In this document: one piece after another, positions 1 to 35,741 of the stretch
Position numbering within the stretch: position 1 is the first letter of the stretch
Layout of the letters: each line of letters opens with the position of its first letter
Source of the DNA: a virus
Reading direction: 5' to 3' (one strand)
Virus record (IMG/VR): IMGVR_UViG_3300019487_000065
Coordinates: 1 to 35,741 of that record
Length of the DNA stretch: 35,741 nucleotides
Notes under the pieces: generated by a model
Told to the model about the DNA's origin: nothing
The model's input: the letters and a program-made list of their open reading frames with translations, nothing else
Database searches by the model: none
Made by a program: the position numbers and the translations under genes

Positions 1-1
1 C

Positions 2-769
2 GAAGGCGGCGGCGAGCACTTCCTGTTCATCGTCGACGACGACTTCGAGATGGACAAGATCCGTAACCGCACGAAGATGGCACCCGGCATCGACATCCGC
101 GCTGAGGGCGGTCTGATCGTCGCGGCGCCGAGCATTCACCCGACCGGCGCGCAGTACGCATGGCGCGATCCGACGACGCCCGTTGCTTCAATGCCAGCAT
201 GGTTGATCAAGATCGCGACGTCGCAGAAGACGCGGCAGATTGCCATCGATCCGAATGCGGGACGCCCGACGGAAGCCGTACTCGAAGCGGACGGTTGGCC
301 GTTGGCGCGTCGAATCATCGCTGCACGTGACGTGCTGATCCGGAAGGGTGAACCTGCGATCTCGGGGCGGCGCGGTCACGATCCGTGCCTGAAGGCAACT
401 GTCCTACTGGTTCGTGGCTACTGTCTCTATAGCGAACAGGCGTTCGACCTGCTGTGGAACGTCTACAACCCGATCTGCATCCCGCCATGGTCGCCCGAAG
501 AGTTGATGCACAAGATCGAGAGCGCCGAGTACGCGATCTCGGACGAGTCGTATCCTTGGCGATTTGAAATTCCGGCGCGTGACATGTCGCCAGCGGGGCG
601 CGCCGAAGAAGCGATCCGCTTCGAGTGCTACCGCGAGTTGGGCGGTCCAGAAGTGTTGTGGCAAGCCACGCCGGAAACTGCACCTGACCCGACCGCTGAT
701 ATGGAAAACGAAGAAAAGCCTGAGAAGCCGTCGCGCGGCAAAGGCCGCAAGAAAGGAAACGTCGCATGA
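2..769 (+). CDS. bifunctional DNA primase/polymerase (Prim-Pol), C-terminal part with PriCT-1-like domain; 5' end lies outside the window
   Basis: The frame is open from nt 2 (EGGGEHFLFIVDDDFE precedes the first ATG at 50). GEHFLF ... GIDIRAEGGLIVAAPSIHPTGAQYAW fits the Prim-Pol catalytic core. GRRGHDPCLKATVLLVRG ... NPICIPPWSPEELMHKIESAE resembles PriCT-1. The stop overlaps the next start (ATGA). Confidence 0.75.
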   Translation, partial: EGGGEHFLFIVDDDFEMDKIRNRTKMAPGIDIRAEGGLIVAAPSIHPTGAQYAWRDPTTPVASMPAWLIKIATSQKTRQIAIDPNAGRPTEAVLEADGWPLARRIIAARDVLIRKGEPAISGRRGHDPCLKATVLLVRGYCLYSEQAFDLLWNVYNPICIPPWSPEELMHKIESAEYAISDESYPWRFEIPARDMSPAGRAEEAIRFECYRELGGPEVLWQATPETAPDPTADMENEEKPEKPSRGKGRKKGNVA

Positions 770-1143
770 GGGTCATCTATCTCGCTCACCCGCTCGGTGC
801 GCCCACGCCGGAAGGCGTCGAGGCGAACAAGGCTCGCGCTCGTCGGTGGATCCGTTGGGTCTACGACAACTTCTCGGATGTCGCTGTCGTCGCTGACTGG
901 CTGCTGACCGTTGAAGTCTTGGATGATTTCAACCCCGAACACCGCGCGCACGGAATGAAGATGAACAAGGCGATCATTCCGCTCTTGCACGAGTTCTGGA
1001 TGGTCGGTGGGCGCGTGTCGAACGGCATGCAAGATGAATCGATCACAGCGATCGACGCGAAGCGCCGCATCTTCGACCTCACGTGGCTCGGTGACGAGCC
1101 GCCGGTTGGTGTTCCCGAGAAGGTCCAAGCGCTGGTCGCCTGA
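766..1143 (+). CDS. hypothetical protein; weak resemblance to nucleoside 2-deoxyribosyltransferase-fold phage proteins (DUF4406/DUF1937-like)
   Basis: 125-aa ORF with an ATGA overlap on the upstream stop and G/C-rich third positions. The N-terminus MRVIYLAHPLG recalls that family (memory only). Confidence 0.55.
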   Translation: MRVIYLAHPLGAPTPEGVEANKARARRWIRWVYDNFSDVAVVADWLLTVEVLDDFNPEHRAHGMKMNKAIIPLLHEFWMVGGRVSNGMQDESITAIDAKRRIFDLTWLGDEPPVGVPEKVQALVA

Positions 1144-1526
1144 TGTCGATCGATCCGAACATCGCGCAAGAGGCGCGCGCCGTCCTGCAGCAGTATTCGA
1201 CGCCTGCACAGGAGATGATCAAGTTGAACCTGTACGGACCGCGCGAGGCACGATTCGCGGGCGCAATTGTCGCGAACCTGTTCACCGTCGTCGTATCGGC
1301 ACCGCTGCCGACACCCGAGGAGCGGCTACGCGAGCTTCAAGGACAAGCGCACACGACGATGACGACGCTGTGCAAGCTGCTACAGCGCGCGATGACCGTG
1401 ATCGAAGAGTCGGTTGCCGGACAGGAAGCACTCGTCCGCGAATGTGAAGAAGAGATCGCGAGCGCCGAGGACAACATCTTCCCACCAGACGACGAAGAAC
1501 CCGAGATGAAAGAGGCCACCGGATGA
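1143..1526 (+). CDS. hypothetical protein
   Basis: 127-aa ORF. The start shares one base with the upstream stop (TGATG). G/C-rich third positions and an acidic C-terminus. No domain recognised. Confidence 0.6.
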   Translation: MSIDPNIAQEARAVLQQYSTPAQEMIKLNLYGPREARFAGAIVANLFTVVVSAPLPTPEERLRELQGQAHTTMTTLCKLLQRAMTVIEESVAGQEALVRECEEEIASAEDNIFPPDDEEPEMKEATG

Positions 1527-2146
1527 ACGACGCAGATACACGCTTAGACAAGCTCGGTGACCTGATCGCACGCGGTTCACGCGTCGCTATCGGTACACGC
1601 GAAGAGCTGCACGACTTCGTACTGCAGCTCATGGAGATCGTGCCTCAGGTCATCGGTGACCTGAAGAACGCGCGTGTCCCGACGGAGCTGTTCTGCCCGA
1701 TGTGCAACCACAAGCACATCGATCAGGGCGACTGGGAACACAAAATCCCGCATCGCAAGCACCAGTGCGCGAACTGCAACCACATCTGGCAGCCGTTCGC
1801 TGTCGGTACGGTTGGAGTCGCGTACGGGCATGCAGTACTGCCCGTCGCCGAGCACATTCAGGTGCTCGAACGTGACCTCGCGTGGACACGCGGTGAATGG
1901 AGCGCGGCGGGCGAAGAGATCGCGAAGCTGGAGAAACGCCGCGACGAGCTGCTGCAGATGGTCGCGAATCTATCGCAAAGCGTTCCGCTCGATTCTGAAG
2001 TCAGCGAGGCGCTGAACCAACGTGGCGCACTAGTCGCCGAAGTTGGGACGCTGCGTGCGCGTGTCACCGAGCTGGAAAAGCAGCTCGCAGGCGCACGTGG
2101 ATTCGTGAATATGGCCACTGAGTACGACGGGAACGACTATGGCTAA
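1523..2146 (+). CDS. hypothetical zinc-ribbon / coiled-coil protein
   Basis: 207-aa ORF with an ATGA overlap upstream. It has a CPMC ... CANC cysteine pair and a heptad-like C-terminal region (LEKRRDELLQMVANL, VTELEKQLAG). Confidence 0.65.
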   Translation: MNDADTRLDKLGDLIARGSRVAIGTREELHDFVLQLMEIVPQVIGDLKNARVPTELFCPMCNHKHIDQGDWEHKIPHRKHQCANCNHIWQPFAVGTVGVAYGHAVLPVAEHIQVLERDLAWTRGEWSAAGEEIAKLEKRRDELLQMVANLSQSVPLDSEVSEALNQRGALVAEVGTLRARVTELEKQLAGARGFVNMATEYDGNDYG

Positions 2147-2495
2147 GGCGCGCTACGTAAAGGCACCTTGTGCACGAGGGCGCAAGGCGCACGCGCTGTG
2201 TCGTCCCCCGAAGACGCACGGCGCGATCCTACGTCTACGTCACGATGGCCGGTTCGTCCGTGACAACGGTGATGCCGGGCTTGCGTTCATCGGCTTGGCA
2301 CCGGAGAACGACGGCGGTGCAGTCATCTGGGTCGCGAACTGCGCGTGTAAGATCTACCTCGACTGTCCAGTCTCGAAGGCGCTCGCGTTCGCTGCGAATC
2401 GCTACAGCTCGGCGACAGTCGAGCGACGGCGCAAGTCGACGCTCAAGCTCGACAGGATCAGGCGCGTGCGCAAGCTCAAGAAGAGGAAACGCTGA
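2139..2495 (+). CDS. hypothetical basic protein
   Basis: 118-aa ORF that overlaps the upstream stop by 8 nt. G/C-rich third positions and a C-terminal KLDRIRRVRKLKKRKR. The competing ORF 2170-2730 is Arg-rich and off-frame. Confidence 0.55.
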   Translation: MAKARYVKAPCARGRKAHALCRPPKTHGAILRLRHDGRFVRDNGDAGLAFIGLAPENDGGAVIWVANCACKIYLDCPVSKALAFAANRYSSATVERRRKSTLKLDRIRRVRKLKKRKR

Positions 2496-2866
2496 TGCCA
2501 GCGTACGTGCGCGGCTATCTTGTCTGCAACGGGTGTGGGACGTCGGCGAACGCTTCGGCGTACATCGGCGAGGCGTGGAGCAAGACGAGTTTCACGTGGA
2601 AGCTCCCCGAAGGCTGGATGCTCTACGAATCGCGCGGGCACGGCAACGTGTCCGTGTACTGCAGTTACGCGTGCAACAAGCACTCGGCGGCGATGGGCTA
2701 CCCGTCGCAGACTGGAAGAGCACCGGTTGACGGTGCGTTCGACGAACGCACGATCGACAAGCTCTACGAGTTGATCGACATCGGTGCAAAGGGCAATGCG
2801 AGCGCAGACAACGTGCTTGCAGCGCTCGAAGCTGTGCTGACGGCGTGGCGAAAGCGGGCAGCGTGA
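2495..2866 (+). CDS. hypothetical Cys-rich protein
   Basis: 123-aa ORF with a TGATG junction upstream and CNGC ... CSYAC cysteines. Confidence 0.6.
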   Translation: MPAYVRGYLVCNGCGTSANASAYIGEAWSKTSFTWKLPEGWMLYESRGHGNVSVYCSYACNKHSAAMGYPSQTGRAPVDGAFDERTIDKLYELIDIGAKGNASADNVLAALEAVLTAWRKRAA

Positions 2867-3225
2867 GCTTCCATCAGTGCGCGCACGGCGAGCGGTGGTT
2901 TAGTTGGCGGCACGCGAACGGCAACCAGATCGACTGGTGGTCCCAGCACGTGTGCTGCGACCCGAAGCGTTTCGTCCACAACGAGTGGGGCAAGTTCGCG
3001 CTCGCGGTCGATCTCAACGCACGCGAAGCACAGATCCAGTGGGTTCAAGCGCCGTTGTGGCAGGCGCTCAAGTTCGGTGAGATCGTCGACGAGAACGAGC
3101 GACTCGCCCTCGAAGCTGCGTGCGATGCACGTGAGTCGCGATTCGCTGCCGAGCTATTCCTTCGCATCATCGGCCGCGACGACATGGCCGACCTTTTGTA
3201 CGCACCTAGGGGAGAATCGACATGA
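2863..3225 (+). CDS. hypothetical protein
   Basis: GTG at 2863 forms a GTGA overlap with the upstream stop, the dominant junction type here. The track start, GTG 2845, is the alternative. The stop overlaps the next ATG (ATGA). Confidence 0.55.
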   Translation: MSFHQCAHGERWFSWRHANGNQIDWWSQHVCCDPKRFVHNEWGKFALAVDLNAREAQIQWVQAPLWQALKFGEIVDENERLALEAACDARESRFAAELFLRIIGRDDMADLLYAPRGEST

Positions 3226-3740
3226 GCATCGTCGCAGGCACCGGCCATCGCCCAGACAAGCTGTGGATCGGCGACTACTCGGGGCACCACAAGCTGAACC
3301 CACTCCGTGCGTGGATCCGTGCCCAGACACGCACCAAGCTCCTGGAGCTGAAACCGATCCACGTGATCAGCGGACTCGCACTCGGCTTCGATCAAGACCT
3401 CGCTGACGTCTGCATCGAGATGGGCATCCCGTACATCGCGGCAGTGCCGTGCGAGGGCCAGGATAGCCAGTGGCCCCCGGAGGCGCGAGCGCACTACCAA
3501 CTGCTGCTCAAGCTCGCGTACGAGGTCGTGATGGTGACGCCGGGGCCGTACGAGCGCTGGAAGATGCAGGCGCGCAACGAATGGATGGTCGATCACTGCA
3601 GCGATCTGCTGTCCTGCTTCGACGGCTCGCAAGGCGGCACGGCAAACACGGTGAACTACGCGAACAAGCTGCGTCGCCCGATCCATCGCATCGATCCGAA
3701 CGAGCTGCGGCGCCTGCTGTCAGCCGGAGCAGCGTCGTGA
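3222..3740 (+). CDS. SLOG-fold protein (DUF1273 / YpsA-like)
   Basis: 172 aa. GTGHRP lies near the N-terminus, followed by ISGLALGFDQ and SQGGTANTV, the pattern of the DUF1273/DUF2493 SLOG family (recognised from memory). Confidence 0.6.
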   Translation: MSIVAGTGHRPDKLWIGDYSGHHKLNPLRAWIRAQTRTKLLELKPIHVISGLALGFDQDLADVCIEMGIPYIAAVPCEGQDSQWPPEARAHYQLLLKLAYEVVMVTPGPYERWKMQARNEWMVDHCSDLLSCFDGSQGGTANTVNYANKLRRPIHRIDPNELRRLLSAGAAS

Positions 3741-4105
3741 GGCCGCACCAGCCTTACCGTGTCGTCGGCGAGCTAGCGAACGGCCAAGGCGTCGTCCTCG
3801 AACCGGGCTGCACGCTCTGCGGCGAAGCGAACGAAGCAATCGCGTGTCCAGTCTGTACACGCGTGTTCTGTGTCGAGCTGTGCTTCGGCGTGCACTTCCA
3901 AGCGCGTGACGTATTCGACGCGCCCGATCGCATCGATGCGTTCCTGCGCACGCAGACAGCGCACGAACTGCTCGATGCAACGATCACCGACGAGAAGGTG
4001 GACTGGCGACACGGCTTGTCGTGCGACAACTGTCGACCTGGTCTACGCGATATGGTCATGCAGGCGCTCGTCACGGGCGCGAAGATCGCGATGGAAGAGC
4101 CGTGA
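3737..4105 (+). CDS. hypothetical Cys-rich zinc-binding protein
   Basis: GTG 3737 gives a GTGA overlap. The longer track ORF from 3470 would overlap the SLOG gene by about 270 nt in an Arg-rich frame. Cysteine cluster CTLC ... CPVC ... C...C. Confidence 0.55.
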   Translation: MRPHQPYRVVGELANGQGVVLEPGCTLCGEANEAIACPVCTRVFCVELCFGVHFQARDVFDAPDRIDAFLRTQTAHELLDATITDEKVDWRHGLSCDNCRPGLRDMVMQALVTGAKIAMEEP

Positions 4106-4797
4106 GGGTTGCGCGCGCAAGCGAATCGATCGAACAGCGGCAAGAGGCCGTCACCGAGCTGTTCATGTTCATCCGCGACTTCTTCGGGCTCGACACGACA
4201 ACGCTCGTTGCACGGACACTGAACGAGCCGAAGTTCCTCGAAGCGGCTGAAGCTGTGCTGCAGTCGGCGGTCGGTCCGTGGAAGTCGGTCGATGCACTAC
4301 GTGACTTCGCGGTGCAGGCGCTCTACGGCGAGAAACCTGCTGACAAGTCGCTGGCCGATCGCGCGAGAGGCCGCGTGTCGCCGTTCTCGGTACCGTTCGC
4401 GTTGTTGCGGTCGCTCGCGCCGAGCGGGCAGTTCGACGCACGCAACTTACGGACGCTCAGCATTGCCGAGGCACTGGACTGCAACGGGTACGTGGGCGAA
4501 GAGACGCGCTGGGAAACGAAGCCCCACGGCGGTGAGAACTGGCTGATCACGACCGTGTGGGCGCGCGTGATTCCGAAGACGCGCAAGCATACGAAGATCC
4601 GATTCACCAACGTCGGCGAGAATCGCATCCTGCACGAAGGTCGGCTGACGGCACTGACGATCGATGCGATGCCGTGTTTCTGGTGGCTGCCCGGGTACAC
4701 GCCGATCGAAGTGTTGATGACGCGGCAACAGCTTGAAGATGAGACACCGTCGACCGTGATGCTCGCGATCGAGGGCTGGCGCTACACGACGAGGTGA
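4102..4797 (+). CDS. hypothetical protein
   Basis: GTG 4102 forms a GTGA overlap with the upstream stop (the track start 4021 would overlap by 85 nt). 231 aa, no domain recognised. Confidence 0.6.
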   Translation: MRVARASESIEQRQEAVTELFMFIRDFFGLDTTTLVARTLNEPKFLEAAEAVLQSAVGPWKSVDALRDFAVQALYGEKPADKSLADRARGRVSPFSVPFALLRSLAPSGQFDARNLRTLSIAEALDCNGYVGEETRWETKPHGGENWLITTVWARVIPKTRKHTKIRFTNVGENRILHEGRLTALTIDAMPCFWWLPGYTPIEVLMTRQQLEDETPSTVMLAIEGWRYTTR

Positions 4798-5465
4798 ACA
4801 TGATCAAGGTACCAAACGACTGGCTTACTGTAGATCTCACGACGACTGAGGTATCGCGGTGTCGCGAGATTGGTCACGCGCGTCAAGCTGCACATGAAGA
4901 AGCGTACGCCACGAACGATGGTCTCCCAGCCGATGGCCGTTTCTTCGAGCGAACCTCTTCAGTTCAATTGAACATCGATGGTGCAACGTCCGAATACGCT
5001 GTTGCGAAGGCGTTCGGACTGAAGTGGTCTGCGAAGCTGTGGACCCGTGAGGAGTTTGCGATTGAACGTTATCTGACTGCAGATGTAGACGAAGACGTTC
5101 AAGTGAAGTGTCACAACCTGCCCGACTACGGACTGTTGCAGCAGGATTTGTTGATTCGCTTCACGGAGCGTAACAACGTGGACTGCATCTACGTCCTGAC
5201 GTTGCTACATCACTTACCCACCGTCATCATGGCTGGATGGTGCACGGGCGCGCAGGCAATGGTAGCGGCATTCGAGGCGAGGTGGTTGCCCGTACCGTGC
5301 TGGCGTGTGCCTTGGCGATACCGCAACCCGATGCAGACGTTCGTGACGCATTTGGAGTCGCCTGAGCGCGCCGCGTCACTACAACGCGTTCAAGATCGAC
5401 GTGCGCGTTTCTTGCGCGGCGTACCGGCTTCGTACCGCGAGACACGCAAGGAGCGCTGGCTGTGA
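4794..5465 (+). CDS. hypothetical protein, possible PD-(D/E)xK-fold nuclease
   Basis: GTGA overlap upstream. TSEYAVAKAFG ... ADVDEDVQVKC is compatible with a D ... (D/E)xK core (weak). GC content is somewhat lower than in the neighbours. Confidence 0.5.
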   Translation: MNMIKVPNDWLTVDLTTTEVSRCREIGHARQAAHEEAYATNDGLPADGRFFERTSSVQLNIDGATSEYAVAKAFGLKWSAKLWTREEFAIERYLTADVDEDVQVKCHNLPDYGLLQQDLLIRFTERNNVDCIYVLTLLHHLPTVIMAGWCTGAQAMVAAFEARWLPVPCWRVPWRYRNPMQTFVTHLESPERAASLQRVQDRRARFLRGVPASYRETRKERWL

Positions 5466-5998
5466 GCTTTGACACCGACGACGATGAAGACGGACCGGTT
5501 CCGGGAACCGGCTACGACGGCACTGATCTCGAAGGCGCGAAGGCGTTCGTACAGACCAACCTGCGTGACGGCGTGACGTGTCCGTGCTGCGGACAGCTCT
5601 GCAAGATCTACAAGCGCAAGCTGAACAGCACGATGGCGCTCGCGCTCGTGCTGATCTACCAGTTCTTCAAGACGCACAAGCACGCCGACTGGCTACACGT
5701 CGCGGCGTTCTTGGTGAAGGTCAAGCACGACAGCTCGATCGCGGGCGGCGACGTCGTTAAGCTCCGCTACTGGGGGCTGCTCGAACGTGCGGCCGGTGAC
5801 CGTCCCGATGGCAGTGATCGCATCGGCCGCTACAAGATCACCGACCTCGGCAAGCGTTTTGTAGAGAAGGCTGCGGCTGTTCCCAAGTACGTGTATCTGT
5901 ACAACCAATTGTTGTTGCGTCTGAGCGAGGAAACGATCACGATCACGGATGCGTTGGGTGACCGCTTCTCTTACACAAAGCTGATGACGGGTGCGTAA
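5462..5998 (+). CDS. hypothetical zinc-knuckle plus probable winged-helix DNA-binding protein
   Basis: GTGA overlap upstream. It has an acidic N-terminus, CPCCGQLC, and then a helical segment ending RIGRYKITDLGKRFV. Confidence 0.6.
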   Translation: MSFDTDDDEDGPVPGTGYDGTDLEGAKAFVQTNLRDGVTCPCCGQLCKIYKRKLNSTMALALVLIYQFFKTHKHADWLHVAAFLVKVKHDSSIAGGDVVKLRYWGLLERAAGDRPDGSDRIGRYKITDLGKRFVEKAAAVPKYVYLYNQLLLRLSEETITITDALGDRFSYTKLMTGA

Positions 5999-6713
5999 AC
6001 GAAAACGAACAACTATCGGTGATACGTTCGGACGTTTGACGGTGATCGGGCGCGCACGACCTGCACCGAGTGGTCAGCCGCGTTGGCGTTGTCGTTGCTC
6101 TTGCAAGACGATCAAGGTCGTTCAGGGCAGCGCTCTGACAAGTGGACACACACAGTCGTGCGGCTGCTTGGGTACTGAACGTCGACGAGAAGCGTCTCGC
6201 ACGCACGGCATGAGCGGCACGCCCGAACATCGAGCTTGGAAGGGCATGTGGGCACGGTGCCTCGCGAAGCCGGGTAGCAAGTACTTTCGCCTGTACCCAA
6301 AGCAGGGCATCAAGGTGTGCGCACGTTGGAAAAAGTTCGAGAACTTCTTCGCTGATGTCGGACCACGTCTGTCGGCACAACATTCACTCGATCGCTGGCC
6401 CGATCCCCACGGTGACTACAAGCCTGGCAACGTGCGCTGGGCGACGATGAAGGAACAGAGTAACAACCGGCGCGACAACCGTATCGTCGAGTTGGACGGC
6501 GAGAAGTTCACACTCAGCGCCCTCGCCGACGCGGCAGGCTTCAAGGTGGGAACGTTACGCTCGCGGCTAGCCAAGATGGGCTGGGACGCACGCAAGGCCG
6601 TAGCAGCGCCCCTGAACGTTACGTCGATTCGATCGTTCACCGACGCGGAGCTGAAACGTCAGCGGACAGCGATCGAAACCGAGATTCAACGCCGACGACG
6701 AGGAAAACAGTAA
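5991..6713 (+). CDS. phage AP2/HNH-associated-type DNA-binding protein (homing-endonuclease-like, no nuclease motif seen)
   Basis: FGRLTVIG ... RCRCSC ... SCGC, then RAWKGMWARC, VCARWKKFENFFADVGPR and SLDRWPDPHGDYKPGNVRWATMKEQSNN. This pattern is common in phage proteins annotated as homing-endonuclease-like. I see no HNH or GIY-YIG catalytic motif. Confidence 0.6.
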   Translation: MRKRKRTTIGDTFGRLTVIGRARPAPSGQPRWRCRCSCKTIKVVQGSALTSGHTQSCGCLGTERRREASRTHGMSGTPEHRAWKGMWARCLAKPGSKYFRLYPKQGIKVCARWKKFENFFADVGPRLSAQHSLDRWPDPHGDYKPGNVRWATMKEQSNNRRDNRIVELDGEKFTLSALADAAGFKVGTLRSRLAKMGWDARKAVAAPLNVTSIRSFTDAELKRQRTAIETEIQRRRRGKQ

Positions 6714-7864
6714 TGACACATGTATCGAAGAAGCTGGCAGACACTGTAGGAAGTGCTATTCGCGGTGACGATACAGCTAAATTTTTTCAAAAACTGGGAA
6801 TGCAAATTCACGGCAATTTGCAAACGTTAACCGGTTCGCGCTCGATCGGTGAATCGACACTGTCGGCAGGGGCGGTAGTGCACATATTGGGATCGGTTGA
6901 TCCGAAATATCGGGGACTGAACTTTCTGCCGCCAGACACGTATCAGGAATACCAGACGCGTTACGTGCACATGCCAGCGCGTTGGACGATGTTCGGATTT
7001 CCCACCTTCCGTGTAACAAAGGATCTTGTAACGTCATTACTGCTCACTGAGTGTCGTGGAATTAGAGGTCGCGATCTGAAGTTTCCATTTCCAACCTTCT
7101 TTGTCGAACTGCCACAAGATCCGGTAATCCTAAAGACGACAGACGTGGCAGGTACTGAAGTTCCTGTGCGCTGGATCAGCGTCCACAACATGCACGTGCC
7201 CGAGAGTGACAAAAACGCGAAGGCACTTGCTGAGATATTTGATGCCGAGACAACAGCGTTCCATGCAGGCCATAGCAACGCGAAACAGTTTCAAACAGCA
7301 ATCGTAGAGACAGAACGCAAATCGTCACTTCGGGGCTACACGGATCTGTGTCTCATGTCGCCGACTGTTGATGTAGATGTCAGCCGCGCGCATCTAGTGC
7401 CCGAAGACGACGAATCTATCGAGGAATGGTTGGAAGGAACGCGCAATACGAGAGCCGAAGAGTTTAAATTACAGCCTACAGACAACAACGCCTTGATGGC
7501 CGCGCATAGATTGATCGCTAACCTCAGTCTGTACTTGGCGAGTAACAAAACTGAATGGACGGTCAACAAATCGCGTAATCGTCTGAAGCACGGCAAAGGT
7601 GGAATTTCCGCACCGTTGGTATGGGATGTTGGAAAAGCGGTAAAGGTTCCTGATCATCTTGTGGCTGCAGCACAGAACTTCGCCGTGCGCGGAACTAACA
7701 AGGCTCAATGGCGTGTATCTTCGCGCTTTGTGGTCCGTGGACACTGGCGCGATCAGGTGTGCGGTCCTGGACGTAGTGACAGGAAACGAATCTGGATCCA
7801 ACCGCATTGGAAGGGTCCAGAAGCTGCAGCGGCTATAACACGTCTATACGAAGTAACGACATGA
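6713..7864 (+). CDS. hypothetical protein in a low-GC patch
   Basis: 383-aa ORF with a TAATG junction upstream. Sampled 60-nt lines give roughly 40-57% G+C against more than 60% in the flanks. C-terminal motif RFVVRGHWRDQVCGPGRSDRKRIWIQPHWKGP. No family recognised. Confidence 0.65.
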   Translation: MTHVSKKLADTVGSAIRGDDTAKFFQKLGMQIHGNLQTLTGSRSIGESTLSAGAVVHILGSVDPKYRGLNFLPPDTYQEYQTRYVHMPARWTMFGFPTFRVTKDLVTSLLLTECRGIRGRDLKFPFPTFFVELPQDPVILKTTDVAGTEVPVRWISVHNMHVPESDKNAKALAEIFDAETTAFHAGHSNAKQFQTAIVETERKSSLRGYTDLCLMSPTVDVDVSRAHLVPEDDESIEEWLEGTRNTRAEEFKLQPTDNNALMAAHRLIANLSLYLASNKTEWTVNKSRNRLKHGKGGISAPLVWDVGKAVKVPDHLVAAAQNFAVRGTNKAQWRVSSRFVVRGHWRDQVCGPGRSDRKRIWIQPHWKGPEAAAAITRLYEVTT

Positions 7865-8097
7865 ACGCGACCCGTCGACGAATTCTGGAGCATCTCGCAC
7901 GTGCGACCGCACGTGTGTACGGACTCGACTTGGTCGCTGCGAAGATCGCGTCGCGGGCTTCATTGTACGTCCATCTGGGATGGCTCGAAGAGACAGGCCA
8001 CGTCGAAGGTGCCGAAGAGCCCGTCACGTTGCGCCGGAGCTACAAGATCACCGACAAGGGCCGTGCTGTGCTCCTGCCCGAGGCGCGCGTGCGATGA
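7861..8097 (+). CDS. small winged-helix transcriptional regulator (PadR/ArsR-like)
   Basis: ATG 7861 forms an ATGA overlap with the upstream stop. 78 aa: RRRILEHLARATARVYGLDLV ... LYVHLGWLEETGHVEG ... YKITDKGRAVL. Confidence 0.6.
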   Translation: MNATRRRILEHLARATARVYGLDLVAAKIASRASLYVHLGWLEETGHVEGAEEPVTLRRSYKITDKGRAVLLPEARVR

Positions 8098-8447
8098 AGA
8101 TCTTCGTGTTCGGCTCGAACCTCGCAGGTCGTCACGGTGCCGGTGCGGCGCTCGAAGCGCGGCGCAAGTACGGCGCCGTCTACGGCGTCGCGGAGGGCCT
8201 GATGGGCAACGCGTACGGCATCGCGACGAAAGACCGCGAGCTAAATCCGCGCCCGCTCGTCGACATCAAAAAGAGCGTGGACGTCTTTCTCGACTTCGCG
8301 CGCGAGACGCCCGACCTGACCTACGAGGTCACGCGCATCGGCTGCGGCCTCGCGGGCTACAAAGACGCCGAGATCGGCCCGATGTTCGCGAGCGCGCCGC
8401 AGAACTGCGTGCTGCCGGTGAACTGGGAGCGCTACCGTGCCTCGTGA
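8094..8447 (+). CDS. A1S_2505-like phage non-structural protein (Rossmannoid GSNxxGxHGxGAA motif)
   Basis: ATG 8094 forms an ATGA overlap. MKIFVFGSNLAGRHGAGAAL ... YGIATKD ... VTRIGCGLAGY matches a widespread phage family as I recall it. Confidence 0.65.
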   Translation: MKIFVFGSNLAGRHGAGAALEARRKYGAVYGVAEGLMGNAYGIATKDRELNPRPLVDIKKSVDVFLDFARETPDLTYEVTRIGCGLAGYKDAEIGPMFASAPQNCVLPVNWERYRAS

Positions 8448-8745
8448 ACCACTGACTCTCGAACAGATGAGCACGGTGCTCGCGGCGATACAGGCCGCAG
8501 CACTCGCAGGCGACTACCCGCTCGCGATTTCACTACTGCGCGAGTACAAACTGGAGCATCGCTGTCTCGCGTGCGTTGGTGATTGCGACGAGGGCTACAA
8601 GTGGCGGTTCGGCGTTCACGCGCAACACGTGCTCTTCACGTGTCGGTCGTGTACGGAGAACTTCGCGCTCTGGTACGTCAGCAAGTCGCCTGCGCGACAG
8701 TTGTTCGACGGCGCCCTGCACGGGATGGCAGCATATGACCGCTGA
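8437..8745 (+). CDS. small CxxC protein, member of the in-window paralogue family
   Basis: GTG start with GGGAG 8 nt upstream. Helical motif VLAAIQAAALAGDYPLAISLLREY followed by CLAC ... CRSC. Confidence 0.6.
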   Translation: MPREPLTLEQMSTVLAAIQAAALAGDYPLAISLLREYKLEHRCLACVGDCDEGYKWRFGVHAQHVLFTCRSCTENFALWYVSKSPARQLFDGALHGMAAYDR

Positions 8746-9127
8746 GCTGGAGCCATTACCGGACGGCACGCGCTTCACGGATGTTCTCGAAGCGGCGCAG
8801 GCCGCGTGGCTGGCGAAGAACTACGCGCTCTCACGTGAGCTGATCCAGCGCTACATCGATGCCGACGGCGAGTTCTGCTGCATGCGGTGCGCGGCGACAC
8901 AAGAACAGCCATGGAAGATCAACAACCACATGGGCACGTTCTACGTATGCCCACCGTGCTCGTCGATCGTGTCCCAAATGGGCGAGCTACTCGGCAACGG
9001 CGGCGAGATGTACATCGAGGGACCGCCCCAGAAGGTCTCCCAGATCATGGAGACCTACAAGGTCGGTGACATAATGGTCGTCAAGACCACGCGATCACGC
9101 GCGATGGTCAAGATCAGCAAGAAGTGA
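8735..9127 (+). CDS. small CxxC protein, member of the in-window paralogue family
   Basis: ATG 8735 (the track start 8576 is off-frame and Arg/Ser-rich). VLEAAQAAWLAKNYALSRELIQRY followed by RYIDADGEFCCMRC ... CPPC. Confidence 0.6.
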   Translation: MTAELEPLPDGTRFTDVLEAAQAAWLAKNYALSRELIQRYIDADGEFCCMRCAATQEQPWKINNHMGTFYVCPPCSSIVSQMGELLGNGGEMYIEGPPQKVSQIMETYKVGDIMVVKTTRSRAMVKISKK

Positions 9128-9128
9128 A

Positions 9129-9515
9129 CTACTGCGCGTAGTGGCGACGCCAGATCACAGCGCCCGTGGCTACTGCGCCGACGACAAGTACGGTCGACGC
9201 GACTGCCCAGAACTTGTAGTTCTTGTAGAAGGGCAGCTTGAGCGTCGGCGCCGATGTCACGTCGGGACCGTTGTCGATCGGGCGGACCTGATCGAACGCC
9301 GCCGAGATCGCCTTTTGGATACCGTTGCCGTTAGCACCGAGCGCGATGGCACGGAGTCCCACCTCGGAGCGTTCGCCGGCCGTCGGGAGCGAAGCGAACA
9401 ACGCGACCGCGCGTGGGTCGCCGATGGGCTCGAAGCCGATGTAGCCGAACACGAGCCGGGCCTTGGTCTCGATGTCGGCGGCCGAGAGGCCGAGGGCGTA
9501 TCCGTATTGAGGCAT
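9129..9515 (-). CDS. tail-anchored membrane protein (LPFYK..FW-TM-basic tail family)
   Basis: 128-aa ORF with strongly G/C-rich third positions, antisense to its neighbours. C-terminus LKLPFYKNYKFWAVASTVLVVGAVATGAVIWRRHYAQ parallels that of 12667-13224. Confidence 0.65.
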   Translation of the reverse strand: MPQYGYALGLSAADIETKARLVFGYIGFEPIGDPRAVALFASLPTAGERSEVGLRAIALGANGNGIQKAISAAFDQVRPIDNGPDVTSAPTLKLPFYKNYKFWAVASTVLVVGAVATGAVIWRRHYAQ

Positions 9516-9537
9516 GCCCTGACTCTATCACAACGTC

Positions 9538-9553
9538 GATCGCTCGCGCGATC
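9538..9553. promoter_or_regulatory. 16-bp palindromic motif GATCGCTCGCGCGATC, copy 1
   Basis: Exact 16-mer, identical to 13640-13655 and the reverse complement of 17163-17178. It lies in the divergent intergenic region, 22 nt upstream of the ATG of 9129-9515. Confidence 0.7.
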
Positions 9554-9612
9554 ACCCGATCTTCGACGAACTTGATGTCCGAACGCGGGCGCGGTACGAA
9601 AGCGAGACCATT

Positions 9613-9960
9613 ATGAGCAAGCAGGACAAGCAGGACATGTTCGGGATGGGCGATGACGAAGGTGCCGACGAGTACGTCATCATTCAGCTGATCAGCGCCG
9701 AGGGCTGGCGCGCGGTGTTCCAGGACGACAAGGGCCCCCAGCGCGTGCTCGGCCTCGCGTGTTTCGCGCTCGTCGAGATCATCCCAGACAAGCCCGAGGT
9801 CGCGCAGATTCCGCAGCGCGCGATTCGCCCGATGGTCGTCGACGAGTTCGGCGACGTCGAGGACGTCGGCTCGTTTGAGGACTTCATTTGCGTCGTGCAG
9901 CCGGGCATGGACATCCAACCGGTGGTCGCGTACGCGATCAGGAACCGCGAGACGGCGTAA
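9613..9960 (+). CDS. hypothetical acidic protein
   Basis: 115-aa ORF preceded by TTGATG-N17-TACGAA and a 12-nt leader. G/C-rich third positions. Confidence 0.6.
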   Translation: MSKQDKQDMFGMGDDEGADEYVIIQLISAEGWRAVFQDDKGPQRVLGLACFALVEIIPDKPEVAQIPQRAIRPMVVDEFGDVEDVGSFEDFICVVQPGMDIQPVVAYAIRNRETA

Positions 9961-9963
9961 TCG

Positions 9964-10806
9964 ATGGTCCTGCGCGGTCCTAGCCGCCATCTACCCGGAG
10001 TCCCACGCTCCGGGCCCACGAACACGCAGTCGCGGGCGATTCACTCGCTCGAACACATGTCGCTCGGGTGGGCGTGGCACGACGCCAAGAACGCGACGCG
10101 GCTCGCGATCGAGTTGCTGCGCTGGGGCACGCCGCCGACGAAGTGGGTCCAACCGGATGACCCCGCTGTCGCGGAATGGAACGAGCGCATGAACGCCGAG
10201 GAGCCGGTGGGTGGCGATCCCTATCGGACGCTCGGCGACCAGCGCGTGAACGTCGACATGCCCGAGGAGATCGACGCGCGCTTCGAGATCAACAACGTGT
10301 GCGTGTACCTCGGGCAGTTCAGCGACGGCATCGCGATCCAAGCACCGCCGGGTGCTGGTCGTGACGACGAGCATCCGATGACACGGCTCTACTGGTACGC
10401 CGACGTCATGAGCAAACGCATCGGGCAGGCGTGCGAGCGTGCGGCAGTCACCGCGAAGGACGGCGATCTACGCGAGCGTTGGCGCTGGATCGGCCATGCA
10501 GCGAAGGTCGCAACCAAGTTCATCCACAAGATCGCGACCGGCAACCCAGTGATCGGTTCGATCGACGGTGCCGCTGCAGGCATCCTGCGCGACATCGGTG
10601 CTGCGCTCGCGTACAGCGGCAAGCCAACCGACGAGATCGTTGGGCGGATGTTCCACTGGCGCGTGAGAGACGCGCTCAAGGGCAAGGAGCTGTCGCCCGA
10701 GCTGGAAGTGAACCTACGCCCGGCGTTCGAGGCAGCGTGGTCAGCCGGCGAGTACGAGTTCGCCTACTCGCTGCTCGCGGACCTTGATACGATCGCGACG
10801 CTATGA
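9964..10806 (+). CDS. hypothetical protein
   Basis: 280-aa ORF (alternative ATG at 10057). The C-terminus AFEAAWSAGEYEFAYSLLADL carries the helical motif of the CxxC family. ATGA junction with the next gene. Confidence 0.6.
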   Translation: MVLRGPSRHLPGVPRSGPTNTQSRAIHSLEHMSLGWAWHDAKNATRLAIELLRWGTPPTKWVQPDDPAVAEWNERMNAEEPVGGDPYRTLGDQRVNVDMPEEIDARFEINNVCVYLGQFSDGIAIQAPPGAGRDDEHPMTRLYWYADVMSKRIGQACERAAVTAKDGDLRERWRWIGHAAKVATKFIHKIATGNPVIGSIDGAAAGILRDIGAALAYSGKPTDEIVGRMFHWRVRDALKGKELSPELEVNLRPAFEAAWSAGEYEFAYSLLADLDTIATL

Positions 10807-11108
10807 ACGAGAAGCGCTTCCCGGTGATCCGGGGCCAGACGCGGCTACCGCGCGAGGTAGCAGCCACGTGGCCGCGCAGCGTGCCGTGGAGCTTCGTCGA
10901 GAAGTTTCGCGAGCGCGCCGAGGATAACCACAGCCAGACGCTCGAAGTGCTCGCATCGCGCGGCGGGCTCGGACCCGACGAGATGTGGCTCGCGGCGCAC
11001 GACCAGCCGCTGTCGCGCTTCCGTCAGAACGTCGAGCCGCCGAGCGAACAAGCGTGCGGCGAGTGGTTGATTGCCGAGATGCGCAAGCTCGGGGAAGGAC
11101 CGTCATGA
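10803..11108 (+). CDS. hypothetical protein
   Basis: 101-aa ORF with ATGA overlaps on both sides. Confidence 0.6.
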   Translation: MNEKRFPVIRGQTRLPREVAATWPRSVPWSFVEKFRERAEDNHSQTLEVLASRGGLGPDEMWLAAHDQPLSRFRQNVEPPSEQACGEWLIAEMRKLGEGPS

Positions 11109-11374
11109 GTCACGACGACGAGGGAAAGCAGGCGAGCCTCGAACGCATCCGCGAGAGTGGTGTACTGCCGGGGCAGATCTACAAGCACCACGTGACCGGC
11201 GGCGTGTACGTCGTGACGGCCGTCGGCCTGAACGAGCCCGACCTCGAACCGCTCGTGCACTACCGCGCCGCTGAGGACCCGTACGCGATCGTCTGGACGC
11301 GGCAGCTGCACGTGTTCACCGGCAAGGCGCTCGTCGGTGACACACTCGTGCAGCGCTTCGTGCAGATCAGCTAG
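11105..11374 (+). CDS. DUF1653-like protein
   Basis: ATG 11105 forms an ATGA overlap. IYKHHVTGGVYVVTAVG ... PLVHYRAAEDPYAIVWTRQLHVF matches the DUF1653 pattern (YxHYKGxxY ... VVYR ... WVRP..F). Confidence 0.65.
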   Translation: MSHDDEGKQASLERIRESGVLPGQIYKHHVTGGVYVVTAVGLNEPDLEPLVHYRAAEDPYAIVWTRQLHVFTGKALVGDTLVQRFVQIS

Positions 11375-11880
11375 ACGTAGATCGTCGGGCCAGCCCAACG
11401 GCCCTGTGCGTCGTACACGTGCACCTGCACCCAGCTCGTCGCGACCTCGATCGTCTGGTGGCAGCGGTTACAGGTCACTGTACCGTGCGCGTTGGCGGTG
11501 CCGCACTTGTAGCAGTGCGCCGGATCGTCGGGCGGTGGTTGCGCGAGTGCCGTCTCGATAGGCTTGCCACGCAGCCCGCGCGCGAACTGCAGCGCAGCGG
11601 CCTCGGACGGGAACCCAATGGAACGATCCGGATCGGCGTGCTCGTTGCCGAGCAGGTCGCAGACGTGCTTGCCCGTCCACCGGTTGTAGATCGTCCAGAA
11701 CACCGGCACTGGCTTCGGTGGCGGTGTCCACGGACCTTGCATCGCAGCCATGTTGCGCTGCACCTTCGCGAGATCTTCGTCGGACAGCGCGGGACCTGCG
11801 ATGGCCTCGCCTGTTGGCTTGGGACCGGCCATCGATTCGTCGGTGGACCCGAAGATCGTGGCGCCCTGGATGATTCGCAT
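11371..11880 (-). CDS. hypothetical protein with C-terminal zinc ribbon
   Basis: 169-aa ORF with CYKCG ... CNRC. Its stop and the stop of the convergent DUF1653 gene share CTAG. Confidence 0.6.
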   Translation of the reverse strand: MRIIQGATIFGSTDESMAGPKPTGEAIAGPALSDEDLAKVQRNMAAMQGPWTPPPKPVPVFWTIYNRWTGKHVCDLLGNEHADPDRSIGFPSEAAALQFARGLRGKPIETALAQPPPDDPAHCYKCGTANAHGTVTCNRCHQTIEVATSWVQVHVYDAQGRWAGPTIYV

Positions 11881-11889
11881 CCTCGAAGT

Positions 11890-12666
11890 CTAGGCCGTGA
11901 TCGCGGCGATGTCGTTCTCGAACCGTGCGAGGTCGAAGCCATTGGGCGCCTTGCGCGTGTGCGTGATCCACAAATCGTCGATCACGAACCACGCCTCATC
12001 GATGTAGAGATCATCCCAGGCGTACGACATGCTCGTCTTGGCGACCCACGGCATCGTGCTCCACTTGCCGCGTTGGTGTCCGGTGATGATGAACGCGTGA
12101 CCACCTGCCGAGCCTGGGCGCTCATCGGGCGCACGTTGGCCGGGTGGGCTGACATCCCAGTTGAGCCCTTGACGATCGATCGACGCCGGCAAGCTCGCGC
12201 CGATGATCAACGAGCCACATGCATGGAGCGCTGCGCGCATCTCCAGCGTGTCGTTATGGTTCACGCGGCCGAAGCCCCGAATCTTGTACTGGCCGTTGCG
12301 GAACCCGACATTGCGGAGCTGCGTGAGCGCGTTGATGATCTGATCACCGCGATCGGATAGCGAACCGGGGACACCATCCCAGCCGGTGCCGTCTTTGTAG
12401 GCCTTCAAGACGTCGTCGGCGGTCAGCTCGCACTTGATGCCGAGCAGCGCGCAGCGCTGTTGGATGACGTGTCCGTAGCTCGTGCGCGTACAGCACCCAA
12501 CGCGATCGTTGCCGAGGAACGTGTAGTCGGACGTTGGACCTGTCCAGTCATCGATCGGCGGTGGTGCTTGGTAGCCGGGCCCCGTGTTTGCTGCGTAGCG
12601 CGCGAACCATGCGGTCCGCAGGTCGCGCCGCGATGGGGCCGAGCGACCAAACTTGCCGATCTGCAC
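11890..12666 (-). CDS. papain-like cysteine peptidase
   Basis: 258 aa with a GTG start abutting the upstream stop. LGNDRVGCCT (nucleophile region) and GSAGGHAFIITGH (His region) fit C1-like peptidases seen in phages. Confidence 0.65.
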   Translation of the reverse strand: MQIGKFGRSAPSRRDLRTAWFARYAANTGPGYQAPPPIDDWTGPTSDYTFLGNDRVGCCTRTSYGHVIQQRCALLGIKCELTADDVLKAYKDGTGWDGVPGSLSDRGDQIINALTQLRNVGFRNGQYKIRGFGRVNHNDTLEMRAALHACGSLIIGASLPASIDRQGLNWDVSPPGQRAPDERPGSAGGHAFIITGHQRGKWSTMPWVAKTSMSYAWDDLYIDEAWFVIDDLWITHTRKAPNGFDLARFENDIAAITA

Positions 12667-13224
12667 TTATCGTCTCCGTCGAAGGAGCGCGGCGCCCGCG
12701 CCGCCGATCAGCGCAGCGCCGCCGACGGCCGTCCAGAACTGCCACTTCTTGTAGAAAGGCAACGGCTCGACGGTGATCGTAGTCGTCGGCGGCACGGTCG
12801 TACCCGACGCGAGCGCGGTCATGAGTCGTTCGGCAGCGGCACGAATCCCTGGGACGGTTCCCATGTACGCGATCGCCGGGTTGCCCATCGGCAGCTCGTT
12901 GTACTTGTTGATGCGCGCGACGATCGCAGGATCTTGCGAGGGGATGTCGAACGTAGGGAACGCGCCGCCGGCCGCGTTCGCAGCCGCAGTCAGCTCGCGA
13001 ACCATGTCGCTGCCGAGGTAGATGATGTTCGTCCCGCTACCACTGCTGAGGCCGATCGCGCCCGCCGAACCCGACGACTGCACGACGACGAAGGCGTCGT
13101 TCGCAGGTTGAAACCAACCGGCCACGATGCCTTGCAGGTACTTCAGCGCTTCGCTGGGGCTGTTACGTAGCGTCTCGGCGTAGCTATCGTCGCCGAAGCT
13201 CGATGCGCGTGCGAGCGTGAGCAT
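12667..13224 (-). CDS. tail-anchored membrane protein (LPFYK..FW-TM-basic tail family)
   Basis: 185 aa. N-terminus MLTLARASSFGDD. C-terminus VEPLPFYKKWQFWTAVGGAALIGGAGAALLRRRR. The start overlaps the upstream stop by 1 nt. Confidence 0.65.
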   Translation of the reverse strand: MLTLARASSFGDDSYAETLRNSPSEALKYLQGIVAGWFQPANDAFVVVQSSGSAGAIGLSSGSGTNIIYLGSDMVRELTAAANAAGGAFPTFDIPSQDPAIVARINKYNELPMGNPAIAYMGTVPGIRAAAERLMTALASGTTVPPTTTITVEPLPFYKKWQFWTAVGGAALIGGAGAALLRRRR

Positions 13225-13622
13225 TAGATGTCTCCTGCCGAGGTCTTGAACGTTGCGTTGCCGGCTTCTTCACGACGGAAACGTTCGAGCGTGTTGTAGG
13301 CGTTCCAGCTGTCGGCCTGTGGCGGCGGTGCCGAGCGGTTGCCGAGGTAGCCCTGAACGACTTCGGCGAGCGCACAACCGCCGATCGCTTTGCCGGCGTT
13401 CTTGGCGCGCTGGTAGATCGCGGCCCAGTCTGGCATCTGGCCGTGGAGCAGCACTTGAAACTCGGCGACGAGCGACGTGATCTGGTCGCGGTTCTGTGCC
13501 GTGCAATCGACGACGGCATTGACGACGACAGGCACTGGGCCGGGACCCGGACAGCCAACCGGCACGATCATGCCGATGGCGAGGGCGAGGGCGATGAGCA
13601 TGTGCTGGACGGTGAGTTTCAT
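13224..13622 (-). CDS. small secreted or membrane-anchored protein (signal peptide; lipobox not canonical)
   Basis: ATG 13622 gives MKLTVQHMLIALALAIGMIVPVGCPGPGP. The upstream part of the 236-aa track ORF is Arg-rich. The 16-bp palindrome and a TACGCT hexamer lie just upstream. Confidence 0.6.
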   Translation of the reverse strand: MKLTVQHMLIALALAIGMIVPVGCPGPGPVPVVVNAVVDCTAQNRDQITSLVAEFQVLLHGQMPDWAAIYQRAKNAGKAIGGCALAEVVQGYLGNRSAPPPQADSWNAYNTLERFRREEAGNATFKTSAGDI

Positions 13623-13639
13623 GGCGTCCAGCGTATCAC

Positions 13640-13655
13640 GATCGCTCGCGCGATC
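13640..13655. promoter_or_regulatory. 16-bp palindromic motif GATCGCTCGCGCGATC, copy 2
   Basis: Exact repeat of 9538-9553, in the 35-nt gap between 13658-15346 and 13224-13622, 17 nt upstream of the ATG at 13622. Confidence 0.7.
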
Positions 13656-13657
13656 GC

Positions 13658-15346
13658 CTACGAAGCTGGCAGCGGGCTCAGAAGTGGATAGCCAGACTCG
13701 GTGCGGTGCACACCGATGGGCGCGTAGTTCAGGTGCGACTCCAATCCCAGCAGGCGCGCCAACGTGTAGACGATGCTGAGCCACATCTCGGTCCCGCGCA
13801 GCGTCGGTATCGAGCCGCGACTGAACGCGAAGCCCTGGTTGGGCGTCCAGCGAGGCAAGATTGCTTCGAGCTGCGTGCGCGCCCAGCGCTGCACGTCCTC
13901 GCGACGATGTGTGGTCTGCTGGAGACAGAGCCACAGCGGGTGCGCGACATCGAGCACGTTGCAGGCCGTCTCGCGGCCGTGCAGATCAGCGGCGTGCACG
14001 AGAATCGTGTCGAGCGCTTGCACTGGATACGGCACCGGCTTGTCGAACTGCGCGTACGTGCCGCGTGTGAGCCGATAGAAACCGTTCACCGGTTGCAGCC
14101 AGCGATCGGGCTGACGGTGGGCGCCCCACAGCCCTGTCGTGGAATTGCACCGCGTGTCGAGTGCGTGAAACAGCAATTCGAGCTGCGTACCCTGCGCGAA
14201 GTAGCGACGGTTGAAGTAGAGGCAGGACGCGTAGCAATCCACCCACGCGCCTGCGCCCCACGAATAACCGGTCCAATCTAGCGACCCGAGCGTCTTCAGC
14301 AACGTCGCGTCGTCGACTGCTTCGACAGCGTGCACCGGCCATCCGAGATTGGAGCCGAGACATTCGAGCGCGTACTGGACGATCATCGTGTTGTAGAACG
14401 GCTCGCCCGCTGTGGTCTCGCCGGGCTGACCCGCATCAGGCGCTTCGGGAAGGTATTCACCGACGAGGCCAGTGTGTGCGTCCTGCCACGAGCGTAGTCG
14501 CGTGACGAGTGCAGCCTTCGTGTGGTTCGGCGGCGTCGTGTGGAACATCGCTGCGATCTCGATCGCGTCGCACCACGGGCGTACGTACGTGATGCCGTTT
14601 GGCTGATCGACGAAACATGCGTGACCCGACGGCAACGTCGCGGTGCAGCGTGTGAGCACGGCGGGCATCTGTTGACGCGCACGTTCCCCGAAGTCGCGCA
14701 GTGACGCCGCAAGAGGATCGTGTGACGCGCTTGGCTGTACTGGCGACGCGTTGCGCATTCGAATCACCTTGGCCGGATTGCCGCCGACGATCGCGTAGTC
14801 GGGGACGTTCTTCGTGACCACAGCACCGGCTGCGACGATGGTGTGACTGCCGACGTGAATGCCGTCGAGGATGACCGTATTCGATCCAATCCATACATCG
14901 TCGCCCAACGTGATGCCGATCGAGTGCGTGGGCTGTTGGTAGACCGGAATGTCCACGCGCGCGTAGCCATGCTGAAAGCCGATCAAGGACGCGTGCGCGC
15001 CGATTCGAATACCGTGTCCGCCTCGAATTTTGCCGCGCACCGCTGCAAATGGATTGATCGTGCAGTGATCACCCAAAGTCACGTCGTCGGTCACGTACGC
15101 ATTGGCAGCGACGAAACAGCGTTCCCCGAGTTGCAATGATTTGCCGAGGCCGCCGACGATGGCAGCGCGCGGCGAGAGGTAGCAATCCTTGCCCACACGC
15201 ACACCCAGCTCGCGTGCGAGTAGGCGTTGGTGTTCGTGTTGCGCGTGCCGCTCGACAGTGGTGCTGTTCACCCAGTACAGCCACGGACAGAAATCTAGCT
15301 GCTGCTGTCGAAGCGCCGCTTTATCAACATCCGGGTCAGTGCTCAT
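13658..15346 (-). CDS. hexapeptide-repeat (LbH) acetyltransferase fused to a C-terminal alpha/alpha-toroid-like domain
   Basis: ATG 15346 (MSTDPDVDK) avoids a 100-nt overlap with the upstream gene. The LbH region runs from VGKDCYLSPRAAIVGG to IVGGNPAKVIRMR and includes FQHGY. The last ~330 aa have repeated aromatic/Gly motifs (TGLWGAH, NQGFAFS) like prenyltransferase/terpene-cyclase-type toroids. Confidence 0.75.
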   Translation of the reverse strand: MSTDPDVDKAALRQQQLDFCPWLYWVNSTTVERHAQHEHQRLLARELGVRVGKDCYLSPRAAIVGGLGKSLQLGERCFVAANAYVTDDVTLGDHCTINPFAAVRGKIRGGHGIRIGAHASLIGFQHGYARVDIPVYQQPTHSIGITLGDDVWIGSNTVILDGIHVGSHTIVAAGAVVTKNVPDYAIVGGNPAKVIRMRNASPVQPSASHDPLAASLRDFGERARQQMPAVLTRCTATLPSGHACFVDQPNGITYVRPWCDAIEIAAMFHTTPPNHTKAALVTRLRSWQDAHTGLVGEYLPEAPDAGQPGETTAGEPFYNTMIVQYALECLGSNLGWPVHAVEAVDDATLLKTLGSLDWTGYSWGAGAWVDCYASCLYFNRRYFAQGTQLELLFHALDTRCNSTTGLWGAHRQPDRWLQPVNGFYRLTRGTYAQFDKPVPYPVQALDTILVHAADLHGRETACNVLDVAHPLWLCLQQTTHRREDVQRWARTQLEAILPRWTPNQGFAFSRGSIPTLRGTEMWLSIVYTLARLLGLESHLNYAPIGVHRTESGYPLLSPLPAS

Positions 15347-15365
15347 ACTGGACCCGTGTTCGTTG

Positions 15366-16169
15366 TCATCGCGCTCTTCGTCGCCGCAGCGCTGCTTCTG
15401 CTTGGCGCCGTAAGGGGCCTGGGCCCGCCAGACCGGTCGCGTGACGATGATGAAAAAACAGCCCAAGCGCCGTCGTCGCCACCACAGCCGTGACGCCCGC
15501 CGCGATCAACGGGATCTTGTACTTCGAAATGGGCGACGGGGTCGGTGTGATCGTGATCGGTCCGATTTCGAGCCCGAGTTCGAGGGCTTTCAATGCGGAT
15601 GTAGCAACGTTGAGCAGCGTGACGTCGCGTTGCAGCTGCGGATCTGCGAACAGCTTGAGGGTCGTCATCGCTTCGGTACGAACGCTCGCCGGGATGTCAC
15701 GGTTCTTGAGCAGATTGTACAAGCTGACCGCGATGTATCCCTTGACAGTGTCGTTCGGCTCGATGCGACCCGCCGACGCTAACGCTTGTGCAGCAAGTGT
15801 CGGTGACACGGAATCGAACACAGGCTGCTCACCGAGTTTAAGCGCCGCGATCCGCCGAACGTTCACTTCGGTCGGCGAGACGCGCGCACCCATGCCGGTG
15901 TTACGCCAACCGGTGAGAATCGACTGCGCGATGCTGAACAAGAGCGCGTTGTCGACATCTTCAAGGAGCGTTTGCTTCTCGAAGGTCTTGATGCCCTTGG
16001 TGCCGCCGACCTGCTCGTCGCAAGTGACGACGGTGCTCGCGGCATTGTCGTCGTTACCGACGATGGGAAACGAACGGATGCATTGCTCGACGCGCTGCTT
16101 GAGTGCAGTTAGCTCGGACATCGGCGCACCGAGACCGCCGAGTGTGTTTGCGCCGGAGACGACCAGCAT
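15366..16169 (-). CDS. membrane-anchored protein (single C-terminal TM plus Arg-rich tail)
   Basis: 267 aa. N-terminus MLVVSGANTLGGLG. TM helix IPLIAAGVTAVVATTALGLFF followed by a basic tail ending RRRRAR. Confidence 0.65.
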   Translation of the reverse strand: MLVVSGANTLGGLGAPMSELTALKQRVEQCIRSFPIVGNDDNAASTVVTCDEQVGGTKGIKTFEKQTLLEDVDNALLFSIAQSILTGWRNTGMGARVSPTEVNVRRIAALKLGEQPVFDSVSPTLAAQALASAGRIEPNDTVKGYIAVSLYNLLKNRDIPASVRTEAMTTLKLFADPQLQRDVTLLNVATSALKALELGLEIGPITITPTPSPISKYKIPLIAAGVTAVVATTALGLFFHHRHATGLAGPGPLRRQAEAALRRRRAR

Positions 16170-17144
16170 CTAGTACTCCGAGTCGTCGTCGATGTCGTAG
16201 CCGCCGCTGTGTGGACGCTGGCGCGCGTGCGCACGCGGCACGGAGTGCCCGCCGCGATGCTTGCGGTAGATTACGTACCCGACGCCGCCCGCGACCGCGA
16301 GCACGCTGAGCACAGCAACCGTGCTGATCACGACAGGCGAGATCGGCTTGATCGGGGTTGGCCGACCTTCTTTGGCGGCCTTGAGAACGTCCTTCGCAGC
16401 GGCGATGCATTGCAGCCGCACGGTCTGATCGTCCGATGTACCGATGCACATGTCGCGCGTCGACACGAACAGGTCGCGGTCGCTCTGCACCTCTGCGACG
16501 CGCTGCTTGGCCTGCTCGGTGATCGCTTGATTTGCAGCGGCCGTATCGCTCGTCTGGAGAATCTTCGCGACGACGATCACTGCTGTTGCAATGACAGCAA
16601 GGCCGAGCAGGAAGAAGAGCGCGAGCGTCGGGAACGCGCCCAGTTGTCCGGCCGAGAGGTAACCCGCGAAGCCGCTGTTCTGGTAGCCCGAGAGCGACGT
16701 CGTGATCTCTTTGCCGACGATGCCGTACCGAATCTTGATCGTAGACGCTGGAACGCCGGCACCGAACCATGCGCCCAGCCCCGAAGGTGCCGGCAGATCG
16801 AACGTCGGGACCGCGATCGGCTGCGCATTCGGATCGGGCAGGTCGCTGGTGGGCGTCTGTGCGCGTGCCTGCAGCCAAATCTTGGTCGCTTCCATGAAGC
16901 TGCCGACCGCCGCGTTGTAGTTCCTCATCAGCGTGAGCAGCGGCGCCGGAATGTCCTGACCTGCCGTCTGGAGCGTAACGAGGTCGGGCAGCAACTGTGC
17001 GAACGTTGTGCGCAGCTGCGTCTCGGCTTGCGCGAGCGTGAGTCCCTGATTGGTGAGGCGCGGTACCTGCGCTTCTTCAGCGGGCGTAGCCGTAACCTGC
17101 CCGAGCTGCAGACGGCCGAACGAGGACGACGACGCGATGAGCAT
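16170..17144 (-). CDS. two-pass membrane protein
   Basis: 324 aa. N-terminus MLIASSSSFGRLQ. TM1 is FPTLALFFLLGLAVIATAVIVVA. A Cys-containing loop follows, then TM2 VVISTVAVLSVLAVAGGVGYVIY and a basic tail. First gene of the antisense island. Confidence 0.65.
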   Translation of the reverse strand: MLIASSSSFGRLQLGQVTATPAEEAQVPRLTNQGLTLAQAETQLRTTFAQLLPDLVTLQTAGQDIPAPLLTLMRNYNAAVGSFMEATKIWLQARAQTPTSDLPDPNAQPIAVPTFDLPAPSGLGAWFGAGVPASTIKIRYGIVGKEITTSLSGYQNSGFAGYLSAGQLGAFPTLALFFLLGLAVIATAVIVVAKILQTSDTAAANQAITEQAKQRVAEVQSDRDLFVSTRDMCIGTSDDQTVRLQCIAAAKDVLKAAKEGRPTPIKPISPVVISTVAVLSVLAVAGGVGYVIYRKHRGGHSVPRAHARQRPHSGGYDIDDDSEY

Positions 17145-17162
17145 GGGGCCTAGTAAACCATC

Positions 17163-17178
17163 GATCGCGCGAGCGATC
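17163..17178. promoter_or_regulatory. 16-bp palindromic motif, copy 3 (GATCGCGCGAGCGATC, reverse complement of copies 1 and 2)
   Basis: Located in the 59-nt divergent region between 16170-17144 (-) and 17204-17869 (+), 18 nt from the former ATG and 25 nt from the latter. Confidence 0.7.
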
Positions 17179-17203
17179 CAGGGATCGTGTTACGGTTACG
17201 GCC

Positions 17204-17869
17204 ATGCAGACAGCCGCACTTGCCGCGTACATCGTGAGCCGCAAGATGAAGTTCGCGGGCGCACCCATGACGCTCGCGAAGATCCTGAAGATGTGGCAGC
17301 TGCCGCACGACGGTGGTGAAACGATCAACGGCGCGGCGCTCGACGGTGTAGCCCGCTACTGCAAGATGAGCGTCGGCGAGCTGTCCGCAGCGGTCGAGGC
17401 CACGCTGTCGCCGTCCGCGGCGCCGAAGTCGTTGCCGCCCATGCCGCCACCTGCGCCGATCCAGCCTACGACGTTCGCGACGGTGATGATCCCGCCGATC
17501 GCAGCGCCACCGGCACCGTCGGCTGAGCCAGAACCGCAGCCGCCCGCGCCGCAGCCGCCCGCGCCGCAGGCGCCCGAGGAACTGCTCGTGATTGAGACCT
17601 CGAAGCCGGCGCCGGATCCGACGGCCGTTATGCCGCAAGATCAGCTCGGCGATCTGGTCGCTGCATCGCGCAAGTCGAGTCCGGTTATCGAAGCGCCTGT
17701 GGTCGAGGCCGGAGACGACAGCGAGAACGACGCGGACATCGAAGTTTCGTTCGACGAGGTCGAGATGACACCGGCTCCCGAGGTGGCGTTGGTTGCTGCG
17801 CCGGTCGACGCGAAATCGTCAGATGCGAAGTCGACGAAATCGAAGAACAAGCGCAAGAAGAAAAGCTGA
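17204..17869 (+). CDS. hypothetical protein with Pro/Ala-rich low-complexity centre and Lys-rich tail
   Basis: 221 aa with G/C-rich third positions. TACGGT lies 7 nt upstream of the ATG and there is no SD. Contains PAPSAEPEPQPPAPQPPAPQAPEE. Confidence 0.65.
   Translation: MQTAALAAYIVSRKMKFAGAPMTLAKILKMWQLPHDGGETINGAALDGVARYCKMSVGELSAAVEATLSPSAAPKSLPPMPPPAPIQPTTFATVMIPPIAAPPAPSAEPEPQPPAPQPPAPQAPEELLVIETSKPAPDPTAVMPQDQLGDLVAASRKSSPVIEAPVVEAGDDSENDADIEVSFDEVEMTPAPEVALVAAPVDAKSSDAKSTKSKNKRKKKS
17534..17575 (+). repeat. 15-nt tandem repeat ccgcagccgcccgcg, 2 exact units plus a 12-nt partial
   Basis: 17534-17548 and 17549-17563 are identical. 17564-17575 is ccgcaggcgccc. The repeat encodes PQPPA-PQPPA-PQAP inside the CDS. 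Confidence 0.85.
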
Positions 17870-17899
17870 CCGGCGAGCGTCTGCTCGCTACGGTTGGGG

Positions 17900-18346
17900 A
17901 TGTCGTACCTGGTCCATCTCGCGTATTTTCGTCCGTCTGGGCGATTCTTGGCGTACGCGAGCACATCGATCGCGCGTGACACGCTCATCGACATTTGGGC
18001 TGAGATCGTCGAGATGCGCCGCATCGGTGAGCTGCCGGGGCTGCGGCCGAAGGCCGGACGCGACCTGTTGATCCTCGTCGATGTTGCGAACCACCCGGAG
18101 CGCCGTCTGCACCTGATCATCCCACCGTTCGTCAACGATGACGACATCACGCCGATCCGTGTGCCGGTACTCGCGCGCGGTCACAAAGACCACAGTGCGC
18201 CGGTTGTCCGGATCCCGCTCGATGAGTTGCCGGTCGGCCGTACGACGACGCGCGATGTGATCCGGCCCGAGAACGACGACGAAAAGACGCCGGTCGACCG
18301 ACCACCAGCTGCGCCGAAGCCGTTGCCGCCACCCGACGAGGAGTAG
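17900..18346 (+). CDS. hypothetical protein
   Basis: ATG 17900 (the track uses TTG 17894). 148 aa with a Pro-rich C-terminus. The stop shares a base with the next GTG start. Confidence 0.55.
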   Translation: MSYLVHLAYFRPSGRFLAYASTSIARDTLIDIWAEIVEMRRIGELPGLRPKAGRDLLILVDVANHPERRLHLIIPPFVNDDDITPIRVPVLARGHKDHSAPVVRIPLDELPVGRTTTRDVIRPENDDEKTPVDRPPAAPKPLPPPDEE

Positions 18347-18672
18347 TGCTATCGTCGGGCGTGGCGTTGCTCTACGACGCGAACGGCCGCGAGATCCTCG
18401 ACGGTATCTTGAAGGACGACATCATCGCGGCGATCCAGGCTGCAGGAATCGCGAACGAGTTCAGCGTCGCGCAGGAGATCGCAGATCGTCACGGCTGGAC
18501 GGGGCTTTGCTTGCGCTGTGCGATCAAAGCAGCGACGACGGGGCACTACGATCGGAGTGGTGGGCCGTGGCGCGTGTGCATCACGTGCTACCACGAGCTG
18601 GAAGCAGCGCAGCCGAGCTTCAGCGACGTGAAGCTCTACACGAGCGGCTTGATCAAGCGCGACGTGCAATAG
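18346..18672 (+). CDS. small CxxC protein, member of the in-window paralogue family
   Basis: GTG start overlapping the upstream TAG by 1 nt. IIAAIQAAGIANEFSVAQEIADRH followed by CLRC ... CITC. Confidence 0.6.
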   Translation: MLSSGVALLYDANGREILDGILKDDIIAAIQAAGIANEFSVAQEIADRHGWTGLCLRCAIKAATTGHYDRSGGPWRVCITCYHELEAAQPSFSDVKLYTSGLIKRDVQ

Positions 18673-18716
18673 CAGTAGCTCTCGACAAGCGCGCGTGTCG
18701 CGCTCACGATGCGGGC

Positions 18717-19463
18717 ATGACACGCGCGTATCGCTCGCCGCTGACCGGCGATGTCTGGGAAGACCCGCGGCCAGCTATCGGCACGATGGCGGGACTCGCG
18801 AACTACCTCAACGAACGACGTCCGCGGCGCAAGCCGCCCGAGGGTCAGGACGCGGCGATCGCTCTCGCGACTGAAGCCGCCGCGGGGCTTGCTGGCATCC
18901 CGCGCATCGCGCGGTTTGGGCCCGAAGGCCTCGAACTCGGTGCGGTGATCTCCGACGCGTACTGGAAGGCGAAAGAGGCGAAGGCGAAACTGACACGGCT
19001 CGTCGACGATGGACTGTTTCTGCAGCGGCAGCAGTGGTGGGGCCGGGAGTGGCAACGGCGCCGCGAAGGCGGCCCTGAGAGCTTCGACAGCTATCAGTTC
19101 GATCGGTATCTCGGTGAGGATGTCTCACCATCAACACGCGCCGCGCGAGCAGCCTGGTACGCCGCCAACATGGCCGAGAAGTTCGCTGGGGGCAGCGACA
19201 TCGCGCTGGAGCCGCCGACGGCGAACTACTACAGCGGCTGCTACGCCCACGATGCGATCCTGGGCGTGCTGGCGGAAGTCGACCAGGCAGGCACGTCGCG
19301 CGAGCAGGCAAGCGCTGTGGAGCGCGTGTGGCGCTTCGTGGTGGCCGCTGGGCGCATGCCGGTGCCGGGGGTCGACGATGACCTGCTGGCGGCGTTCGAA
19401 GCAGCGCTGATCGCGGGCGAGAACGCGTTCGCGAACAATCTCGCGCGCGATGGCTACGCGTAG
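18717..19463 (+). CDS. hypothetical protein
   Basis: ATG 18717 (the track start 18507 overlaps the previous gene in another frame). 248 aa. The C-terminus LLAAFEAALIAGENAFANNLARDGYA carries the family helical motif. Confidence 0.6.
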   Translation: MTRAYRSPLTGDVWEDPRPAIGTMAGLANYLNERRPRRKPPEGQDAAIALATEAAAGLAGIPRIARFGPEGLELGAVISDAYWKAKEAKAKLTRLVDDGLFLQRQQWWGREWQRRREGGPESFDSYQFDRYLGEDVSPSTRAARAAWYAANMAEKFAGGSDIALEPPTANYYSGCYAHDAILGVLAEVDQAGTSREQASAVERVWRFVVAAGRMPVPGVDDDLLAAFEAALIAGENAFANNLARDGYA

Positions 19464-19872
19464 ACGGCGTATAAACCCTTGATCTCTCGTCCGAGCGCTC
19501 GAATGTAGGCGCGCCTACGTTCTGGAGTGCTACCAGCGTCCAGGTAGTTACTGACGCACTTGGTAGCTTACGCTACCAAACCAGTTGCTTTCTCCGGCCT
19601 AGTTCCAGGCTAGTGCGCATCAATTTTCTATCTAAATATATAAATAATCTATTCATACTCTCTTGGAACTAGGGGGAAGAATCCCTGATGGTATGTTCGG
19701 GAGATCTTTCGTGGTTCATTGGCTATACCAATTCGATTGACCGGAGATCGGCCCAGCTACACCGCTTAAACAACCTGGAACTTGGATCCGATCGACATCC
19801 AATCACGTACGATCTGACCGTGATCGTGCACGATCGTTGACGCATACACGCAAATCCGATACGACCTGGAGA
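19464..19872. promoter_or_regulatory. 409-nt non-coding hub with AT-rich core, palindromes and repeated TGGAACT elements
   Basis: This is the largest gap in the window. It contains a 14-bp palindrome (19505-19518) and an 8-bp-stem hairpin (19560-19579). Inverted 12-mers (19598-19609 and 19662-19673) flank the very AT-rich segment 19610-19661. A third copy of the element lies at 19774-19782 and a second 14-bp palindrome at 19822-19835. Confidence 0.7.
19837..19865 (+). promoter_or_regulatory. candidate promoter TTGACG-N17-TACGAC for the RHH-AP2 gene (near-leaderless)
   Basis: The -35 is at 19837-19842 and the -10 at 19860-19865, with ATG 7 nt after the -10. The palindrome GATCGTGCACGATC ends one nt upstream of the -35. 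Confidence 0.45.
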
Positions 19873-20523
19873 ATGTCGAAGCGGCCGTGGAAGGAGTCTA
19901 AGCTGGTAATTTCGTTACCGGATGACATCCTTGCGGAGTACGTCGACGAAGCGACGCAGCTATATACGTCGAAACAGGATCTTATACGTCAGATCTTGAT
20001 CGACCGTAAGCGCCGTCCGCAGCTGGACGTTGAAGCACCTACAGCACCACAGAGTGCCCGTTCAACGCGAAGCGGTTTCAAAGGCGTCTACGCGTACGGC
20101 AAGCGCTGGGAAGCTGTTGCGTACGTCAACCGCCGACGTACCCGCCTGGGGGTCTTCGACACGCCAGAGGGTGCTGCACGTGCCTATGACCTACACGTGA
20201 TCAGTAACGCAGGCGGTGACCCAAACGCGGCCGTCAACTTTCCCGGACCGGCCGACATCGCTGCGCAGACGAATGCGCCGTACATTGAGCAGTTCGCGAG
20301 CGGTGGACGACTCAGCGATCTCGATTGGCAGCGGTGGCAGCAACAGGCACCGGCCGCTGCCGCAGTCGATGCGCCGTTGAGTGTCCGTCCCGAGGGAGCC
20401 GGACCGCCGATCGATGCGACGACGCCACTGATCGATCGACCCGCGAAGTCACTCTACCGGCGGGAGCCGACACCGACACCGCGTCCGGATCCCGAGCCCG
20501 ACGACGACGAGAACCTGTCGTGA
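19873..20523 (+). CDS. ribbon-helix-helix plus AP2-domain DNA-binding protein
   Basis: ATG 19873. KLVISLPDDILAEYVDEATQLYTSKQDLIRQILID is CopG/Arc-like RHH. SGFKGVYAYGKRWEAVAYVNRRRTRLGVFDTPEGAARAYD ... AVNFP is an AP2/ERF-type domain. The tail is Pro-rich. Confidence 0.7.
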   Translation: MSKRPWKESKLVISLPDDILAEYVDEATQLYTSKQDLIRQILIDRKRRPQLDVEAPTAPQSARSTRSGFKGVYAYGKRWEAVAYVNRRRTRLGVFDTPEGAARAYDLHVISNAGGDPNAAVNFPGPADIAAQTNAPYIEQFASGGRLSDLDWQRWQQQAPAAAAVDAPLSVRPEGAGPPIDATTPLIDRPAKSLYRREPTPTPRPDPEPDDDENLS

Positions 20524-20870
20524 GCAACCGACGTGACGGCCTCAGGCCCGGCGAGGTCGCCCACGCCAAGCGCGTCGCGAAAGTGATCGGTCAGCATGTG
20601 CAGCCGAAGACGCCGCGCGCCATCCGCAACGTAATCGTCCGGCTCAAGGCACATCAGCTCCGTTTGCGCGACCTCGATACGCCGAATGGTCACGACGCGC
20701 TCGTAGCCATCATCGAGACGATGACGCGCAAAGAGCTGAACGAGGCGACACCAGCGCTCGGGAAGCTGTGGGAGTTGACTGCATCGCGCGCGATTCAGTG
20801 CATGGGAACTGACCGCTTACGTCCGCTGCCGGCGCCGTTGAACATTCAAATCGCTCGGTACCAGCGATGA
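20520..20870 (+). CDS. hypothetical protein
   Basis: GTG 20520 forms a GTGA overlap (the track start 20325 is off-frame relative to the upstream gene). 116 aa. Confidence 0.55.
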   Translation: MSNRRDGLRPGEVAHAKRVAKVIGQHVQPKTPRAIRNVIVRLKAHQLRLRDLDTPNGHDALVAIIETMTRKELNEATPALGKLWELTASRAIQCMGTDRLRPLPAPLNIQIARYQR

Positions 20871-21208
20871 GCTGGATCACGACGTCAAGTGCGTTCGCCG
20901 ACCAGCGTGTGCACCAACACCGACGTGATCACGTGTTCCCCGACGGCGTCGTACTCGGTGATGTACTCGACGCGATTGCGGCAGCCGGCGTCGTCGGCGA
21001 CTACCGACTCGCGCAGCAGCTCTCGGTGCAATACGCGCTCGATGTTTGCGTACGTTGCGCGCGGCACTTCATCGACATCGAGCACCGAACCGGCGAGAAC
21101 AACACGCGCACGCCACTCTCGGACATCGGCATCACGTCGAGCTGGGGAAGTGTTTGCTCGCTGTGCAAGCTGACGCTGCTCGCGTACGGCGTCACGCAGC
21201 GCTACTGA
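20867..21208 (+). CDS. small CxxC protein, member of the in-window paralogue family
   Basis: ATGA overlap upstream. VLDAIAAAGVVGDYRLAQQLSVQY followed by CVRC ... CSLC. Confidence 0.6.
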   Translation: MSWITTSSAFADQRVHQHRRDHVFPDGVVLGDVLDAIAAAGVVGDYRLAQQLSVQYALDVCVRCARHFIDIEHRTGENNTRTPLSDIGITSSWGSVCSLCKLTLLAYGVTQRY

Positions 21209-21299
21209 ACGCAGAACGAGACCGCCCGGTCGTTCGCTGCGAAGCCGTCACCGGCCACGCGCTCAAGCCTACAAGGGCAGTCTCGGGAAAGCTGTGTGG

Positions 21300-21349
21300 C
21301 CCCGTCAGGGCGGCGCGGCTAGGGGACCGGACCTTTCCACCTGACGGGG
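21300..21349. terminator. 10-bp inverted repeat (CCCCGTCAGG / CCTGACGGGG) with 30-nt loop at the convergent junction
   Basis: 21300-21309 pairs with 21340-21349. It lies between the converging + (ends 21208) and - (ends 21447) operons. Only a weak T tract (GCTTTG) follows, so terminator function is uncertain. Confidence 0.3.
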
Positions 21350-21446
21350 GCTTTGTCGAGCAGAGAGCACGACGCTGGAGCTACAGCGCCGCCGACTCTC
21401 TACGTGTACCGAGCAGCGAAACCGCTGTCAACGCCTACGTATACGT

Positions 21447-21956
21447 CTACGTCGACGCGTCGGGCGCGTTACCTTCGTCGGTCTTCTCGACGGCCGCGTT
21501 CCGTTTCGCGTCGTACGCATCGTGAACCGCTTGTGCCTCAGGCGTCTTCGGACCGAAGTCGGCTGCTGTCGCCATCGTCACGACCTTGTTCTTGTCGCGC
21601 TCCTTGCGCATCGCTTCCATGCTCGCGGCGAGCTGAGCGAAGTAGCGCAGCTCGGGCGGCAATTCGGCAACGTGCTGGTCGATGCCTGGGATCTTCTCGA
21701 TCGCATCAGCGATCTTCACGAGCGCTTCATGTGGCCAGCCTGCTACCGTCGCGGGATCCAGGTTGCCGACGGCGAACTGCACAATCTTGATCGTGTCGTG
21801 AACCGTCTCGTGGAGCAGCTTCGCGACTGCATCGTCACCGAGCTGCGCCGCCGCGAGCTTCTGCTCCAGCTCGTAGTTCTTGTTTTGCGTCGTGCGAAGA
21901 TCTTCGCGGAGCTTGTTGTAGTCGGAGTACTTGACGCTGACGGTGGGCTCGTCCAT
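21447..21956 (-). CDS. hypothetical protein
   Basis: ATG 21956 (MDEPTVSV) has TACGGT 6 nt upstream and no SD, the leaderless pattern seen elsewhere. The track start, GTG 21971, is the alternative. Confidence 0.6.
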   Translation of the reverse strand: MDEPTVSVKYSDYNKLREDLRTTQNKNYELEQKLAAAQLGDDAVAKLLHETVHDTIKIVQFAVGNLDPATVAGWPHEALVKIADAIEKIPGIDQHVAELPPELRYFAQLAASMEAMRKERDKNKVVTMATAADFGPKTPEAQAVHDAYDAKRNAAVEKTDEGNAPDAST

Positions 21957-21998
21957 GCGAGGACCGTACACGAGTCAAGAGCAGGTCCGCAACGACTG

Positions 21999-22340
21999 CT
22001 ACGCCGCGCGAACTTCAAGAATCGACATCGAGACGCCGATGCTCTTGCCAGCGATGATGAGCTGCTGCACGCCGTCGTTGCTCTCGAATTTTGCCGTGAG
22101 TTGGGCGCGGCCAATGCCACCAGGCACGACGACGGCTGTGAGCTTGCCGGTCAATGCTGCCCACGCTTCGGGTGTCGATGCCTTCTCGAACACGTGCTTG
22201 AACCCGACCAGCTTGAGCGTGTCGCAGTCGGCCATCAACTCCTCGCGCGTGCGTGCAGTAAGCACGTTACCAGCTTCGGAACAGAAGCAATCGTAGGTGA
22301 GCAGCTTTGGATTTCGCTTCAGTGTCAACGCGGCGGGCAT
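21999..22340 (-). CDS. hypothetical protein
   Basis: 113-aa ORF with G/C-rich third positions. No domain recognised. Confidence 0.55.
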   Translation of the reverse strand: MPAALTLKRNPKLLTYDCFCSEAGNVLTARTREELMADCDTLKLVGFKHVFEKASTPEAWAALTGKLTAVVVPGGIGRAQLTAKFESNDGVQQLIIAGKSIGVSMSILEVRAA

Positions 22341-22378
22341 GCGAGCAGTCTACCATCAGATCGCGCACGCGATCGTCA

Positions 22379-22879
22379 TCACGAAATCGACTCGCGGTAG
22401 CAACGGTCGCAGTTGCCGGCGCCGTCAAGCGGGAACCAGCACACCGAGCAATGCGGGACGTCGGGCTTCGTGCGCCAACCCTCTGGCAGACCGTTCGCTT
22501 TCACAGTGCAGTATTCGCCGTGCGGTTCGCCCTTGGGCTGCTTGCAGTGCACGCAGAACAATAGCGGCGGCGGGTCTGTGAACTGTGATGGGCCGACGGG
22601 TTCAGGTAGACCAACGGGCTCGGGGACTATCGGCGCACGTGATCCGAGTGTCGCCTGGATGCTGTCGCCCGCCGGAATGTGCCCGCACACGTAGCCGACT
22701 TTGTTTTTCAGGTAGTCGATCGTGATGCGTGCCCAGCCGAGTAGCTGCGGAACGTCCGAGATTCGGATCGAATCGCGTCCGTTCTTGATCGGACAGATCC
22801 CACAGCAGAACTCGCCTTGGTCATCGATGTACCGGGCTGTATTGCCGCACGTGCACTTCAGCTCGACGTTGAGGTTCAT
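22379..22879 (-). CDS. Cys-rich multi-zinc-ribbon protein
   Basis: ATG 22879 (MNLNVELKCTCG) overlaps the upstream small ORF stop (ATGA). RYIDDQGEFCCGIC matches RYIDADGEFCCMRC of 8735-9127. It also has CVHC ... C and CSVC ... CDRC. Confidence 0.6.
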   Translation of the reverse strand: MNLNVELKCTCGNTARYIDDQGEFCCGICPIKNGRDSIRISDVPQLLGWARITIDYLKNKVGYVCGHIPAGDSIQATLGSRAPIVPEPVGLPEPVGPSQFTDPPPLLFCVHCKQPKGEPHGEYCTVKANGLPEGWRTKPDVPHCSVCWFPLDGAGNCDRCYRESIS

Positions 22880-22998
22880 GAGATTGCGTGATGCAGCCAC
22901 ACGCACACGATGATCGCAAGAATGATCATCGTGAGCCACCACGGGAACATGAACCCCACGCCGATCTCGAAATCCAAATCGCTATCGTCGTCGGTCAT
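22876..22998 (-). CDS. 40-aa single-TM peptide (below the ORF-track size cutoff)
   Basis: My own translation is MTDDDSDLDFEIGVGFMFPWWLTMIILAIIVCVWLHHAIS. ATGA overlaps at both ends link it to 22995-23252 and 22379-22879. Confidence 0.45.
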   Translation of the reverse strand: MTDDDSDLDFEIGVGFMFPWWLTMIILAIIVCVWLHHAIS

Positions 22999-23252
22999 AA
23001 CGGCACGATACACGCGATGTGTGCGTCGCAGCTCTCGATCGCGTCCAGCTCGATCCCGGATGCGATCTCGTGTGCAGCTCGACGACGTGATGTTACGCGG
23101 GCATGCCGGCGATCACCGCGACCGCTGTGGGCGTCGCACATCGCATCGCAGTCGATCGCGTTGTGGGGCTCGCGTCGGACGTAACGCCGCCAGCGTCGCG
23201 TCCCACGTGCATAGGACGGTGCGTAGAACATCGAGCGGCCAGCGAACCTCAC
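22995..23252 (-). CDS. hypothetical basic protein
   Basis: 85-aa ORF. Its GTG start forms a GTGA overlap with the stop of 23249-23713. G/C-rich third positions. Confidence 0.45.
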   Translation of the reverse strand: MRFAGRSMFYAPSYARGTRRWRRYVRREPHNAIDCDAMCDAHSGRGDRRHARVTSRRRAAHEIASGIELDAIESCDAHIACIVPL

Positions 23253-23713
23253 CAGTTCTTCTCGGCGAAGTCGCGGCGCTCGACGGCGTCACGACGCGAG
23301 GCGAAGTGGTTCTTGGGCAGCGGCTTGCCGCGTCCCTTCTTCACGATGCGCAGCTTGCGTGCCTCGACCTCGGCGCGGCGGAACCGCTCGACTTCGGCAA
23401 GAAAGTGCCGACGCTCGGTACGCCAGCCGTTGCGGTTCTTGTTTGCGCGGCGACGGCGCTCCTCGTTCCGCCAGCGAGTGTGCCACGAGCGGTCGTAGAC
23501 GATGTAGTTGAAGCGCCGAGTGACCGTCGCCTGCGGATGCTCCGGCACGCCGCGCGACAGCGCAGCACGCACGTCACTCGACAGCTTGTCGAAGTCGGGG
23601 CCGTACTTCGCTTCGAGCGCAGCGTCGTGAGTTTCACGCTCACGCTCACGGCGCTTGTTAGCAGCGATGCGCACGTGCGGCGCGGTGTAAGGCGGCGGAT
23701 CGTACGTACGCAT
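23249..23713 (-). CDS. hypothetical highly basic protein
   Basis: ATG 23713 (MRTYDPPPY) with GAGG 6 nt upstream. The longer track ORF (to 23782) would run through the terminator hairpin up to the tRNA. Confidence 0.6.
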   Translation of the reverse strand: MRTYDPPPYTAPHVRIAANKRRERERETHDAALEAKYGPDFDKLSSDVRAALSRGVPEHPQATVTRRFNYIVYDRSWHTRWRNEERRRRANKNRNGWRTERRHFLAEVERFRRAEVEARKLRIVKKGRGKPLPKNHFASRRDAVERRDFAEKNW

Positions 23714-23723
23714 GATGGACCTC

Positions 23724-23780
23724 GGGAAAGAAGGAGCCGGCAAGGGCGAGGTACGCGACCTCGGCGCATCCCCTGCCGGC
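23724..23780 (-). terminator. composite GC-rich hairpin followed by a U-rich tract, downstream of the RNA operon
   Basis: On the minus strand the sequence reads GCCGGCAGGGG-AUGCGC-[CGAGGU-CGCGU-ACCUCG]-CCCUUGCCGGC, then UCCUUCUUUCCC. The outer stem has 11 pairs. One is G.U on the minus strand and would be an A.C mismatch on the plus strand. Confidence 0.45.
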
Positions 23781-23785
23781 ATGAG

Positions 23786-23859
<74 letters not shown>

Positions 23860-23942
23860 AAAAAGGAAGCCCCTAGGTGTGGGCTAGACAGCTGTGAGGC
23901 TGTGTCGCTTGGACTTCGGGGCATAATGAAACCGTCGAGTGT

Positions 23943-24035
23943 TACGCGCTTGTTGTGAATGCAGTGGTTTATGAGACCACAACCTTCTCCTTATCAGGGA
24001 GATGCTCTCCAATTGAGCTATGCGTGTTAGCGCGC
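23943..24035 (-). ncRNA. 93-nt aberrant tRNA-like RNA (GAT anticodon-type arm plus a second CAT anticodon-type hairpin in place of a T arm)
   Basis: The outer stem GCGCGCT/AGCGCGT has 7 pairs, one of them G.U. The D arm TAGCTCAATTGGAGAGCA is canonical. The arms are TCTCC-CTGATAA-GGAGA and then GTGGT-CTCATAA-ACCAC. The inner acceptor pairs at only 4 of 7 positions. Confidence 0.4.
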
Positions 24036-24051
24036 AAACGGTGACGGCTTC

Positions 24052-24185
24052 GGTGGGGATTTGAGGAGTCGAACCTCTGGCTTGTAAACAATCGACTGGT
24101 GGCGCGGTCTTGAGGGCGCGCCGAGTGCCGCTGTTGGTTGTGCTTGATCCGTATTCAAGTGCCGGACCGCCCGGCGTCAATCCCC
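24052..24185 (-). tRNA. 134-nt tRNA-Arg(ACG)-like gene with a 64-nt insertion in the variable region
   Basis: The acceptor GGGGATT/AATCCCC pairs 7/7. The D arm is GCCG-GGCGGTC-CGGC and the anticodon arm is CTTGA-ATACGGA-TCAAG. The T arm is AGAGG-TTCGACT-CCTCA. The 3' end reads ACC. 64 nt separate the anticodon stem from the T stem. Confidence 0.5.
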
Positions 24186-24220
24186 AGAATCTTCAGTTGT
24201 CAGAACAGCAATTCGTAGCG

Positions 24221-24348
24221 TGGCGCAGGATGTTGGAATCGAACCAACCAGCGTGTACACAGTAGCGCGGTGCTGCCGGAGCAGCGAGTGGGTACGGTGG
24301 AGATACTTTCCGGGTAAGGGAAGCGGACGCCCAGCGTCCTTATCCTGC
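24221..24348 (-). tRNA. 128-nt tRNA-like gene (TAC in the anticodon position) with a 58-nt insertion in the variable region and encoded CCA
   Basis: The acceptor GCAGGAT/ATCCTGC pairs 7/7, followed by G-CCA. The D arm is GGAC-GCTGGGC-GTCC. The anticodon-type arm is CTTCC-CTTACCC-GGAAA, with 4 pairs plus a C.A mismatch. The T arm GTTGG-TTCGATT-CCAAC is canonical. Confidence 0.5.
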
Positions 24349-24457
24349 GTGATAACTGATCACCGAGTGCGTCGCGCTGGTTCTTTCCAGATGGTAGGAA
24401 GGTGCTCTTTGCAGAGCGGCTTGTAAGCGCGTCGCTGGTGGTGACCAGCTGATGAGC

Positions 24458-24486
24458 ACCCTAGCGAGCGGTGTTCTCGATGTCAA
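24458..24486 (-). promoter_or_regulatory. candidate promoter TTGACA-N17-TAGGGT driving the RNA operon
   Basis: On the minus strand the -35 TTGACA is at 24486-24481 and the -10 TAGGGT at 24463-24458, with a 17-nt spacer ending CGC as in the other two predicted promoters. Confidence 0.45.
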
Positions 24487-24542
24487 GCAGGGAATGCGAG
24501 AGTATGTTCGCAACTAACGGTGTGCGGACCGTTACCCGCAAC

Positions 24543-24932
24543 TCAAGAGGATGCTGGCGACGTAAGCTCAGGGATGTAAATCGTGTGGACACTGGTCGCT
24601 TCGCCCGTCGCTTTCCAGCGCCAGAACCGTTCACCGACGCGTGAAGGCTTCAAGCGTCGCGCCGAGATCACGACGCGTCGCCACTCCGGCGTCACGTAGA
24701 TCGTGTCGCGATCGTGTTCCTTCGTCAGCATTGCGAAGATTGCCGTGAATGCATCGACGCCCTTGTCGTTGTCGAAGTCCTCAGGCGCGAGACCTTGCAA
24801 CGTCGCTTGTGCAGCGCCGAGCATGAGCCCGTACTCGAAGTCGTTGTGGCGACTGATTCCAGCGCACACCGATTCGAGTGCGTTAGCCATGCGGCACGCA
24901 ACACGACCTGTGACCGTACGCGGCTTACCCAT
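24543..24932 (-). CDS. hypothetical protein
   Basis: 129-aa ORF with AGGAG 7 nt upstream of ATG 24932. Confidence 0.6.
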   Translation of the reverse strand: MGKPRTVTGRVACRMANALESVCAGISRHNDFEYGLMLGAAQATLQGLAPEDFDNDKGVDAFTAIFAMLTKEHDRDTIYVTPEWRRVVISARRLKPSRVGERFWRWKATGEATSVHTIYIPELTSPASS

Positions 24933-24935
24933 ACA

Positions 24936-25151
24936 TCAACTCCTGCGTGTGACGTCGGCGCCGACACGACGACGCTCACGGGCTGACTCAACCCTCGCAA
25001 GCTGCTCGACTTTGAGCGCAGCCGAAATCGGCCGACCGCGCTTCTTACGAGGTTTCATCTTCTTGCCGTTCGCACGACGAGACCCAACCTCGATGACGTC
25101 ACCGTTACCGACGATCCACGACGAGCGGATCAGAATGTCGATCCCATCCAC
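24936..25151 (-). CDS. small basic protein with AT-hook-like KPRKKRGRP segment (start uncertain)
   Basis: The frame is open downstream of the ThiF-like gene. GTG 25151 is the first start after that gene's stop, and ATG 25058 is the alternative. No SD is seen. Confidence 0.35.
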   Translation of the reverse strand: MDGIDILIRSSWIVGNGDVIEVGSRRANGKKMKPRKKRGRPISAALKVEQLARVESARERRRVGADVTRRS

Positions 25152-25165
25152 GACTACAGATTCTA

Positions 25166-25741
25166 CTACACCGCAACGATGTTCGTAGGCGCGATCGACC
25201 AGCCGAGCTTCTTGCCGGTCTGCAGAAAAATCTGCGCCGAGCGTGCAATCAGCGCCGAGACCGTGACGATGAATGGCAGGTGCTCGCCGTCCTCGCACGT
25301 GGGCACACCCGCGGTTTCGTCATCGACGACGAAGTTCTCGTCCCAGATCACTCGACCGAACGCGCCATCAGCTGCCAACGCGCCGTGGAGCGTCGCCGGC
25401 TTGTGCTCGTTCTCGCGCGCGAACCGCTGAACCACGTGACGCGCTTCGCCGTTGTCAAGGCAGTCGATGATGAGGTCGCTGTCACGCATGAGCACGAACG
25501 CGTTGTTCAACTCCAGCTTCGCGTTGCGCACGTCGATCTTCGTCCCCCACAGGAACTGCATCGTCGCCTTGAGCGCTTCGACCTTGAGCTTGCCGCCGCC
25601 CGGCTTGCCGTGGAACTGCGACAGCATGTTCTTCGCCTCAACACGATCAAAGTCGATCACGCGCAACTCACCTGCGTTGCGCAGCAACATGGCGACGTGC
25701 GAGCCCAGTGCACCGACTCCGACGATGGTGATCTTCTTCAT
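25166..25741 (-). CDS. ThiF/MoeB/HesA-family E1-like adenylyltransferase (short form)
   Basis: ATG 25741 has GAGGAA just upstream. KKITIVGVGALGSHVAMLLRNAG (GxGxxG), VIDFDRVEAKNMLSQ and LIIDCLDNGEARHVV ... KPATLHGALAADGAFGRV follow the ThiF-family consensus. Confidence 0.75.
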   Translation of the reverse strand: MKKITIVGVGALGSHVAMLLRNAGELRVIDFDRVEAKNMLSQFHGKPGGGKLKVEALKATMQFLWGTKIDVRNAKLELNNAFVLMRDSDLIIDCLDNGEARHVVQRFARENEHKPATLHGALAADGAFGRVIWDENFVVDDETAGVPTCEDGEHLPFIVTVSALIARSAQIFLQTGKKLGWSIAPTNIVAV

Positions 25742-25775
25742 AGCTTCCTCGGGACGTTCTACAGGTTGCATTCAT

Positions 25776-25967
25776 TCACGCATCGCACCAGTCATCGGTC
25801 GTCGTCGTACGGTGCCCGACGTCGAACGCAGCATGTACCGCCTGGTGCACCTGTGCACGTTGCGTCTCGTCGATCGAGAACTGCTTCATCAGCGCGTCCT
25901 CGATCGCCTTCAGGTGCTCGTTGGCGCTGCCGCACTTCAATTTCAGGCACTCGATCGGCGTCTTCAT
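25776..25967 (-). CDS. hypothetical 63-aa protein
   Basis: ATG 25967 forms an ATGA overlap with the dCMP deaminase stop. It is the only non-Arg-rich part of the 300-aa track ORF. Confidence 0.5.
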   Translation of the reverse strand: MKTPIECLKLKCGSANEHLKAIEDALMKQFSIDETQRAQVHQAVHAAFDVGHRTTTTDDWCDA

Positions 25968-26461
25968 GGCTTCACTGAGACTGCTTGCGGCGGCGGCGTC
26001 CACTTCGCCAGCGACTCCGCGATCGGGACGGAGAGCAGATCGATGCCGTTGGCGAACGCGGCACCTGGCAGGTCGAACGCTTTGCCACCGATGTACTCGG
26101 AGCCGTAGACGATGCGTTTGATGCCCGTCTGCAGCGCCGCCATGAAGCAGTCGCGGCAGGGGCTCGCCGTCGTGTAGAGCGTACCACCTGCGAGCCGTAC
26201 GCCGTAGCGCGCCGCCGTGATGATGGCGTTCTTCTCGGCGTGGATCGTCCGCACGCAGCTCTGCCGACCGTTGATCTCGACGAGGTCGTGACCGACTTCG
26301 TCGCACGATGGCAGACCGCTCGGCGCACCGCCGTAGCCCGTCGACATGATGCGCTTGTCGAGCGCGATCACAGCACCAACGCGAGCACGATCGCAGCTCA
26401 TGCGAAGGCTCACAGCGTCGGCGATGATCATGAAGTACGTGTCCCAGTCTGGTCTGCTCAT
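25964..26461 (-). CDS. dCMP deaminase (cytidine/deoxycytidylate deaminase zinc-binding family)
   Basis: 165 aa. It has the HAEKNAI and PCRDC zinc motifs with the typical spacing, and an N-terminus (RPDWDTYFM) like ComEB-type deaminases. Confidence 0.85.
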   Translation of the reverse strand: MSRPDWDTYFMIIADAVSLRMSCDRARVGAVIALDKRIMSTGYGGAPSGLPSCDEVGHDLVEINGRQSCVRTIHAEKNAIITAARYGVRLAGGTLYTTASPCRDCFMAALQTGIKRIVYGSEYIGGKAFDLPGAAFANGIDLLSVPIAESLAKWTPPPQAVSVKP

Positions 26462-26772
26462 GTGGATCGGCCTTTCTTGTGCTTGCGCTCGAAGAGGTGA
26501 CGGATCTCGATGGACACCTGCTCGACGTCGTCACGCGGCGCCGGATGCCCCAGACGTGGATCCGGCTCGGGGATTTCAAGGATGCCGACGCGCGAACGGA
26601 ACGCCTGCGTCGGATCGCCGATGGTCTCGTAACCGAGCTGCAAGCACTCGCGATAGACCGCCGCACAACGCTCTGCAACGTCGCGTGTCGCGATCGTCCC
26701 TTCGAGCCCGAGCGAGAATTCGATGCCGGTTTGACCCTCGGTCCAGAGCACGACGTGAAAGACGGTCTTCAT
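26458..26772 (-). CDS. hypothetical protein
   Basis: 104-aa ORF with ATGA overlaps at both ends. Confidence 0.6.
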   Translation of the reverse strand: MKTVFHVVLWTEGQTGIEFSLGLEGTIATRDVAERCAAVYRECLQLGYETIGDPTQAFRSRVGILEIPEPDPRLGHPAPRDDVEQVSIEIRHLFERKHKKGRST

Positions 26773-27038
26773 GATCGGTACCTCGCAATGGCAGGTGGCA
26801 GCGGACGCGGTAACGGCAAGGGCTCGGCGCTGTCGGGCTCGAAGCCGATCTCACGGACCTCGGCATCGGTCGTGTTCTTGTCGGTGAGCAGCGCTTCAAG
26901 CGCCTCACAGCGCTTCGCCATCTCGGCGATCTGGATTTGCGCTCGACGAAAGTCACGTGTGATCCACGTACCGAACCACAACGCTCCGACGAACGGCAAC
27001 GTCTGCTCGAACACGTGCATCCAGTCCACGAACGTCAC
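26769..27038 (-). CDS. small membrane protein (one N-terminal TM)
   Basis: GTG start in a GTGA overlap. LPFVGALWFGTWI hydrophobic segment, then a coiled region and a Pro-rich tail. Confidence 0.55.
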   Translation of the reverse strand: MTFVDWMHVFEQTLPFVGALWFGTWITRDFRRAQIQIAEMAKRCEALEALLTDKNTTDAEVREIGFEPDSAEPLPLPRPLPPAIARYRS

Positions 27039-27238
27039 CGGTACGGTCCCTCGGGTACGGGCAACTCGACCTCGTACGCGATGACGACACCGCGCGCACC
27101 GACGAGATCGATGCGGGCGTCAGTGTTGTTGCGGATCTCGACCTGGATGCGTTCGGGCGCCGTAACGATCGCGCCACGCTTGCGCAGGTACTCTGCGACG
27201 GCCTCTTGAACTTCGCTGAGACTGAGCTGCACGTGCAT
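27035..27238 (-). CDS. hypothetical 67-aa protein
   Basis: ATG 27238 with AGGAG 8 nt upstream. Confidence 0.55.
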   Translation of the reverse strand: MHVQLSLSEVQEAVAEYLRKRGAIVTAPERIQVEIRNNTDARIDLVGARGVVIAYEVELPVPEGPYR

Positions 27239-27242
27239 CCTT

Positions 27243-27572
27243 TCACTCCTGGTACCACACGGCGACGAGCCGCTGATCTTCGTTCAAGTGCAGCTCGACG
27301 AGCTGACCGACCCACGGCCAGTTGTCTTCCGTGATGCCGTGCACCGACGTCGAGTGGAAGTCCATCGACTTTGTCGTGCGCATGGTCAGTTCACTGGTGA
27401 GCCGGATCTCTCGCGCGATCGACGCATGCTTCGCGATTAACGCTGCCGAGATCGCATCGACGGCGTCGTAGCCACGCTCGTCGAGCGCGTACATGAGCTT
27501 GCCCCACGAGTTCTTCCTGTCGAAGTCCCATACGACGGCGCGGCGAATACCCGACCAGCCGACCGTCGGCAC
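27243..27572 (-). CDS. hypothetical protein
   Basis: GTG 27572 shares one base with the NUDIX stop (TAGTG). ATG 27494 is the alternative. The upstream part of the track ORF overlaps the NUDIX gene. Confidence 0.5.
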   Translation of the reverse strand: MPTVGWSGIRRAVVWDFDRKNSWGKLMYALDERGYDAVDAISAALIAKHASIAREIRLTSELTMRTTKSMDFHSTSVHGITEDNWPWVGQLVELHLNEDQRLVAVWYQE

Positions 27573-28075
27573 TACAGCTCGCCGAGGGCTAGAACGGGTC
27601 GTGCGAGCGGATGGCATTGGGGGCAGGCATCGTACGTGCAACCGCTATCGCCGACGGCGTCACAGCTCGACATTGGTCGTGTCGCCTCGATGTGCTTCAC
27701 GAGCTGTGGGTAATGCCAGTAGAACGCGGGCGAGCACGGCATGCGCTGGATGGCGTACAGCGGATTGACCCAGCGCAGCTCCTGATGATCGAGTGCGCGG
27801 GGCGGCGTCGACATCGCAGCCTGCTCGATAGCGTACAGCTCGATGACGAACGAGATGTCGAGGTGCAGCATCGCCATCGAGATGAACTCGCCGACGCGCA
27901 CAACGCAGTCGCACTCCTCGCGCCACTCGCGTGCGAGCGCTTGCGACGGCGACTCGCCTGGATCGATCTTCCCGCCGGGCAGCTCCCAGAGGTCCGGTCG
28001 ATACGCAGTCTTCTTGCGCAGGCCCATCAGCACGTAGCCGTCGCGAATCAACGCCCCTGAGACAACGCGCAGCAT
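27572..28075 (-). CDS. NUDIX hydrolase (MutT-like)
   Basis: ATG 28075 lies 1 nt after the upstream stop. The Nudix box GGKIDPGESPSQALAREWREEC fits Gx5Ex7REUxEE. Confidence 0.8.
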   Translation of the reverse strand: MLRVVSGALIRDGYVLMGLRKKTAYRPDLWELPGGKIDPGESPSQALAREWREECDCVVRVGEFISMAMLHLDISFVIELYAIEQAAMSTPPRALDHQELRWVNPLYAIQRMPCSPAFYWHYPQLVKHIEATRPMSSCDAVGDSGCTYDACPQCHPLARPVLALGEL

Positions 28076-28076
28076 G

Positions 28077-28322
28077 TCAGTGCGGGCAGAGAAGCGTACC
28101 GGGTGCGCAACCGCAACCACCCTCGGCACGATTCTTCTCGGCCAGCTCCTTGAAGCTCGGTTGTGGACCGACGAAGTCGACGAACAAGCCGCGATCGAGC
28201 AGCTCGGCGCGCGTCTTGTCGACGATCTCCTGAGCGAACTCGCCAGCCCACGACTTCATCGCACTCTCGTAGACGACGTCGAGGACTTGCTGCAGGTCGC
28301 GTTGATCGCCGATCACGCTCAC
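28077..28322 (-). CDS. hypothetical 81-aa protein
   Basis: GTG 28322 forms a GTGA overlap with the stop of 28319-28639. The rest of the 168-aa track ORF is Arg-rich and overlaps that gene. Confidence 0.5.
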   Translation of the reverse strand: MSVIGDQRDLQQVLDVVYESAMKSWAGEFAQEIVDKTRAELLDRGLFVDFVGPQPSFKELAEKNRAEGGCGCAPGTLLCPH

Positions 28323-28639
28323 TCGTGAACCTGACCGCAGTTCGGGCAGCGCATGTTGCTCCAGCCGAACGCCGTCTTCGGGCGCAGCTGGATCAGGTTG
28401 TACGGACGCGCTTCCGTCGGCGGGTAGCGGTCGACGACGAAGTCGCGGAAGTCCGCGTCGCGATCGGCCGGGATGCCGGGCACGCCGCCGTTGCGCACGG
28501 CTTCGGTGACCCAGCCCTTGACGTCGTTCTCGCTCGAATCGCGGAACACCGGATCCGGTAGATCGCCGTTCTGCATCTTCCACGTGACGTTCACGCGGGC
28601 CTCGTCGTCTCGAATCACACGTACCAGTTCGTCAGCCAT
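28319..28639 (-). CDS. hypothetical protein with C-terminal CPNCG
   Basis: 106-aa ORF with AGGAGA 5 nt upstream of the ATG. A predicted promoter lies immediately upstream. Confidence 0.6.
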   Translation of the reverse strand: MADELVRVIRDDEARVNVTWKMQNGDLPDPVFRDSSENDVKGWVTEAVRNGGVPGIPADRDADFRDFVVDRYPPTEARPYNLIQLRPKTAFGWSNMRCPNCGQVHE

Positions 28640-28659
28640 GACACTCTCCTGAGCCCTTG

Positions 28660-28693
28660 ACGGTAGCGACGAGCATACGGCAAGTCAAGAGCA
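28660..28693 (-). promoter_or_regulatory. candidate promoter TGCTCTTGACT-N17-TACCGT
   Basis: On the minus strand the -35 TTGACT is at 28688-28683 and the -10 TACCGT at 28665-28660. It includes the conserved 11-mer (plus strand AGTCAAGAGCA, 28683-28693). Confidence 0.45.
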
Positions 28694-28707
28694 ATGTCGC
28701 AGCGGAA

Positions 28708-29109
28708 TCAACGGTACGGAGATCCCATCTGCGATCGCTTGCGTAGCTCGGGGACCCAGATCGGGTCGGCGACACGTGACCTACCATAGACCTCGCGACC
28801 CGGCATGCTATCCATCAGCGCCTTGCGCACGAGCACGGTCAGGTCCGAGCTTGCGATCCACCAGTTGAGCGGCCGGCCGAGCGCGTTCTCGATCGCGACG
28901 AACGACGAGATGTCCTCGCGCGATGGACCGGGCAGACCGCCGCCAGGATGCGTGTGTGCGAAGCCTGAGAGCCAGCCATCACGATTCGCTTGCCACAGCA
29001 CATCCCACAGCGTGCGGCTGTCGGGCAACGCGCCGCCCGAACGACCACCCGGCTCGTGCCAGAAGATGGGCTCGTGGTGGATGCTGATGACGACACCGGT
29101 CTCGATCAT
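28708..29109 (-). CDS. JAB/MPN (JAMM) metallopeptidase
   Basis: 133 aa. HHE is followed by FAHTHPGGGLPGPSREDI, i.e. HxH ... SxxD with one extra residue in the spacer. ATGA overlap upstream. Confidence 0.75.
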   Translation of the reverse strand: MIETGVVISIHHEPIFWHEPGGRSGGALPDSRTLWDVLWQANRDGWLSGFAHTHPGGGLPGPSREDISSFVAIENALGRPLNWWIASSDLTVLVRKALMDSMPGREVYGRSRVADPIWVPELRKRSQMGSPYR

Positions 29110-29384
29110 GGTGGATTCTCCTTCGCAGCGCGCTCACGTTCTGCTTGCACCTTCATGTCCTCGACGGTGCAGCGCACGTGTTCGCTGGCTTCGACGAGCA
29201 CAGCGAGCAGATCTTCAGGCAGCGACTTGATCAGCTCCTTGAGTCCGCAGTCGCACGGGCCCTTGTGCCAGTTGACTTGGAGCCAGTCGCAGTTCCACTT
29301 GTGCTGTACATAGCCGAGCAGATCGGTGATCGTCTGCGAACGATCACGGAGCGCGTCGGCGAGTTGTTCTTTTGCTGCGCTCAT
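29106..29384 (-). CDS. hypothetical protein
   Basis: 92-aa ORF with ATGA overlaps at both ends. Confidence 0.55.
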   Translation of the reverse strand: MSAAKEQLADALRDRSQTITDLLGYVQHKWNCDWLQVNWHKGPCDCGLKELIKSLPEDLLAVLVEASEHVRCTVEDMKVQAERERAAKENPP

Positions 29385-29599
29385 GATCGCTGCTGCCTTT
29401 CTAGTTCTTCACGCATCGCCGTCGCGAAGTCTTGCGCTTCCATTGCATCGAACTTGGGGCACGTCGGCAACTCGTGAAGCAAACTGTCCGGCTGACCGTC
29501 GATGGGACTGACACCGAACGCGATGCTCAGACCGCAGAACGGGCACGGACCAAGGTCTTCGCCTTGGAGCTGCTCGTTGTCGTTCTCGGCGTCGCTCAT
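29381..29599 (-). CDS. small zinc-ribbon protein (possibly Lar-like)
   Basis: 72 aa. GPCPFCG near the N-terminus, as in Lar-family restriction-alleviation proteins. The second half-site (H...CP) is atypical, so the call is weak. Confidence 0.55.
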   Translation of the reverse strand: MSDAENDNEQLQGEDLGPCPFCGLSIAFGVSPIDGQPDSLLHELPTCPKFDAMEAQDFATAMREELERQQRS

Positions 29600-30180
29600 G
29601 TGAGTTTCCTGTCCGCGAACTTCTGCAGCAGAATCCCGTGCGCGTCGCGATTCCAGCGCGCGTCCGCGATCGCCTCGTGATGGCTTACGTCAGGCAAGAG
29701 GTCACGGAAGCGCCCGGTGAAGCCAATGAACTTCGACCAGATCTTGAGGTCGTGGACAAGCCACGGGAAGTGCTTTGGCAGGTCGATCATCTTGCCGAAC
29801 AGCTGGCAGAACAGCACCCAGTCGTAGCTCGCGTAGTACGCCCAGACCTCGATCTGCTCCTTGGGCTCGACAGTGATGAACTGCTCGATCGCGCGTGCGA
29901 TCTCGGGTCGACGCCGCCACTTGCAGTCTACGTTGTGGACATAGTCAAGTGCGCCGCGTCGCCACGTCGGATGCTCGGGGCACGTGCAAGCCGGAAGGTG
30001 CTTGAACACGTTCTCACGCAGCCAATCGTCGGCGCCGGTCGTGTCAGGCCGGCCATCGTCGCCAAGCCAATTGCTGTCGATGAAGTACAGCTCGCGGCCG
30101 TCTTCGCACACGAGCGCGATCGAGATCAGCTTGAGCTGTGTCCCGTCATCGAGAAATTCGGTGTCCAGGTAGTAGCGCAC
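29596..30180 (-). CDS. DEDDh 3'-5' exonuclease (DnaQ-like fold)
   Basis: GTG 30180 with AGGAG 6 nt upstream. The motifs are YLDTEF (Exo I), YYASYDW (Exo II) and HHEAIADARW (Exo III, Hx4D). Confidence 0.75.
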   Translation of the reverse strand: MRYYLDTEFLDDGTQLKLISIALVCEDGRELYFIDSNWLGDDGRPDTTGADDWLRENVFKHLPACTCPEHPTWRRGALDYVHNVDCKWRRRPEIARAIEQFITVEPKEQIEVWAYYASYDWVLFCQLFGKMIDLPKHFPWLVHDLKIWSKFIGFTGRFRDLLPDVSHHEAIADARWNRDAHGILLQKFADRKLT

Positions 30181-30188
30181 GTTCTCTC

Positions 30189-30620
30189 CTATTCGGGATG
30201 CTCTGCAAGCCACTTCGCGTGGCGCTCGTCGTCCCAGTAGTCGATCAGAATCAAGTGGATGCACAGGCGTGCTTCACCATCGACGATTCGCGCAGCGACC
30301 GACGGTATCGACCAGCCAACCGATGTCTTACCGAACATCGCGATGAAGTCGGGATAGACCGCGAAGCCATTCGGCAACATCACGTCGACGGAGTTGCTCG
30401 TGATGTCGATCTTACTTTCGCTGTAGATCTCCCAATAGAAACTGTTCTGCTCGACGAGCCAATCCGGGTGCGGTTTGCCCGCTGCATCGCACTCGGCTTT
30501 GAGCTGCTCGACGGCCTCGCGCTCTTCCTTGAGCCACTCAGCGTTCTCGCGTTCGAAGCGTTTGCGAACGTCGTCGCGGAACTGCTGCGCGACTTTCTCC
30601 ATCGGCCACTCAACGCTCAC
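30189..30620 (-). CDS. hypothetical protein
   Basis: GTG 30620 forms a GTGA overlap with the upstream stop. The alternatives are ATG 30602, ATG 30635 and the track start 30656. Confidence 0.55.
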   Translation of the reverse strand: MSVEWPMEKVAQQFRDDVRKRFERENAEWLKEEREAVEQLKAECDAAGKPHPDWLVEQNSFYWEIYSESKIDITSNSVDVMLPNGFAVYPDFIAMFGKTSVGWSIPSVAARIVDGEARLCIHLILIDYWDDERHAKWLAEHPE

Positions 30621-30847
30621 AGCGAGTACTCCCATGCGTCGAAGCTGCTGTTCCACGTCCAGCCTAGCGCCGCAACACGAGCCAGATCGCCATCACCAAG
30701 CATGTCGCGATGTACACCGCCGACGTAGATCACGTCGTGTTCGGCGCTGATGTCACCGGGGTTGTCGCGCGGGCTCAAGTACTCCTCAAAGATCTTGAGA
30801 CCCGTCGTGATCTTCTGGAACGTCGTCATGTCTTTCGCTAGCAACAT
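30617..30847 (-). CDS. hypothetical 76-aa protein
   Basis: ATG 30847 shares one base with the upstream stop. The N-terminal part of the track ORF overlaps the upstream gene. Confidence 0.5.
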   Translation of the reverse strand: MLLAKDMTTFQKITTGLKIFEEYLSPRDNPGDISAEHDVIYVGGVHRDMLGDGDLARVAALGWTWNSSFDAWEYSL

Positions 30848-31188
30848 CACACGTAGTCGACGGGGCGAACTGCCATATGGATGAGGGTCTCGCGTCCAAT
30901 CGCCTGCAGTTCTTCGTCGGTGAATTGCGGGTTCCGTCGCAGCCACAAATCGAACTCGTCATGATCGATCTGCTCGACCATGAACATCTGTTGTGCACCC
31001 TTGAAGTCGGTGAACAACATCGGCCCAGTCCACTCGCCGTGCCACATCGGATCGAGCGTTGCACCGATCGATTCGAGCGCGTCGAATATCGTCGCGTGCC
31101 CTCGCTGCTGAATCTTTGCGCGAACCTTGAGCGCGTTCGCTTTGAGTGATGCCGCCGCTGCTGCTGCTTTCAACTTGTCGACGTCCAC
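30847..31188 (-). CDS. hypothetical protein
   Basis: GTG 31188 with GGGAG 6 nt upstream. 113 aa. Confidence 0.55.
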   Translation of the reverse strand: MDVDKLKAAAAAASLKANALKVRAKIQQRGHATIFDALESIGATLDPMWHGEWTGPMLFTDFKGAQQMFMVEQIDHDEFDLWLRRNPQFTDEELQAIGRETLIHMAVRPVDYV

Positions 31189-31197
31189 GTTCGCTCC

Positions 31198-32145
31198 CTA
31201 GTTGACGTTGCGAAACACGACTAGCACACCGAGGTTCATTGCTTCACGTACCACAGCCGGTAGCGACTCCAGCGTGAACTTGGTGTCGCCCTTTTCGCCG
31301 GTCGCGTGGTTCACGAGGCAGATACCGGCGTCGATGATGTGCAGTCGCTCGTCACAGACGCACTCGAAGCGTCGACGTTCGAGCCGGTAACGCACGACCC
31401 ACTCGTTGCGGTTGCGCACCTTGTTCCAACTGAGCAGTTCTGCACCGCCGACCGTGAGCGCGGCACGTGCCGCCGTCTCGAAGTCGACTTTGGCCATCTC
31501 GCGACGACCCGCACCGTCACCGAGCTGCCTCACCAGATTCTGGCGTCGCTCCTCGGCGGCACGCTTAGCTTCTTCCTCGGCGCGTAGACGTTCAAGTTCA
31601 GCGCGACGACGTGCTGCTTCGATGCGTTGCCACACAGCCATCCGAAACGCTGCGTCGAGCGCGGGCGTGACGCCCTTGATGGCGTTGACGTCCGTCGCTT
31701 GGTCCTCGTACGCACGCAGGACATCTTCCTCGGGACCGAGCGGCATCTCGACCTGACGAAAGAACAGCGGACCGTCGGACGTGATGCAGCCAACACTGAC
31801 ACGCGCGAAGCGATCAACATCGTCGTTGATCAGGTTCACGCGCGGCAGTCGCTTGGCGACATCCTCGACGTTGATCACGACGCGATCGATGAAGCTCTCG
31901 GTCGCGAAGTGATCACCGACGAGGTAGCCGAAGTGCACCTGCCCAAGCGTGGCCGCTGATAGCTCTGCAGCTTCGTGCAACGTCGCCGTACGACCCTTGA
32001 GCAGCGTGAAGCTGTACCAGCCGTGTTCGGCCGGTGTGGGACCGACGAGCGTCCACTTGCGCGAGAACGATCGCAGCTCGCGACCGCCAATCCACGGCAG
32101 CACGATGCGTTCGTCGTTCTGATGCAGTAGGTCTCGCCAGCTCAT
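31198..32145 (-). CDS. hypothetical protein with central charged coiled coil, directly downstream of the vWA gene
   Basis: 315 aa. The ATG lies 3 nt after the vWA gene stop. It contains EAARRRAELERLRAEEEAKRAAEERRQ. No family recognised. Confidence 0.6.
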   Translation of the reverse strand: MSWRDLLHQNDERIVLPWIGGRELRSFSRKWTLVGPTPAEHGWYSFTLLKGRTATLHEAAELSAATLGQVHFGYLVGDHFATESFIDRVVINVEDVAKRLPRVNLINDDVDRFARVSVGCITSDGPLFFRQVEMPLGPEEDVLRAYEDQATDVNAIKGVTPALDAAFRMAVWQRIEAARRRAELERLRAEEEAKRAAEERRQNLVRQLGDGAGRREMAKVDFETAARAALTVGGAELLSWNKVRNRNEWVVRYRLERRRFECVCDERLHIIDAGICLVNHATGEKGDTKFTLESLPAVVREAMNLGVLVVFRNVN

Positions 32146-32148
32146 GTT

Positions 32149-34086
32149 TCACGCACACGCCCAAACGGGCTTCTTCAGCAGATCGGTCTTCAGGATTTGA
32201 TCAACGAGCGTCAGGCGCGGTGCCGCAACCGCTCGCACGGTGACCGGCGTCGCAGCGATCAGGGCTCGAATCGTGCGCGGGATTGCATACGTGTCCTCGA
32301 ACGTCTGCTCGTTGATCATGAAGCACGGAATACCGAGACGCTTCGCCGTCTCACGAACCGCGATGTTGTTCTCGCCGTTCTGCTGCTGATGACGGTACGC
32401 CGCTGCGCCGTTGTGCGGGACCGTCTTCACGAAGCCGAACGCCATCGGACGCAGACCCGATGCCGCGACCTGCTGATCGAACGCGTGCGCTTCCTCGTCA
32501 CCGACGAAGATGAACAGCGCGTCCTCGTCGGCCTGGGGCGGGTACTTCATCAGTTCACGCACGCCGGCACCGTAGTCGGTACCGCCACTCGCCGTGATGC
32601 CCTGGAACGCGTTCGTGACGCCGGCTGCCGATGCGTGCTTGAGCTTGACCTCACGACCCACCGTGTTGAACACGGCAATGTGCGTGCGATCGGCCGGGAA
32701 GCCCTGCAGGAACTTCGCGACGTACGTCTTCGCTGCCTCGATCGATGACTGCATCGAGCCCGAGATGTCGACGAAGAAGTAGACGCGGATGTTCTTCGCG
32801 ACTTCCTCGACGGCCTTCTTGATTGCCGTGTCAGCTGCCTCGGCGAGCTTGTCCTTCACTTCCTTGGACTGGACGTTCTTCGCGACGTTGAGCGTGCGCG
32901 AGTCCTCAGCCTTGGCGAGCGCCCTCTCCCAACGTGCCTTGATGTCGGGCACGTCGAGCAGACCCAGCTCTTCCAACGTTGGCGTTGCGATCACAAGATC
33001 ACGGTCCGAGAGCGCCTTCGCCTCGATCGCAGCTGCGACCACCGCACGCGTCAGTTGGCCCTTCGGCAGCCGACCCGTGATGGCCTTCCAGTCCGGCTTC
33101 TCGGCGACAATCCGCTCGCAGATCTGCGCCTCGGTCAGCTCGTTCCATGACTCAGCCTGCACGATGTTGATGTCCACCATCGTGCGATGACCGTCCTTGG
33201 ACTGGAGCTGCTTCCAGCGAAGCTCCTCGAAGAACTTGGGCGTGTTCGGCTTGTAGTGCACGCGGCGCGCGAGCTGGATCACCGTCTTGCGGAAACCCGC
33301 CTTGACGAGACCAGTCAGCAGCGGCGGGTTCTCCTCGCGATGACGTAGCCACTTCTCCGCGACCTCAGGCCAACGGCCAAGGAACGGGTGACGCGGCGAC
33401 ACGCCCAGGCCCATCTCGCGGTTGATCGCCGCGATCTCGGGCAGCATGAGCACCTCACGGATGCGCAGCAGGTTCTTGGCGTTCAGATCCTTGTCCTTCT
33501 TACGGATCAGCATCATCGCCTCGCCAATGTCGCGGAAGTCGTCGTCGTAGAACGCGACCTTGTCACCGTCGAGCACGGCGTCACCGCGACGCGTCTGCAC
33601 GAGCATGAACGCGGCGAGCACGACCTTGAGGTCGCGGTGGTCCTGGTTGAACGCATACGACGCCCAGCGCGCGGCGAATTCGTTGTCGAGCTTCCACACC
33701 TCGACGATTTGCTTGTACATCCACGCCGCGACCTCGGGGAAGATGCCCGCGTCGCGGTACTCGCCGATGATCGGATGGTTCGGGCTCGCGTCGGTGCGGA
33801 CGTGCTTGAGCACACCGTTCGGACCGACAGCCTCGGTGATCACACCGAGCTTCGTCTTGAGCGTCTTCTTGCCGCTCTTCGACAGCTTGTAGATGACCGT
33901 GCGCTTGGTGCCGTTGATCTCTTCGACTTTCGGCGTCACGGGTTCCCAACGCACGCCGACGTTGGTGCGCTTGTCCTCGATCACGATGCCGGGACGGCCG
34001 TGATAGAGGTGATCGGTGTAGGTAAGGACCGACGCGATGATGCGCTCGGCCGGACCCAGGTTCTCGCGATTGTTGACGTTGACCAT
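32149..34086 (-). CDS. vWA-domain protein with N-terminal TROVE-like helical module (Ro60/Rsr-like architecture)
   Basis: ATG 34086 with AAGGAG 7 nt upstream. The vWA MIDAS elements are FFVDISGSM, SGGTDYG and IFVGDEE. Upstream, GRWPEVAEKWLRH ... FRKTVIQLARRVHYKP parallels the Ro60 TROVE signature (WGRxLRxAIxxWY ... LLRLSHxKP) from memory. Confidence 0.65.
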   Translation of the reverse strand: MVNVNNRENLGPAERIIASVLTYTDHLYHGRPGIVIEDKRTNVGVRWEPVTPKVEEINGTKRTVIYKLSKSGKKTLKTKLGVITEAVGPNGVLKHVRTDASPNHPIIGEYRDAGIFPEVAAWMYKQIVEVWKLDNEFAARWASYAFNQDHRDLKVVLAAFMLVQTRRGDAVLDGDKVAFYDDDFRDIGEAMMLIRKKDKDLNAKNLLRIREVLMLPEIAAINREMGLGVSPRHPFLGRWPEVAEKWLRHREENPPLLTGLVKAGFRKTVIQLARRVHYKPNTPKFFEELRWKQLQSKDGHRTMVDINIVQAESWNELTEAQICERIVAEKPDWKAITGRLPKGQLTRAVVAAAIEAKALSDRDLVIATPTLEELGLLDVPDIKARWERALAKAEDSRTLNVAKNVQSKEVKDKLAEAADTAIKKAVEEVAKNIRVYFFVDISGSMQSSIEAAKTYVAKFLQGFPADRTHIAVFNTVGREVKLKHASAAGVTNAFQGITASGGTDYGAGVRELMKYPPQADEDALFIFVGDEEAHAFDQQVAASGLRPMAFGFVKTVPHNGAAAYRHQQQNGENNIAVRETAKRLGIPCFMINEQTFEDTYAIPRTIRALIAATPVTVRAVAAPRLTLVDQILKTDLLKKPVWACA

Positions 34087-34181
34087 GACGCTGCTCCTTG
34101 CCACCAGGCGCACGTATCCGTCGCGCCATCTTTCGATTCGCGCTACGTGGCACAACTCCACGTAGAACGAGGCAGCTGCGA

Positions 34182-34215
34182 GTGTTAGCGCCGGGTCACA
34201 AGCAAGTCAAGAGCA
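34182..34215 (-). promoter_or_regulatory. candidate promoter TGCTCTTGACT-N17-TAACAC
   Basis: On the minus strand the -35 TTGACT is at 34210-34205 and the -10-like TAACAC at 34187-34182. It includes the conserved 11-mer (34205-34215) and lies about 100 nt upstream of the vWA gene. Confidence 0.4.
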
Positions 34216-34492
34216 ACTTGCTCGCAACGCGATCTCCGACGATGTTATCGTAGGCCGTGGGGACGTCGAAGCGCGCGACACGCCGAAAGCGCCGACAACA
34301 GCGCGCCGCACAACGACATGGCCGTGCTGCAAAGCCGACCCATCGACTACGATCTGGACGCACTGGTAGCGCCCACGCAAAGAAACCGCGATCGCGTCAG
34401 CGATCTGCGCACGTAAGCATCGCGGCACAGACCATCGAGCAATCCGTGCGCTGCGCCGAGTGTGGCGCGCGCCCCGGAGAGCTACATCGCCA

Positions 34493-35491
34493 CTAACCCT
34501 CGAACGTGAAGGTCGCGATCGGGCGACTCTGATCGCCGTACGAACCGTCTGCCGCTGCACGCACACCGTACACGCGGTACGCCGCGTTCACGAACTGGTT
34601 CATGTTCTCGGGCGTGATCTCGATGTAGCGCATCGGCGTCGCCGAGTAGCCGCTCGGACCGCGTGTACCGTCTGCTGCCATTCGGAAGAGCTTGCCGTCG
34701 CGCACCACGAACAGCACGGTGTGATGCCACCAGCGCCACGTACCGTTCGCTTGCTTTGTCGACTGGCCGCAGACAAGGAACGTCGGCAGCGTCGCGACGC
34801 GATCGAGCAGCTCCCTGATGTCGATGACGTTCGAGACGCCCATGCGACGGATGCTGGAACCGTCGGGCAGGATGCGGAAGCACACGTCACCGAAGCCGCG
34901 CCACGGACTCGCACCGGGGTTCTGGTGCAACTCGGGACCCTTCTCCACCAGATCGAACAGCGACGGGATGTTGCCCGCGTGCGTGAAGTCCTGGTTGCGA
35001 CGGTTCAACCACGACAGGAAGAAGTTCGTGAACGACGTGCAGTGGAACGCCGGGTACGTGCGGTTGAGGACGTTGGGCCACTCCTTCACCGTGCCGCCGG
35101 TCTTGCCGGCGCCGTACGTGATGATGAACTTGTCGCCCTGCCACAGACCGCGTCCGGGTCCGTAGCGCACCGGCTTGCCGGTGATCGCCGTGACGAACGT
35201 CTGGAATGCGGTCCACGTCGAGCTGTTGCACGGCACGAACTCGGTCGGGGGCTGCGTCGTTTCATCGCTGGGCTTGTGCTTTGCGATGGCAGCGTCGAGC
35301 GCGCCTTGCGTCTGCGGACCCGCGATCCCGTCGTCGTCGACATCGGGACGATCGAGCTGGAACGCGAGCACGGCCGCCGTCGTCAGCTTGCCGTAGATAC
35401 CGTCGACGTCGCCGGGATCGTAGCCGCACGCCTTCAGCTTGAGCTGCAGCATCTCGACATCGGGACCCTTGTCACCTGGCTTGAGAATCAC
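34493..35491 (-). CDS. endolysin: N-terminal peptidoglycan-binding domain plus C-terminal putative Cys/His peptidase-amidase domain
   Basis: GDKGPDVEMLQLKLKACGYDPGDVDGIYGKLTTAAVLAFQ ... DGIAGPQTQGAL is a PG_binding_1-type repeat. The C-terminal domain has candidate catalytic residues FHCTSF and WWHHTVLFV (inference). Confidence 0.8.
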   Translation of the reverse strand: MILKPGDKGPDVEMLQLKLKACGYDPGDVDGIYGKLTTAAVLAFQLDRPDVDDDGIAGPQTQGALDAAIAKHKPSDETTQPPTEFVPCNSSTWTAFQTFVTAITGKPVRYGPGRGLWQGDKFIITYGAGKTGGTVKEWPNVLNRTYPAFHCTSFTNFFLSWLNRRNQDFTHAGNIPSLFDLVEKGPELHQNPGASPWRGFGDVCFRILPDGSSIRRMGVSNVIDIRELLDRVATLPTFLVCGQSTKQANGTWRWWHHTVLFVVRDGKLFRMAADGTRGPSGYSATPMRYIEITPENMNQFVNAAYRVYGVRAAADGSYGDQSRPIATFTFEG

Positions 35492-35741
35492 GTGTCGTCT
35501 CCTGGATCGAACTTGCCGTCGATCGGTGTGGGTGGCTTCTTCGAGACCTCGCGACCGTGAACATCCACGAGCGCGGCGAGTTCAGCAGCGAGCACGTCGG
35601 GCGTTGTCTTGCCCGACAAGCCGTCCTGCAAGCTCGCGAGCATTACCTCGACGGTCTGCAGCACATCTTGCGGGCGATCCGTGTCCATCCGCGCGAACGT
35701 CCGAATCGTGTCGAGTGCGGCGAGCGCATCCTTGGCGTCCA
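35488..35741 (-). CDS. hypothetical protein, possibly continuing beyond the right edge
   Basis: ATG at 35688, but the frame stays open to nt 35741 (DAKDALAALDTIRTFAR precedes the Met). The stop overlaps the endolysin start (GTGA). Confidence 0.45.
   Translation of the reverse strand, partial: DAKDALAALDTIRTFARMDTDRPQDVLQTVEVMLASLQDGLSGKTTPDVLAAELAALVDVHGREVSKKPPTPIDGKFDPGDDT

Follow-up and report, generated by a model that had tools for sequence, protein, structure and literature searches.

Analysis of a 35,741-nucleotide stretch of viral DNA (the window) revealed an 18-bp dyad, CGATCGC-N4-GCGATCG, which recurs at predicted promoters. It is rather likely to be the DNA operator of a dimeric protein of the phage or, with less probability, of its host, which would block initiation and co-switch dispersed promoters. 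The regulator binding it is probably a repressor. The motif, its statistics, its conservation, its symmetry and its position relative to promoter-like sequences were all observed directly.

Recurrence of the motif in the window

The core of the dyad is the 16-bp sequence GATCGC-N4-GCGATC, with half-site centres about one helical turn apart. Exact copies of GATCGCTCGCGCGATC are present at 9538-9553 (+), 13640-13655 (+) and 17163-17178 (-), as the original prediction had located them. When up to two mismatches were allowed, 13 matches to GATCGCTCGCGCGATC were found in the window against 0.28 expected from shuffles, and none of the shuffled sequences reached 13. With the spacer left free, GATCGC-N4-GCGATC occurs exactly seven times, starting at 9538, 13640, 17163, 21699, 22359, 29887 and 34390; about 0.1 would be expected from the half-site counts (57 and 67 per 35.7 kb). 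The recurrence is real and far above chance. The dyad reaches beyond the 6-N4-6 form, since 86 of 128 flanks have a G next to the motif. Among perfect 6-N4-6 palindromes in intergenic DNA, 63 of 92 have the arm GATCGC, and no other arm recurs. A literature search for the motif strings gave no matches.

Five of the seven exact window sites are intergenic, while non-coding DNA makes up 8.5% of the window (binomial estimate about 8e-5, based on a rough gene map). It had been claimed that the palindrome is found only between genes; this holds for the three copies noted at the time but not for the looser form, two of whose seven copies are inside genes. One of these at least, at 21699, owes its sequence to codons for the peptide I-A-D-A-I. 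In 258 kb of window and related DNA, 69 of 82 exact sites (84%) fall between genes, against a non-coding share of just 17% of the DNA, with the reservation that most loci of the family were retrieved via the motif, so that counts outside the window and loci L240-L246 are biased upwards. Only 13 of the 82 sites fall within the 83% of DNA that is coding, and a codon-driven origin of the palindrome as a whole was therefore rejected. A MITE-like mobile repeat was also rejected, since flanks beyond the -10 are not conserved between sites.

Position of the motif relative to predicted promoters

Four copies in the window are associated with five predicted promoters. The first, 9538-9553, is an exact match to GATCGCTCGCGCGATC in the divergent gap between genes 9129-9515 (-) and 9613-9960 (+). 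A predicted -10 sequence, TAGAGT preceded by TGa (9522-9527, minus strand), starts 10 nt after it and lies 6 nt before the ATG of 9129-9515. The second, 13640-13655, separates the stop codon of 13658-15466 (-) from the start of 13224-13622 (-); here the predicted -10 is TACGCT, again preceded by TGa (13630-13635, minus strand), 4 nt after the motif and 7 nt before the ATG of 13224-13622. The third, 17163-17178, is common to the divergent genes 16170-17144 (-) and 17204-17869 (+). On the plus strand TACGGT, preceded by TGt (17191-17196), is predicted as the -10 of 17204-17869, 12 nt after the motif and 7 nt before the ATG. On the minus strand a weaker -10-like sequence, TTTACT preceded by TGg (17152-17157), is found 5 nt after the motif and 7 nt before the ATG of 16170-17144; its assignment as the -10 of this gene is tentative because the usual A at position 2 is missing. 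The fourth copy, GATCGCGCACGCGATC at 22359-22374, is flanked by the stop codon of 22379-22906 (-) and the start of 21999-22340 (-), with a predicted -10 TAGACT preceded by TGg (22347-22352, minus strand) 6 nt after the motif and 6 nt before the ATG at 22340.

The original prediction was thus right about all three of its promoter copies but missed the fourth (GATCGCGTGCGCGATC, 6 nt upstream of TGgTAGACT). Its distances were also reproduced: the motif-to-start-codon intervals, given as 17-25 nt, measure 22 nt at 9538, 17 nt at 13640 and 25 and 18 nt at 17163, and the intervals to TAnnnT, given as 4-12 nt, measure 10, 4 and 12 nt, respectively. A variant copy, GATCGCGTCAGCGATC, is present at 34390-34405 in a 406-nt gap upstream of 32149-34086 (-). 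A search for an adjoining -10 at this copy found none, and its function is uncertain.

As read from the sequence, the window promoters next to the motif are of the extended -10 type, TGnTAnnnT, with no recognisable -35. Their transcripts are predicted to begin at the ATG, i.e. to be leaderless. The motif had been placed in the leader regions of the genes; instead it lies upstream of the predicted transcription start at these promoters. Over the window and related sequences, TAnnnT hexamers begin 4 nt (16 cases) or 5 nt (13 cases) after the motif, compared with 0.33 expected per position, and most of these hexamers carry the TGn extension. In all, 42 of 64 intergenic sites are at most 18 nt upstream of a predicted extended -10 or leaderless promoter signature. 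At the predicted promoters, the motif overlaps the footprint of RNA polymerase (about -55 to +20).

The spacing is not uniform. Offsets between motif and TAnnnT span 1-18 nt, and a second cluster at 9-12 nt is about half a helical turn from the 4-5 nt class. Six sites are downstream of canonical TTGACA-N17/18-TAnnnT promoters, four of them about 10 nt past the -10, at roughly +4 to +20, and the other two farther on, at roughly +34 to +50. Paired motifs also occur, either bracketing a promoter (63 and 72 bp apart) or in tandem (19 bp apart). The two clusters of offsets, together with the downstream, bracketing and tandem copies, make a geometry that fits repression. Paralogues of one tail-anchored protein family are driven by predicted promoters of both layouts, with the motif upstream or downstream, which argues for the same sign of control at both.

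With about half of the sites at one spacing of 4-5 nt, the motif could nevertheless be a working part of the promoter, for instance an activator site. The bound dimer would then replace the missing -35 contact at the extended -10 promoters, as the activators T4 MotA and Mu Mor/C stand in for this contact; in a two-way version, the same dimer might silence those canonical promoters that have the motif past their -10. Regulators with both actions are known (phi29 p4, lambda CI). The absence of a recognisable -35 agrees with such a role, as does the presence of the motif at every leaderless-type promoter signature of the window. A second class of promoters, with TTGACT/TTGACA -35 boxes, exists without the motif, which makes two temporal classes plausible. 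However, activator sites are usually centred at -41 or -61, while the centre of the motif is at about -25, where the polymerase sits. Extended -10 promoters can generally dispense with a -35 contact, and the wide range of offsets with a cluster half a turn away, as well as the use of both layouts within one gene family, also speak against activation. Finally, 19 of 50 leaderless-type promoter signatures have no motif, in a sample that is biased towards it, so the motif is not an obligatory part of the promoter. We consider an activator or two-way switch unlikely.

The preferred spacing in about half of the copies might also suggest a core promoter element, that is, a substitute for the -35 read by a phage-encoded or alternative sigma factor. 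This we regard as highly improbable. The motif is symmetric and used in both orientations, its distal half-site is only some 14 bp from the -10 where an element of the -35 type needs a fixed 16-19 bp, and the spacing varies from 1 to 18 nt with some copies even downstream of the -10. The -10 itself is of the ordinary housekeeping TAnnnT type, and the 19 similar promoters without the motif would have to do without such an element.

Conservation in related phages

At least five IMG/VR contigs (65-221 kb) also carry the motif, as do some 20 further contigs from metagenomes. One relative of 196 kb (relative A) has 24 unique exact sites in the 74 kb sampled, and 12 sites are present in 25 kb of loci retrieved via a protein rather than via the motif. 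GenBank has a single relative, Rctr197k (197 kb, 63% G+C), with one exact site; the product of 32149-34086 is the sole window protein matching a deposited phage, and that phage is Rctr197k. DNA searches of near and distant GenBank phages gave no matches, and searches for related loci with single proteins returned the closest relative only, or nothing. Judged by its many sites in the relatives and the single one in Rctr197k, the motif is specific to the clade of the window phage and its relatives. An 18-mer scan of 185,579 bacterial genomes, one per species, gave, among the matches listed, scattered single matches per locus in many phyla, and these gave no hint of a host regulon or of the host.

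In orthologous gaps the spacer and the flanks drift, and the spacer may even be flipped, but the half-sites never vary. The site of the first copy (9538) is kept in relative A despite diverged flanks. At the second (13640) the spacers in relatives C, A and B are GCGA, TCGC and TCAC, flipped or changed between unaltered half-sites. The third (17163) is conserved upstream of every orthologue of the 17204 family examined (relatives C, A and B; loci L240-L244), and the fourth (22359) has a different spacer in relative A. A GCGA spacer points towards the gene 11 times and away from it 10 times, showing no bias. No compensatory changes were found in the arms among the copies of the motif. Invariant half-sites, a drifting or flipping spacer and random orientation are the behaviour of a protein site rather than of an RNA structure. 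A simple model of two half-sites does not explain one feature: GCGA occupies the centre of 40 of the 82 exact sites in the window and relatives, far more often than a neutral spacer should.

A 6-bp RNA stem capped by a GNRA loop had been put forward as an alternative; as an RNA element, a hairpin of 6-8 bp with such a loop might serve as a terminator, stabiliser or processing site. The palindrome does fold, at -9 to -13.6 kcal/mol, the spacers GCGA, GTGA and GCAA would form GNRA loops, two of the window copies come after a stop codon, and predicted 5' untranslated regions contain a few copies. On the other hand, two of the four promoter copies in the window, and many in the relatives, are situated between divergent genes, a place that transcripts should not reach, the loop flips at orthologous sites, and the spacers GCAC and GCGC are not of the GNRA type. 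With the motif upstream of the predicted start, in random orientation and without covariation in the stem, the leader hairpin is not supported, and any RNA element is very unlikely. An intrinsic terminator in particular was rejected: there is no T-run after the stem, no orientation bias and no alternative arms, and many copies lie between divergent starts.

Each site contains two GATC sequences (CGATCG with the flanks), and relatives C and D encode homologues of Dam/DpnM-like methylases with 27-29% identity to the product of a Rctr197k gene annotated dpnM. It is conceivable, if quite improbable, that a phage Dam-like methylase marks GATC and that binding of a regulator, or the strength of the promoter, depends on the methylation state; the un-, hemi- or fully methylated state would then tie expression to replication or to DNA entry. 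GATC is not avoided in the window, in line with such a scheme, but with 380 copies in 35.7 kb (observed/expected 0.99) it is neither avoided nor enriched, and so common that on its own it is hardly informative. In Rctr197k the methylase is present while the motif, apart from a single exact site, is lacking; methylation would add to the operator model rather than replace it. An operator acting as a methylation-gated timer, with a regulator (possibly the product of 17204-17869) reading the state of incoming versus replicated DNA, is likewise doubtful; if true, it would set the expression window of a large leaderless family of tail-anchored envelope proteins. Avoidance or enrichment of a restriction site was dropped as an explanation because GATC and CGATCG are both at expectation.

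Adjoining genes and candidate regulators

Genes adjoining the motif are enriched for membrane and tail-anchored proteins: membrane segments are predicted in 34 of 66 such genes as against 49 of 277 others. This bears out the membrane-protein link of the original prediction, but two of the five window genes, 17204-17869 and 21999-22340, have no predicted membrane segment. Nor is the regulon small, as had been thought (relative A has 24 sites in the 74 kb sampled), or confined to membrane proteins.

No clear regulator emerged from Pfam and PHROGs scans of about 60 proteins of the window and relatives, which assigned almost no functions, and the window yielded no recognisable integrase or repressor gene. 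Pfam scores of the RHH-AP2 protein (19873-20523) and of the PadR-like protein (7861-8097) fall short of the thresholds; moreover, in the closest relative the syntenic stretch retains the motif but contains no match to the latter (wHTH) gene. The product of 17204-17869 (+) is a weak candidate for the regulator, or may simply be its most constant target. The protein has a helical N-terminal domain of 70 residues, a long, disordered linker rich in Pro and Ala, an acidic segment and a tail rich in Lys. An AF2 model from an alignment has pLDDT of about 79-91 over residues 1-70, as opposed to a poor single-sequence model (pLDDT 63). Foldseek searches of PDB and BFVD gave only non-significant matches, the nearest folds being the XRE-type HTH regulators EspR, ClgR and SinR (E at least 0.25). 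A profile search of PDB sequences was empty, Pfam gave no match, and a word-indexed protein search with the N-terminal domain found no homologue.

Proposed mode of action

The proposal of a dimeric regulator whose operator covers the spacer/-35 region is supported by the invariant half-sites, the lack of orientation bias, the tight coupling to the -10, the copies downstream of or bracketing canonical promoters, and the enrichment of membrane segments in adjoining genes. We infer that the promoters are real and their transcripts leaderless, that a protein binds the motif, and that it represses rather than activates. A sequence-specific dimer, phage-encoded or, less likely, host-encoded, would bind the 18-bp dyad and cover roughly -17 to -40, where RNA polymerase must sit, so that initiation would be blocked. 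One protein could in this way switch off a dispersed set of operon-start promoters together, and at 17163 a single bound dimer would block two divergent promoters at once.

The motif gives access to gene control in a group of large, high-G+C phages that are uncultured and almost all of whose genes have no assigned function. It flags the starts of operons and delimits a set of co-regulated genes in which tail-anchored membrane proteins are frequent, and the exact 18-bp sequence could serve as bait for capture of the regulator by DNA-affinity methods or DAP-seq. A compact leaderless extended -10 promoter with an abutting operator might find use as a tight switch in hosts with promoters of this type.

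Comparison with known systems

Current ideas on phage regulation are not overturned by the motif, which is a familiar kind of phage control element; what is new is its sequence and the phage group. Its 6-N4-6 layout and promoter overlap resemble those of the actinobacterial LexA SOS box, TCGAAC-N4-GTTCGA, a dimeric repressor site typically overlapping promoters, but the half-site sequence differs. The CIRs of Streptomyces phage phiC31, a 41-kb temperate actinophage with a known repressor gene, are inverted repeats of about 17 bp present in many intergenic copies and bound by the phage repressor. Our motif is likewise an inverted repeat with many intergenic copies; it differs in sequence, in belonging to a large phage (relatives of 65-221 kb) and in being locked to predicted leaderless extended -10 promoters.

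In Cluster A mycobacteriophages one regulator (L5 gp71 and relatives) acts through more than 20 sites at promoters and in short intergenic gaps, so that many transcription units are silenced together (PMC9283540). The sites described here are similarly numerous, spread through the phage genome and placed at promoters and in short intergenic gaps. Stoperators, however, are 13-bp asymmetric sites bound by a monomer, in one orientation to transcription only (PMC9283540), whereas our motif is a dyad with no orientation bias (11 versus 10), mostly upstream of the predicted transcription start. Identity with stoperators was rejected.

Another comparable element is the 17-bp dyad TGTTCGG-N3-CCGAACA of Cluster O mycobacteriophages, of which Corndog has 34 copies (PMC4351075). 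In both motifs the inverted arms are invariant, the centre varies but favours one sequence, and orientation has no evident meaning; both occur in many copies in one phage genome, are absent from other phages and have been proposed as sites of a dimeric regulator. The sequences are unrelated, with a 6/7-N4-6/7 layout here and 7-N3-7 there. Roughly one in three Corndog copies is intragenic, just four are close to predicted promoters, and the authors of that study considered a transcriptional role unlikely (PMC4351075). Here, in contrast, 84% of the sites are intergenic and two thirds lie directly on promoter-like sequences.

Occurrence of the motif in the window

An exact search of the window found the 16-mer GATCGCTCGCGCGATC at 9538 and 13640 and its reverse complement at 17163, exactly where the original prediction had placed these three copies. 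When up to two mismatches were allowed, as had been proposed, 13 matches were obtained against 0.28 expected, a number that no shuffle attained. The general form of the palindrome, GATCGC-N4-GCGATC, is present seven times. The 35.7 kb contain 57 and 67 copies of its half-sites, which by arithmetic would give about 0.1 chance pairs, and the frequencies of GATC and CGATCG are as expected. The full dyad form of the motif is the 18-mer CGATCGCGCGAGCGATCG.

According to an approximate gene map drawn from codon usage, in which 8.5% of the window is non-coding, five of the seven sites are intergenic (9538, 13640, 17163, 22359 and 34390). The copy at 21699 lies within a gene and encodes I-A-D-A-I (ATC GCT GAT GCG ATC); since this peptide is kept in two relatives, the copy is best regarded as a coding by-product.

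Distribution of the motif in related phages

GenBank phage searches revealed no deposited phage matching the window at the DNA level. One window protein has a match of 55% identity in Virus Rctr197k (KX853510.1), a phage that comes from an enrichment culture of methane oxidisers. Its 197-kb genome has a G+C content similar to that of the window yet contains only one exact site, making it a useful negative control. The KX853510.1 annotation places two CRISPR arrays (110803-112317 and 119281-119535), adjoining transposase-like genes, within the 197-kb genome, which also carries a nearly complete tRNA set. The window has two tRNA genes in an 829-nt gap (23786-23859 and 23956-24027, minus strand); both were detected by Rfam and one, tRNA-Met(CAT), by ARAGORN.

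Scanning IMG/VR for the exact 16-mer gave 112 loci, mostly single in-gene matches on unrelated contigs. Five contigs, 65-221 kb in length, each carry multiple copies, and one of them is syntenic with most of the window at 73-75% amino-acid identity. The window and motif contigs (258 kb) contain 82 exact GATCGC-N4-GCGATC sites, 69 of them intergenic, although these counts are biased because the contig loci were fetched via the motif. In this sample the motif is thus not a palindrome frequent in coding DNA. The spacer is GCGA in 40 of the 82 sites, GCAC in 13, GTGA in seven and GCGC in four.

The pattern is borne out by three independent samples: the window, contigs fetched via homologues of the 17204-17869 protein, and a metagenome scan. 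Seven contigs were fetched by protein homology and five were analyzed; these had 12 exact sites in 25 kb, with one directly upstream of the 17204-17869 orthologue in all five. The metagenome scan, for the motif plus NTGNTANNNT, found 18 loci on 16 contigs.

The motif as a DNA site

Four results point to a DNA site that would be read by a symmetric protein. Where a promoter is predicted on one side only, GCGA is directed toward the gene 11 times and away from it 10 times. When orthologous gaps were aligned, the half-sites were the sole invariant block: the flanks drift and the spacer is changed or flipped (GCGA, TCGC, TCAC; GTGC vs ATCT). Among 92 intergenic perfect 6-N4-6 palindromes the arm GATCGC was used in 63 and every other arm at most twice, so the stem shows no compensatory variation. 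Finally, G adjoins the arm in 86 of 128 flanks, which extends the dyad to CGATCGC...GCGATCG.

Folded as RNA, the palindrome gives -9 to -13.6 kcal/mol, and an RNA hairpin had been put forward as an alternative. We rejected it: many copies lie between divergent gene starts, no T-run follows the stem in the copies inspected, and orientation is random.

Position relative to predicted promoters

Besides 9538, 13640 and 17163, which held up as promoter copies, a copy at 22359, upstream of 21999-22340, had been overlooked. Toward the nearest gene the four copies have a common layout: 4-12 variable nt, TGn, TAnnnT, 6-7 nt and a start codon that, as read from the sequence, is without a Shine-Dalgarno sequence. 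The predicted -10 hexamers are TAGAGT (9129-9515), TACGCT (13224-13622), TACGGT (17204-17869) and TAGACT (21999-22340, missed earlier); the 17163 copy is flanked on its opposite side by a weaker -10-like TGgTTTACT, before the ATG of 16170-17144. Judged by sequence, this layout is the signature of extended -10 promoters making leaderless mRNA, which are best known from Actinobacteria. On that signature the motif would precede the predicted transcription start (about -17 to -40) and fall outside any leader, rather than in leader regions as first described. A second predicted promoter type in the window has no palindrome and consists of (c)TTGACT/TTGACA and TAnnnT separated by a 17-nt spacer, with a Shine-Dalgarno leader downstream (all on the minus strand: about 28660-28688, upstream of 28319-28639; 24458-24486; about 34190-34225; about 21985). 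The two types suggest that this phage has two or more transcription classes.

Of the 128 outward flanks of 64 unique intergenic sites, 16 have a TAnnnT starting at offset 4 and 13 have one starting at offset 5, compared with 0.33 expected per offset, and TGn precedes most of these hexamers; a second cluster occurs at offsets 9-12. The 64 sites were sorted by simple rules on predicted promoter signatures: 42 lie 18 nt or less upstream of an extended -10 or leaderless signature, six lie downstream of a canonical TTGACA-N17/18-TAnnnT promoter and 16 were unclassified. Four of the six downstream sites start 10-11 nt past the -10 (roughly +4 to +20) and two start 40-41 nt past it. Pairs of sites bracket a promoter in two cases (63 and 72 bp apart), and there are two tandem pairs, each 19 bp apart. 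Nineteen of 50 leaderless-type gene starts have no motif within 80 nt.

Genes adjacent to the motif

The motif had been linked to membrane-protein genes, and this stands as a tendency and not as a rule: membrane segments are predicted in 34 of 66 site-adjacent genes vs 49 of 277 others. A single C-terminal anchor is present in 18/66 and 20/277, respectively (Fisher p = 2e-5). Many site-adjacent proteins share an ML..Q.NG..GFGQ N-terminus and, at the C-terminus, an Arg/Lys tail that comes after a hydrophobic stretch. Orthologues of 16170-17144, 13224-13622, 17204-17869, 21999-22340 and 9129-9515 keep the association in two to four phages.

A large paralogous set with a C-terminal hydrophobic anchor and Arg/Lys-rich tail was observed in the window (9129-9515, 12667-13224, 16170-17144, 25166-25741) and in relatives (fetched loci L001, L002, L028, L037, L095 and others). 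Juxtamembrane F/W-K-K-x-x-F-W-A-A-x-GGG and the ML..Q.NG..GFGQ N-terminus are frequent, some members have peptidoglycan-binding-like segments, and most are encoded behind leaderless-type promoters; signal peptides are lacking. With its three parts, the C-terminus is reminiscent of sorting signals of the PEP-CTERM or LPXTG type.

One class of motif-linked promoters in the relatives is followed by a conserved 5' untranslated region, absent from the window: GGTAGCTTTGGG..CACCTC, a hairpin (ctcactcggat..cccgagt) and a strong Shine-Dalgarno sequence (fetched loci L007, about 9405-9480; L008, about 1800-1886; L035, about 2508-2590). It lies upstream of a protein of about 130 aa and probably marks a highly expressed gene.

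Mode of action and candidate regulators

By appearance the sites look like an operator for a repressor, because they occur in either orientation and at varied positions (-17 to -40, +4 to +20 or beyond, and as pairs that bracket a promoter) and are absent from many similar promoters. A regulator bound at the motif would repress by occlusion, possibly with looping at paired sites, and we consider this the probable mode of action, albeit with some reserve. The same three features make a core promoter element hard to reconcile with the data, and they clash with an activator that needs to contact polymerase from a fixed face. Occlusion explains neither the preferred 4-5 nt spacing to the -10 nor why a GCGA centre is so strongly favoured. 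These two features leave some room for an activator site or a dual switch, which we regard as unlikely. Paralogues of one protein family are driven by both layouts, a canonical promoter with a downstream site and an extended -10 with an upstream site, which suggests that control, repression in the favoured reading, may have a single sign.

Each half-site contains GATC, and the two GATC per site could couple regulator binding to methylation. This was considered because homologues of a Dam/DpnM-like N6-adenine methylase occur in relatives C (81491-91395, about 3002-3784) and D (11704-28295, about 13994-14776), sharing 27-29% identity with the Rctr197k gene annotated as dpnM (11518-12438); such coupling seems very improbable.

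The cognate regulator was not found among the window candidates 7861-8097, 19873-20523 and 17204-17869. The 7861-8097 product is PadR-like, with a score under the Pfam threshold, and nothing matches it in the syntenic part of the closest relative, where the motif persists. Its gene is part of a 5991-8097 block of lower G+C (52-57%) that also holds an HNH endonuclease (5991-6713) and a 383-aa ORF of unknown function (6713-7864), the PadR-like wHTH being the third. Contig C, the closest relative, lacks any match to the block at the corresponding position, and the block therefore looks like an inserted mobile cassette.

The 19873-20523 product has an N-terminal ribbon-helix-helix pattern by eye, an AP2 domain under the Pfam threshold and homologues in two relatives. 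The 409-nt non-coding stretch 19464-19872 contains a strongly A+T-rich island, tcaattttctatctaaatatataaataatctattcatac (especially 19620-19665), in a 62% G+C genome, along with a number of short palindromes, one of which is GATCGTGCACGATC at 19822-19835. The stretch might serve as a replication origin or as regulatory DNA upstream of the RHH-AP2 gene.

In the window the motif directly precedes 17204-17869, as it does each orthologue inspected. A Pfam search with this product gave no match. Residues 1-70 are modelled as a confident fold (block-mean pLDDT about 79-91, from a 10-sequence alignment), and the structures nearest to this N-domain are the XRE-type regulators EspR, ClgR and SinR, at E-values of at least 0.25. 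The product is a candidate regulator as a lead only.

Comparison with known systems

The actinobacterial SOS box has the same 6-N4-6 layout as the motif but differs in sequence. In a scan of bacterial genomes (one genome per species) no host regulon was seen among the matches listed. The closest analogue appears to be the 17-bp dyad repeat of Cluster O mycobacteriophages, present in 34 copies with invariant arms and a variable centre, whose protein and role are unknown (PMC4351075); the motif differs from it in sequence and, more importantly, in being tied to promoters. Like the Cluster A operators/stoperators it forms a genome-wide regulon, but those are asymmetric and orientation-dependent (PMC9283540), whereas the motif is symmetric and its orientation evenly divided. 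Overall, the motif is a real, conserved regulatory DNA site that most likely belongs to a known class of multi-copy phage operators and comes from a poorly known large-phage clade.

Follow-up and report, generated by a model that had tools for sequence, protein, structure and literature searches.

A Mosaic Envelope-Directed Gene Block in a Phage Genome with a Lipoprotein and Papain-like Peptidase Core Found beside Lysis Genes in Distant Phages

Introduction

The question raised by this locus is what purpose is served by a block of seven consecutive minus-strand genes in the window (the whole 35,741-nucleotide stretch of DNA from an uncultivated phage that was analyzed, IMG/VR record IMGVR_UViG_3300019487_000065). 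An earlier note, made from the sequence alone, described the block as a self-contained module directed at the cell envelope and not at replication. The reading that we favor, with a probability of roughly 0.55, is that the island is a mosaic envelope-directed block whose conserved core belongs to the phage lysis machinery. The argument is based on gene neighborhood.

Results

Layout of the Island. Seven tightly packed minus-strand ORFs with coding-type GC3 values of 0.72–0.81 fill positions 11371–17144, as had been described. Neighboring genes abut, overlap by 1 base, or are separated by no more than 35 nt. The stop codon of g7 and that of a convergent plus-strand DUF1653 gene share the CTAG at 11371–11374. 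No terminator-like site was found at this overlap, in agreement with the earlier note, and across the region such sites are no more frequent than expected by chance. The coordinates hold for the seven genes; a related anchor-protein gene at 9129–9515 falls outside of them. The features are as follows.

g1, 16170–17144, minus strand: inner-membrane protein of 324 aa with two hydrophobic segments (hydropathy scan)
g2, 15366–16169, minus strand: protein of 267 aa with a single C-terminal TM segment
g3, 13658–15346, minus strand: LbH (Hexapep) acyltransferase of 562 aa, cytoplasmic
g4, 13224–13622, minus strand: predicted lipoprotein precursor of 132 aa
g5, 12667–13224, minus strand: protein of 185 aa with a C-terminal anchor
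g6, 11890–12666, minus strand: predicted papain-like (C1-like) cysteine peptidase of 258 aa
g7, 11371–11880, minus strand: protein of 169 aa with a C-terminal zinc-ribbon-like motif
Predicted promoter of the g1-g2(-g3) unit, 17145–17178, minus strand: palindrome and −10-like hexamer
Predicted internal promoter of the g4-g5-g6-g7 unit, 13623–13655, minus strand: palindrome and extended −10
Outlying anchor-protein gene with its own predicted promoter, 9129–9553, minus strand: coding sequence at 9129–9515, palindrome at 9538–9553
Candidate endolysin (context), 34493–35491, minus strand: PG_binding_1 protein of 332 aa (Pfam)

The Conserved Core. Searches of the island against Pfam, PHROGs, NCBIfam, and PADLOC returned nothing beyond Hexapep (g3) and PHROG 19005 (g6), consistent with the earlier view that the island as a whole matches no described system. 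Wide conservation is limited to g4 and g6. These two genes adjoin each other or are one gene apart in every related locus with g6, 12 independent loci in all (L001–L005, L007–L010, L013, L015, and L016; L006 is a duplicate of L005).

The product of g4 is the sole credible lipoprotein in the window. Its precursor reads MKLTVQHMLIALALAIGMIVPVG ahead of the lipobox Cys, which is followed by PGPGP. Across 29 homologues (alignment A2), C24, C40, and C83 are invariant, and the residue ahead of the lipobox Cys is nearly always G, A, or S. The signal peptide and lipobox make it probable that g4 is exported and held in the envelope by a lipid anchor; the small signal-peptide protein of the earlier note keeps its signal but is better described as a lipoprotein. 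What remains after processing is a helical domain of ~108 aa that contains the two further invariant Cys residues. Its AF2 model (pLDDT 84) has four helices and matched no fold in the PDB (best E 0.5).

The assignment of g6 as a C1-like cysteine peptidase was borne out by profile, model, and fold comparisons. g6 matched PHROG 19005 ("unknown function", E 1.3e-15) and, by profile in the PDB, xylellain (3ois, E 0.0056), and was unmatched to Pfam Peptidase_C1 at E values up to 0.1. With the AF2 model (pLDDT 91), Foldseek placed xylellain first (E 3.6e-9, TM 0.66) and procathepsins next, and the matches in BFVD are phage Peptidase_C1 proteins. As modeled, g6 is a papain/C1 fold with an intact Cys–His pair; N53, C59, and H190 (in GGHA) are invariant (alignment A1), and the N-terminal extension is ordered. 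No signal peptide is present.

Lysis Genes beside the Core. Outside the clade of the window, g4 and g6 lie in or beside cassettes for Amidase_2, GH25, lysozyme, or M23 proteins, which also hold small holin-like TM proteins and often end the tail operon. The order in L001 (MW202816) is a 51-aa TM protein, a 161-aa four-TM protein, g4, Amidase_2, and g6. This cassette is the last of the structural operon in a complete genome and holds its sole annotated muralytic enzyme; g4 is the only lipobox CDS among the annotated CDSs of MW202816. In L005 a three-TM protein of 202 aa and a Zn-ribbon protein precede g4, g6, and a 268-aa protein homologous to an Amidase_2 endolysin (E 1e-43). A GH25+PG_binding_1 gene is found immediately upstream of the pair in L003, an Amidase_2-like protein and a 42-aa lipoprotein are encoded downstream in L007, and a SAR-like Phage_lysozyme and an M23 peptidase lie within 2 kb in L009. 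The order in L013 is tail fiber, 76-aa TM protein, g4, and g6. In L012, where g6 is absent, a holin-like 118-aa protein and Amidase_2+PGB precede g4, which adjoins endolysins in L001, L003, and L012. In distant phages the g4/g6 core therefore shows the homology to lysis modules that the earlier note had held to speak against its proposal.

Against the lysis reading, no muralytic enzyme was found in or beside the island in the window or in the close relatives L002, L004, L010, and L015. A single endolysin candidate was seen in the window, the 332-aa PG_binding_1 protein, which is encoded 17 kb from the island and consists of an N-terminal PG_binding_1 domain (Pfam E 8e-14) and a 260-aa C-domain. 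Endolysin PHROGs matched residues 1–74 only, and PDB entries (phiKZ gp144 and others) covered the binding domain only. A literature search found no description of such a lipoprotein–C1 peptidase pair, and to our knowledge C1-type peptidases are not lysis proteins.

The same island could be read as a device for superinfection exclusion or surface modification, in which g4 with g1, g2, and g5 would block receptors or DNA entry of competing phages, as T5 Llp, Cor, or Sie-type proteins do, and g3 would modify a surface polysaccharide; we consider this unlikely. A lipoprotein is accompanied by several inner-membrane proteins without enzymatic domains, no endolysin adjoins the island in the clade of the window, and g4 is located shortly after tail-fiber genes in L013, L005, and L001, as are Llp/Cor-type genes. 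However, exclusion lipoproteins track receptors, whereas the sequence of g4 is kept at 40–83% identity in phages with unrelated tail genes. Its steady partners are the protease and muralytic enzymes, including in L012 and L003, two loci without an adjoining tail gene, and PADLOC returned no match. Lysis is the better reading because the g4/g6 core sits in the lysis modules of distant phages, although g1, g2, and g5 may serve in exclusion or surface modification.

The Acyltransferase and g7. The N-terminal LbH acetyltransferase noted earlier in g3 was recovered with Hexapep (Pfam E 1.5e-17), and PDB LbH acetyltransferases align to residues ~37–207. The conserved C-domain of ~350 aa, called toroid-like in the earlier note, matched nothing in Pfam or, by sequence, in the PDB. 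Full-length homologues (50–57% identical over 96–98% of the length) are chromosomal and named mostly from Verrucomicrobiota, and the fusion is not a phage invention but belongs to an ordinary bacterial chromosomal family. We conclude that g3 is apparently a host-derived insertion (moron) from a single recent capture; related phage loci and pattern scans of IMG/VR contained no copy. Capsules are modified by certain LbH acetyltransferases of phages (CUS-3 NeuO, for example), and this would favor surface modification. Against it, g3 is missing from every relative, has no TM segment or export signal (hydropathy scan), and has a bacterial homologue that adjoins an AraC regulator and not a polysaccharide locus.

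The zinc ribbon reported for g7 is seen weakly: its C-terminus carries a CxxC...CxxC motif, and the matches to Pfam zinc ribbons (E 0.03–0.07) are below the cutoff. Homologues occur in two related loci only, L010 (44%) and the C-terminal part of a 279-aa protein in L015 (42%). g7 is a variable accessory gene.

Clade-Specific Membrane Proteins. The topologies that the earlier note gave for g1, g2, and g5 were reproduced by the hydropathy scan. g1 consists of a soluble N-domain, TM1 (~165–200), a loop with a conserved Cys pair, TM2 (~264–294), and a tail that is first basic and then acidic. Among 1.84 billion proteins its family numbers only 39 representatives, and the seven that were examined share the layout and the N-terminal motif. 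In g2, a TM segment at ~219–240 is followed by a 27-residue Arg/His-rich tail, and Pfam, PHROG, and NCBIfam searches gave zero matches. g2 homologues (49–67% identity) follow g1 in L002, L004, and L010. The synteny of g1 is kept in L002, L004, L010, L008, and L015, and g1/g2-type genes stay beside g4-g6 in these five loci despite inversion in L008 and L015.

g5 has a Pro/Thr linker, an LPFYKKWQFW motif, a single Gly/Ala-rich C-terminal TM segment, and an RRRR end. No homologue was found in the related loci or in IMG/VR, and its slot between g4 and g6 holds a nonhomologous 121-aa anchor protein in L015; g5 is a variable insertion separating g4 and g6. Its C-terminal anchor is shared (E 2e-6) with the product of the gene at 9129–9515 (128 aa, with LPFYKNYKFW, a TM segment, and an RRHYAQ end), a lone minus-strand gene within a plus-strand operon.

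The resemblance between the N-termini of g1 (MLIASSSSFG), g5 (MLTLARASSFG), and g2 (MLVVSGANTLG) is real. The motif, M[LF]x[AVL]x3-6[FL]G, recurs in the examined members of the g1 family and in other anchor proteins of related loci. Together with a C-terminal anchor, it is all that the three proteins have in common, and hhalign found no homology among them.

This motif could be a cleavage site if g6 were a processing protease, acting on the N-termini of g1, g2, and g5 or on host proteins, and g4 its dedicated inhibitor or chaperone, a pair unrelated to lysis in the manner of staphopain/staphostatin. Tight coupling of a cysteine-protease gene to a small gene upstream of it is classic for protease–inhibitor pairs, and C10 proteases, which are encoded in B. 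fragilis, form pairs with lipoprotein inhibitors in Bacteroides. We regard such a role as highly unlikely. Because g4 would be exported and g6 has no signal, the two are placed in separate compartments until the membrane is breached. g4 is helical and not a staphostatin/chagasin-type β-barrel, with no match to an inhibitor fold; many phages encode a g4-g6 pair but no protein carrying the N-terminal motif; and g4 lies beside an amidase without g6 in L012.

Palindromes and Predicted Promoters. The 16-bp palindrome GATCGC-N4-GCGATC, taken earlier as a regulatory site of the island, is not private to it: the window holds 14 matches with at most 1 mismatch, versus 0.66 expected. The copy at 17163–17178 (GATCGCTCGCGCGATC) is 18 nt ahead of the g1 ATG, and that at 13640–13655 is 17 nt ahead of the g4 ATG, within the 35-nt g3/g4 gap. 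The predicted g1 promoter reads palindrome, −10-like TTTACT (in gatggTTTACT), 7 nt, and ATG, and the spacing of 7 nt predicts a leaderless mRNA. That of g4 reads palindrome, gTGaTAcgcT, 7 nt, and ATG, and the predicted clade-wide form is palindrome, TGnTAnnnT, 6–8 nt, and ATG. A promoter of this palindrome-plus-extended −10 kind is also predicted for the outlying gene at 9129–9515, with its palindrome at 9538–9553. In L002 and L004 the g1 element is preserved between diverging flanks, and syntenic copies are located ahead of g1 in L008 and L015. A syntenic palindrome with TGnTAnnnT precedes g4 in L002, L010, L008, and L015, and a palindrome precedes g4 in L004. The palindrome is predicted to be part of a clade-wide promoter that divides the island into two units, and the internal regulatory sites proposed earlier are retained as two predicted promoters.

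The island is a mosaic of a conserved g4+g6 core, clade-specific membrane proteins, and an apparently host-derived g3, and not the self-contained module first described, since g3 and g5 have no homologue in the related loci and g7 has homologues in two. Little credence is given to a "moron" cluster of unrelated small genes gathered in a permissive inter-operon slot without a common function. In its favor are the variability of g3, g5, and g7, the presence of another gene (73 aa, opposite strand) in the g2/g4 slot of L002 and L010, and the lack of homology among g1, g2, and g5 by hhalign. Against it, both pairs, g1-g2 and g4-g6, are conserved and remain linked through rearrangements, a promoter class and an N-terminal motif are in common, and the junctions between genes are translationally coupled.

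Discussion

The best reading of the island is a lysis-associated envelope module with undescribed components, the functions of which we infer in every case. The earlier assignment to the envelope, and not to replication, is supported. The two palindrome-plus-extended −10 promoters would give leaderless g1-g2-g3 and g4-g5-g6-g7 mRNAs. g6 would build up in the cytoplasm, possibly self-inhibited via its N-terminal extension as in xylellain, and would enter the periplasm when the membrane is permeabilized at the end of infection. There it may cut a peptide or protein link of the envelope, either in the stem peptides of peptidoglycan or in proteins by which the outer membrane is attached to the wall. 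g4 could be the envelope-side partner of g6 (anchor or activator) or an independent outer-membrane-disrupting lipoprotein. The inner-membrane proteins g1, g2, g5, and the 9129–9515 product may time or assist the lysis step in a holin/antiholin-like or regulatory role. g3, riding in a variable slot, and the accessory g7 would be outside the core mechanism.

The lysis cassettes of Gram-negative phages contain a holin, an endolysin, and the spanin Rz/Rz1 or a u-spanin; the phiKT gp28 disruptin is an example of a "spanin-less" solution. The island likewise clusters small membrane proteins with an envelope lipoprotein, and in distant relatives g4/g6 are embedded where the late operon ends, with holin-like TM genes on one side and Amidase_2/GH25 endolysins on the other. 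g6 and canonical holin-dependent endolysins both lack a signal peptide. However, the island itself has no endolysin, and C1-type proteases have not been described as lysis components. With three to four times the size of a typical holin and no match to a holin family in Pfam, PHROGs, or NCBIfam, g1 and g2 count against the lysis reading. Nor is g4 a canonical o-spanin: its mature part is folded, helical, and ~108 aa long, whereas o-spanins are short and Pro-rich, and no type II i-spanin partner of g4 was found.

T5 Llp and Cor of phi80/N15 resemble g4 as small phage lipoproteins encoded at times just after tail-fiber genes, but no sequence or fold similarity to g4 was detected, and g4 is kept across differing tails and linked to the protease and muralytic enzymes. 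Lipoprotein genes beside tail-fiber genes may also be superinfection-exclusion genes, which counts against the lysis reading. The Verrucomicrobiota LbH acyltransferases (for example, the Rariglobus hedericola "acyltransferase") have the same two-domain architecture as g3, but they are chromosomal whereas g3 is phage-encoded.

The closest known structure to g6 is xylellain. In the 3ois profile alignment the G-x-C-T and G-G-H-A stretches at the catalytic Cys and His line up, and in both proteins an N-terminal extension precedes the catalytic domain. The identity of g6 to xylellain and MEROPS C1 is just 15–17%. g6 differs from the papain family in having Asn instead of Gln six residues ahead of the Cys, and in that its gene belongs to phages and is always accompanied by one for a lipoprotein.

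Organization of the Island

The physical description of the island in the earlier note proved to be accurate. Seven consecutive minus-strand open reading frames occupy positions 11371-17144, and their third-position GC content (0.72-0.81) is of the coding type. The genes, denoted g1 through g7, are listed below with the junctions that follow them.

16170-17144, minus strand: g1, two-pass membrane protein; stop and start of g1/g2 read TAGATG
15366-16169, minus strand: g2, protein with a C-terminal membrane anchor; gap of 19 nt to g3
13658-15346, minus strand: g3, LbH acyltransferase; gap of 35 nt to g4
13224-13622, minus strand: g4, predicted lipoprotein precursor; junction with g5 reads TAATG
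12667-13224, minus strand: g5, protein with a C-terminal membrane anchor; junction with g6 reads TAAGTG
11890-12666, minus strand: g6, C1-like cysteine peptidase; gap of 9 nt, with GAGG inside, to g7
11371-11880, minus strand: g7, possible zinc-ribbon protein

The stop codon of g7 overlaps that of the convergent DUF1653 gene within the CTAG at 11371-11374, and no terminator-like structure is found there, as had been noted. The window is phage DNA; along with HNH endonucleases and a primase fragment, its plus strand encodes members of many PHROG families whose function is unknown. No close relative of the island DNA was found among the GenBank phages by megablast. The following features of the window have no connection to the island.

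23785-23859, minus strand: tRNA-Met (CAT)
25166-25771, minus strand: ThiF-family (E1-like) protein (Pfam, E = 4e-21)
32149-34161, minus strand: 670-aa protein with a C-terminal VWA domain

Around 6.5-8 kb and 19-20.5 kb the GC content falls to 0.52-0.58, and these dips coincide with HNH endonuclease genes at 5991-6713 and 19837-20523, both on the plus strand (PHROG 374, E = 7e-56, and PHROG 99, E = 2e-8, respectively). Mobile homing-endonuclease insertions would fit this arrangement.

Conservation of the Block

The island was compared with related loci (L001-L016) drawn from IMG/VR, GenBank, and metagenome assemblies. The genes for g4 and g6 are adjacent or one gene apart in all 12 of the independent loci that contain g6, and the identity for g6 is 29-84%. 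The g1- and g2-type genes are confined to the clade of the window itself (L002, L004, L010, L008, and L015), where they always neighbor g4-g6, even when inverted (L008 and L015). Homologues of g7 were found in two loci only: L010, and L015, where the homologous region forms the C-terminal part of a larger protein. No homologue of g3 or g5 was identified in any of the related loci. The slot between g2 and g4 is occupied in L002 and L010 by a different 73-aa gene on the opposite strand; in L015, an unrelated anchor protein of 121 aa is encoded in the slot between g4 and g6. Because the contents of the slots differ between loci, the island is viewed as a mosaic with variable cargo slots. It had been proposed to be a self-contained, envelope-directed module with its own regulation; the direction toward the envelope and the regulation stand, but the module is not self-contained, since only g4 and g6 are widely kept.

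Large Cas12f1-like_TNB (TnpB/Cas12f-like) proteins are encoded within a few kilobases of g4-g6 in L008 (10780-13125, minus strand) and L016 (3442-5337, minus strand). In addition, L008 contains a repeat-laden open reading frame at 9206-10030 with repeated SIKNRSSKCFC and LDQEPIEQVFL units, which looks like a translated DNA repeat array.

Lysis Neighborhoods of g4 and g6

MW202816 is the complete 48.5 kb genome of a myovirus that carries homologues of both g4 and g6. The end of its structural operon consists of tail-fiber genes followed by the genes for a 51-aa transmembrane (TM) protein, a 161-aa four-TM protein, g4, an Amidase_2 endolysin, and g6. The Amidase_2 protein is the sole annotated muralytic enzyme in this genome, and the g4 homologue is the sole annotated coding sequence with a lipobox. 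The surroundings of the core genes in further distant phages are as follows.

L003: GH25 and PG_binding_1 endolysin directly ahead of g4-g6
L005: tail fibers, one-TM protein, three-TM protein, Cys-rich 86-aa protein, g4, g6, and a protein homologous to an Amidase_2 endolysin (E = 1e-43)
L007: coiled-coil anchor protein, g4, g6, 42-aa lipoprotein, and Amidase_2-like protein
L009: M23 peptidase and a lysozyme that has a signal-anchor at its N-terminus, both within 2 kb of g4/g6
L012: holin-like protein, Amidase_2 protein with PGB, then g4; g6 is absent
L013: tail fiber, 76-aa TM protein, g4, g6
L014: M23 peptidase two genes away

Of the nine loci outside the clade of the window, eight thus have peptidoglycan hydrolases adjacent to the pair (or to g4 alone) or no more than 2 kb away; in the ninth, L016, the contig ends just upstream of g4. 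The called gene at 7106-7816 of L007 joins an N-terminal part with two TM segments to the g4 homologue. A normal lipoprotein would be obtained from an internal start (MTVVSLALVVALLGC), and this gene is either the product of a miscalled start or a natural fusion of a holin-like protein with g4.

From this gene neighborhood, we assign a probability of roughly 0.55 to a lysis mechanism that is built on the g4/g6 core. The earlier note had taken the envelope-directed products of the island to serve superinfection exclusion, cell-surface modification, or membrane remodeling, and had set against that reading the occurrence of homologues in lysis modules, which is what was found here for g4 and g6. 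The seven island proteins gave no match to the PADLOC defense and exclusion models at E-values up to 0.01. Superinfection exclusion is considered unlikely; lysis is more likely than either exclusion or surface modification, with the evidence being associative.

No endolysin gene is adjacent to the island or to its counterparts in the clade of the window. The sole candidate is located elsewhere.

34493-35491, minus strand: 332-aa protein with an N-terminal PG_binding_1 domain and a 260-aa C-terminal domain that matches nothing

This protein shares its architecture with the phiKZ gp144 endolysin and is a candidate for an endolysin or a virion-associated wall hydrolase. It has no homology with the neighbor in L013 beyond the binding domain.

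Properties of g4 and g6

The product of g4 had been described as a small signal-peptide protein. The signal was confirmed, and the protein is more than this. A Cys residue behind the hydrophobic segment is shared by all 29 homologues compared, the residue that precedes it is nearly always G, A, or S, and a PGPGP-type linker follows; g4 is therefore predicted to be a lipoprotein precursor. Two additional Cys residues are invariant in the same homologues and would fit a periplasmic disulfide. The AF2 model of g4 (pLDDT 84) contains a small helical domain for which no fold match was found in the PDB, and there is no family for g4 in PHROGs.

The assignment of g6 as a C1-like peptidase was right. 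The AF2 model of g6 (pLDDT 91) has the papain fold, with an N-terminal helical lobe that carries the Cys and a C-terminal β lobe that carries the His. The best structural match is xylellain (3ois; Foldseek E = 3.6e-9, TM 0.66), followed by procathepsins K, B, L, and S, and phage Peptidase_C1 proteins rank at the top of a BFVD search. In an alignment of 26 homologues, C59, H190 (within GGHA), and N53 are invariant. N53 is six residues ahead of C59, at the place of the oxyanion-hole residue, which is Gln in papain, and all three residues fall on the catalytic motifs in the alignment with 3ois. The Cys-His dyad and the oxyanion-hole residue of the papain family (MEROPS C1/PF00112) are thus present, yet g6 reaches no Pfam model at E-values up to 0.1 and no NCBIfam model. 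Its sole family match in Pfam, NCBIfam, and PHROGs is PHROG 19005, annotated as "unknown function". The protein is best called C1-like, within clan CA. No prophage or host copy of g6 was found in a profile-pattern scan of genome contigs.

Other identities were considered for g6. The CHAP and NlpC/P60 families were rejected, since the fold matches are C1 enzymes and the CHAP and NlpC entries appear at E > 0.05. A Tat signal was also rejected; the sequences SRRDLRT and DRRTLWF are not followed by a hydrophobic region, and the model packs this stretch with high confidence (pLDDT 91-92). The protein has no export signal, and its N-terminal extension is ordered.

The constant proximity of g4 and g6 could also reflect a protease-inhibitor or processing pair. 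We regard this as improbable, and a resemblance of g4 to helical propeptide-type or staphostatin-type inhibitors was found to be without support.

Membrane Anchor Proteins

The product of g1 (324 aa) contains two strong hydrophobic segments and, in the loop between them, a pair of Cys residues that is conserved within the family, in agreement with its initial description as a two-pass protein with a Cys-containing loop. The basic tail beyond the second TM segment points to a periplasmic loop and an N-in/C-in topology. This family is tiny, with 39 representatives among 1.84 billion clustered proteins. The C-terminal anchors of g2 (267 aa) and g5 (185 aa) were likewise borne out; in each protein a single hydrophobic segment lies near the C-terminus, with an Arg-rich tail behind it, and neither has a signal peptide. 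The similar N-termini that had been pointed out are not due to chance. The motif M[LF]x[AVL]x3-6[FL]G begins g1, g2, g5, and their homologues. It is also at the start of the seven distant g1-family members that were read, as well as of most additional anchor proteins in L008 and L015. The Arg-rich tails of g2 and g5 argue for periplasmic N-terminal domains. This conflicts with their lack of a signal peptide and with the N-terminus of g1, which has the same motif and should be cytoplasmic.

An outlying member of this gene set is found within a plus-strand operon.

9129-9515, minus strand: lone gene for a 128-aa anchor protein, with the same predicted palindrome promoter as g1 and g4

Its C-terminal anchor (LPFYKNYKFW, TM segment, RR) matches that of g5 with an E-value of 2e-6. 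The proposal that g1, g2, and g5 are paralogues was rejected, since no global similarity was found by BLAST or hhalign and only the N-terminal motif and the anchor are held in common. Assignment of g5 as a PEP-CTERM or LPXTG protein was also rejected (no PEP-CTERM match; LPXTG_anchor, 13.6 bits versus a cutoff of 15.9, E = 0.08).

Predicted Palindromic Promoters

The regulatory sites that had been attributed to the island were located upstream of g1 and g4, where a palindrome is combined with an extended -10 element. The palindrome GATCGC-N4-GCGATC has 14 matches with at most one mismatch in the window, compared with 0.66 expected. Seven of these contain one mismatch, and the exact copies are located at 9538-9553, 13640-13655, 17163-17178, 21699-21714, 22359-22374, 29887-29902, and 34390-34405. 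The central four bases flip orientation, which indicates that it is the arms that matter. Palindromes are positioned 17-22 nt upstream of four minus-strand start codons, at 9515, 13622 (g4), 17144 (g1), and 22340; between each palindrome and its start codon lies an extended -10 element resembling TGnTAnnnT, whose end is 6-8 nt from the codon. The last of these belongs to the following gene.

21999-22340, minus strand: 113-aa soluble protein, preceded by the palindrome at 22359-22374 and an extended -10 element

In L002, L010, L008, and L015, the palindrome and extended -10 element likewise stand ahead of g1, g4, and the other anchor-protein genes; in L004 both precede g1, and the palindrome precedes g4. 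Within this clade the element is kept where the flanking sequences have diverged. Sigma-70 consensus promoters and intrinsic terminators are not above chance in the region of the island, and promoter candidates emerged only by way of the palindrome. We infer from the sequence a clade-specific class of promoters in which a palindromic operator would take the -35 position and from which leaderless mRNAs would be produced. In that case the island would consist of two transcription units, g1-g2-g3 and g4-g5-g6-g7. This signature could serve to map the regulon of the phage clade.

Features of g3 and g7

The LbH acyltransferase domain of g3 is bona fide, as originally called (Hexapep, PF00132, 62.9 bits versus a cutoff of 27), and LbH acetyltransferases in the PDB match it at 1e-14 to 1e-15. 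The C-terminal domain (350 aa), for which a toroid-like fold had been suggested, gave no sequence match in Pfam or the PDB when searched as a profile. Bacterial chromosomes contain many full-length homologues of g3 (50-57% identity across 96-98% of the length), and those that are named are mostly from the Verrucomicrobiota (Rariglobus, Opitutaceae, and Chthoniobacteraceae). Neither the protein nor profile patterns retrieved the g3 family from 2.9 million viral contigs of IMG/VR, and g5 was likewise not found in other phages there. We conclude that g3 is best seen as captured host DNA, a moron, and its origin tentatively hints at a verrucomicrobial host. The suggestion that g3 belongs to a surface-modification module is not upheld; the protein has neither a signal peptide nor a TM segment, and the homologue from Rariglobus hedericola adjoins an AraC-type regulator, outside of any surface-polysaccharide locus. 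The zinc ribbon proposed for g7 is weakly supported by Pfam.

Captured DNA and variable slots might be expected of an accessory-gene cluster without function. This explanation for the island as a whole is improbable, and g4 and g6 are kept together in distant phages.

Proposed Function and Comparison with Known Systems

In the proposed lysis mechanism, g6 would be held in the cytoplasm, perhaps self-inhibited through its ordered N-terminal extension; the pro-region of xylellain is self-inhibitory. After the membrane has been permeabilized, g6 would gain access to the envelope and could cut peptidoglycan peptides or the tethers between the wall and the outer membrane. The g4 lipoprotein may act as the envelope partner of g6 or as an independent factor that disrupts the outer membrane, and the clade-specific membrane proteins may control timing or access.

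In a more specific version, which we regard as doubtful, g4 and g6 would be a hitherto unrecognized two-component system that takes the place of spanins and completes lysis in diderm hosts. Here g4 would wait in the outer membrane, and g6, released through the holin lesion, would dock on g4 and cleave the peptide or protein links between the outer membrane and the wall; in the clade of the window the anchor proteins, with their conserved N-terminal peptide and leaderless palindrome promoters, would set the timing.

To our knowledge, the breach of the outer membrane by phages that lack spanins is only partly understood, and we are aware of very little on how phages lyse Verrucomicrobiota and other uncultivated bacteria of soil and freshwater. 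A recurrent pair of a lipoprotein and a C1 protease in lysis cassettes is a concrete and testable candidate for a new lysis function, and possibly for an envelope-active enzyme of a new class. The island can now be divided into portable cargo, such as the host acyltransferase, and core.

The closest known system to the island as a whole is the lysis cassette of Gram-negative phages. We know of no description of the g6 peptidase family in lysis, and text searches of a literature library found no paper on a C1 peptidase with a lipoprotein in phage lysis. Holins have about 60-220 aa, at least one TM domain, and a charged C-terminus, and are encoded beside an endolysin. The products of g1, g2, and g5 have TM domains and charged C-termini, but the size of g1 and g2 is well above that of typical holins, no endolysin gene adjoins them, and none of the three matched a holin family in Pfam, PHROGs, or NCBIfam. 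The mature part of an o-spanin is short, Pro-rich, largely unstructured, and typically less than about 60 aa, and the gene for its i-spanin partner (N-terminal TM segment and periplasmic coiled coil) is adjacent to the o-spanin gene, overlapping, or embedded. Of these features and the lipobox, g4 shares one of three, the outer-membrane lipoprotein signal with its Cys. Its mature part has about 108 aa with four confident helices (pLDDT > 90, residues 40-130), and only the short PGPGP linker is Pro-rich. No i-spanin was seen beside g4 in the neighborhoods whose products were read, and in the island the membrane-protein neighbors of g4 have C-terminal anchors. The island is accordingly classed as a lysis-type envelope module with undescribed components, clade-specific membrane proteins, and a captured host gene.

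What the first reader, a model, noticed from the sequence alone, without database searches (positions are those of the whole stretch)
23943..24348. RNA operon of three aberrant tRNA-like genes, two with 58-64 nt inserted in the variable region
Three minus-strand genes lie between a good TTGACA-N17-TAGGGT promoter (24458-24486) and the canonical tRNA-fMet. Each has clear tRNA parts but does not fit a cloverleaf.
(i) 24221-24348 is 128 nt. It has a 7/7 acceptor stem GCAGGAT/ATCCTGC, discriminator G and an encoded CCA. Its D arm is GGAC-GCTGGGC-GTCC. Its anticodon-type arm is CTTCC-CTTACCC-GGAAA, with TAC in the anticodon position and an unusual C at position 37. Its T arm GTTGG-TTCGATT-CCAAC is canonical. 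However, 58 nt lie between the anticodon stem and the T stem, including a GCTGC-TCCG-GCAGC hairpin.
(ii) 24052-24185 is 134 nt. The acceptor GGGGATT/AATCCCC pairs 7/7. The D arm is GCCG-GGCGGTC-CGGC, the anticodon arm is CTTGA-ATACGGA-TCAAG (ACG, Arg) and the T arm is AGAGG-TTCGACT-CCTCA. It has 64 nt in the variable position, including GGCGCG-N10-CGCGCC.
(iii) 23943-24035 is 93 nt. It has a canonical D arm and a GAT anticodon arm. A second anticodon-like hairpin, GTGGT-CTCATAA-ACCAC, stands where the T arm should be. The whole is closed by an outer 7-bp stem.
Class II tRNAs have variable arms of roughly 10-25 nt, so 58-64 nt is far outside anything I know. Two perfect 7/7 acceptor stems make chance or simple decay unlikely. 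The leader at 24383-24402 echoes the anticodon-type arm of (i) (CTTCC..TACC..GGAAAG), which suggests duplication. Possible roles are decoys or substitutes for host tRNAs targeted by anticodon nucleases, intron-like insertions that are removed, or protein-binding scaffold RNAs.
Basis: seen in the sequence. Interest (0 to 1): 0.8.

Follow-up and report, generated by a model that had tools for sequence, protein, structure and literature searches.

The report
Phage tRNA-like RNAs with giant arm
The three odd "tRNA genes" are real, conserved members of an undescribed family of phage RNAs that look like tRNAs but carry a 50-nt structured rod where the short variable loop should be; what they do is untested, and they most likely mimic tRNAs rather than decode.

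Summary
On the minus strand, 24486-23860 is a promoter-to-U-run RNA locus of five independently folding modules: a leader hairpin, elements (i), (ii) and (iii), and a terminal stem.

- **tRNA likeness:** ARAGORN calls (i) tRNA-Val(tac) and (ii) tRNA-Arg(acg) once their variable regions are shortened.
- **Conservation:** Fifteen homologous loci keep the structure. On the 9 full-length loci, 29 pairs show compensatory changes, against 13.9 in shuffles.
- **The insert is a module:** it is a helix, an ACUC/ACCA loop, a second helix and then UACA(A/C)GC. It occurs capped in (i) and (ii), and opened (circularly permuted) in the leader and (iii).
- **Wider family:** A model built from (ii) finds 17 further 126-153-nt copies in the tRNA islands of other jumbo-phage contigs. 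They have different 7/7 acceptor stems and different anticodon-like loops, and all 32 modelled pairs covary.
- **Databases:** No Rfam family matches (i), (ii) or the leader.

Decay is excluded and an intron is unlikely. My best reading is inferred, not shown: these are non-decoding tRNA mimics released by tRNA-processing enzymes, with the rod as a shared protein handle, as in Y RNAs. A protein 7.7 kb upstream resembles Ro60 only in overall architecture.

The parts
24458..24486 (-). Promoter TTGACA-N17-TAGGGT.
   Evidence: Read directly from the sequence. The -35 and -10 hexamers are conserved in all 15 homologous loci. The related phage Rctr197k has TTGACA-N17-TAGGTT at the same place. Function is inferred, and the generic scan does not call it.
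24349..24452 (-). Leader module. It has an 11-bp basal stem, an ACCA/ACUC 4x4 internal loop and a 9-bp stem. UUACAAGC follows (24425-24418), then two apical hairpins: GCUCU-GCAA-AGAGC and CUUCC-UACCAUCU-GGAAAG. It is a circularly permuted paralogue of the ASL + rod + linker of (ii).
   Evidence: MFE z-score -4.4. Covariation across 14 sequences. Permuted alignment score 36 against 17.7 +/- 3.3 in shuffles, 0 of 2000. Model R2 also finds it in L150, L140 and L151.
24221..24348 (-). Element (i): tRNA-like RNA with a 7-bp acceptor, a 6-bp D stem, an ASL with loop CUUACCC, a 58-nt variable region and a canonical T arm. The variable region holds the rod (24299-24258) and the UACACGC linker (24257-24251). 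(i) is absent from three relatives (L007/L150, L147, L148).
   Evidence: 9 covarying pairs; ARAGORN calls tRNA-Val(tac) after shortening. It matches the (ii) model R1 at 25.7 bits, E=4e-5.
24192..24203 (-). Conserved spacer motif CUGACAACUGAA between (i) and (ii). Its role is unknown.
   Evidence: Nearly invariant in alignment A2. It is retained in two relatives that lack (i) (L007, L148) and missing in L147.
24052..24186 (-). Element (ii): tRNA-like RNA with a 7-8-bp acceptor, a D arm containing GG, and an ASL CUUGA-AUACGGA-UCAAG. The ASL is identical in 11 of 12 aligned sequences and in L007/L150; L148 has one extra G. The 64-nt variable region holds the rod (24135-24087: helix, ACUC/ACCA loop, helix) and the UACAAGC linker (24086-24080). 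The T arm is canonical and the 3' end is ACC.
   Evidence: 6 covarying pairs; ARAGORN calls tRNA-Arg(acg) after shortening. Model R1 scores 154.6 bits here and 25-55 bits on 17 further copies in other phage contigs.
23928..24051 (-). Element (iii): a D arm, an ASL (GAU here, UAU in most relatives) and a third hairpin. These sit on CA-rich unpaired strands, then P2 (GCGCGCU/AGCGCGU), an internal loop (ACCGUUU/AACACUC) and P1 (GAAGCCGUC/GACGGUUUC). There is no acceptor stem.
   Evidence: Rfam tRNA 43.9 bits at 24027-23956. P1, P2, the ASL and the T stem covary. The rod matches the leader model R2 weakly, at 20.4 bits and E=0.02.
23859..23927 (-). Terminal module: stem GCCCC (23922-23918) / GGGGC (23873-23869) enclosing a hairpin ACAGC-CUCACA-GCUGU, followed by a U-run (23868-23859). 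It is probably the 3' end or an attenuating terminator of the RNA operon.
   Evidence: Terminator-like site found by the scan. Both stems show compensatory changes (helices 19-23).
23785..23859 (-). tRNA-Met(CAU) with a U1-U72 mismatch and three G-C pairs at the base of the anticodon stem (initiator-like). It is an optional neighbour.
   Evidence: ARAGORN and Rfam at 62.5 bits. Present in L131, L146, L148 and L150; absent in L002, L139, L144, L134, L136 and L132.
32149..34161 (-). Candidate partner only, by inference. This is a 645-670-aa protein with an N-terminal beta domain, about 300 aa of helical repeats and a vWA domain. Its architecture resembles Ro60 (TROVE + vWA).
   Evidence: Pfam detects VWA only. 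The top 8 Foldseek hits of the whole model are Ro60/TROVE structures (E 5e-7 to 1e-5), but TM scores are only 0.26-0.40. The helical domain alone gives no significant match.

Best explanation
**What it is (well supported).** The locus is a strongly promoted RNA operon of about 590 nt, lying in the tRNA island of an uncultured phage related to jumbo phages. It encodes five autonomous structured modules that all derive from tRNA genes and share one special element. I call this element the rod: an irregular helix (helix, ACUC/ACCA-type internal loop, helix) followed by the linker UACA(A/C)GC.

- In (i) and (ii) the rod is capped and fills the variable region of an otherwise complete tRNA shape.
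- In the leader and (iii) the rod is open and carries the 5' and 3' ends, and the tRNA-like hairpins sit on top of it.

**How it most likely works (inferred).**
1. The host RNA polymerase makes one precursor.
2. RNase P and the 3'-end tRNA-processing enzymes cut at the intact acceptor/T-arm minihelices of (i) and (ii). This releases stable RNAs of about 100-190 nt.
3. These RNAs do not decode. They act as tRNA mimics: the authentic-looking anticodon and T arms engage proteins that recognise tRNAs, and the shared rod is a common handle for one further protein.

This is the logic of Y RNAs. The role could be as decoy or tether against tRNA-directed host nucleases, or in RNA surveillance. The Ro60-like-architecture protein 7.7 kb upstream is a candidate for the rod-binding partner, not an established one.

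The confidence of 0.5 is for the whole statement. I put the 'what it is' part at about 0.9 and the mechanism at about 0.4.
For: **Modular fold with covariation.** RNAalifold on 9 full loci gives five separate domains and no long-range helices. 97.2% of cells are paired. 29 pairs have compensatory changes, against 13.9 +/- 2.1 in shuffles (0 of 500) and 1-6 in the slid controls.

**tRNA shape.** ARAGORN calls Val(tac) and Arg(acg) after the variable region is shortened.

**The rod is a repeated module.**
- (i) against (ii): score 37, 0 of 2000 shuffles reach it.
- Permuted leader against (ii): score 36, 0 of 2000. In native order the score is only 24.
- The rod of (iii) matches the leader model weakly.

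**Wider family.**
- Model R1 finds 17 more full-length copies in 8 other contigs of 85-377 kb, 1-4 per locus, downstream of the same ThiF-like gene and among normal tRNAs.
- They have at least 15 different 7/7 acceptor stems and 11 different anticodon-like triplets.
- Their variable regions are 56-86 nt, and YUACA(A/C)G lies 1-4 nt before the T stem in most copies.
- All 32 modelled pairs covary.

**Features that argue against decoding.**
- C at position 37, a variable loop and a variable discriminator in (i).
- A instead of U at position 33 in several family members.
- No acceptor stem in (iii), and no acceptor or D arm in the leader.
- U8, A14 and A21 are not kept in (ii).

**Y-RNA analogy.**
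- In the GenBank relative Rctr197k, the first RNA after the equivalent promoter has a basal stem homologous to our leader. It closes a V - T arm - closed acceptor hairpin - D arm domain. This is the YrlA order, with a sub-threshold Rfam YrlA hit of 24.5 bits, E=0.035.
- Phage Ro60 with Y-RNA-like partners is documented (PMC4201824, PMC12135203, PMC7824862).
- M. smegmatis YrlA is cut by RNase P and receives CCA (PMC4201824).
Against: - No expression, processing or binding data exist for these RNAs.
- No Rfam Y RNA or YrlA hit appears in the window even at E <= 10.
- The GNCGAAN(0-1)G motif is not conserved. It is an exact match only as GUCGAAUG in L136 and L007, and it lies on the 3' strand of the rod of (ii).
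- The Ro60 link is weak. There is no TROVE signal by Pfam, NCBIfam or a PDB profile search. TM scores are at most 0.40. The helical domain alone is not significant. The protein family is far more widespread than the narrow RNA clade.
- The ASLs look like working anticodon arms. The ASL of (ii) is identical to that of ordinary phage tRNA-Arg(ACG) genes. Across the family, position 37 follows the anticodon as in real tRNAs (my reading). This fits decoding as well as mimicry.
- The U-run is followed within about 15 nt by a ribosome-binding site and an ORF in relatives that lack tRNA-Met, so a cis role in the downstream mRNA is not excluded.
Confidence: 0.5

Rival explanations
1. These are genuine decoding tRNAs of a new structural class. 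At least (ii)-type members would be CCA-tailed, aminoacylated and used on the ribosome. The giant variable arm would act as an identity tag or protection element, for example making phage tRNAs distinguishable from, or resistant to, what attacks host tRNAs.
For: - Perfect 7/7 acceptor stems, canonical T arms and 5-bp/7-nt ASLs with many different anticodons across the family.
- The ASL of (ii) is nearly invariant (identical in all but L148, which has one extra G) and identical to that of ordinary phage tRNA-Arg(ACG) genes.
- Location inside tRNA islands.
- Triplets such as UAC, UAU and UCC are typical of phage-supplied tRNAs (my knowledge).
Against: - A variable region of 56-86 nt is far beyond class II tRNAs.
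- C37 and a non-conserved discriminator in (i).
- A33 in several members.
- Conserved core nucleotides (U8, A14, A21) are missing in (ii).
- The same rod also occurs in modules that cannot be charged, namely the leader and (iii).
- Canonical tRNAs with some of the same anticodons coexist in the same islands (Arg-acg in L155 and L158, Val-tac in L149 and L161).
Confidence: 0.2
2. These are pre-tRNAs with an excisable insertion. The rod would be an intron-like element removed by a phage or host endonuclease and ligase, leaving ordinary tRNAs.
For: - ARAGORN recognises tRNAs once the variable region is shortened.
- Jumbo phages often encode RNA ligases and repair enzymes (PMC7824862).
Against: - There is no bulge-helix-bulge geometry. 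The loop is a 4x4 internal loop between long helices.
- About 50 nt is too short for a group I intron.
- Removing the helix alone would still leave about 15 nt of linker.
- The rod plus the UACAMGC linker is the most characteristic conserved feature. It also exists as the backbone of the leader and (iii), where nothing would be left after excision.
- No ligase or endonuclease was found in the window among the roughly 35 ORFs I scanned; not every ORF was scanned.
Confidence: 0.06
3. The locus is a cis-acting leader. The structured array would mainly serve the downstream mRNA, through processing, stabilisation or attenuation at the U-run. The tRNA-like units would act as RNase P punctuation.
For: - In six relatives the U-run is followed within about 15 nt by GGAG and the start codon of the next ORF.
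- The strand is the same as the flanking genes.
Against: - Modules are gained and lost (i absent in three relatives; a second (iii)-like module in L150) without any change in the neighbouring ORFs.
- The same elements occur in other phages in different gene contexts inside tRNA islands.
- The nearly invariant ASL of (ii) and the invariant ASL stem and T arm of (i) are not explained by a punctuation role.
Confidence: 0.1
4. These are decaying tRNA pseudogenes or chance hairpins.
For: ARAGORN and Rfam do not call (i) or (ii). The MFE z-scores are only moderate, at -2.1 and -2.4.
Against: - The locus is conserved at 76-85% nucleotide identity, equal to the flanking enzyme genes.
- Compensatory changes occur in every helix.
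- The promoter is invariant.
- The family is spread over phages whose ThiF proteins are only 53-63% identical.
Confidence: 0.01

Closest known systems
Bacterial and phage Y RNAs of the YrlA type (Rfam RF02553), partners of Ro60/Rsr. Sources: Chen et al. 2014 (PMC4201824); Thermus phage phiLo Yrl1/Yrl2 (PMC12135203).
   Same: - They are tRNA-derived non-coding RNAs in which a long irregular stem is joined to a tRNA-like domain with a canonical T arm.
- Several paralogues lie side by side, made from one precursor.
- They are substrates of tRNA-processing enzymes.
- They occur in large phages.
- The leader and (iii) have the ends-in-the-stem topology.
- The homologous first RNA of phage Rctr197k has the YrlA order V-T-AS-D and a weak YrlA model hit.
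   Different: - No YrlA or Y RNA model hit appears in the window.
- In (i) and (ii) the topology is that of a normal tRNA, with the stem as a capped variable arm.
- A full anticodon arm is present.
- The GNCGAA motif is not conserved.
- No recognisable TROVE gene lies within 4 kb. The only candidate is 7.7 kb away and resembles Ro60 in architecture only.
Class II tRNAs (Leu, Ser, Tyr) and tRNA-Sec, which have long variable arms.
   Same: The extra helix emerges between the anticodon stem and the T stem. The D stem is extended with a small loop in (i), and the acceptor is 8 bp in (ii), as in bacterial tRNA-Sec (my knowledge).
   Different: - The variable region is 56-86 nt rather than roughly 10-25 nt. 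It has 7-8-nt linkers on both sides, an internal loop and a conserved sequence motif.
- Many anticodon types carry it.
- Several members have A33 or C37.
Stable 'species 1' and 'species 2' RNAs (rnaC, rnaD) of the phage T4 tRNA cluster. This is recalled from memory and was not tested here.
   Same: They are RNAs of roughly 120-140 nt with unknown function. They are encoded among phage tRNA genes, co-transcribed with them and matured by tRNA-processing enzymes.
   Different: No sequence or model comparison was possible with the tools at hand. I know of no shared rod motif.
tmRNA, including the permuted two-piece form.
   Same: It is a tRNA-like acceptor/T-arm domain joined to large extra structure. 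Standard tmRNA genes lie in the same island in two related contigs (L160, L162).
   Different: ARAGORN and Rfam give no tmRNA call in the window. G3-U70 is absent, there is no tag reading frame or pseudoknots, and an anticodon arm is present.

Membership tests
Canonical tRNA (Rfam RF00005 / ARAGORN) | Reaches the model threshold (29 bits) or is called by ARAGORN. | tested here: not met
   (i) and (ii) get no hit even at E <= 10. (iii) reaches 43.9 bits, but three of its seven acceptor pairs are non-standard.
Canonical tRNA (Rfam RF00005 / ARAGORN) | 7-bp acceptor stem, and a 5-bp T stem with a UUCRANY loop. | tested here: met
   (i) and (ii) have 7/7 acceptor pairs and a canonical T arm, conserved and covarying. 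This is not met by the window's (iii) or by the leader.
Canonical tRNA (Rfam RF00005 / ARAGORN) | Variable region of 4-5 nt (class I) or about 10-25 nt (class II). | tested here: not met
   58 and 64 nt in the window, and 56-86 nt across the family.
Canonical tRNA (Rfam RF00005 / ARAGORN) | Anticodon loop of 7 nt with U33 and a purine at position 37. | tested here: inconclusive
   (ii) meets this (AUACGGA). (i) has C37, and one relative has C33. Several family members have A33.
Canonical tRNA (Rfam RF00005 / ARAGORN) | CCA end and aminoacylation. | not testable with these tools
   CCA is encoded only in (i) of the window, L131 and L143, and is not conserved. Charging needs an experiment.
YrlA / Y RNA | Reaches the Rfam RF02553 or RF00019 threshold. 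| tested here: not met
   No hit at E <= 10 in 23600-24700. The relative Rctr197k gives 24.5 bits against a threshold of 69.
YrlA / Y RNA | 5' and 3' ends pair in a long stem that closes a tRNA-like domain in the order V - T arm - closed acceptor-like hairpin - D arm. | tested here: not met
   The window's leader and (iii) have the ends-in-stem topology but not the T-AS-D order. The full order is seen only in Rctr197k, at L149:5706-5964.
YrlA / Y RNA | GNCGAAN(0-1)G motif near the 5' end. | tested here: not met
   The leader has GCGAC. The 3' rod strand of (ii) has GUCGAUUG, and an exact GUCGAAUG occurs only in L136 and L007.
YrlA / Y RNA | Encoded within about 4 kb of a Ro60 (TROVE) gene on the same strand, and bound by Ro60. 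| tested here: inconclusive
   The only candidate is 7.7 kb upstream on the same strand. No TROVE signal by sequence. The whole-model Foldseek search puts Ro60 at the top, but with TM <= 0.40. The helical domain alone is not significant. Binding cannot be tested here.
tmRNA | ARAGORN or Rfam call; G3-U70; tag reading frame. | tested here: not met
   No call. The third acceptor pair is G3-C70 in (ii) and A3-U70 in (i).
tRNA intron (archaeal-type BHB or group I) | Two 3-nt bulges separated by a 4-bp helix, or a group I core of about 200 nt or more. | tested here: not met
   The insert is a hairpin of about 50 nt with a 4x4 internal loop.

The most novel reading that the evidence does not exclude
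Jumbo-type phages maintain a third structural class of tRNA-shaped adaptors. These are full acceptor/T/anticodon bodies of many anticodon identities, each carrying a conserved rod of about 50 nt in the variable position. The rod would be read by a dedicated phage factor. Either this gives a private, defence-resistant set of working tRNAs, or it gives a programmable set of decoys that couples each host tRNA identity to one common effector.
Probability: 0.15. Interest if true: 0.9.

Novelty: new variant of a known kind. Interest (0 to 1): 0.72.

Why it matters
If confirmed, this adds a widespread and previously unannotated RNA family to the tRNA islands of large phages. tRNA finders and Rfam both miss it.

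- **An evolvable module.** The family shows how tRNA genes can be rebuilt, by inserting or circularly permuting one structured module, into mimics that keep authentic anticodon and T arms.
- **A testable handle.** The conserved rod and the UACA(A/C)GC motif give a concrete handle for asking what phages do with tRNA look-alikes. Candidate roles are countering anticodon nucleases, recruiting RNA-surveillance proteins as Y RNAs do, or running a private translation supply.
- **A practical tool.** A covariance model of the family would correct the annotation of 'empty' gaps in phage tRNA clusters.

Tried and rejected
**Searches that found little or nothing**
- GenBank phages by megablast: only tRNA-Met matches.
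- Exact-pattern scans:
  - The ASL pattern found two true loci plus ordinary tRNA-Arg genes.
  - My single metagenome scan used CCATCTGGAAAG, which turned out not to be invariant, so it returned only one known contig.
  - Both genome-collection scans found nothing, so there is no prophage or host clue.
  - The tail pattern found only L005.

**Ideas rejected**
- tmRNA, and a single large ornate RNA. Rfam matched no large-RNA family, and there are no inter-module helices.

**The Ro60 lead**
- Sequence methods were negative.
- The whole-protein model pointed to Ro60.
- The helical domain alone did not. I therefore keep Ro60 as a lead only.

**Other checks**
- I looked for a Y-like RNA next to the VWA gene (30500-34600). 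Nothing was found.
- TACAMGC is over-represented throughout the window, with 22 matches against 6.8 expected. Its significance therefore rests on its position in the structure, not on its count.
- The ThiF-like gene is not specifically TcdA-like.
- The literature searches found no description of this family. One T4 search failed on a term that was too short.
Full report
**1. What is in the window**

Read on the minus strand, the stretch 24486-23860 contains the following, in order:

- A promoter: TTGACA (24486-24481), 17 nt, TAGGGT (24463-24458).
- A 100-nt leader hairpin (24452-24349).
- Element (i), 24348-24221.
- A 35-nt spacer.
- Element (ii), 24186-24052.
- Element (iii), embedded in a longer stem (24051-23928).
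- A terminal stem with a U-run (23927-23859).

tRNA-Met(CAU) follows at 23859-23785, and then an ORF.

ARAGORN sees only tRNA-Met. Rfam sees tRNA-Met at 62.5 bits and (iii) at 43.9 bits. Nothing else appears, even at E <= 10.

The z-scores are -2.1, -2.4 and -3.0 for the three elements and -4.4 for the leader.

When 30-65 nt are removed from the variable region, ARAGORN calls (i) tRNA-Val(tac) and (ii) tRNA-Arg(acg), in 437 and 80 deletion variants respectively. The oversized variable region is therefore the only formal obstacle to a tRNA call.

**2. Source and relatives**

The window is phage-like, with about 62% G+C. It carries genes for dCMP deaminase, RNase H, NUDIX, a ThiF-like E1, an endolysin and an HNH endonuclease. 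It has no close GenBank relative at the DNA level.

By protein, the nearest record is Virus Rctr197k, a 197-kb genome from a methane-oxidising bioreactor (about 55% identity). The literature places it near PaBG-like jumbo phages (PMC7412058). The host is unknown, and two scans of the genome collection found nothing.

I collected 15 loci with the same RNA locus, 10-12 of them covering each element. They came from homologues of the 129-aa ORF upstream of the locus and from DNA patterns.

**3. Conservation and covariation**

The locus is 76-85% identical in nucleotides between relatives. The flanking coding genes are 70-85% identical. Both promoter hexamers are invariant.

RNAalifold on nine full-length loci gives five separate domains and no long-range helices. 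On that structure:

- 97.2% of cells are paired.
- 29 of 127 pairs have changes on both sides, against 13.9 +/- 2.1 in shuffles (0 of 500) and 1-6 when partners are slid.
- Every helix type is supported: acceptor, D stem and both rod helices of (i) and (ii), the leader stems, and P1, P2, the ASL and the T stem of (iii).

The T stems of (i) and (ii) and the ASL of (ii) never vary in this narrow clade. This excludes decay and chance.

**4. Corrections to the description**

- The CCA of (i) is not conserved.
- The D arm of (i) is a 6-bp stem with a 3-4-nt loop.
- (ii) has an 8-bp acceptor, whose outer pair switches between U-A and C-G.
- (iii) has no acceptor stem. CA-rich strands (CACACGCA and GCACACAACA) are unpaired. 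The element is closed by P2 (7-8 bp), an internal loop and P1 (GAAGCCGUC/GACGGUUUC, 9 bp).
- Nine relatives have a canonical T arm and a UAU loop in (iii). The window and L150 share the variant GUGGU-CUCAUAA-ACCAC hairpin. Their ASLs differ: GAU in the window, and CUUGAAC in L150.
- (i) is missing in three relatives.
- tRNA-Met is missing in six relatives.
- L150 has a second (iii)-like module after tRNA-Met.

The modules therefore come and go as units.

**5. The 'insert' is a module**

In (i) and (ii) the variable region has the same plan:

1. A linker.
2. Helix a.
3. An ACUC loop strand.
4. A capped helix b.
5. An ACC(A/G) loop strand.
6. The return strand of helix a.
7. UACA(A/C)GC.
8. The T arm.

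(i) and (ii) align here with a score of 37, against 16.5 +/- 3.1 in shuffles (0 of 2000).

The leader contains the same parts in circularly permuted order: ASL-like hairpin, AACC, helix, ACUC, [3' end ... 5' end], ACCA, helix, UUACAAGC, hairpin. The permuted leader aligns colinearly to (ii) over 63 nt with a score of 36 (0 of 2000). In native order it scores only 24.

The P1-loop-P2-AACACGC rod of (iii) matches the leader covariance model weakly, at 20.4 bits and E=0.02.

So the locus contains four copies of one rod. Two are capped inside tRNA shapes, and two are open and carry the RNA ends.

**6. A wider family**

I anchored on the ThiF-like gene and fetched 19 IMG/VR loci, 18 of them from contigs of 74-452 kb. 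In most of these loci Rfam finds a tRNA array downstream of ThiF, and tmRNA is present in two. In Rctr197k the same place holds 11 annotated tRNAs.

A covariance model built from (ii) (R1) finds 17 further full-length matches of 126-153 nt in eight of these contigs (L151-L155, L158, L159, and L156, which duplicates L155).

- There are 1-4 matches per locus.
- They score 25-55 bits, with E from 1e-13 to 5e-5.
- They lie between ordinary tRNAs and are not called by ARAGORN or Rfam.
- The window's (i) also matches, at 25.7 bits.

Parsed one by one, almost all have:

- A 7/7 acceptor stem (at least 15 different sequences).
- A canonical T arm.
- A 5-bp ASL with a 7-nt loop.
- A variable region of 56-86 nt.
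- In most, YUACA(A/C)G lying 1-4 nt before the T stem.

The anticodon-like triplets include ACG, UUG, UCC, UAG, UCG, AUC, CAU, GUA and UAC.

On the model-fitted alignment, all 32 pairs show compensatory changes. 94.2% of cells are paired, against 61% in shuffles. The covariation score is 0.787, against 0.197 in shuffles and at most 0.142 in the slid controls. The fit to the model biases these numbers upward, but not by that margin.

The leader model R2 also finds L151, at 49 bits.

I found no description of such RNAs in the paper library.

**7. Decoding or mimicry**

For decoding:
- The ASLs look authentic.
- The ASL of (ii) equals that of ordinary phage tRNA-Arg(ACG) genes.
- Position 37 follows the anticodon as in real tRNAs: G37 after NNG, and mostly A37 after triplets ending in U, A or C, with (i) the exception at C37 (my reading).

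Against decoding:
- C37, a variable loop and a variable discriminator in (i).
- A33 in several members.
- Loss of U8, A14 and A21 in (ii).
- CCA is not conserved.
- The same rod occurs in modules that cannot be charged.
- Normal tRNAs with the same anticodons lie next to them.

**8. The Y-RNA lead**

In Rctr197k, the first RNA after the equivalent promoter (TTGACA-N17-TAGGTT) has a basal stem and a CUUACAAGC linker homologous to our leader. This stem closes a domain in the order V hairpin, T arm, closed acceptor-like hairpin (CCCCCAC/GUGGGGG), D arm, ASL. This is the YrlA order. Rfam YrlA gives 24.5 bits (E=0.035), below the threshold of 69.

Phage Ro60 proteins with Y-RNA-like partners are known. 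M. smegmatis YrlA is cut by RNase P and receives CCA (PMC4201824, PMC12135203, PMC7824862).

The window encodes a 645-aa protein 7.7 kb upstream on the same strand. Its AlphaFold model (pLDDT 73.7, pTM 0.43) shows a beta domain, about 300 aa of helical repeats and a vWA domain.

- The eight best PDB matches are Ro60/TROVE structures, including phage phiLo Ro60. E-values are 5e-7 to 1e-5 over 474-560 aligned columns.
- A phage TROVE protein is among the best viral matches.
- However, TM scores are only 0.26-0.40.
- The helical domain modelled alone has no significant match. The best E-value is 0.32, and Ro60 scores 0.76-1.6.
- No sequence method detects TROVE.
- The protein family is very widespread.

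I therefore treat the Ro60 link as a lead, with a probability of roughly one in three.

**9. Conclusion**

Shown:
- This is a conserved, covarying, modular RNA operon derived from tRNA genes.
- It is built around a repeated rod module.
- It belongs to a family spread through the tRNA islands of jumbo-type phages.
- tRNA finders and Rfam miss (i), (ii) and the leader.

Inferred:
- Transcription from the invariant promoter.
- Release of the modules by RNase P and 3'-processing enzymes at the acceptor/T minihelices.
- Action as non-decoding tRNA mimics whose rod is a common protein handle.

Rivals, in order of weight:
1. A new class of working tRNAs.
2. A cis-acting leader.
3. An excised insert.
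4. Decay, which is excluded.

Noticed in passing
window 23785-23859 (-); L148:1823-1900; L150:5776-5852: The tRNA-Met that abuts the U-run is initiator-like (U1-U72 mismatch and three G-C pairs in the anticodon stem). It is present in only some relatives. In L148 the gene is interrupted after GAAGGTCGT by unrelated sequence, which may be an inserted element.
   Followed up: partly
window 32149-34161 (-): A 645-670-aa protein with a beta domain, helical repeats and a vWA domain. The whole model matches Ro60/TROVE structures best, but no sequence method supports this. It belongs to a very large family (more than 1600 homologues on contigs up to 600 kb).
   Followed up: yes
L149 (KX853510.1, Virus Rctr197k) 5706-5964 and 6068-6137: There are two unannotated structured RNAs in the published genome. 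One is a 260-nt RNA with YrlA-like topology directly after a TTGACA-N17-TAGGTT promoter. The other is an acceptor-less tRNA-like element (Rfam tRNA 41 bits) on a long stem, just after tRNA-Met.
   Followed up: partly
window 25166-29109 (-), and the same order in L131-L145: A conserved gene block lies upstream of the RNA locus: NUDIX hydrolase, dCMP deaminase, a ThiF-like E1 enzyme and small ORFs. A weak JAB-domain hit falls at 28708-29109. The ThiF-like gene marks the start of the tRNA island in 19 IMG/VR loci, nearly all from jumbo-size contigs.
   Followed up: partly
window 24192-24203 (-): The spacer motif CUGACAACUGAA between (i) and (ii) is almost invariant, and it survives in two relatives that have lost (i). 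GACAACUGAAGA also lies just before a ribosome-binding site in Rctr197k (L149:6806-6817). Its role is unknown.
   Followed up: no
L160:6326-6696 and L162:5202-5559; L158:5086-5133: Standard tmRNA genes (149 and 133 bits) sit in the same ThiF-linked RNA island in two related jumbo-phage contigs. L158 has a partial, sub-threshold match to the permuted-tmRNA models.
   Followed up: no
L150:5853-5990: A second (iii)-type module lies after tRNA-Met in the 196-kb relative. It has the same P1 sequence (AAAGCCGUC/GACGGCUUU) around a tRNA-like body with an 8-9-nt anticodon loop. ARAGORN labels it 'tRNA-???'.
   Followed up: no
window 34087-34492 (-): A stretch of about 400 nt without a convincing ORF lies upstream of the helical+vWA gene. 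It contains a TTGACT-N17-TAACAC promoter-like site and a hairpin-rich leader. No Rfam match was found.
   Followed up: partly
window 5991-8000 (+): An HNH endonuclease gene (5991-6713) lies in a stretch of lower G+C (0.52-0.57, against about 0.62 elsewhere). This suggests a mobile insertion.
   Followed up: no

Follow-up and report, generated by a model that had tools for sequence, protein, structure and literature searches.

Related systems

The archaeal and bacterial systems SAMP/UbaA/HvJAMM1 and Thermus TtuB/TtuC pair a beta-grasp modifier with a small E1 of the MoeB kind and a protease of the JAMM type. Conjugation proceeds with neither an E2 nor an E3, and the systems are connected with tRNA thiolation. 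Their modifiers end in GG, double as sulfur carriers and have known sulfurtransferase partners; to our knowledge, a G-G terminus is present in all characterised sulfur carriers. In the non-canonical eukaryotic modifiers UFM1 (VG, followed by SC) and Atg8 (FG, followed by R) a single glycine after a bulky residue precedes a short tail, which is removed by a Cys protease.

Bil (BilABCD), a host-encoded defence, has separate Ubl, E1 and JAB proteins, the JAB exposing the C-terminal glycine of the Ubl before adenylation (PMC10557695). It also has an E2 of the UBC type, and its E1 is large and two-domained, the Cys domain being mobile. In type II CBASS a JAB (Cap3) is paired with an E1-E2 fusion (Cap2), and the CD-NTase itself is conjugated with no free Ubl. 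The bacterial vWA-MoxR 'FtsH ternary' conflict systems described by Kaur et al. 2020 couple a vWA gene to JAB, E1 and Ubl, in the company of a MoxR AAA+ ATPase, FtsH, a RING E3, a Ubl-E2 fusion and caspase-like effectors (PMC7159879). Phage lambda encodes, among its tail genes and with no E1, a Ubl with a conserved terminal glycine (TAPI) beside its predicted cleaver, a JAB+NlpC protein (TAPK) (PMC1779556).

The locus described here (Table 1) lies in a viral sequence of 35,741 nucleotides (IMG/VR record IMGVR_UViG_3300019487_000065, the window) and resembles each of these systems in part. As in Bil, the Ubl, E1 and JAB are separate, but they are phage-encoded, the E1 has only 191 aa, no E2 is recognisable, and the partners are a MIDAS-VWA protein and a protein named X315. 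The E1 domain is similar to that of Cap2 and is likewise paired with a JAB, whereas neither a CD-NTase nor an E2 domain was found. With respect to SAMP and TtuB, the Ubl ends in FG, no sulfurtransferase partner is present and two novel conserved proteins are added. The single-glycine terminus after a bulky residue, the removable tail and the minimal, presumably homodimeric E1 recall UFM1-UBA5-UFC1 and Atg8/Atg12-Atg7, although the processing protease is a JAMM enzyme. MoxR, FtsH, RING E3, Ubl-E2 fusions and caspase-like effectors were not found among the phage module loci, and the Ubl belongs to a different family from TAPI.

The five-gene cassette of large phages to which this locus belongs is most likely a phage-borne protein-tagging system. 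The probability that the VWA-X315-JAB-Ubl-E1 module would activate and conjugate a phage-encoded ubiquitin-like protein is put at roughly 0.55. The Ubl family is previously unrecognised, and a literature search found no papers on the five-gene module.

Table 1. Position of the module genes and neighbouring elements in the window.
Feature	Position	Strand	Basis and remarks
Possible tRNA-like RNA	24054..24186	(-)	read from sequence; weak in the window
Minimal E1-like adenylating enzyme (ThiF/MoeB superfamily), 191 aa	25166..25741	(-)	Pfam ThiF
E1 invariant crossover-loop Cys149	codon 25295-25297	(-)	family conservation
dCMP deaminase	25964-26461	same as E1, JAB	E=1e-21
NUDIX	27572-28129	same as E1, JAB	E=2.6e-12
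Candidate Ubl precursor, 106 aa	28319..28639	(-)	homologue comparison, AlphaFold; ORF directly downstream of JAB
Ubl tail, 14 residues, WSNMRCPNCGQVHE	codons 28322-28363	(-)	DNA read
Gly92 codon of Ubl	28364..28366	(-)	predicted mature C-terminus, JAB cleavage point and residue adenylated by E1
JAMM/MPN+ (Prok-JAB) metallopeptidase, 133 aa	28708..29109	(-)	catalytic E3, H52, H54, S63, D66
X315, 315 aa, second module gene	31198..32145	(-)	conservation, AlphaFold; present in 68/68 loci
VWA protein, 645 aa, first module gene	32149..34086	(-)	Pfam VWA_2; present in 66/68 loci

Conservation of the five-gene module

The order VWA, X315, JAB, Ubl, E1 was constant across the 68 non-redundant loci, whose contigs reach 536 kb. 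It was found, on a single strand, in 50/50 IMG/VR loci retrieved with the Ubl profile, as far as their flanks reach, and also in the GenBank Virus Rctr197k and in 19 MAG contigs. All-against-all clustering of the ORFs from the 68 loci gave only five near-universal families (in 68, 68, 66, 65 and 60 loci), the next commonest being HNH endonucleases (23/68). Fully compact versions of the module occur (e.g. L051, 354-4508), and in compact loci its genes abut or overlap.

A sequence-only reading of this DNA had placed the E1 and the JAB in one operon and linked them to ubiquitin-like conjugation. This link is supported by the relatives, where 60 of the 68 loci contain the pair in the same orientation and a fixed order. 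That reading missed the Ubl, and VWA and X315 lie outside the segment it considered (25166-29109), the module in the window reaching up to 34086. The dCMP deaminase, NUDIX and small ORFs do stand between E1 and JAB on the same strand, as it described, but they were seen only in 5 close relatives and are, from this distribution, clade-specific insertions.

Because a single phage lineage may be the ancestor of all loci, the conserved gene order alone is weaker evidence than it appears, and shared descent would explain part of the co-occurrence. The five could then be adjacent core genes with unrelated jobs, the E1 adenylating a small molecule, and the E1 does lack one canonical Arg. This explanation is hardly tenable, however, given that these five families alone are retained amid a turnover around and between them that includes HNH insertions and variable tRNA counts (0–42 within 10 kb either side of the module). 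The abutting genes of the compact loci, the covariation of JAB loss with the stop position of the Ubl, and the invariant terminal glycine followed by variable tails, for which no other explanation is at hand, also argue against it. Adenylation of a non-protein substrate, which the sequence-only reading had contemplated, is likewise unlikely.

The E1-like enzyme

The ThiF/MoeB-family assignment made from the sequence was borne out by a clear match to Pfam ThiF (E=3.8e-21, 75.8 bits, cut-off 28.1). At least 1733 homologues exist, those listed being ~190 aa long. Their conserved positions comprise the GxGxxG motif (G8, G10, G13), D30/D32, K53, D93-x-x-D96-N97 and R101, nucleotide-binding and Mg-binding residues among them. 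The missing Arg is that of the N-L-x-R-Q motif, which reads N38-M-L-S-Q42. Zn CxxC motifs, a rhodanese domain and an E2 domain are absent from the protein. The family profile could be aligned to MoeB (1jw9) across residues 3–173, with C149 placed opposite the cysteine of the MoeB 'ALTC' segment. The enzyme matches PADLOC CBASS E1-E2 models (up to 2e-18) and, in the PDB, UBA5 (~5e-10) and Cap2 (~1e-5), and its best sequence matches include the sulfur-carrier E1s MoeB, Uba4 and ThiF.

These last matches, together with the location of C149 at the place of the persulfide or acyl-disulfide cysteine of MoeB/ThiF, would suit a Ubl of the ThiS/MoaD/TtuB/Urm1 type. Once adenylated by the E1 and turned into a thiocarboxylate, it would donate sulfur to phage tRNAs, a nucleotide or a cofactor, and the JAB would have no task beyond maturing the carrier or, as Mec+ does for CysO, freeing the product. 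The position of the module inside tRNA arrays (672 tRNA genes in the flanks of the 68 loci, 96% co-oriented with it) points in the same direction. A JAB with an extended carrier has precedents in CysO/Mec+ and QbsE/QbsD (Iyer 2006, PMC1779556). Sulfur transfer is nevertheless rather unlikely, because the Ubl terminus is F-G and the conserved neighbours include no rhodanese, cysteine desulfurase, PP-loop ATPase or ThiG/MoaE/CysM-type partner, the only conserved partners being the VWA protein and X315. Moreover, no tRNA lies within 10 kb in about a fifth of the loci.

The candidate ubiquitin-like protein

The sequence-only reading found no beta-grasp partner for the E1. The ORF adjoining the JAB gene, whose ATG is preceded by an AGGAGA Shine-Dalgarno sequence, is nevertheless a strong ubiquitin-like candidate. 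Its core (~8–92) ends in R86-P-K88-T-A-F-G92, and the 14-residue tail follows. Among at least 387 homologues the C-terminal RPKT[AP]FG is invariant and is followed by hypervariable tails without sequence kinship, 0–79 residues long in database homologues and reaching 115 in the loci. G92 is unchanged throughout 94 sequences, and 12 of the 108 motif-matching homologues among the matches listed end exactly at this residue.

The AlphaFold model (pLDDT 84.7) has the beta-grasp-like order beta-beta-alpha-beta-beta. About two thirds of the top 50 Foldseek matches in the PDB are, by inspection, ubiquitin-fold domains (UBL, PB1, PI3K, RA, SUMO, DCX and EccD), none of them significant (best E-value 0.25); the aligned part of PI3K is presumably its Ras-binding domain. 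Sequence searches against Pfam, PHROGs and the PDB gave no matches, and hhalign comparison with known Ubls was negative, with no detectable homology to UFM1 or Atg8. As the protein escapes detection by sequence search, it is understandable that it was overlooked.

The ORF downstream of the E1 (24936–25151), previously noted as locally ThiS-like, was rejected as a Ubl, its N-terminal part not being long enough to form a beta-grasp fold. The coding signal there is weak, and conservation extends no further than the closest relatives, in which the product is a small basic protein (KPRKKRG) with no relation to the module.

The JAMM peptidase and predicted tail processing

The JAMM peptidase recognised in the sequence-only reading carries the motif E3...H52-T-H54...S63-R-E-D66. 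In the window it matches Pfam Prok-JAB with E=0.004, under the gathering score, while 45/49 members of its family match the model (best 8e-9). The family matches Prok-JAB and not RadC, and its five catalytic columns are invariant, tail-less genomes included.

Eight loci, scattered across the X315 tree in at least 4 positions, lack the JAB gene and retain the other four. In each of these (8/8) the glycine is the last residue of the Ubl ORF, against 11/58 JAB-bearing loci, the remaining 47/58 having a tail (Fisher p=1.3e-5). BilC pre-processes the Ubl of Bil likewise (PMC10557695). From this covariation and the BilC precedent we infer that the JAB would remove the C-terminal tail of the Ubl. Since it is kept with an intact active site where there is no tail, a further function is probable, deconjugation for example.

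The intact active site in those 11 loci could also mean that the JAB mainly strips host Ubl conjugates, such as Bil tags on phage tail proteins or the cGAS conjugates of CBASS, while E1 and Ubl serve as decoys. Host Ubl-based defences do exist (PMC10557695, PMC10097602), and the E1 resembles Cap2 E1 domains. Such counter-defence is very unlikely, however. The JAB is tightly coupled to the phage Ubl, being lost, in the sampled loci, only together with a Ubl ORF whose last codon is that of the glycine; the 8 loci without it keep the other four genes; and the module has no link to Bil or CBASS components. Since the phage encodes its own Ubl, a role in undoing host Ubl defence, as first proposed, is not needed.

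X315, the VWA protein and the E2 question

As previously noted, no UBC-type E2 is recognisable: searches with Pfam, PDB profiles and Foldseek gave none. No E3 was detected either. X315 (377 representatives within 1.84 billion cluster representatives) was modelled with high confidence (pLDDT 92.8) as an N-terminal domain rich in beta strands, a long basic helix (161–209) and a C-terminal alpha-4beta-loop-alpha domain, and gave no significant match in Foldseek, PDB or Pfam searches. In the C-terminal domain G274 and C276 are invariant (motif D-A/S-G-I/V-C-L) and C262 nearly so, the invariant cysteine sitting in the loop between the four-stranded sheet and the following helix. X315 is a candidate Ubl acceptor or transfer protein. 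Its G-I-C-L-T-D-H resembles the K-I-C-L-T-D-H of the UFC1 active site in this short motif only, with no PDB profile match. Compared by hhalign with hand-entered sequences, the C-terminal domain reached 5% probability with UFC1 and 0.2% with canonical E2s.

The open frame of the VWA protein extends up to 34161, and the ATG at 34086 was chosen on the basis of MVNVNNRENLGPAERII, which matches homologues. Its N-terminal ~430 aa are basic (median pI 9.4), contain an invariant DHxxHNRPG motif and have no match in the PDB or Pfam. The C-terminal von Willebrand A domain (Pfam VWA_2, 1.3e-07 in the window, 44/45 family members) has a full MIDAS (D440-x-S442-x-S444, T503, D530, numbered from 34086), whose columns are invariant in the family.

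Proposed pathway

The Ubl is made as a precursor, the variable tail blocking the conserved RPKTAFG, as homologue comparison shows. Removal of the tail by the JAMM peptidase would expose Gly92, and the E1, which like MoeB and UBA5 is presumably homodimeric, would adenylate this residue, a step suggested by its conserved active-site residues and the MoeB alignment; a Ubl thioester may form on Cys149. We infer everything after adenylation. In the weakest step, the activated Ubl would be handed to a target, most likely a protein lysine, with X315 and its invariant cysteine as the best E2-like candidate and the MIDAS-VWA protein as a candidate substrate-binding scaffold or itself the target. The JAB probably also reverses the modification.

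tRNA arrays and a permuted tRNA-like RNA

Unlike the lambda pair among its tail genes, the module has tRNA and nucleotide-metabolism genes around it. In relatives it lies within phage tRNA arrays, and of the 57 loci whose downstream flank exceeds 1.5 kb, 24 have a covarying, permuted tRNA-like RNA 0.08–2 kb downstream of the E1. This RNA consists of a T-arm, a closed 7-bp acceptor-like stem, a D-arm and an anticodon-like arm, with 98.6% of cells paired and compensatory changes at 17/20 pairs. Arrays and RNA together suggest, speculatively, that the Ubl target may be part of translation or of tRNA biology, or of host defences directed against it.

YrlA RNAs are encoded beside Ro60 (TROVE+VWA) genes in bacteria and phages (PMC4201824), which likewise bring a C-terminal MIDAS-VWA protein near a tRNA-mimicking RNA, in loci without Ubl, E1 and JAB. 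The VWA protein could accordingly be a very divergent Ro60-like RNA-binder and the RNA its Y-RNA-like partner, with Ubl, E1 and JAB regulating, or recruited by, the resulting RNP. Taken furthest, this reading would have the E1 attach the carboxylate of the Ubl to the 3' end of an RNA, in the manner of an aminoacyl-tRNA synthetase. The Ro60-like domain order of the VWA protein, its basic N-terminal domain and the T-arm, closed acceptor stem, D-arm order shared with YrlA are consistent with this. Rfam YrlA aligns over its full length, but its 23.9 bits fall well short of the gathering score (69). In the phage RNA the permutation lies at the variable loop, in YrlA at the anticodon stem, the Ro-binding stems are unmatched, and no TROVE/Ro60 similarity was found in Pfam scans of 45 VWA members or PDB profile searches. 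The X315 domains are acidic, and the RNA could be adjacent merely because a tRNA array surrounds it. An RNA-centred function is therefore distinctly unlikely, and protein tagging remains the preferred reading.

The RNA is weakly recognisable in the window, where the covariance model (R1) scores only ~20 bits against 61–98 in relatives and ARAGORN makes no call. The candidate element shows an acceptor-like GGGGATT/AAATCCCC pairing and an anticodon-like arm, followed by CACAAC, an insert ending in TTTACAAGC (63 nt with both motifs) and a T-arm, GAGGTTCGACTCCTC. Its boundary motifs also flank the well-supported permuted RNA of the relatives.

A five-gene module of constant order in large phages

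The minus strand of the window, a phage-like DNA (GC about 62%) with no nucleotide match in a megablast against INPHARED, carries a run of closely spaced genes. The sequence-only reading had pointed there to a ThiF-family enzyme (E1) and a JAMM peptidase (JAB) with no ubiquitin-like protein beside them. Both genes are real, but the second half of that statement was wrong, the ORF directly after the JAB gene being a strong candidate for such a protein (Ubl). A distant relative on a 446-kb contig (L005), whose E1 is 59% identical to that of the window, carries a compact cassette encoding a VWA protein of 620 aa, a 322-aa protein, a JAB of 125 aa, a 93-aa protein homologous to this ORF and a ThiF protein of 191 aa. 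A profile search with the Ubl retrieved 50 IMG/VR loci on contigs of 5.5 to 536 kb, and HMMs of the five proteins revealed the order VWA (the protein with a C-terminal MIDAS-VWA domain), X315 (a 315-aa protein in the window), JAB, Ubl and E1 on one strand in all 50, as far as the flanks reach. The same order and strand are found in the GenBank record 'Virus Rctr197k' (Caudoviricetes), where only the E1 is named, and in 19 contigs from GTDB genomes (L060-L078). In tblastn, matches were confined to Virus Rctr197k and one distant uncultured phage. All 19 GTDB contigs, from species-representative genomes, belong to MAGs and none to an isolate; 12 are labelled Myxococcota, Polyangia, Kofleriaceae, Sorangium or Deltaproteobacteria, labels that are either a hint at the host or the result of phage contigs being binned by composition. 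The phages that carry the module seem to form a single lineage of large phages; their contigs reach 536 kb and in many cases were binned with Myxococcota.

When all ORFs with a length of 60 aa or more from 68 non-redundant loci were clustered all against all, only five near-universal families emerged, those of X315 and Ubl (68/68 each), VWA (66/68), E1 (65/68) and JAB (60/68), with constant order and strand; E1 and JAB co-occur in 60 of these loci. HNH homing endonucleases, whose genes are inserted at various points, rank next with 23/68. The dCMP deaminase and NUDIX genes do lie between the E1 and JAB genes, as had been described; these two, the Rv2179c-like exonuclease and the small ORFs were each found in 5/68 loci only and were discarded as module parts. 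Since the five families are near-universal and the intervening genes are restricted to five loci, the window holds an expanded copy of the five-gene module (25166-34086). It is less likely that the five genes form no functional unit. A Rosetta-stone test showed no fusions between module families among 441 proteins. For four of the five proteins, PHROGs, PADLOC and NCBIfam provided no family. A promoter scan returned no promoter-like sites, and terminator predictions were at chance level.

Free-standing HNH-type homing endonuclease genes lie between and around the module genes of relatives. A window ORF of a related, repeatedly inserted family is placed in a low-GC patch (6001-8000, GC 0.52-0.57).

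Features of the window and of related loci
Feature	Locus	Position	Strand	Remark
VWA gene	window	32149-34086	-	645 aa
DHxxHNRPG motif of VWA	window	33990-34020 region		residues ~25-33
X315 gene	window	31198-32145	-	315 aa
Rv2179c-like 3'-5' exoribonuclease	window	29596-30264		insertion within module, this clade only
JAB gene	window	28708-29109	-	133 aa
Ubl gene	window	28319-28639	-	
Ubl tail	window	28322-28363		
NUDIX hydrolase	window	27572-28129		insertion within module, this clade only
dCMP deaminase	window	25964-26461		insertion within module, this clade only
E1 gene	window	25166-25741	-	191 aa
Small basic protein	window	24936-25151	-	directly after E1 gene
CTTACAAGC and T-arm-like hairpin	window	24419-24427, 24232-24248	-	upstream of tRNA-like element
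tRNA-like element	window	about 24054-24186	-	weak version of the permuted RNA
Second tRNA	window	23956-24027	-	Rfam 43.9 bits, ARAGORN negative
tRNA-Met	window	23786-23859		adjoins second tRNA
PG_binding_1 protein, likely lysin	window	34493-35491		just upstream of VWA gene
ORF of a family related to the HNH-type genes	window	5988-6710		
HNH-type genes	L008; L012; L050	5564-6382; 8879-9577; 10277-10885		
Ubl with longest tail	L008	7353-7973		
Permuted RNA	L018; L036	11126-11214; 11325-11417		
Permuted RNA	L062	10967-11056, 11145-11240		two copies
Permuted RNA	L005; L059 (Rctr197k)	8773-8864; 10771-10864		further copies in other loci
tRNA arrays around module	L041; L050	1821-20210; 443-19201		
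tRNA arrays around module	L034; L018	130-16520; 319-20140		
A34 tRNA, His-AUG	L005; L063; L055	9060; 11892; 3717		
A34 tRNA, Asp-AUC	L057; L046	12062; 15967		
A34 tRNA, Asn-AUU	L033	13514		
A34 tRNA, Tyr-AUA	L051	4724		
A34 tRNA, Val-AAC	L016; L030	9246; 11594		
A34 tRNA, Ile-AAU	L043; L069	202; 8601		
tmRNA	L034	16160-16520		

The Ubl and its C-terminal tail

The Ubl family has at least 387 members, which share an invariant C-terminal motif, RPKT[AP]FG, and diverge completely in length and content beyond it. The glycine that ends the motif (G92) is invariant, and the terminus is F-G (or Y-G) with a single Gly and not a di-glycine. In the window the core ends in LRPKTAFG92, followed by the tail WSNMRCPNCGQVHE. 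Among the 108 motif-matching homologues listed the tails measure 0-79 residues, and the longest tail in the loci has 115; of the 108 proteins, 12 end at the Gly, 33 carry one extra residue of any kind, and the remaining tail types are Cys-rich knuckles, acidic repeats and whole extra domains. At the sequence level, an invariant Gly motif followed by divergent tails is the pattern of ubiquitin-family precursors, with G92 as the predicted mature C-terminus. Atg8 and UFM1 likewise end in a single Gly and are processed from precursors; the protease here would be a JAMM peptidase.

Many tails have CxxC or Cys-rich knuckles (P0175-P0195, P0248-P0281), and that of the window reads CPNCG. The tail of 115 extra residues (L008) bears the precomputed annotation Pfam 'Lockin' (PF26760), which was not reproduced with the Pfam copy used.

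The AlphaFold model of the Ubl (94 sequences, pLDDT 84.7) has the order b-b-a-b-b: two strands (residues 13-20 and 23-26) precede a helix (37-50), and two more (67-72 and 81-87) follow it. The final strand runs into the conserved tail. In a Foldseek search of the PDB the best match was not significant (E=0.25, TM-scores about 0.3-0.46); about two thirds of the top 50 matches, judged by inspection, are ubiquitin-fold domains (UBL, PB1, PI3K, RA, SUMO-like, doublecortin and EccD), the aligned part of PI3K being taken to be its Ras-binding domain. The sequence profile had no match in the PDB, and no similarity to ubiquitin, NEDD8, SUMO1, ThiS, MoaD, Atg8 or UFM1 was found with hhalign. The sole significant match of a BFVD fold search is 53% identical and 166 aa long, and was taken as the Rctr197k orthologue because the Rctr197k homologue has this same length.

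The small ORF directly after the E1 gene, previously described as locally ThiS-like, was rejected as a Ubl: it shows little coding signal, the part preceding the GDVIEVG motif is too short, and the basic KPRKKRG protein it encodes, with an AT-hook-like motif GKKMKPRKKRG(R/K)PIS, is seen in six close-relative loci only (L001-L004, L009 and L010).

A minimal E1

The window E1 matches Pfam ThiF with 75.8 bits (gathering threshold 28.1; E=3.8e-21), in agreement with its earlier assignment, and has at least 1733 homologues, those listed being about 190 aa long. Residues G8, G10, G13, D30, D32, K53, D93, D96, N97, R101 and C149 are invariant in 71 sequences, and the protein carries the GxGxxG nucleotide loop, the D-x-x-D-N Asp for Mg-ATP and the conserved Lys. 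The N-L-x-R-Q motif reads N38-M-L-S-Q42, with N38 and Q42 invariant and the ATP-phosphate Arg replaced by Ser; R21 or R33 might substitute for the missing Arg. The family profile aligns with MoeB (1jw9) over residues 3-173 (E=2e-15), placing C149 opposite the crossover-loop Cys of 'ALTC', and further PDB matches were obtained to Uba4, UBA5, TcdA, ThiF, SAE2, Cap2 and BubCD. PADLOC models of CBASS E1-E2 proteins also match (up to 2e-18), and no NCBIfam model reaches its cut-off for this protein. The pair of CxxC zinc motifs of MoeB/ThiF/UBA5-type E1s is missing, as is any accessory domain, and the chain stops at residue 191; the E1 of the phage module is the smallest known to us. A MoeB-like E1 would suit a sulfur-carrier pathway, the main rival to protein conjugation, and the F-G terminus of the Ubl speaks against that pathway.

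The JAB peptidase and its link with the Ubl tail

The JAMM peptidase was likewise confirmed. On its own the window protein remains below the gathering threshold of Pfam Prok-JAB (17.5 bits against 25; E=0.004), and 45 of 49 relatives match this family at E<=0.01 (best 8e-9), which places the window protein in a group that is clearly JAB. The E...HxH...S-x-x-D motif is complete, with E3, H52, H54, S63 and D66 invariant in the 49 sequences; a PDB profile search returned only RPN11 (E about 0.45).

The JAB gene is missing in eight loci, where 18-260 nt separate the X315 and Ubl genes, and in all eight the stop of the Ubl ORF follows immediately on the glycine codon. Of the 58 distinct Ubl genes accompanied by a JAB, 47 have a tail (Fisher p=1.3e-5, uncorrected for phylogeny). 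In a crude neighbour-joining tree of X315 the loci without JAB are scattered over at least four positions, beside JAB-bearing sisters with tails. This pattern is the one expected if the JAB removes the tail, and removal of a Ubl tail has been demonstrated experimentally for BilC of Bil systems (PMC10557695). The link between JAB loss and tail-less Ubl makes the first step of the pathway directly testable. The JAB is also kept in 11 loci with a tail-less Ubl, and the nine of these included in the alignment have all catalytic residues intact, which suggests that the enzyme may have a second role such as deconjugation. A counter-defence role of the JAB is less likely.

The partners X315 and VWA

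X315 (377 representatives in a 50%-clustered library) has no family match in Pfam or PDB searches. Its AlphaFold model (pLDDT 92.8) consists of an N-terminal domain rich in beta strands, a helix of 50 residues and a C-terminal domain with a helix, four strands and a loop-helix, and the loop after the last strand bears the invariant G274 and C276 (D-A/S-G-I/V-C-L-T-D-H). The active-site motifs of E2 enzymes are G-x-I-C-L-D in UBC and K-I-C-L-T-D-H in UFC1, and the modelled C-terminal layout and motif are reminiscent of such active sites. Pfam, PDB profile searches and Foldseek gave no support to an assignment as a UBC/UFC1-type E2, which survives as a motif-level lead only: E2 enzymes are absent among the top Foldseek matches, the C-terminal domain had no match in a PDB profile search, and hhalign of this domain gave probabilities of 0.2% for UBE2D2/UBC9/UBE2N and 5% for UFC1. 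None of the five proteins or conserved neighbours matches an E2 family, in line with the earlier remark that no UBC-like E2 was seen. We regard X315 as the best candidate for a Ubl acceptor and do not count it among the E2 families. Weak Foldseek matches to OB/CSD/S1 folds and dsRBD raised an RNA-binding role, yet both domains are acidic and this assignment was dropped.

The MIDAS site of the VWA protein (DxSxS, T, D) is complete and invariant. Its basic N-terminal domain (430 residues, pI 9.4) has no match in Pfam or the PDB; near the N-terminus an invariant DHxxHNRPG motif and E14 are found, and this motif may be a metal-binding or catalytic site. In Ro60 RNPs a TROVE HEAT-ring lies N-terminal to the VWA domain, whereas Pfam detected no TROVE in 45 members of the phage family and PDB profile searches with the whole protein or its N-terminal 430 aa returned no Ro60 chain; at the sequence level nothing supports an assignment to Ro60/TROVE or CobT. 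For the sulfur-carrier pathway these proteins are unfavourable, as VWA and X315 are the sole conserved partners and match neither rhodanese, ThiG, MoaE, CysM nor TtuA/NcsA. The ThiS/MoaD/CysO/TtuB systems have a sulfurtransferase or synthase partner, and the conserved module neighbours include none.

Proposed pathway and relation to known systems

We consider, with a probability of roughly 0.8, that the five genes encode a Ubl processing and activation module, and the interpretation of the E1/JAB pair in the sequence-only reading is borne out in part and substantially extended. On comparative evidence the Ubl would be made as a precursor and trimmed by the JAB at G92; to judge from the conserved catalytic residues, it would then be adenylated by the E1, possibly with a thioester on C149. 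Transfer to a target could follow, in which X315 and the VWA protein may be the carrier, the scaffold or the substrate, and the JAB could reverse the modification. That the pathway ends in protein conjugation as proposed is the outcome towards which we lean slightly.

Prokaryotic Ubl conjugation has so far been shown, to our knowledge, for archaeal SAMPs and the host antiphage systems CBASS, Bil and Bub. These antiphage systems have a UBC-fold E2 that the phage module lacks by sequence match, and they are host-encoded in defence islands, whereas the module was found on viral contigs of IMG/VR and in a Caudoviricetes record of GenBank; the CD-NTase of CBASS is absent from the conserved families of the module loci. 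Earlier mentions of ThiF-like genes in phages or viruses concern only solitary E1s that were presumed to work with Ubls of the host. The closest described neighbourhood, the bacterial vWA-MoxR 'FtsH ternary' system with E1/E2/RING/JAB/Ubl, has only the vWA-plus-Ubl theme in common with the module (PMC7159879); vWA-MoxR ternary systems have a MoxR AAA+ ATPase, and AAA+ families are absent from the conserved module neighbours. The five-gene module was described in no paper found by literature search, and it is absent from the survey of jumbo phages by Iyer et al. 2021. Novel here are the Ubl family with its minimal E1, both partner proteins, the tRNA context and the fact that a virus owns the set; the chemistry would be ubiquitin-like activation.

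The module represents a phage-encoded Ubl family of hundreds to thousands of members with its own putative processing protease, an E1 and two conserved partners of unknown fold family. Should it carry out conjugation, bacteria would be the site of a tagging system that belongs to a virus, and its target could reveal a new way to take over or protect the host cell. The E1/Ubl/protease set, very compact as it is, would also lend itself to studies of mechanism and evolution.

tRNA arrays and a permuted tRNA-like RNA

Within 10 kb of the module 672 tRNA genes were counted in the 68 loci, 96% of them on the module strand and only two within the module. A tRNA gene follows E1 within 1.5 kb in 38/57 loci and precedes the VWA gene within this distance in 28/54. 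This context is a point in favour of the sulfur-carrier pathway.

In several loci the module forms an island in a large co-oriented tRNA array. The number of tRNA genes within 10 kb either side reaches 42, and roughly one locus in five has no tRNA gene there.

Of the 57 loci in which the flank after E1 exceeds 1.5 kb, 24 carry a conserved structured RNA directly downstream of that gene. Its elements are, in order, YACAAGC, T-arm, an acceptor-like stem of 7 bp with a short closing loop, D-arm, anticodon-like arm and CACAAC; this RNA is a tRNA permuted at the variable loop, and its anticodon-like loops vary among copies. A covariance model built from five copies (R1) retrieved 29 copies at 61-98 bits. 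Matches below about 45 bits were discounted as probable junctions of adjacent ordinary tRNAs, and the same caveat, dimeric tRNAs, was raised by the authors of YrlA (PMC4201824). In the alignment 98.6% of cells are paired and 17/20 pairs show compensatory changes, counts that lean towards structure because the alignment was fitted to the model; the contrast with slid controls (<=50%) is still large. YrlA RNAs, which adjoin Ro60 (TROVE+VWA) genes, have the order T-arm, acceptor stem-loop, D-arm (PMC4201824) in common with the phage RNA, and the Rfam YrlA model aligns full-length to it with 23.9 bits only. The tRNA arrays and the covarying permuted RNA constitute a second, independent lead.

A tentative six-part reading would join a Ro60-like MIDAS-VWA protein, the permuted RNA, X315 as a novel type of E2-like carrier and the set of Ubl, minimal E1 and JAB in an RNA-linked system tagging translation or tRNA-directed machinery during infection, in its extreme form loading the Ubl onto the RNA 3' end by synthetase-like chemistry. 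We consider it unlikely; if true, large phages would own a complete eukaryote-style modifier system with new parts, wired to tRNA biology.

In the window the tRNA-like element has a 63-nt insert at the variable-loop position, including the boundary motifs CACAAC and TTTACAAGC, which also flank the permuted RNA in relatives. Neither ARAGORN nor Rfam calls this element, and taking out the insert does not change this. The second tRNA of the window has the anticodon GAU, as its anticodon loop reads CUGAUAA, and its acceptor-stem mismatches and degenerate T-loop indicate that it may be decaying or atypical. ARAGORN also reports tRNAs with A34 anticodons in the His/Asp/Asn/Tyr boxes (queuosine family) and in Val and Ile, often as the first tRNA after E1. 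Such A34 anticodons are very unusual, and these tRNAs could be real, decoys or miscalls. In one relative (L034) a phage tmRNA with the tag ANDNSIADRLVA ends the tRNA array downstream of the module.

What the first reader, a model, noticed from the sequence alone, without database searches (positions are those of the whole stretch)
31198..34086. Candidate Ro60 (TROVE + vWA) orthologue with an unknown coupled partner, in a genome that also encodes tRNA-mimicking RNAs
The 645-aa product ends in an unambiguous vWA domain with MIDAS residues (DISGSM, GGTD, GDEE). The preceding ~450 aa look like helical repeats. They contain GRWPEVAEKWLRHREENPPLLTGLVKAGFRKTVIQLARRVHYKP, which parallels the TROVE signature of Ro60/Rsr as I recall it. 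TROVE followed by vWA is the Ro60 architecture. Bacterial and some phage Ro60 orthologues act with Y RNAs, and the bacterial YrlA class is known to mimic tRNA. In this window the aberrant tRNA-like RNAs lie about 8 kb downstream on the same strand, and a 406-nt non-coding leader precedes the gene. A 315-aa protein of unknown family starts 3 nt after the stop, so it is probably co-translated. Together these could form an RNA surveillance or repair RNP brought by the phage. The N-terminal ~100 aa (beta-rich, KLSKSGKKTLKTKLG) are extra relative to classical Ro60.
Basis: partly seen in the sequence, partly recalled or inferred. Interest (0 to 1): 0.7.

Follow-up and report, generated by a model that had tools for sequence, protein, structure and literature searches.

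The report
Ro60-like vWA protein heading phage ubiquitin-like module
The gene is not a true Ro60 orthologue; it is a distant, Ro60-shaped vWA protein that leads a previously undescribed five-gene cassette (vWA protein, partner, JAB peptidase, ubiquitin-like protein, E1 enzyme) found in at least 55 loci, mostly jumbo-phage contigs and usually inside their tRNA gene arrays.

Summary

The Ro60 reading is only partly supported. No family member hits Pfam TROVE or vWA_Ro60, whereas genuine phage Ro60s are trivially detected. A deep profile-profile comparison reaches 94.7% probability, but most of that signal comes from the vWA. The helical part alone gives P=0.0065, and its model finds no Ro60 structure.

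The main result is new. In 55 of 70 loci with enough flank, the gene is the first of five ordered genes: vWA protein, partner, JAB/MPN peptidase, a ~90-aa protein ending in an invariant ...RPKTPFG followed by a variable tail, and a ThiF/E1-like adenylyltransferase. A branch with a far more divergent vWA protein (HMM E ~1e-123) keeps the same order, and its small protein ends in ...FRGG-S.

In 30 of 59 viral loci a same-strand tRNA lies within 1 kb upstream. I infer an E2-less ubiquitin-like or sulfur-carrier system whose basic, Ro60-shaped vWA protein and partner supply the target platform, probably RNA- or tRNA-linked. I found no published description.

The parts
34390..34405 (-). Terminator-like hairpin (with T-rich tail) after the upstream endolysin-like gene
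   Evidence: Consensus scan. It lies in the window-specific, non-conserved part of the 406-nt gap.
34182..34230 (-). Conserved promoter-like block: near-palindrome TTGCGAGCAA, -35 TTGACT (34205-34210), a 17-nt spacer and -10 TAACAC (34182-34187). It leaves a ~90-nt 5'UTR with AAGGAG before the ATG.
   Evidence: The block is almost invariant in the window, L002, L004 and L009, while the flanking DNA is not. It occurs once in the window, with 0 matches expected by chance. The generic promoter scan did not call it, so promoter function is inferred.
32149..34086 (-). 645-aa lead gene: N-terminal helix, basic beta-rich insert (aa 30-111), basic helical body (aa 112-430), MIDAS vWA domain (aa 431-612) and a low-confidence tail
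   Evidence: The family has >1709 homologues and 589 representatives at 50% clustering. Median pI is 10.1 for the insert, 9.2 for the helical body and 6.6 for the vWA.
33754..33999 (-). Beta-rich basic insert (aa 30-111). It is absent from the distant 520-570-aa branch of the family.
   Evidence: Model secondary structure. In the distant members P0480-P0508 the profile match starts at profile position ~108-117, which is residue ~42-71 of those proteins.
32797..33753 (-). Helical body (aa 112-430). Its second half (aa 263-430) aligns colinearly with the second half of the TROVE domain.
   Evidence: hhalign. The match is weak when tested alone (P=0.0065). Foldseek on the N-terminal model finds no Ro60 structure.
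32251..32796 (-). vWA domain with complete MIDAS (DISGSM, GGTD, GDEE)
   Evidence: hhalign against the Ro60 vWA gives 89.5% probability, E=2e-6.
31198..32145 (-). 315-aa partner: N-terminal domain, coiled coil and a C-terminal domain with invariant C264, C276 and H280 (C262 in >=90% of sequences). Only the C276 context ('AG-x-C') is kept in the distant branch.
   Evidence: Present downstream of the vWA gene in 67 of 70 loci, with a median gap of 42 nt. No hit in Pfam, PHROGs, PADLOC, NCBIfam or PDB.
28708..29109 (-). 133-aa JAB/MPN-like metallopeptidase with the motif E...H-x-H-x8-S-x-x-D (FAHTHPGGGLPGPSRED)
   Evidence: Pfam Prok-JAB E=0.004, below the cutoff. The motif is conserved in 52 sequences. 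Present in 63 of 70 loci. The motif is also present in the distant loci L077 and L079.
28319..28639 (-). 106-aa ubiquitin-like or sulfur-carrier-like protein precursor. The core ends in an invariant ...RPKT(P/A)FG; the window copy has a 14-aa tail (WSNMRCPNCGQVHE).
   Evidence: Among 48 sequences the residues after the FG number 0 (8 sequences), 1 (18) or 2-61. The gene always lies between JAB and ThiF. The L079 equivalent ends ...FRGG-S. The fold was not shown; there is no PDB or profile hit.
25166..25771 (-). 201-aa ThiF/E1-like adenylyltransferase (GVGALGS, DFDRVE.KN, DCLDN, conserved Cys in TCEDGEH). It has no E2 and no rhodanese domain.
   Evidence: Pfam ThiF 3.8e-21. Best PDB matches are MoeB 7.5e-8, Uba4, UBA5 and MccB. 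PADLOC matches only the E1 part of Cap2, 7e-19. NCBIfam gives ThiF/MoeB/UbaA. Present in 58 of 70 loci.
23786..24486 (-). Conserved non-coding cluster after the cassette: promoter-like TTGACA-N17-TAGGGT (24458-24486), two long tRNA-like units (24221-24348 and 24051-24185), an aberrant tRNA-like unit (23956-24027) and tRNA-Met (23786-23859)
   Evidence: Any functional link to the cassette is inferred from adjacency only.

Best explanation
The 645-aa protein is the lead gene of a conserved five-gene phage cassette: (1) a basic helical + MIDAS-vWA protein, (2) a 315-aa partner, (3) a JAB/MPN peptidase, (4) a ~90-aa ubiquitin-like (Ubl) protein made as a precursor, and (5) a ThiF/E1-like adenylyltransferase.

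Proposed mechanism:
- The JAB peptidase trims the variable tail of the small protein to expose the invariant C-terminal Gly (...RPKTPFG). This step is inferred.
- The E1 adenylates that Gly and may hold it on its conserved Cys. Inferred from family chemistry.
- With no recognisable E2, the activated Ubl is used as in the E2-less SAMP/Urm1/TtuB systems. It is either conjugated to a target or converted to a thiocarboxylate sulfur donor. Inferred.
- The vWA protein and its partner act as the target-recognition or acceptor platform. Inferred.
- The vWA protein is basic and Ro60-shaped, and the cassette sits in tRNA arrays next to RNA-repair genes, so the platform most likely engages tRNA or another structured RNA or the translation machinery. 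Inferred.

What is shown: gene order and co-occurrence, domain identities, the conserved motifs, and the tRNA adjacency. The vWA protein is at most a very remote relative of Ro60, not an orthologue.
For: Cassette:
- In the clustering of 63 viral loci plus the window, only these five genes recur widely (48-64 loci). The next real family is found in 17 loci.
- The order vWA > partner > JAB > Ubl > E1 is fixed, with median gaps of 42, 284, 12 and 274 nt. The genes are contiguous in L034, L030 and L052.
- Of 70 loci with >=5.5 kb downstream, the partner is in 67, JAB in 63, the Ubl in 64, the E1 in 58, and all five in 55.
- The same order is found in the deeply divergent branch: L079 has all five, with the Ubl ending FRGG-S, and L077 has vWA, partner and JAB.
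- It is also found in Myxococcota-associated contigs and in phage Rctr197k.

Identities:
- E1.
- JAMM motif.
- Ubl terminus followed by 0, 1 or more residues.
- MIDAS vWA.

RNA/tRNA link:
- 47 of 59 viral loci have tRNAs within 6 kb. 589 of 597 tRNAs are on the gene's strand, and 484 are upstream.
- The nearest upstream tRNA is within 300 nt in 19 loci and within 1 kb in 30.
- The window's only tRNA and tRNA-like genes directly follow the cassette.
- Inserted or adjacent genes include RlaP, HAD_SAK_2, an Rv2179c-like 3'-5' exoribonuclease, ribosomal protein S21 and tmRNA.
- The insert and helical body are basic.

Ro60 resemblance.
Against: - No experiment exists for any member.
- The beta-grasp fold of the small protein and any E2-like nature of the partner were not supported by sequence tests.
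- No thiolase, rhodanese domain or E2 was found, so the output reaction is open.
- tRNA adjacency is absent in the window's closest relatives and in most high-GC Myxococcota-associated contigs. Part of it may reflect shared ancestry of the jumbo phages.
- A JAB-less variant exists.
- The loci are not phylogenetically independent, so co-occurrence counts overstate the number of independent observations.
- RNA binding is inferred only from charge, a weak Ro60 similarity and neighbourhood.
Confidence: 0.5

Rival explanations
1. One reading: the protein is a genuine, if divergent, Ro60/Rsr that forms an RNP with Y-like or tRNA-like RNAs for RNA surveillance or repair. In this view the Ubl/E1/JAB genes are merely neighbours or accessory regulators.
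For: - The top four PDB Foldseek hits are TROVE/Ro60 structures, including phage phiLo Ro60, with ~540 aligned columns.
- A phage TROVE protein ranks 3rd in BFVD.
- hhalign gives 94.7% probability, E=6.3e-8, colinear across the helical segment and the vWA.
- The helical-only score of 29.4 exceeds the reversed and cross-domain controls, which score 12-21.
- Canonical phage Ro60 genes also sit by tRNA arrays, and in Big4 the gene follows an endolysin and a ~415-nt gap.
- Conserved tRNA-like RNAs follow the cassette, and RNA-repair genes are neighbours.
- Phage Ro60 with upstream Yrl RNAs is established for phiLo (PMC12135203), and tRNA-like YrlA for bacteria (PMC4201824).
Against: - No TROVE or vWA_Ro60 Pfam hit appears in 36 members, and no PDB sequence or profile hit to Ro60.
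- The N-terminal model alone finds no Ro60 structure. TM-scores of the full-length hits are only 0.26-0.35.
- The helical-only probability is 5.8%.
- No Y RNA family is found at E<=1.
- The near-obligate linkage to Ubl/E1/JAB has no counterpart in known Ro60 loci.
- Giant-virus DUF2828 proteins and other helical+vWA proteins score similarly, so the architecture is not unique to Ro60.
Confidence: 0.25
2. Counter-defence module: the phage carries its own E1/JAB/Ubl set, related to the CBASS Cap2/Cap3 or Bil/Bub machinery. It would interfere with host ubiquitin-like immune conjugation or modify host proteins, with vWA + partner binding the host target.
For: - The best PADLOC match of the E1 is the E1 half of Cap2 (7e-19), and NCBIfam lists '6A-MBL cap2_3'.
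- JAB is the Cap3-type peptidase fold.
- The cassette is phage-borne, and one locus (L006) carries an anti-Pycsar Apyc1 gene.
- Bacterial Ubl defence systems are established (PMC10097602, PMC10557695).
Against: - The E1 matches ThiF, MoeB and Uba4 about equally well.
- There is no E2 domain and no CD-NTase, and no other cassette member hits PADLOC.
- The consistent position inside tRNA arrays and beside RNA-repair genes is not explained by this model.
Confidence: 0.15
3. No functional coupling: the five genes are conserved backbone genes of one phage lineage, kept in order by descent. The vWA protein would act on its own, for example as an assembly or adhesion-type vWA factor of the BatA/CoxE kind.
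For: - All loci come from related phages, so the counts are not independent.
- The VWA_CoxE and BatA/BatB similarity is confined to the vWA domain.
- Variable genes are often inserted between cassette members, including in the window itself.
- vWA co-chaperones in virion assembly are known in jumbo phages and in ATV (PMC7824862).
Against: - Nothing else in the +-6 kb flanks is conserved, whereas the five genes keep order and strand over a range from 88% identity down to a branch that only the family HMM recognises.
- Several loci have the genes abutting or overlapping like an operon.
- There is no MoxR ATPase.
- VWA_CoxE is below Pfam's cutoff in the window protein, at 25.4 against 26.4 bits.
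Confidence: 0.1

Closest known systems
Ro60/Rsr (TROVE + vWA_Ro60) with Y RNAs, including phage Ro60 (Thermus phage phiLo, PDB 9KOP/9L5Y; 'Ro-like RNA binding protein' of actinophages)
   Same: - Domain order: a basic helical body followed by a C-terminal MIDAS vWA.
- Size, once the beta insert is removed (the distant branch is 520-570 aa).
- A colinear weak profile match that includes the 'GW.H.DLLRL.H.KP'-type segment.
- Phage-borne and often next to tRNA arrays.
   Different: - Fails both Pfam models that define the family.
- The helical part is not independently recognisable by sequence or by predicted fold.
- It has an extra 80-aa beta insert.
- No Y RNA is detected.
- It is locked to a partner + JAB + Ubl + E1 set that Ro60 loci lack.
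E2-less ubiquitin-like / sulfur-carrier systems: archaeal SAMP-UbaA-HvJAMM1, Thermus TtuB-TtuC-TtuD (with TtuA), eukaryotic Urm1-Uba4
   Same: - A small protein with a C-terminal Gly, a MoeB/ThiF-type E1 and a JAMM peptidase, with no recognisable E2.
- From established knowledge, these systems are tied to tRNA thiolation. Here the cassette lies in tRNA arrays.
   Different: - The terminus is F-G in the main branch rather than G-G, and the protein is made with a variable tail.
- The E1 is a minimal 200-aa domain without rhodanese.
- No TtuA/NcsA-type thiolase was found.
- Two additional conserved proteins (vWA and partner) have no counterpart.
- The beta-grasp fold is not demonstrated.
CBASS type II Cap2 (E1-E2) / Cap3 (JAB), and the Bil/Bub bacterial ubiquitination operons
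   Same: An E1 adenylation domain of similar sequence and a JAB peptidase, in a phage-host conflict setting.
   Different: No E2 domain or fusion, no CD-NTase or effector, and the cassette is phage-encoded. vWA and partner are absent from those systems, and none of the other four proteins hits PADLOC.
Other helical + vWA proteins (DUF2828/DUF7788 of giant viruses; BatA/BatB and CoxE-type vWA proteins)
   Same: The vWA fold and MIDAS motif. The DUF2828-type proteins also place a helical N-terminal region before the vWA, and their Foldseek scores are similar to those of Ro60.
   Different: There is no sequence-level match outside the vWA, and no MoxR partner. The TM-scores are all low (0.2-0.3).

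Membership tests
Ro60/Rsr (TROVE family) | TROVE domain detectable (Pfam PF05731) | tested here: not met
   No hit at E<=10 in 26 members, none at E<=1 in 10 distant members, and none in the window protein. Human Ro60 and 120 bacterial or phage Ro60s hit it strongly.
Ro60/Rsr (TROVE family) | Ro60-type vWA domain (Pfam PF25045) | tested here: not met
   Only the generic VWA_2, VWA_CoxE and VWA models hit. hhalign of the vWA region against the Ro60 vWA gives 89.5% probability, as expected for any two vWA domains.
Ro60/Rsr (TROVE family) | HEAT-like helical ring closed by the vWA (fold) | tested here: inconclusive
   The full-length model (pLDDT 74.5, pTM 0.46) has Ro60 structures as its top hits, but with TM 0.26-0.35. 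The N-terminal-only model (pLDDT 78) finds no Ro60 structure, best E=0.087. Helical-only hhalign gives P=0.0065. The alignment used for modelling was shallow (26 sequences, >=57% identity).
Ro60/Rsr (TROVE family) | Adjacent Y RNA / YrlA-type RNA | tested here: inconclusive
   Rfam finds no Y RNA family at E<=1. The upstream gap is a promoter region. Conserved aberrant tRNA-like RNAs lie ~8 kb downstream, but they have ordinary 7-bp acceptor stems rather than a Ro-binding stem.
Ro60/Rsr (TROVE family) | Binds misfolded or Y RNAs | not testable with these tools
   The only indirect evidence is the basic charge of the insert and helical body.
vWA superfamily | Rossmann-like vWA fold with MIDAS DxSxS...T...D | tested here: met
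   VWA_2 scores above its cutoff. D440, S442, S444, T503 and D530 are invariant. About forty vWA structures hit at E<=1e-3.
E2-less Ubl/sulfur-carrier systems (SAMP/Urm1/TtuB type) | MoeB/ThiF-type E1 adenylation domain | tested here: met
   PF00899 3.8e-21; MoeB and Uba4 are the top PDB hits; nucleotide-binding and Mg motifs are conserved.
E2-less Ubl/sulfur-carrier systems (SAMP/Urm1/TtuB type) | Small beta-grasp protein ending in Gly | tested here: inconclusive
   The invariant C-terminal ...FG, with 0, 1 or more extra residues, and the GG-S terminus in L079 meet the terminus criterion. The fold is not shown: there is no PDB profile hit and no hhalign signal to Ub, ThiS, MoaD or Urm1.
E2-less Ubl/sulfur-carrier systems (SAMP/Urm1/TtuB type) | JAMM/MPN+ peptidase motif E...HxHx7Sx2D | tested here: met
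   The motif is present and conserved, with an 8-residue rather than 7-residue spacer. The Pfam Prok-JAB hit is only sub-threshold, E=0.004.
E2-less Ubl/sulfur-carrier systems (SAMP/Urm1/TtuB type) | Sulfur-relay partners (rhodanese, or TtuA/NcsA thiolase) | tested here: not met
   None was found among the cassette genes or the recurrent neighbours. The partner has no PP-loop motif (read directly from the sequence).
CBASS type II (Cap2/Cap3) | E1-E2 fusion plus CD-NTase | tested here: not met
   The E1 is 201 aa and matches only the E1 part of the Cap2 models. No CD-NTase or E2 appears in the cassette.
BatA/CoxE-MoxR type vWA systems | vWA protein paired with a MoxR AAA+ ATPase; CoxE-type vWA | tested here: not met
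   VWA_CoxE scores 25.4 bits against a cutoff of 26.4 in the window protein. No AAA+ gene is among the conserved neighbours.

The most novel reading that the evidence does not exclude
A new class of phage-encoded ribonucleoprotein-linked ubiquitin-like system. A Ro60-like ring protein captures tRNAs, or the conserved long tRNA-like RNAs encoded beside the cassette. Together with its partner, which may be a cryptic E2-like enzyme using the single universally conserved Cys, it directs a phage Ubl activated by a minimal E1. The Ubl would go either onto the RNA-bound protein machinery or, as a thiocarboxylate, into tRNA thiolation. That would couple RNA quality control or modification to ubiquitin-like chemistry in viruses.
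Probability: 0.2. Interest if true: 0.9.

Novelty: new variant of a known kind. Interest (0 to 1): 0.68.

Why it matters
The cassette is abundant. The vWA protein has more than 1,700 homologues and 589 clusters at 50% identity. It occurs on phage contigs of up to 619 kb, and in the scan of cellular genomes mostly on MAG contigs assigned to Myxococcota. It is annotated everywhere as hypothetical.

If the five genes work together, phages carry a self-contained ubiquitin-like activation system that is wired to a Ro60-shaped protein and placed within their tRNA gene sets. That would connect two fields that have been studied separately: prokaryotic ubiquitin-like or sulfur-carrier systems, and Ro60/Y-RNA RNA surveillance.

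It would also give a concrete, testable handle on why jumbo phages invest in large tRNA arrays. In addition, the family is a possible evolutionary intermediate between generic helical+vWA proteins and Ro60.

Tried and rejected
- Single-sequence and 26-sequence profile searches of PDB sequences found only vWA domains.
- PHROGs, PADLOC and NCBIfam gave nothing for the vWA protein, partner, JAB or Ubl.
- Megablast against GenBank phages found no match. tblastn found only Rctr197k.
- The upstream 406 nt was folded as RNA to look for a Y-like RNA. The z-score was -2.2. Comparison with relatives shows that about 220 nt is a window-specific spacer and the conserved part looks like a promoter, so the leader/Y-RNA idea was dropped.
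- A TROVE bridge through distant family members failed: no Pfam TROVE hit in P0480-P0508.
- Partner as an E2 (context 'DAGICLVNH' versus the E2 motif 'GxICLDIL'): hhalign against UBE2D2 and UBC9, and a Pfam scan of 28 members at E<=10, gave nothing. This is kept only as speculation.
- p106 as a beta-grasp protein: the PDB profile search and hhalign against Ub, ThiS, MoaD and Urm1 were negative.
- Partner as a TtuA-like thiolase was rejected because it has no PP-loop motif.
- The Zn-site idea for the partner (C-x-C...C-x3-H) is weakened because only one of those Cys residues is kept in the distant branch.
- The Burroughs & Aravind 2016 RNA-repair survey could not be read (ID recalled from memory and may be wrong). 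Five literature searches found no description of a vWA + Ubl + E1 + JAB phage cassette.
- One literature search failed on a term that was too short, and one script failed on a file path.

Full report
**1. What is at the coordinates**

Both genes of the finding lie on the minus strand. The 645-aa ORF is 32149..34086. Its ATG is preceded by AAGGAG, and both are conserved in relatives, whereas the region upstream carries frame-breaking indels. The longer GTG start at 34161 is therefore unlikely. The 315-aa ORF is 31198..32145, and its ATG comes 3 nt after the TGA. The gene upstream (34493..35491) encodes a PG_binding_1 endolysin-like protein, and the gap between them is 406 nt.

Pfam gives VWA_2 above its threshold (E=1.3e-7, residues 436-520) and VWA_CoxE just below its threshold. 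It gives no TROVE hit. The MIDAS residues D440, S442, S444, T503 and D530 are invariant in 26 homologues. The AlphaFold model (pLDDT 74.5) shows an N-terminal helix, a beta-rich segment at residues 30-111, a helical body at 112-430 and a vWA domain at 433-612. ARAGORN and Rfam find tRNA-Met at 23786-23859(-) and an aberrant tRNA-like element at 23956-24027(-).

**2. Is it Ro60?**

Several independent tests were run.

(a) Family models. Neither PF05731 (TROVE) nor PF25045 (vWA_Ro60) is hit. This holds for the window protein, for 26 relatives scanned at E<=10, and for 10 distant relatives. As a positive control I used a human Ro60 sequence recalled from memory. It was validated by the tools (TROVE 2.9e-50, vWA_Ro60 9.9e-77). 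It finds 'Ro-like RNA binding proteins' in 357 phage records at 32-40% identity. All 120 listed relatives of one of those phage proteins carry both Pfam domains. Genuine phage Ro60s are therefore easy to recognise, and this protein is not one of them.

(b) PDB sequence searches, with the single sequence and with a profile, hit only vWA domains such as BatA and BatB.

(c) Fold. The full-length model has TROVE/Ro60 structures as its top four PDB hits: 9KOP, 1YVP chains A and B, and 9L5Y. The best E-value is 3.5e-7 over about 540 aligned columns, but the TM-scores are only 0.26-0.35. A model of residues 1-432 alone (pLDDT 78) finds no Ro60 structure at all; its best hit has E=0.087 and is a generic helical repeat. 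Against viral models, helical+vWA proteins lead the list, including a phage TROVE protein and giant-virus DUF2828 proteins. All of them have low TM-scores.

(d) Profile-profile comparison. With shallow alignments hhalign gave 59% probability. With 65 family sequences and 22 TROVE sequences it gave 94.7%, E=6.3e-8, aligning residues 263-532 of the query to residues 175-471 of human Ro60. I then split the comparison by domain:

| Comparison | Score | Significance |
|---|---|---|
| Full length | 70.6 | 94.7% probability |
| vWA vs Ro60 vWA | 45 | 89.5% probability |
| Helical body vs TROVE helical region | 29.4 | P=0.0065, 5.8% probability |
| Reversed and cross-domain controls | 12-21 | not significant |

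Conclusion: the protein shares the Ro60 architecture, and its helical body has a weak, colinear and better-than-control similarity to the second half of TROVE. It fails the family's defining models. It is at best a very remote relative, not an orthologue.

**3. The family and its real context**

The protein belongs to a large uncharacterised family. There are more than 1709 homologues at 90% clustering. There are 589 representatives at 50% clustering, of which 112 have E<=1e-30. A distant branch of 520-570 aa lacks the beta insert. Only one GenBank phage, Rctr197k, has the gene. In IMG/VR, 63 loci carry it, mostly on contigs of 100-619 kb. In cellular genome assemblies, 25 of the 26 hits are MAG contigs, most of them assigned to Myxococcota. 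The remaining hit is the isolate Paraliomyxa miuraensis. The window's GC content is 62%.

I clustered every same-strand ORF across the 63 viral loci plus the window. Only five genes are widely conserved:

| Gene | Loci (of 64) |
|---|---|
| vWA protein | 64 |
| 315-aa partner | 60 |
| 133-aa protein | 58 |
| ~95-aa protein | 55 |
| ~200-aa protein | 48 |
| Next real family | 17 |

Two further clusters, in 35 and 37 loci, are alternative-frame artefacts inside the vWA gene.

The order of the five genes is always the same, and they are contiguous in several loci, for example L034 5995-10164. An HMM-based tally covered the viral and cellular-genome loci with at least 5.5 kb downstream (70 loci). 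The partner is present in 67, JAB in 63, the small protein in 64 and the E1 in 58. All five are present in 55. Rctr197k has all five, although its partner gene is not annotated in GenBank.

The identities of the other three genes are as follows.

- **The ~200-aa protein is a ThiF/E1-like adenylyltransferase.** Pfam gives 3.8e-21. The best PDB matches are MoeB, Uba4, UBA5 and MccB. PADLOC matches only the E1 half of Cap2. NCBIfam gives ThiF, MoeB and UbaA.
- **The 133-aa protein carries a conserved JAMM-type motif**, E...HxHx8SxxD, together with a sub-threshold Prok-JAB hit.
- **The small protein has an invariant C-terminal ...RPKT(P/A)FG.** Among 48 sequences this terminus is followed by nothing in 8, by one residue in 18, and by a variable tail of 2-61 residues in the rest. 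That pattern is typical of ubiquitin-like or sulfur-carrier precursors that a JAB peptidase matures.

The decisive test for functional linkage is the deeply divergent branch.

- L079 has a vWA-like gene (519 aa), a 264-aa partner-like gene (the 'DGWY' motif, a coiled coil and 'AGYC...F.I.SL'), a JAB (HVHP...S..D), a 75-aa ORF ending ...FRGG-S, and ThiF. They are in the same order and are followed by a gene for ribosomal protein S21.
- L077 has two tRNAs, then the vWA-like gene, DUF5662, an RlaP nucleotidyltransferase, a partner-like gene and a JAB, before the contig ends.

In the window itself the cassette is interrupted by extra genes. These include an Rv2179c-like 3'-5' exoribonuclease (29596-30264) and a NUDIX hydrolase (27572-28129).

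**4. Link to tRNA and RNA**

In 47 of 59 viral loci there are tRNAs within 6 kb. Of 597 tRNAs, 589 are on the gene's strand and 484 lie upstream. The nearest upstream tRNA ends within 150 nt of the gene in 13 loci, within 300 nt in 19, within 1 kb in 30 and within 2 kb in 39. In Rctr197k the gene follows a 30-tRNA array.

The window's closest relatives and most of the high-GC contigs lack nearby tRNAs. In the window clade, however, the cassette is followed by a conserved ~650-nt non-coding block. It contains a promoter-like site, two long tRNA-like units, an acceptor-defective tRNA-like unit and tRNA-Met. This block is about 80% identical, with long perfectly identical runs, between three phages whose proteins are only 85-90% identical.

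Genes inserted in or next to the cassette include RlaP, HAD_SAK_2 (an RNA-repair family), the exoribonuclease, S21 and tmRNA. Homing endonucleases also recur there. The beta insert and the helical body are consistently basic, with median pI 10.1 and 9.2, while the vWA domain is neutral. Canonical phage Ro60 genes also tend to lie near tRNA arrays.

**5. The 406-nt 'leader'**

A terminator-like hairpin follows the endolysin-like gene. About 220 nt of the gap is window-specific. The conserved part is a near-palindrome plus TTGACT-N17-TAACAC, and it leaves a ~90-nt 5'UTR. A similar TTGACA-N17-TAGGGT site heads the tRNA-like cluster. The vWA gene therefore appears to start a transcription unit. 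There is no evidence for a Y RNA in this gap.

**6. Mechanism**

Shown:
- the domain identities;
- the conserved motifs;
- the gene order and co-occurrence across deep divergence;
- the tRNA adjacency.

Inferred:
- JAB matures the small protein.
- The E1 adenylates its terminal Gly.
- With no recognisable E2, the system works like the SAMP/Urm1/TtuB systems, by conjugation and/or sulfur transfer.
- The vWA protein and its partner provide the target or acceptor platform, most likely on tRNA, structured RNA or the translation apparatus.

The output chemistry is unresolved. No thiolase, rhodanese domain or E2 was found. Tests for an E2-like partner and for a beta-grasp fold in the small protein were negative, but they had low power.

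**7. Novelty**

The components are known kinds. The combination, and its placement in phage tRNA arrays, was not found in the literature I could search. The jumbo-phage survey mentions only classical ROT/TROVE proteins in a small subset of phages. Every database name for this family is 'hypothetical' or 'VWA domain-containing'.

**8. Limits**

- The loci are phylogenetically related, so the counts are not independent observations.
- The alignment used for modelling was shallow.
- One key review could not be read.

Noticed in passing
window 23786-24486 (-): A ~650-nt gene-free block right after the cassette. It holds a promoter-like TTGACA-N17-TAGGGT (24458-24486) and two ~130-nt tRNA-like units with 7-bp acceptor stems and canonical T arms but long internal insertions (24221-24348, ending GCCA; 24051-24185, ending ACCG). 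It also holds the acceptor-defective tRNA-like unit (23956-24027) and tRNA-Met (23786-23859). The block is ~80% identical, with long perfectly identical runs, in L106 and L004. That is more conserved than the intergenic DNA upstream of the vWA gene.
   Followed up: partly
P0488 (distant family member, metagenomic): The vWA domain is interrupted right after the MIDAS DISGSM...AEC by a long insert with a weak Intein_splicing hit. This looks like an intein in the vWA domain, which would suggest that the domain is functionally important.
   Followed up: no
L001 (GenBank KX853510, Virus Rctr197k) 7926-17407: The record annotates the vWA gene only as a misc_feature and does not annotate the partner gene (L001 9731-10879). 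A minus-strand CDS is annotated across that position instead. The HMMs find all five cassette genes.
   Followed up: partly
window 29596-30264 (-) and 27572-28129 (-): In the window's clade, an Rv2179c-like 3'-5' exoribonuclease (PHROG 'RNase H', 2.3e-41) and a NUDIX hydrolase are inserted between cassette members. L004 and L106 carry the same genes, and L106 also has a dCMP deaminase and an HNH endonuclease.
   Followed up: partly
L011 9719-10303, L043 1201-1755, L062 10109-11062: HNH and LAGLIDADG homing endonuclease genes recur inside or next to the cassette and the tRNA arrays (7-13 loci each).
   Followed up: no
L080-L105 (genome contigs): 25 of the 26 cellular-genome hits are MAG contigs, most of them assigned to Myxococcota (Kofleriaceae, Polyangia, Sandaracinaceae, Sorangium). 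The remaining hit is a 799-kb scaffold of the isolate Paraliomyxa miuraensis SMH-27-4. This probably indicates the host clade, or phage contigs binned into MAGs. Some of these loci lack the JAB gene (a four-gene variant).
   Followed up: partly
L075 (Microbacterium phage Big4) 504-4650: A canonical phage Ro60 gene follows an endolysin gene and a ~415-nt non-coding gap. This is the same local arrangement as the window's endolysin-like gene, 406-nt gap and vWA gene. It may be coincidence.
   Followed up: no
window 34493-35491 (-): A 332-aa protein with an N-terminal PG_binding_1 domain and endolysin PHROG hits restricted to that domain. The remaining ~260 residues have no family match.
   Followed up: no
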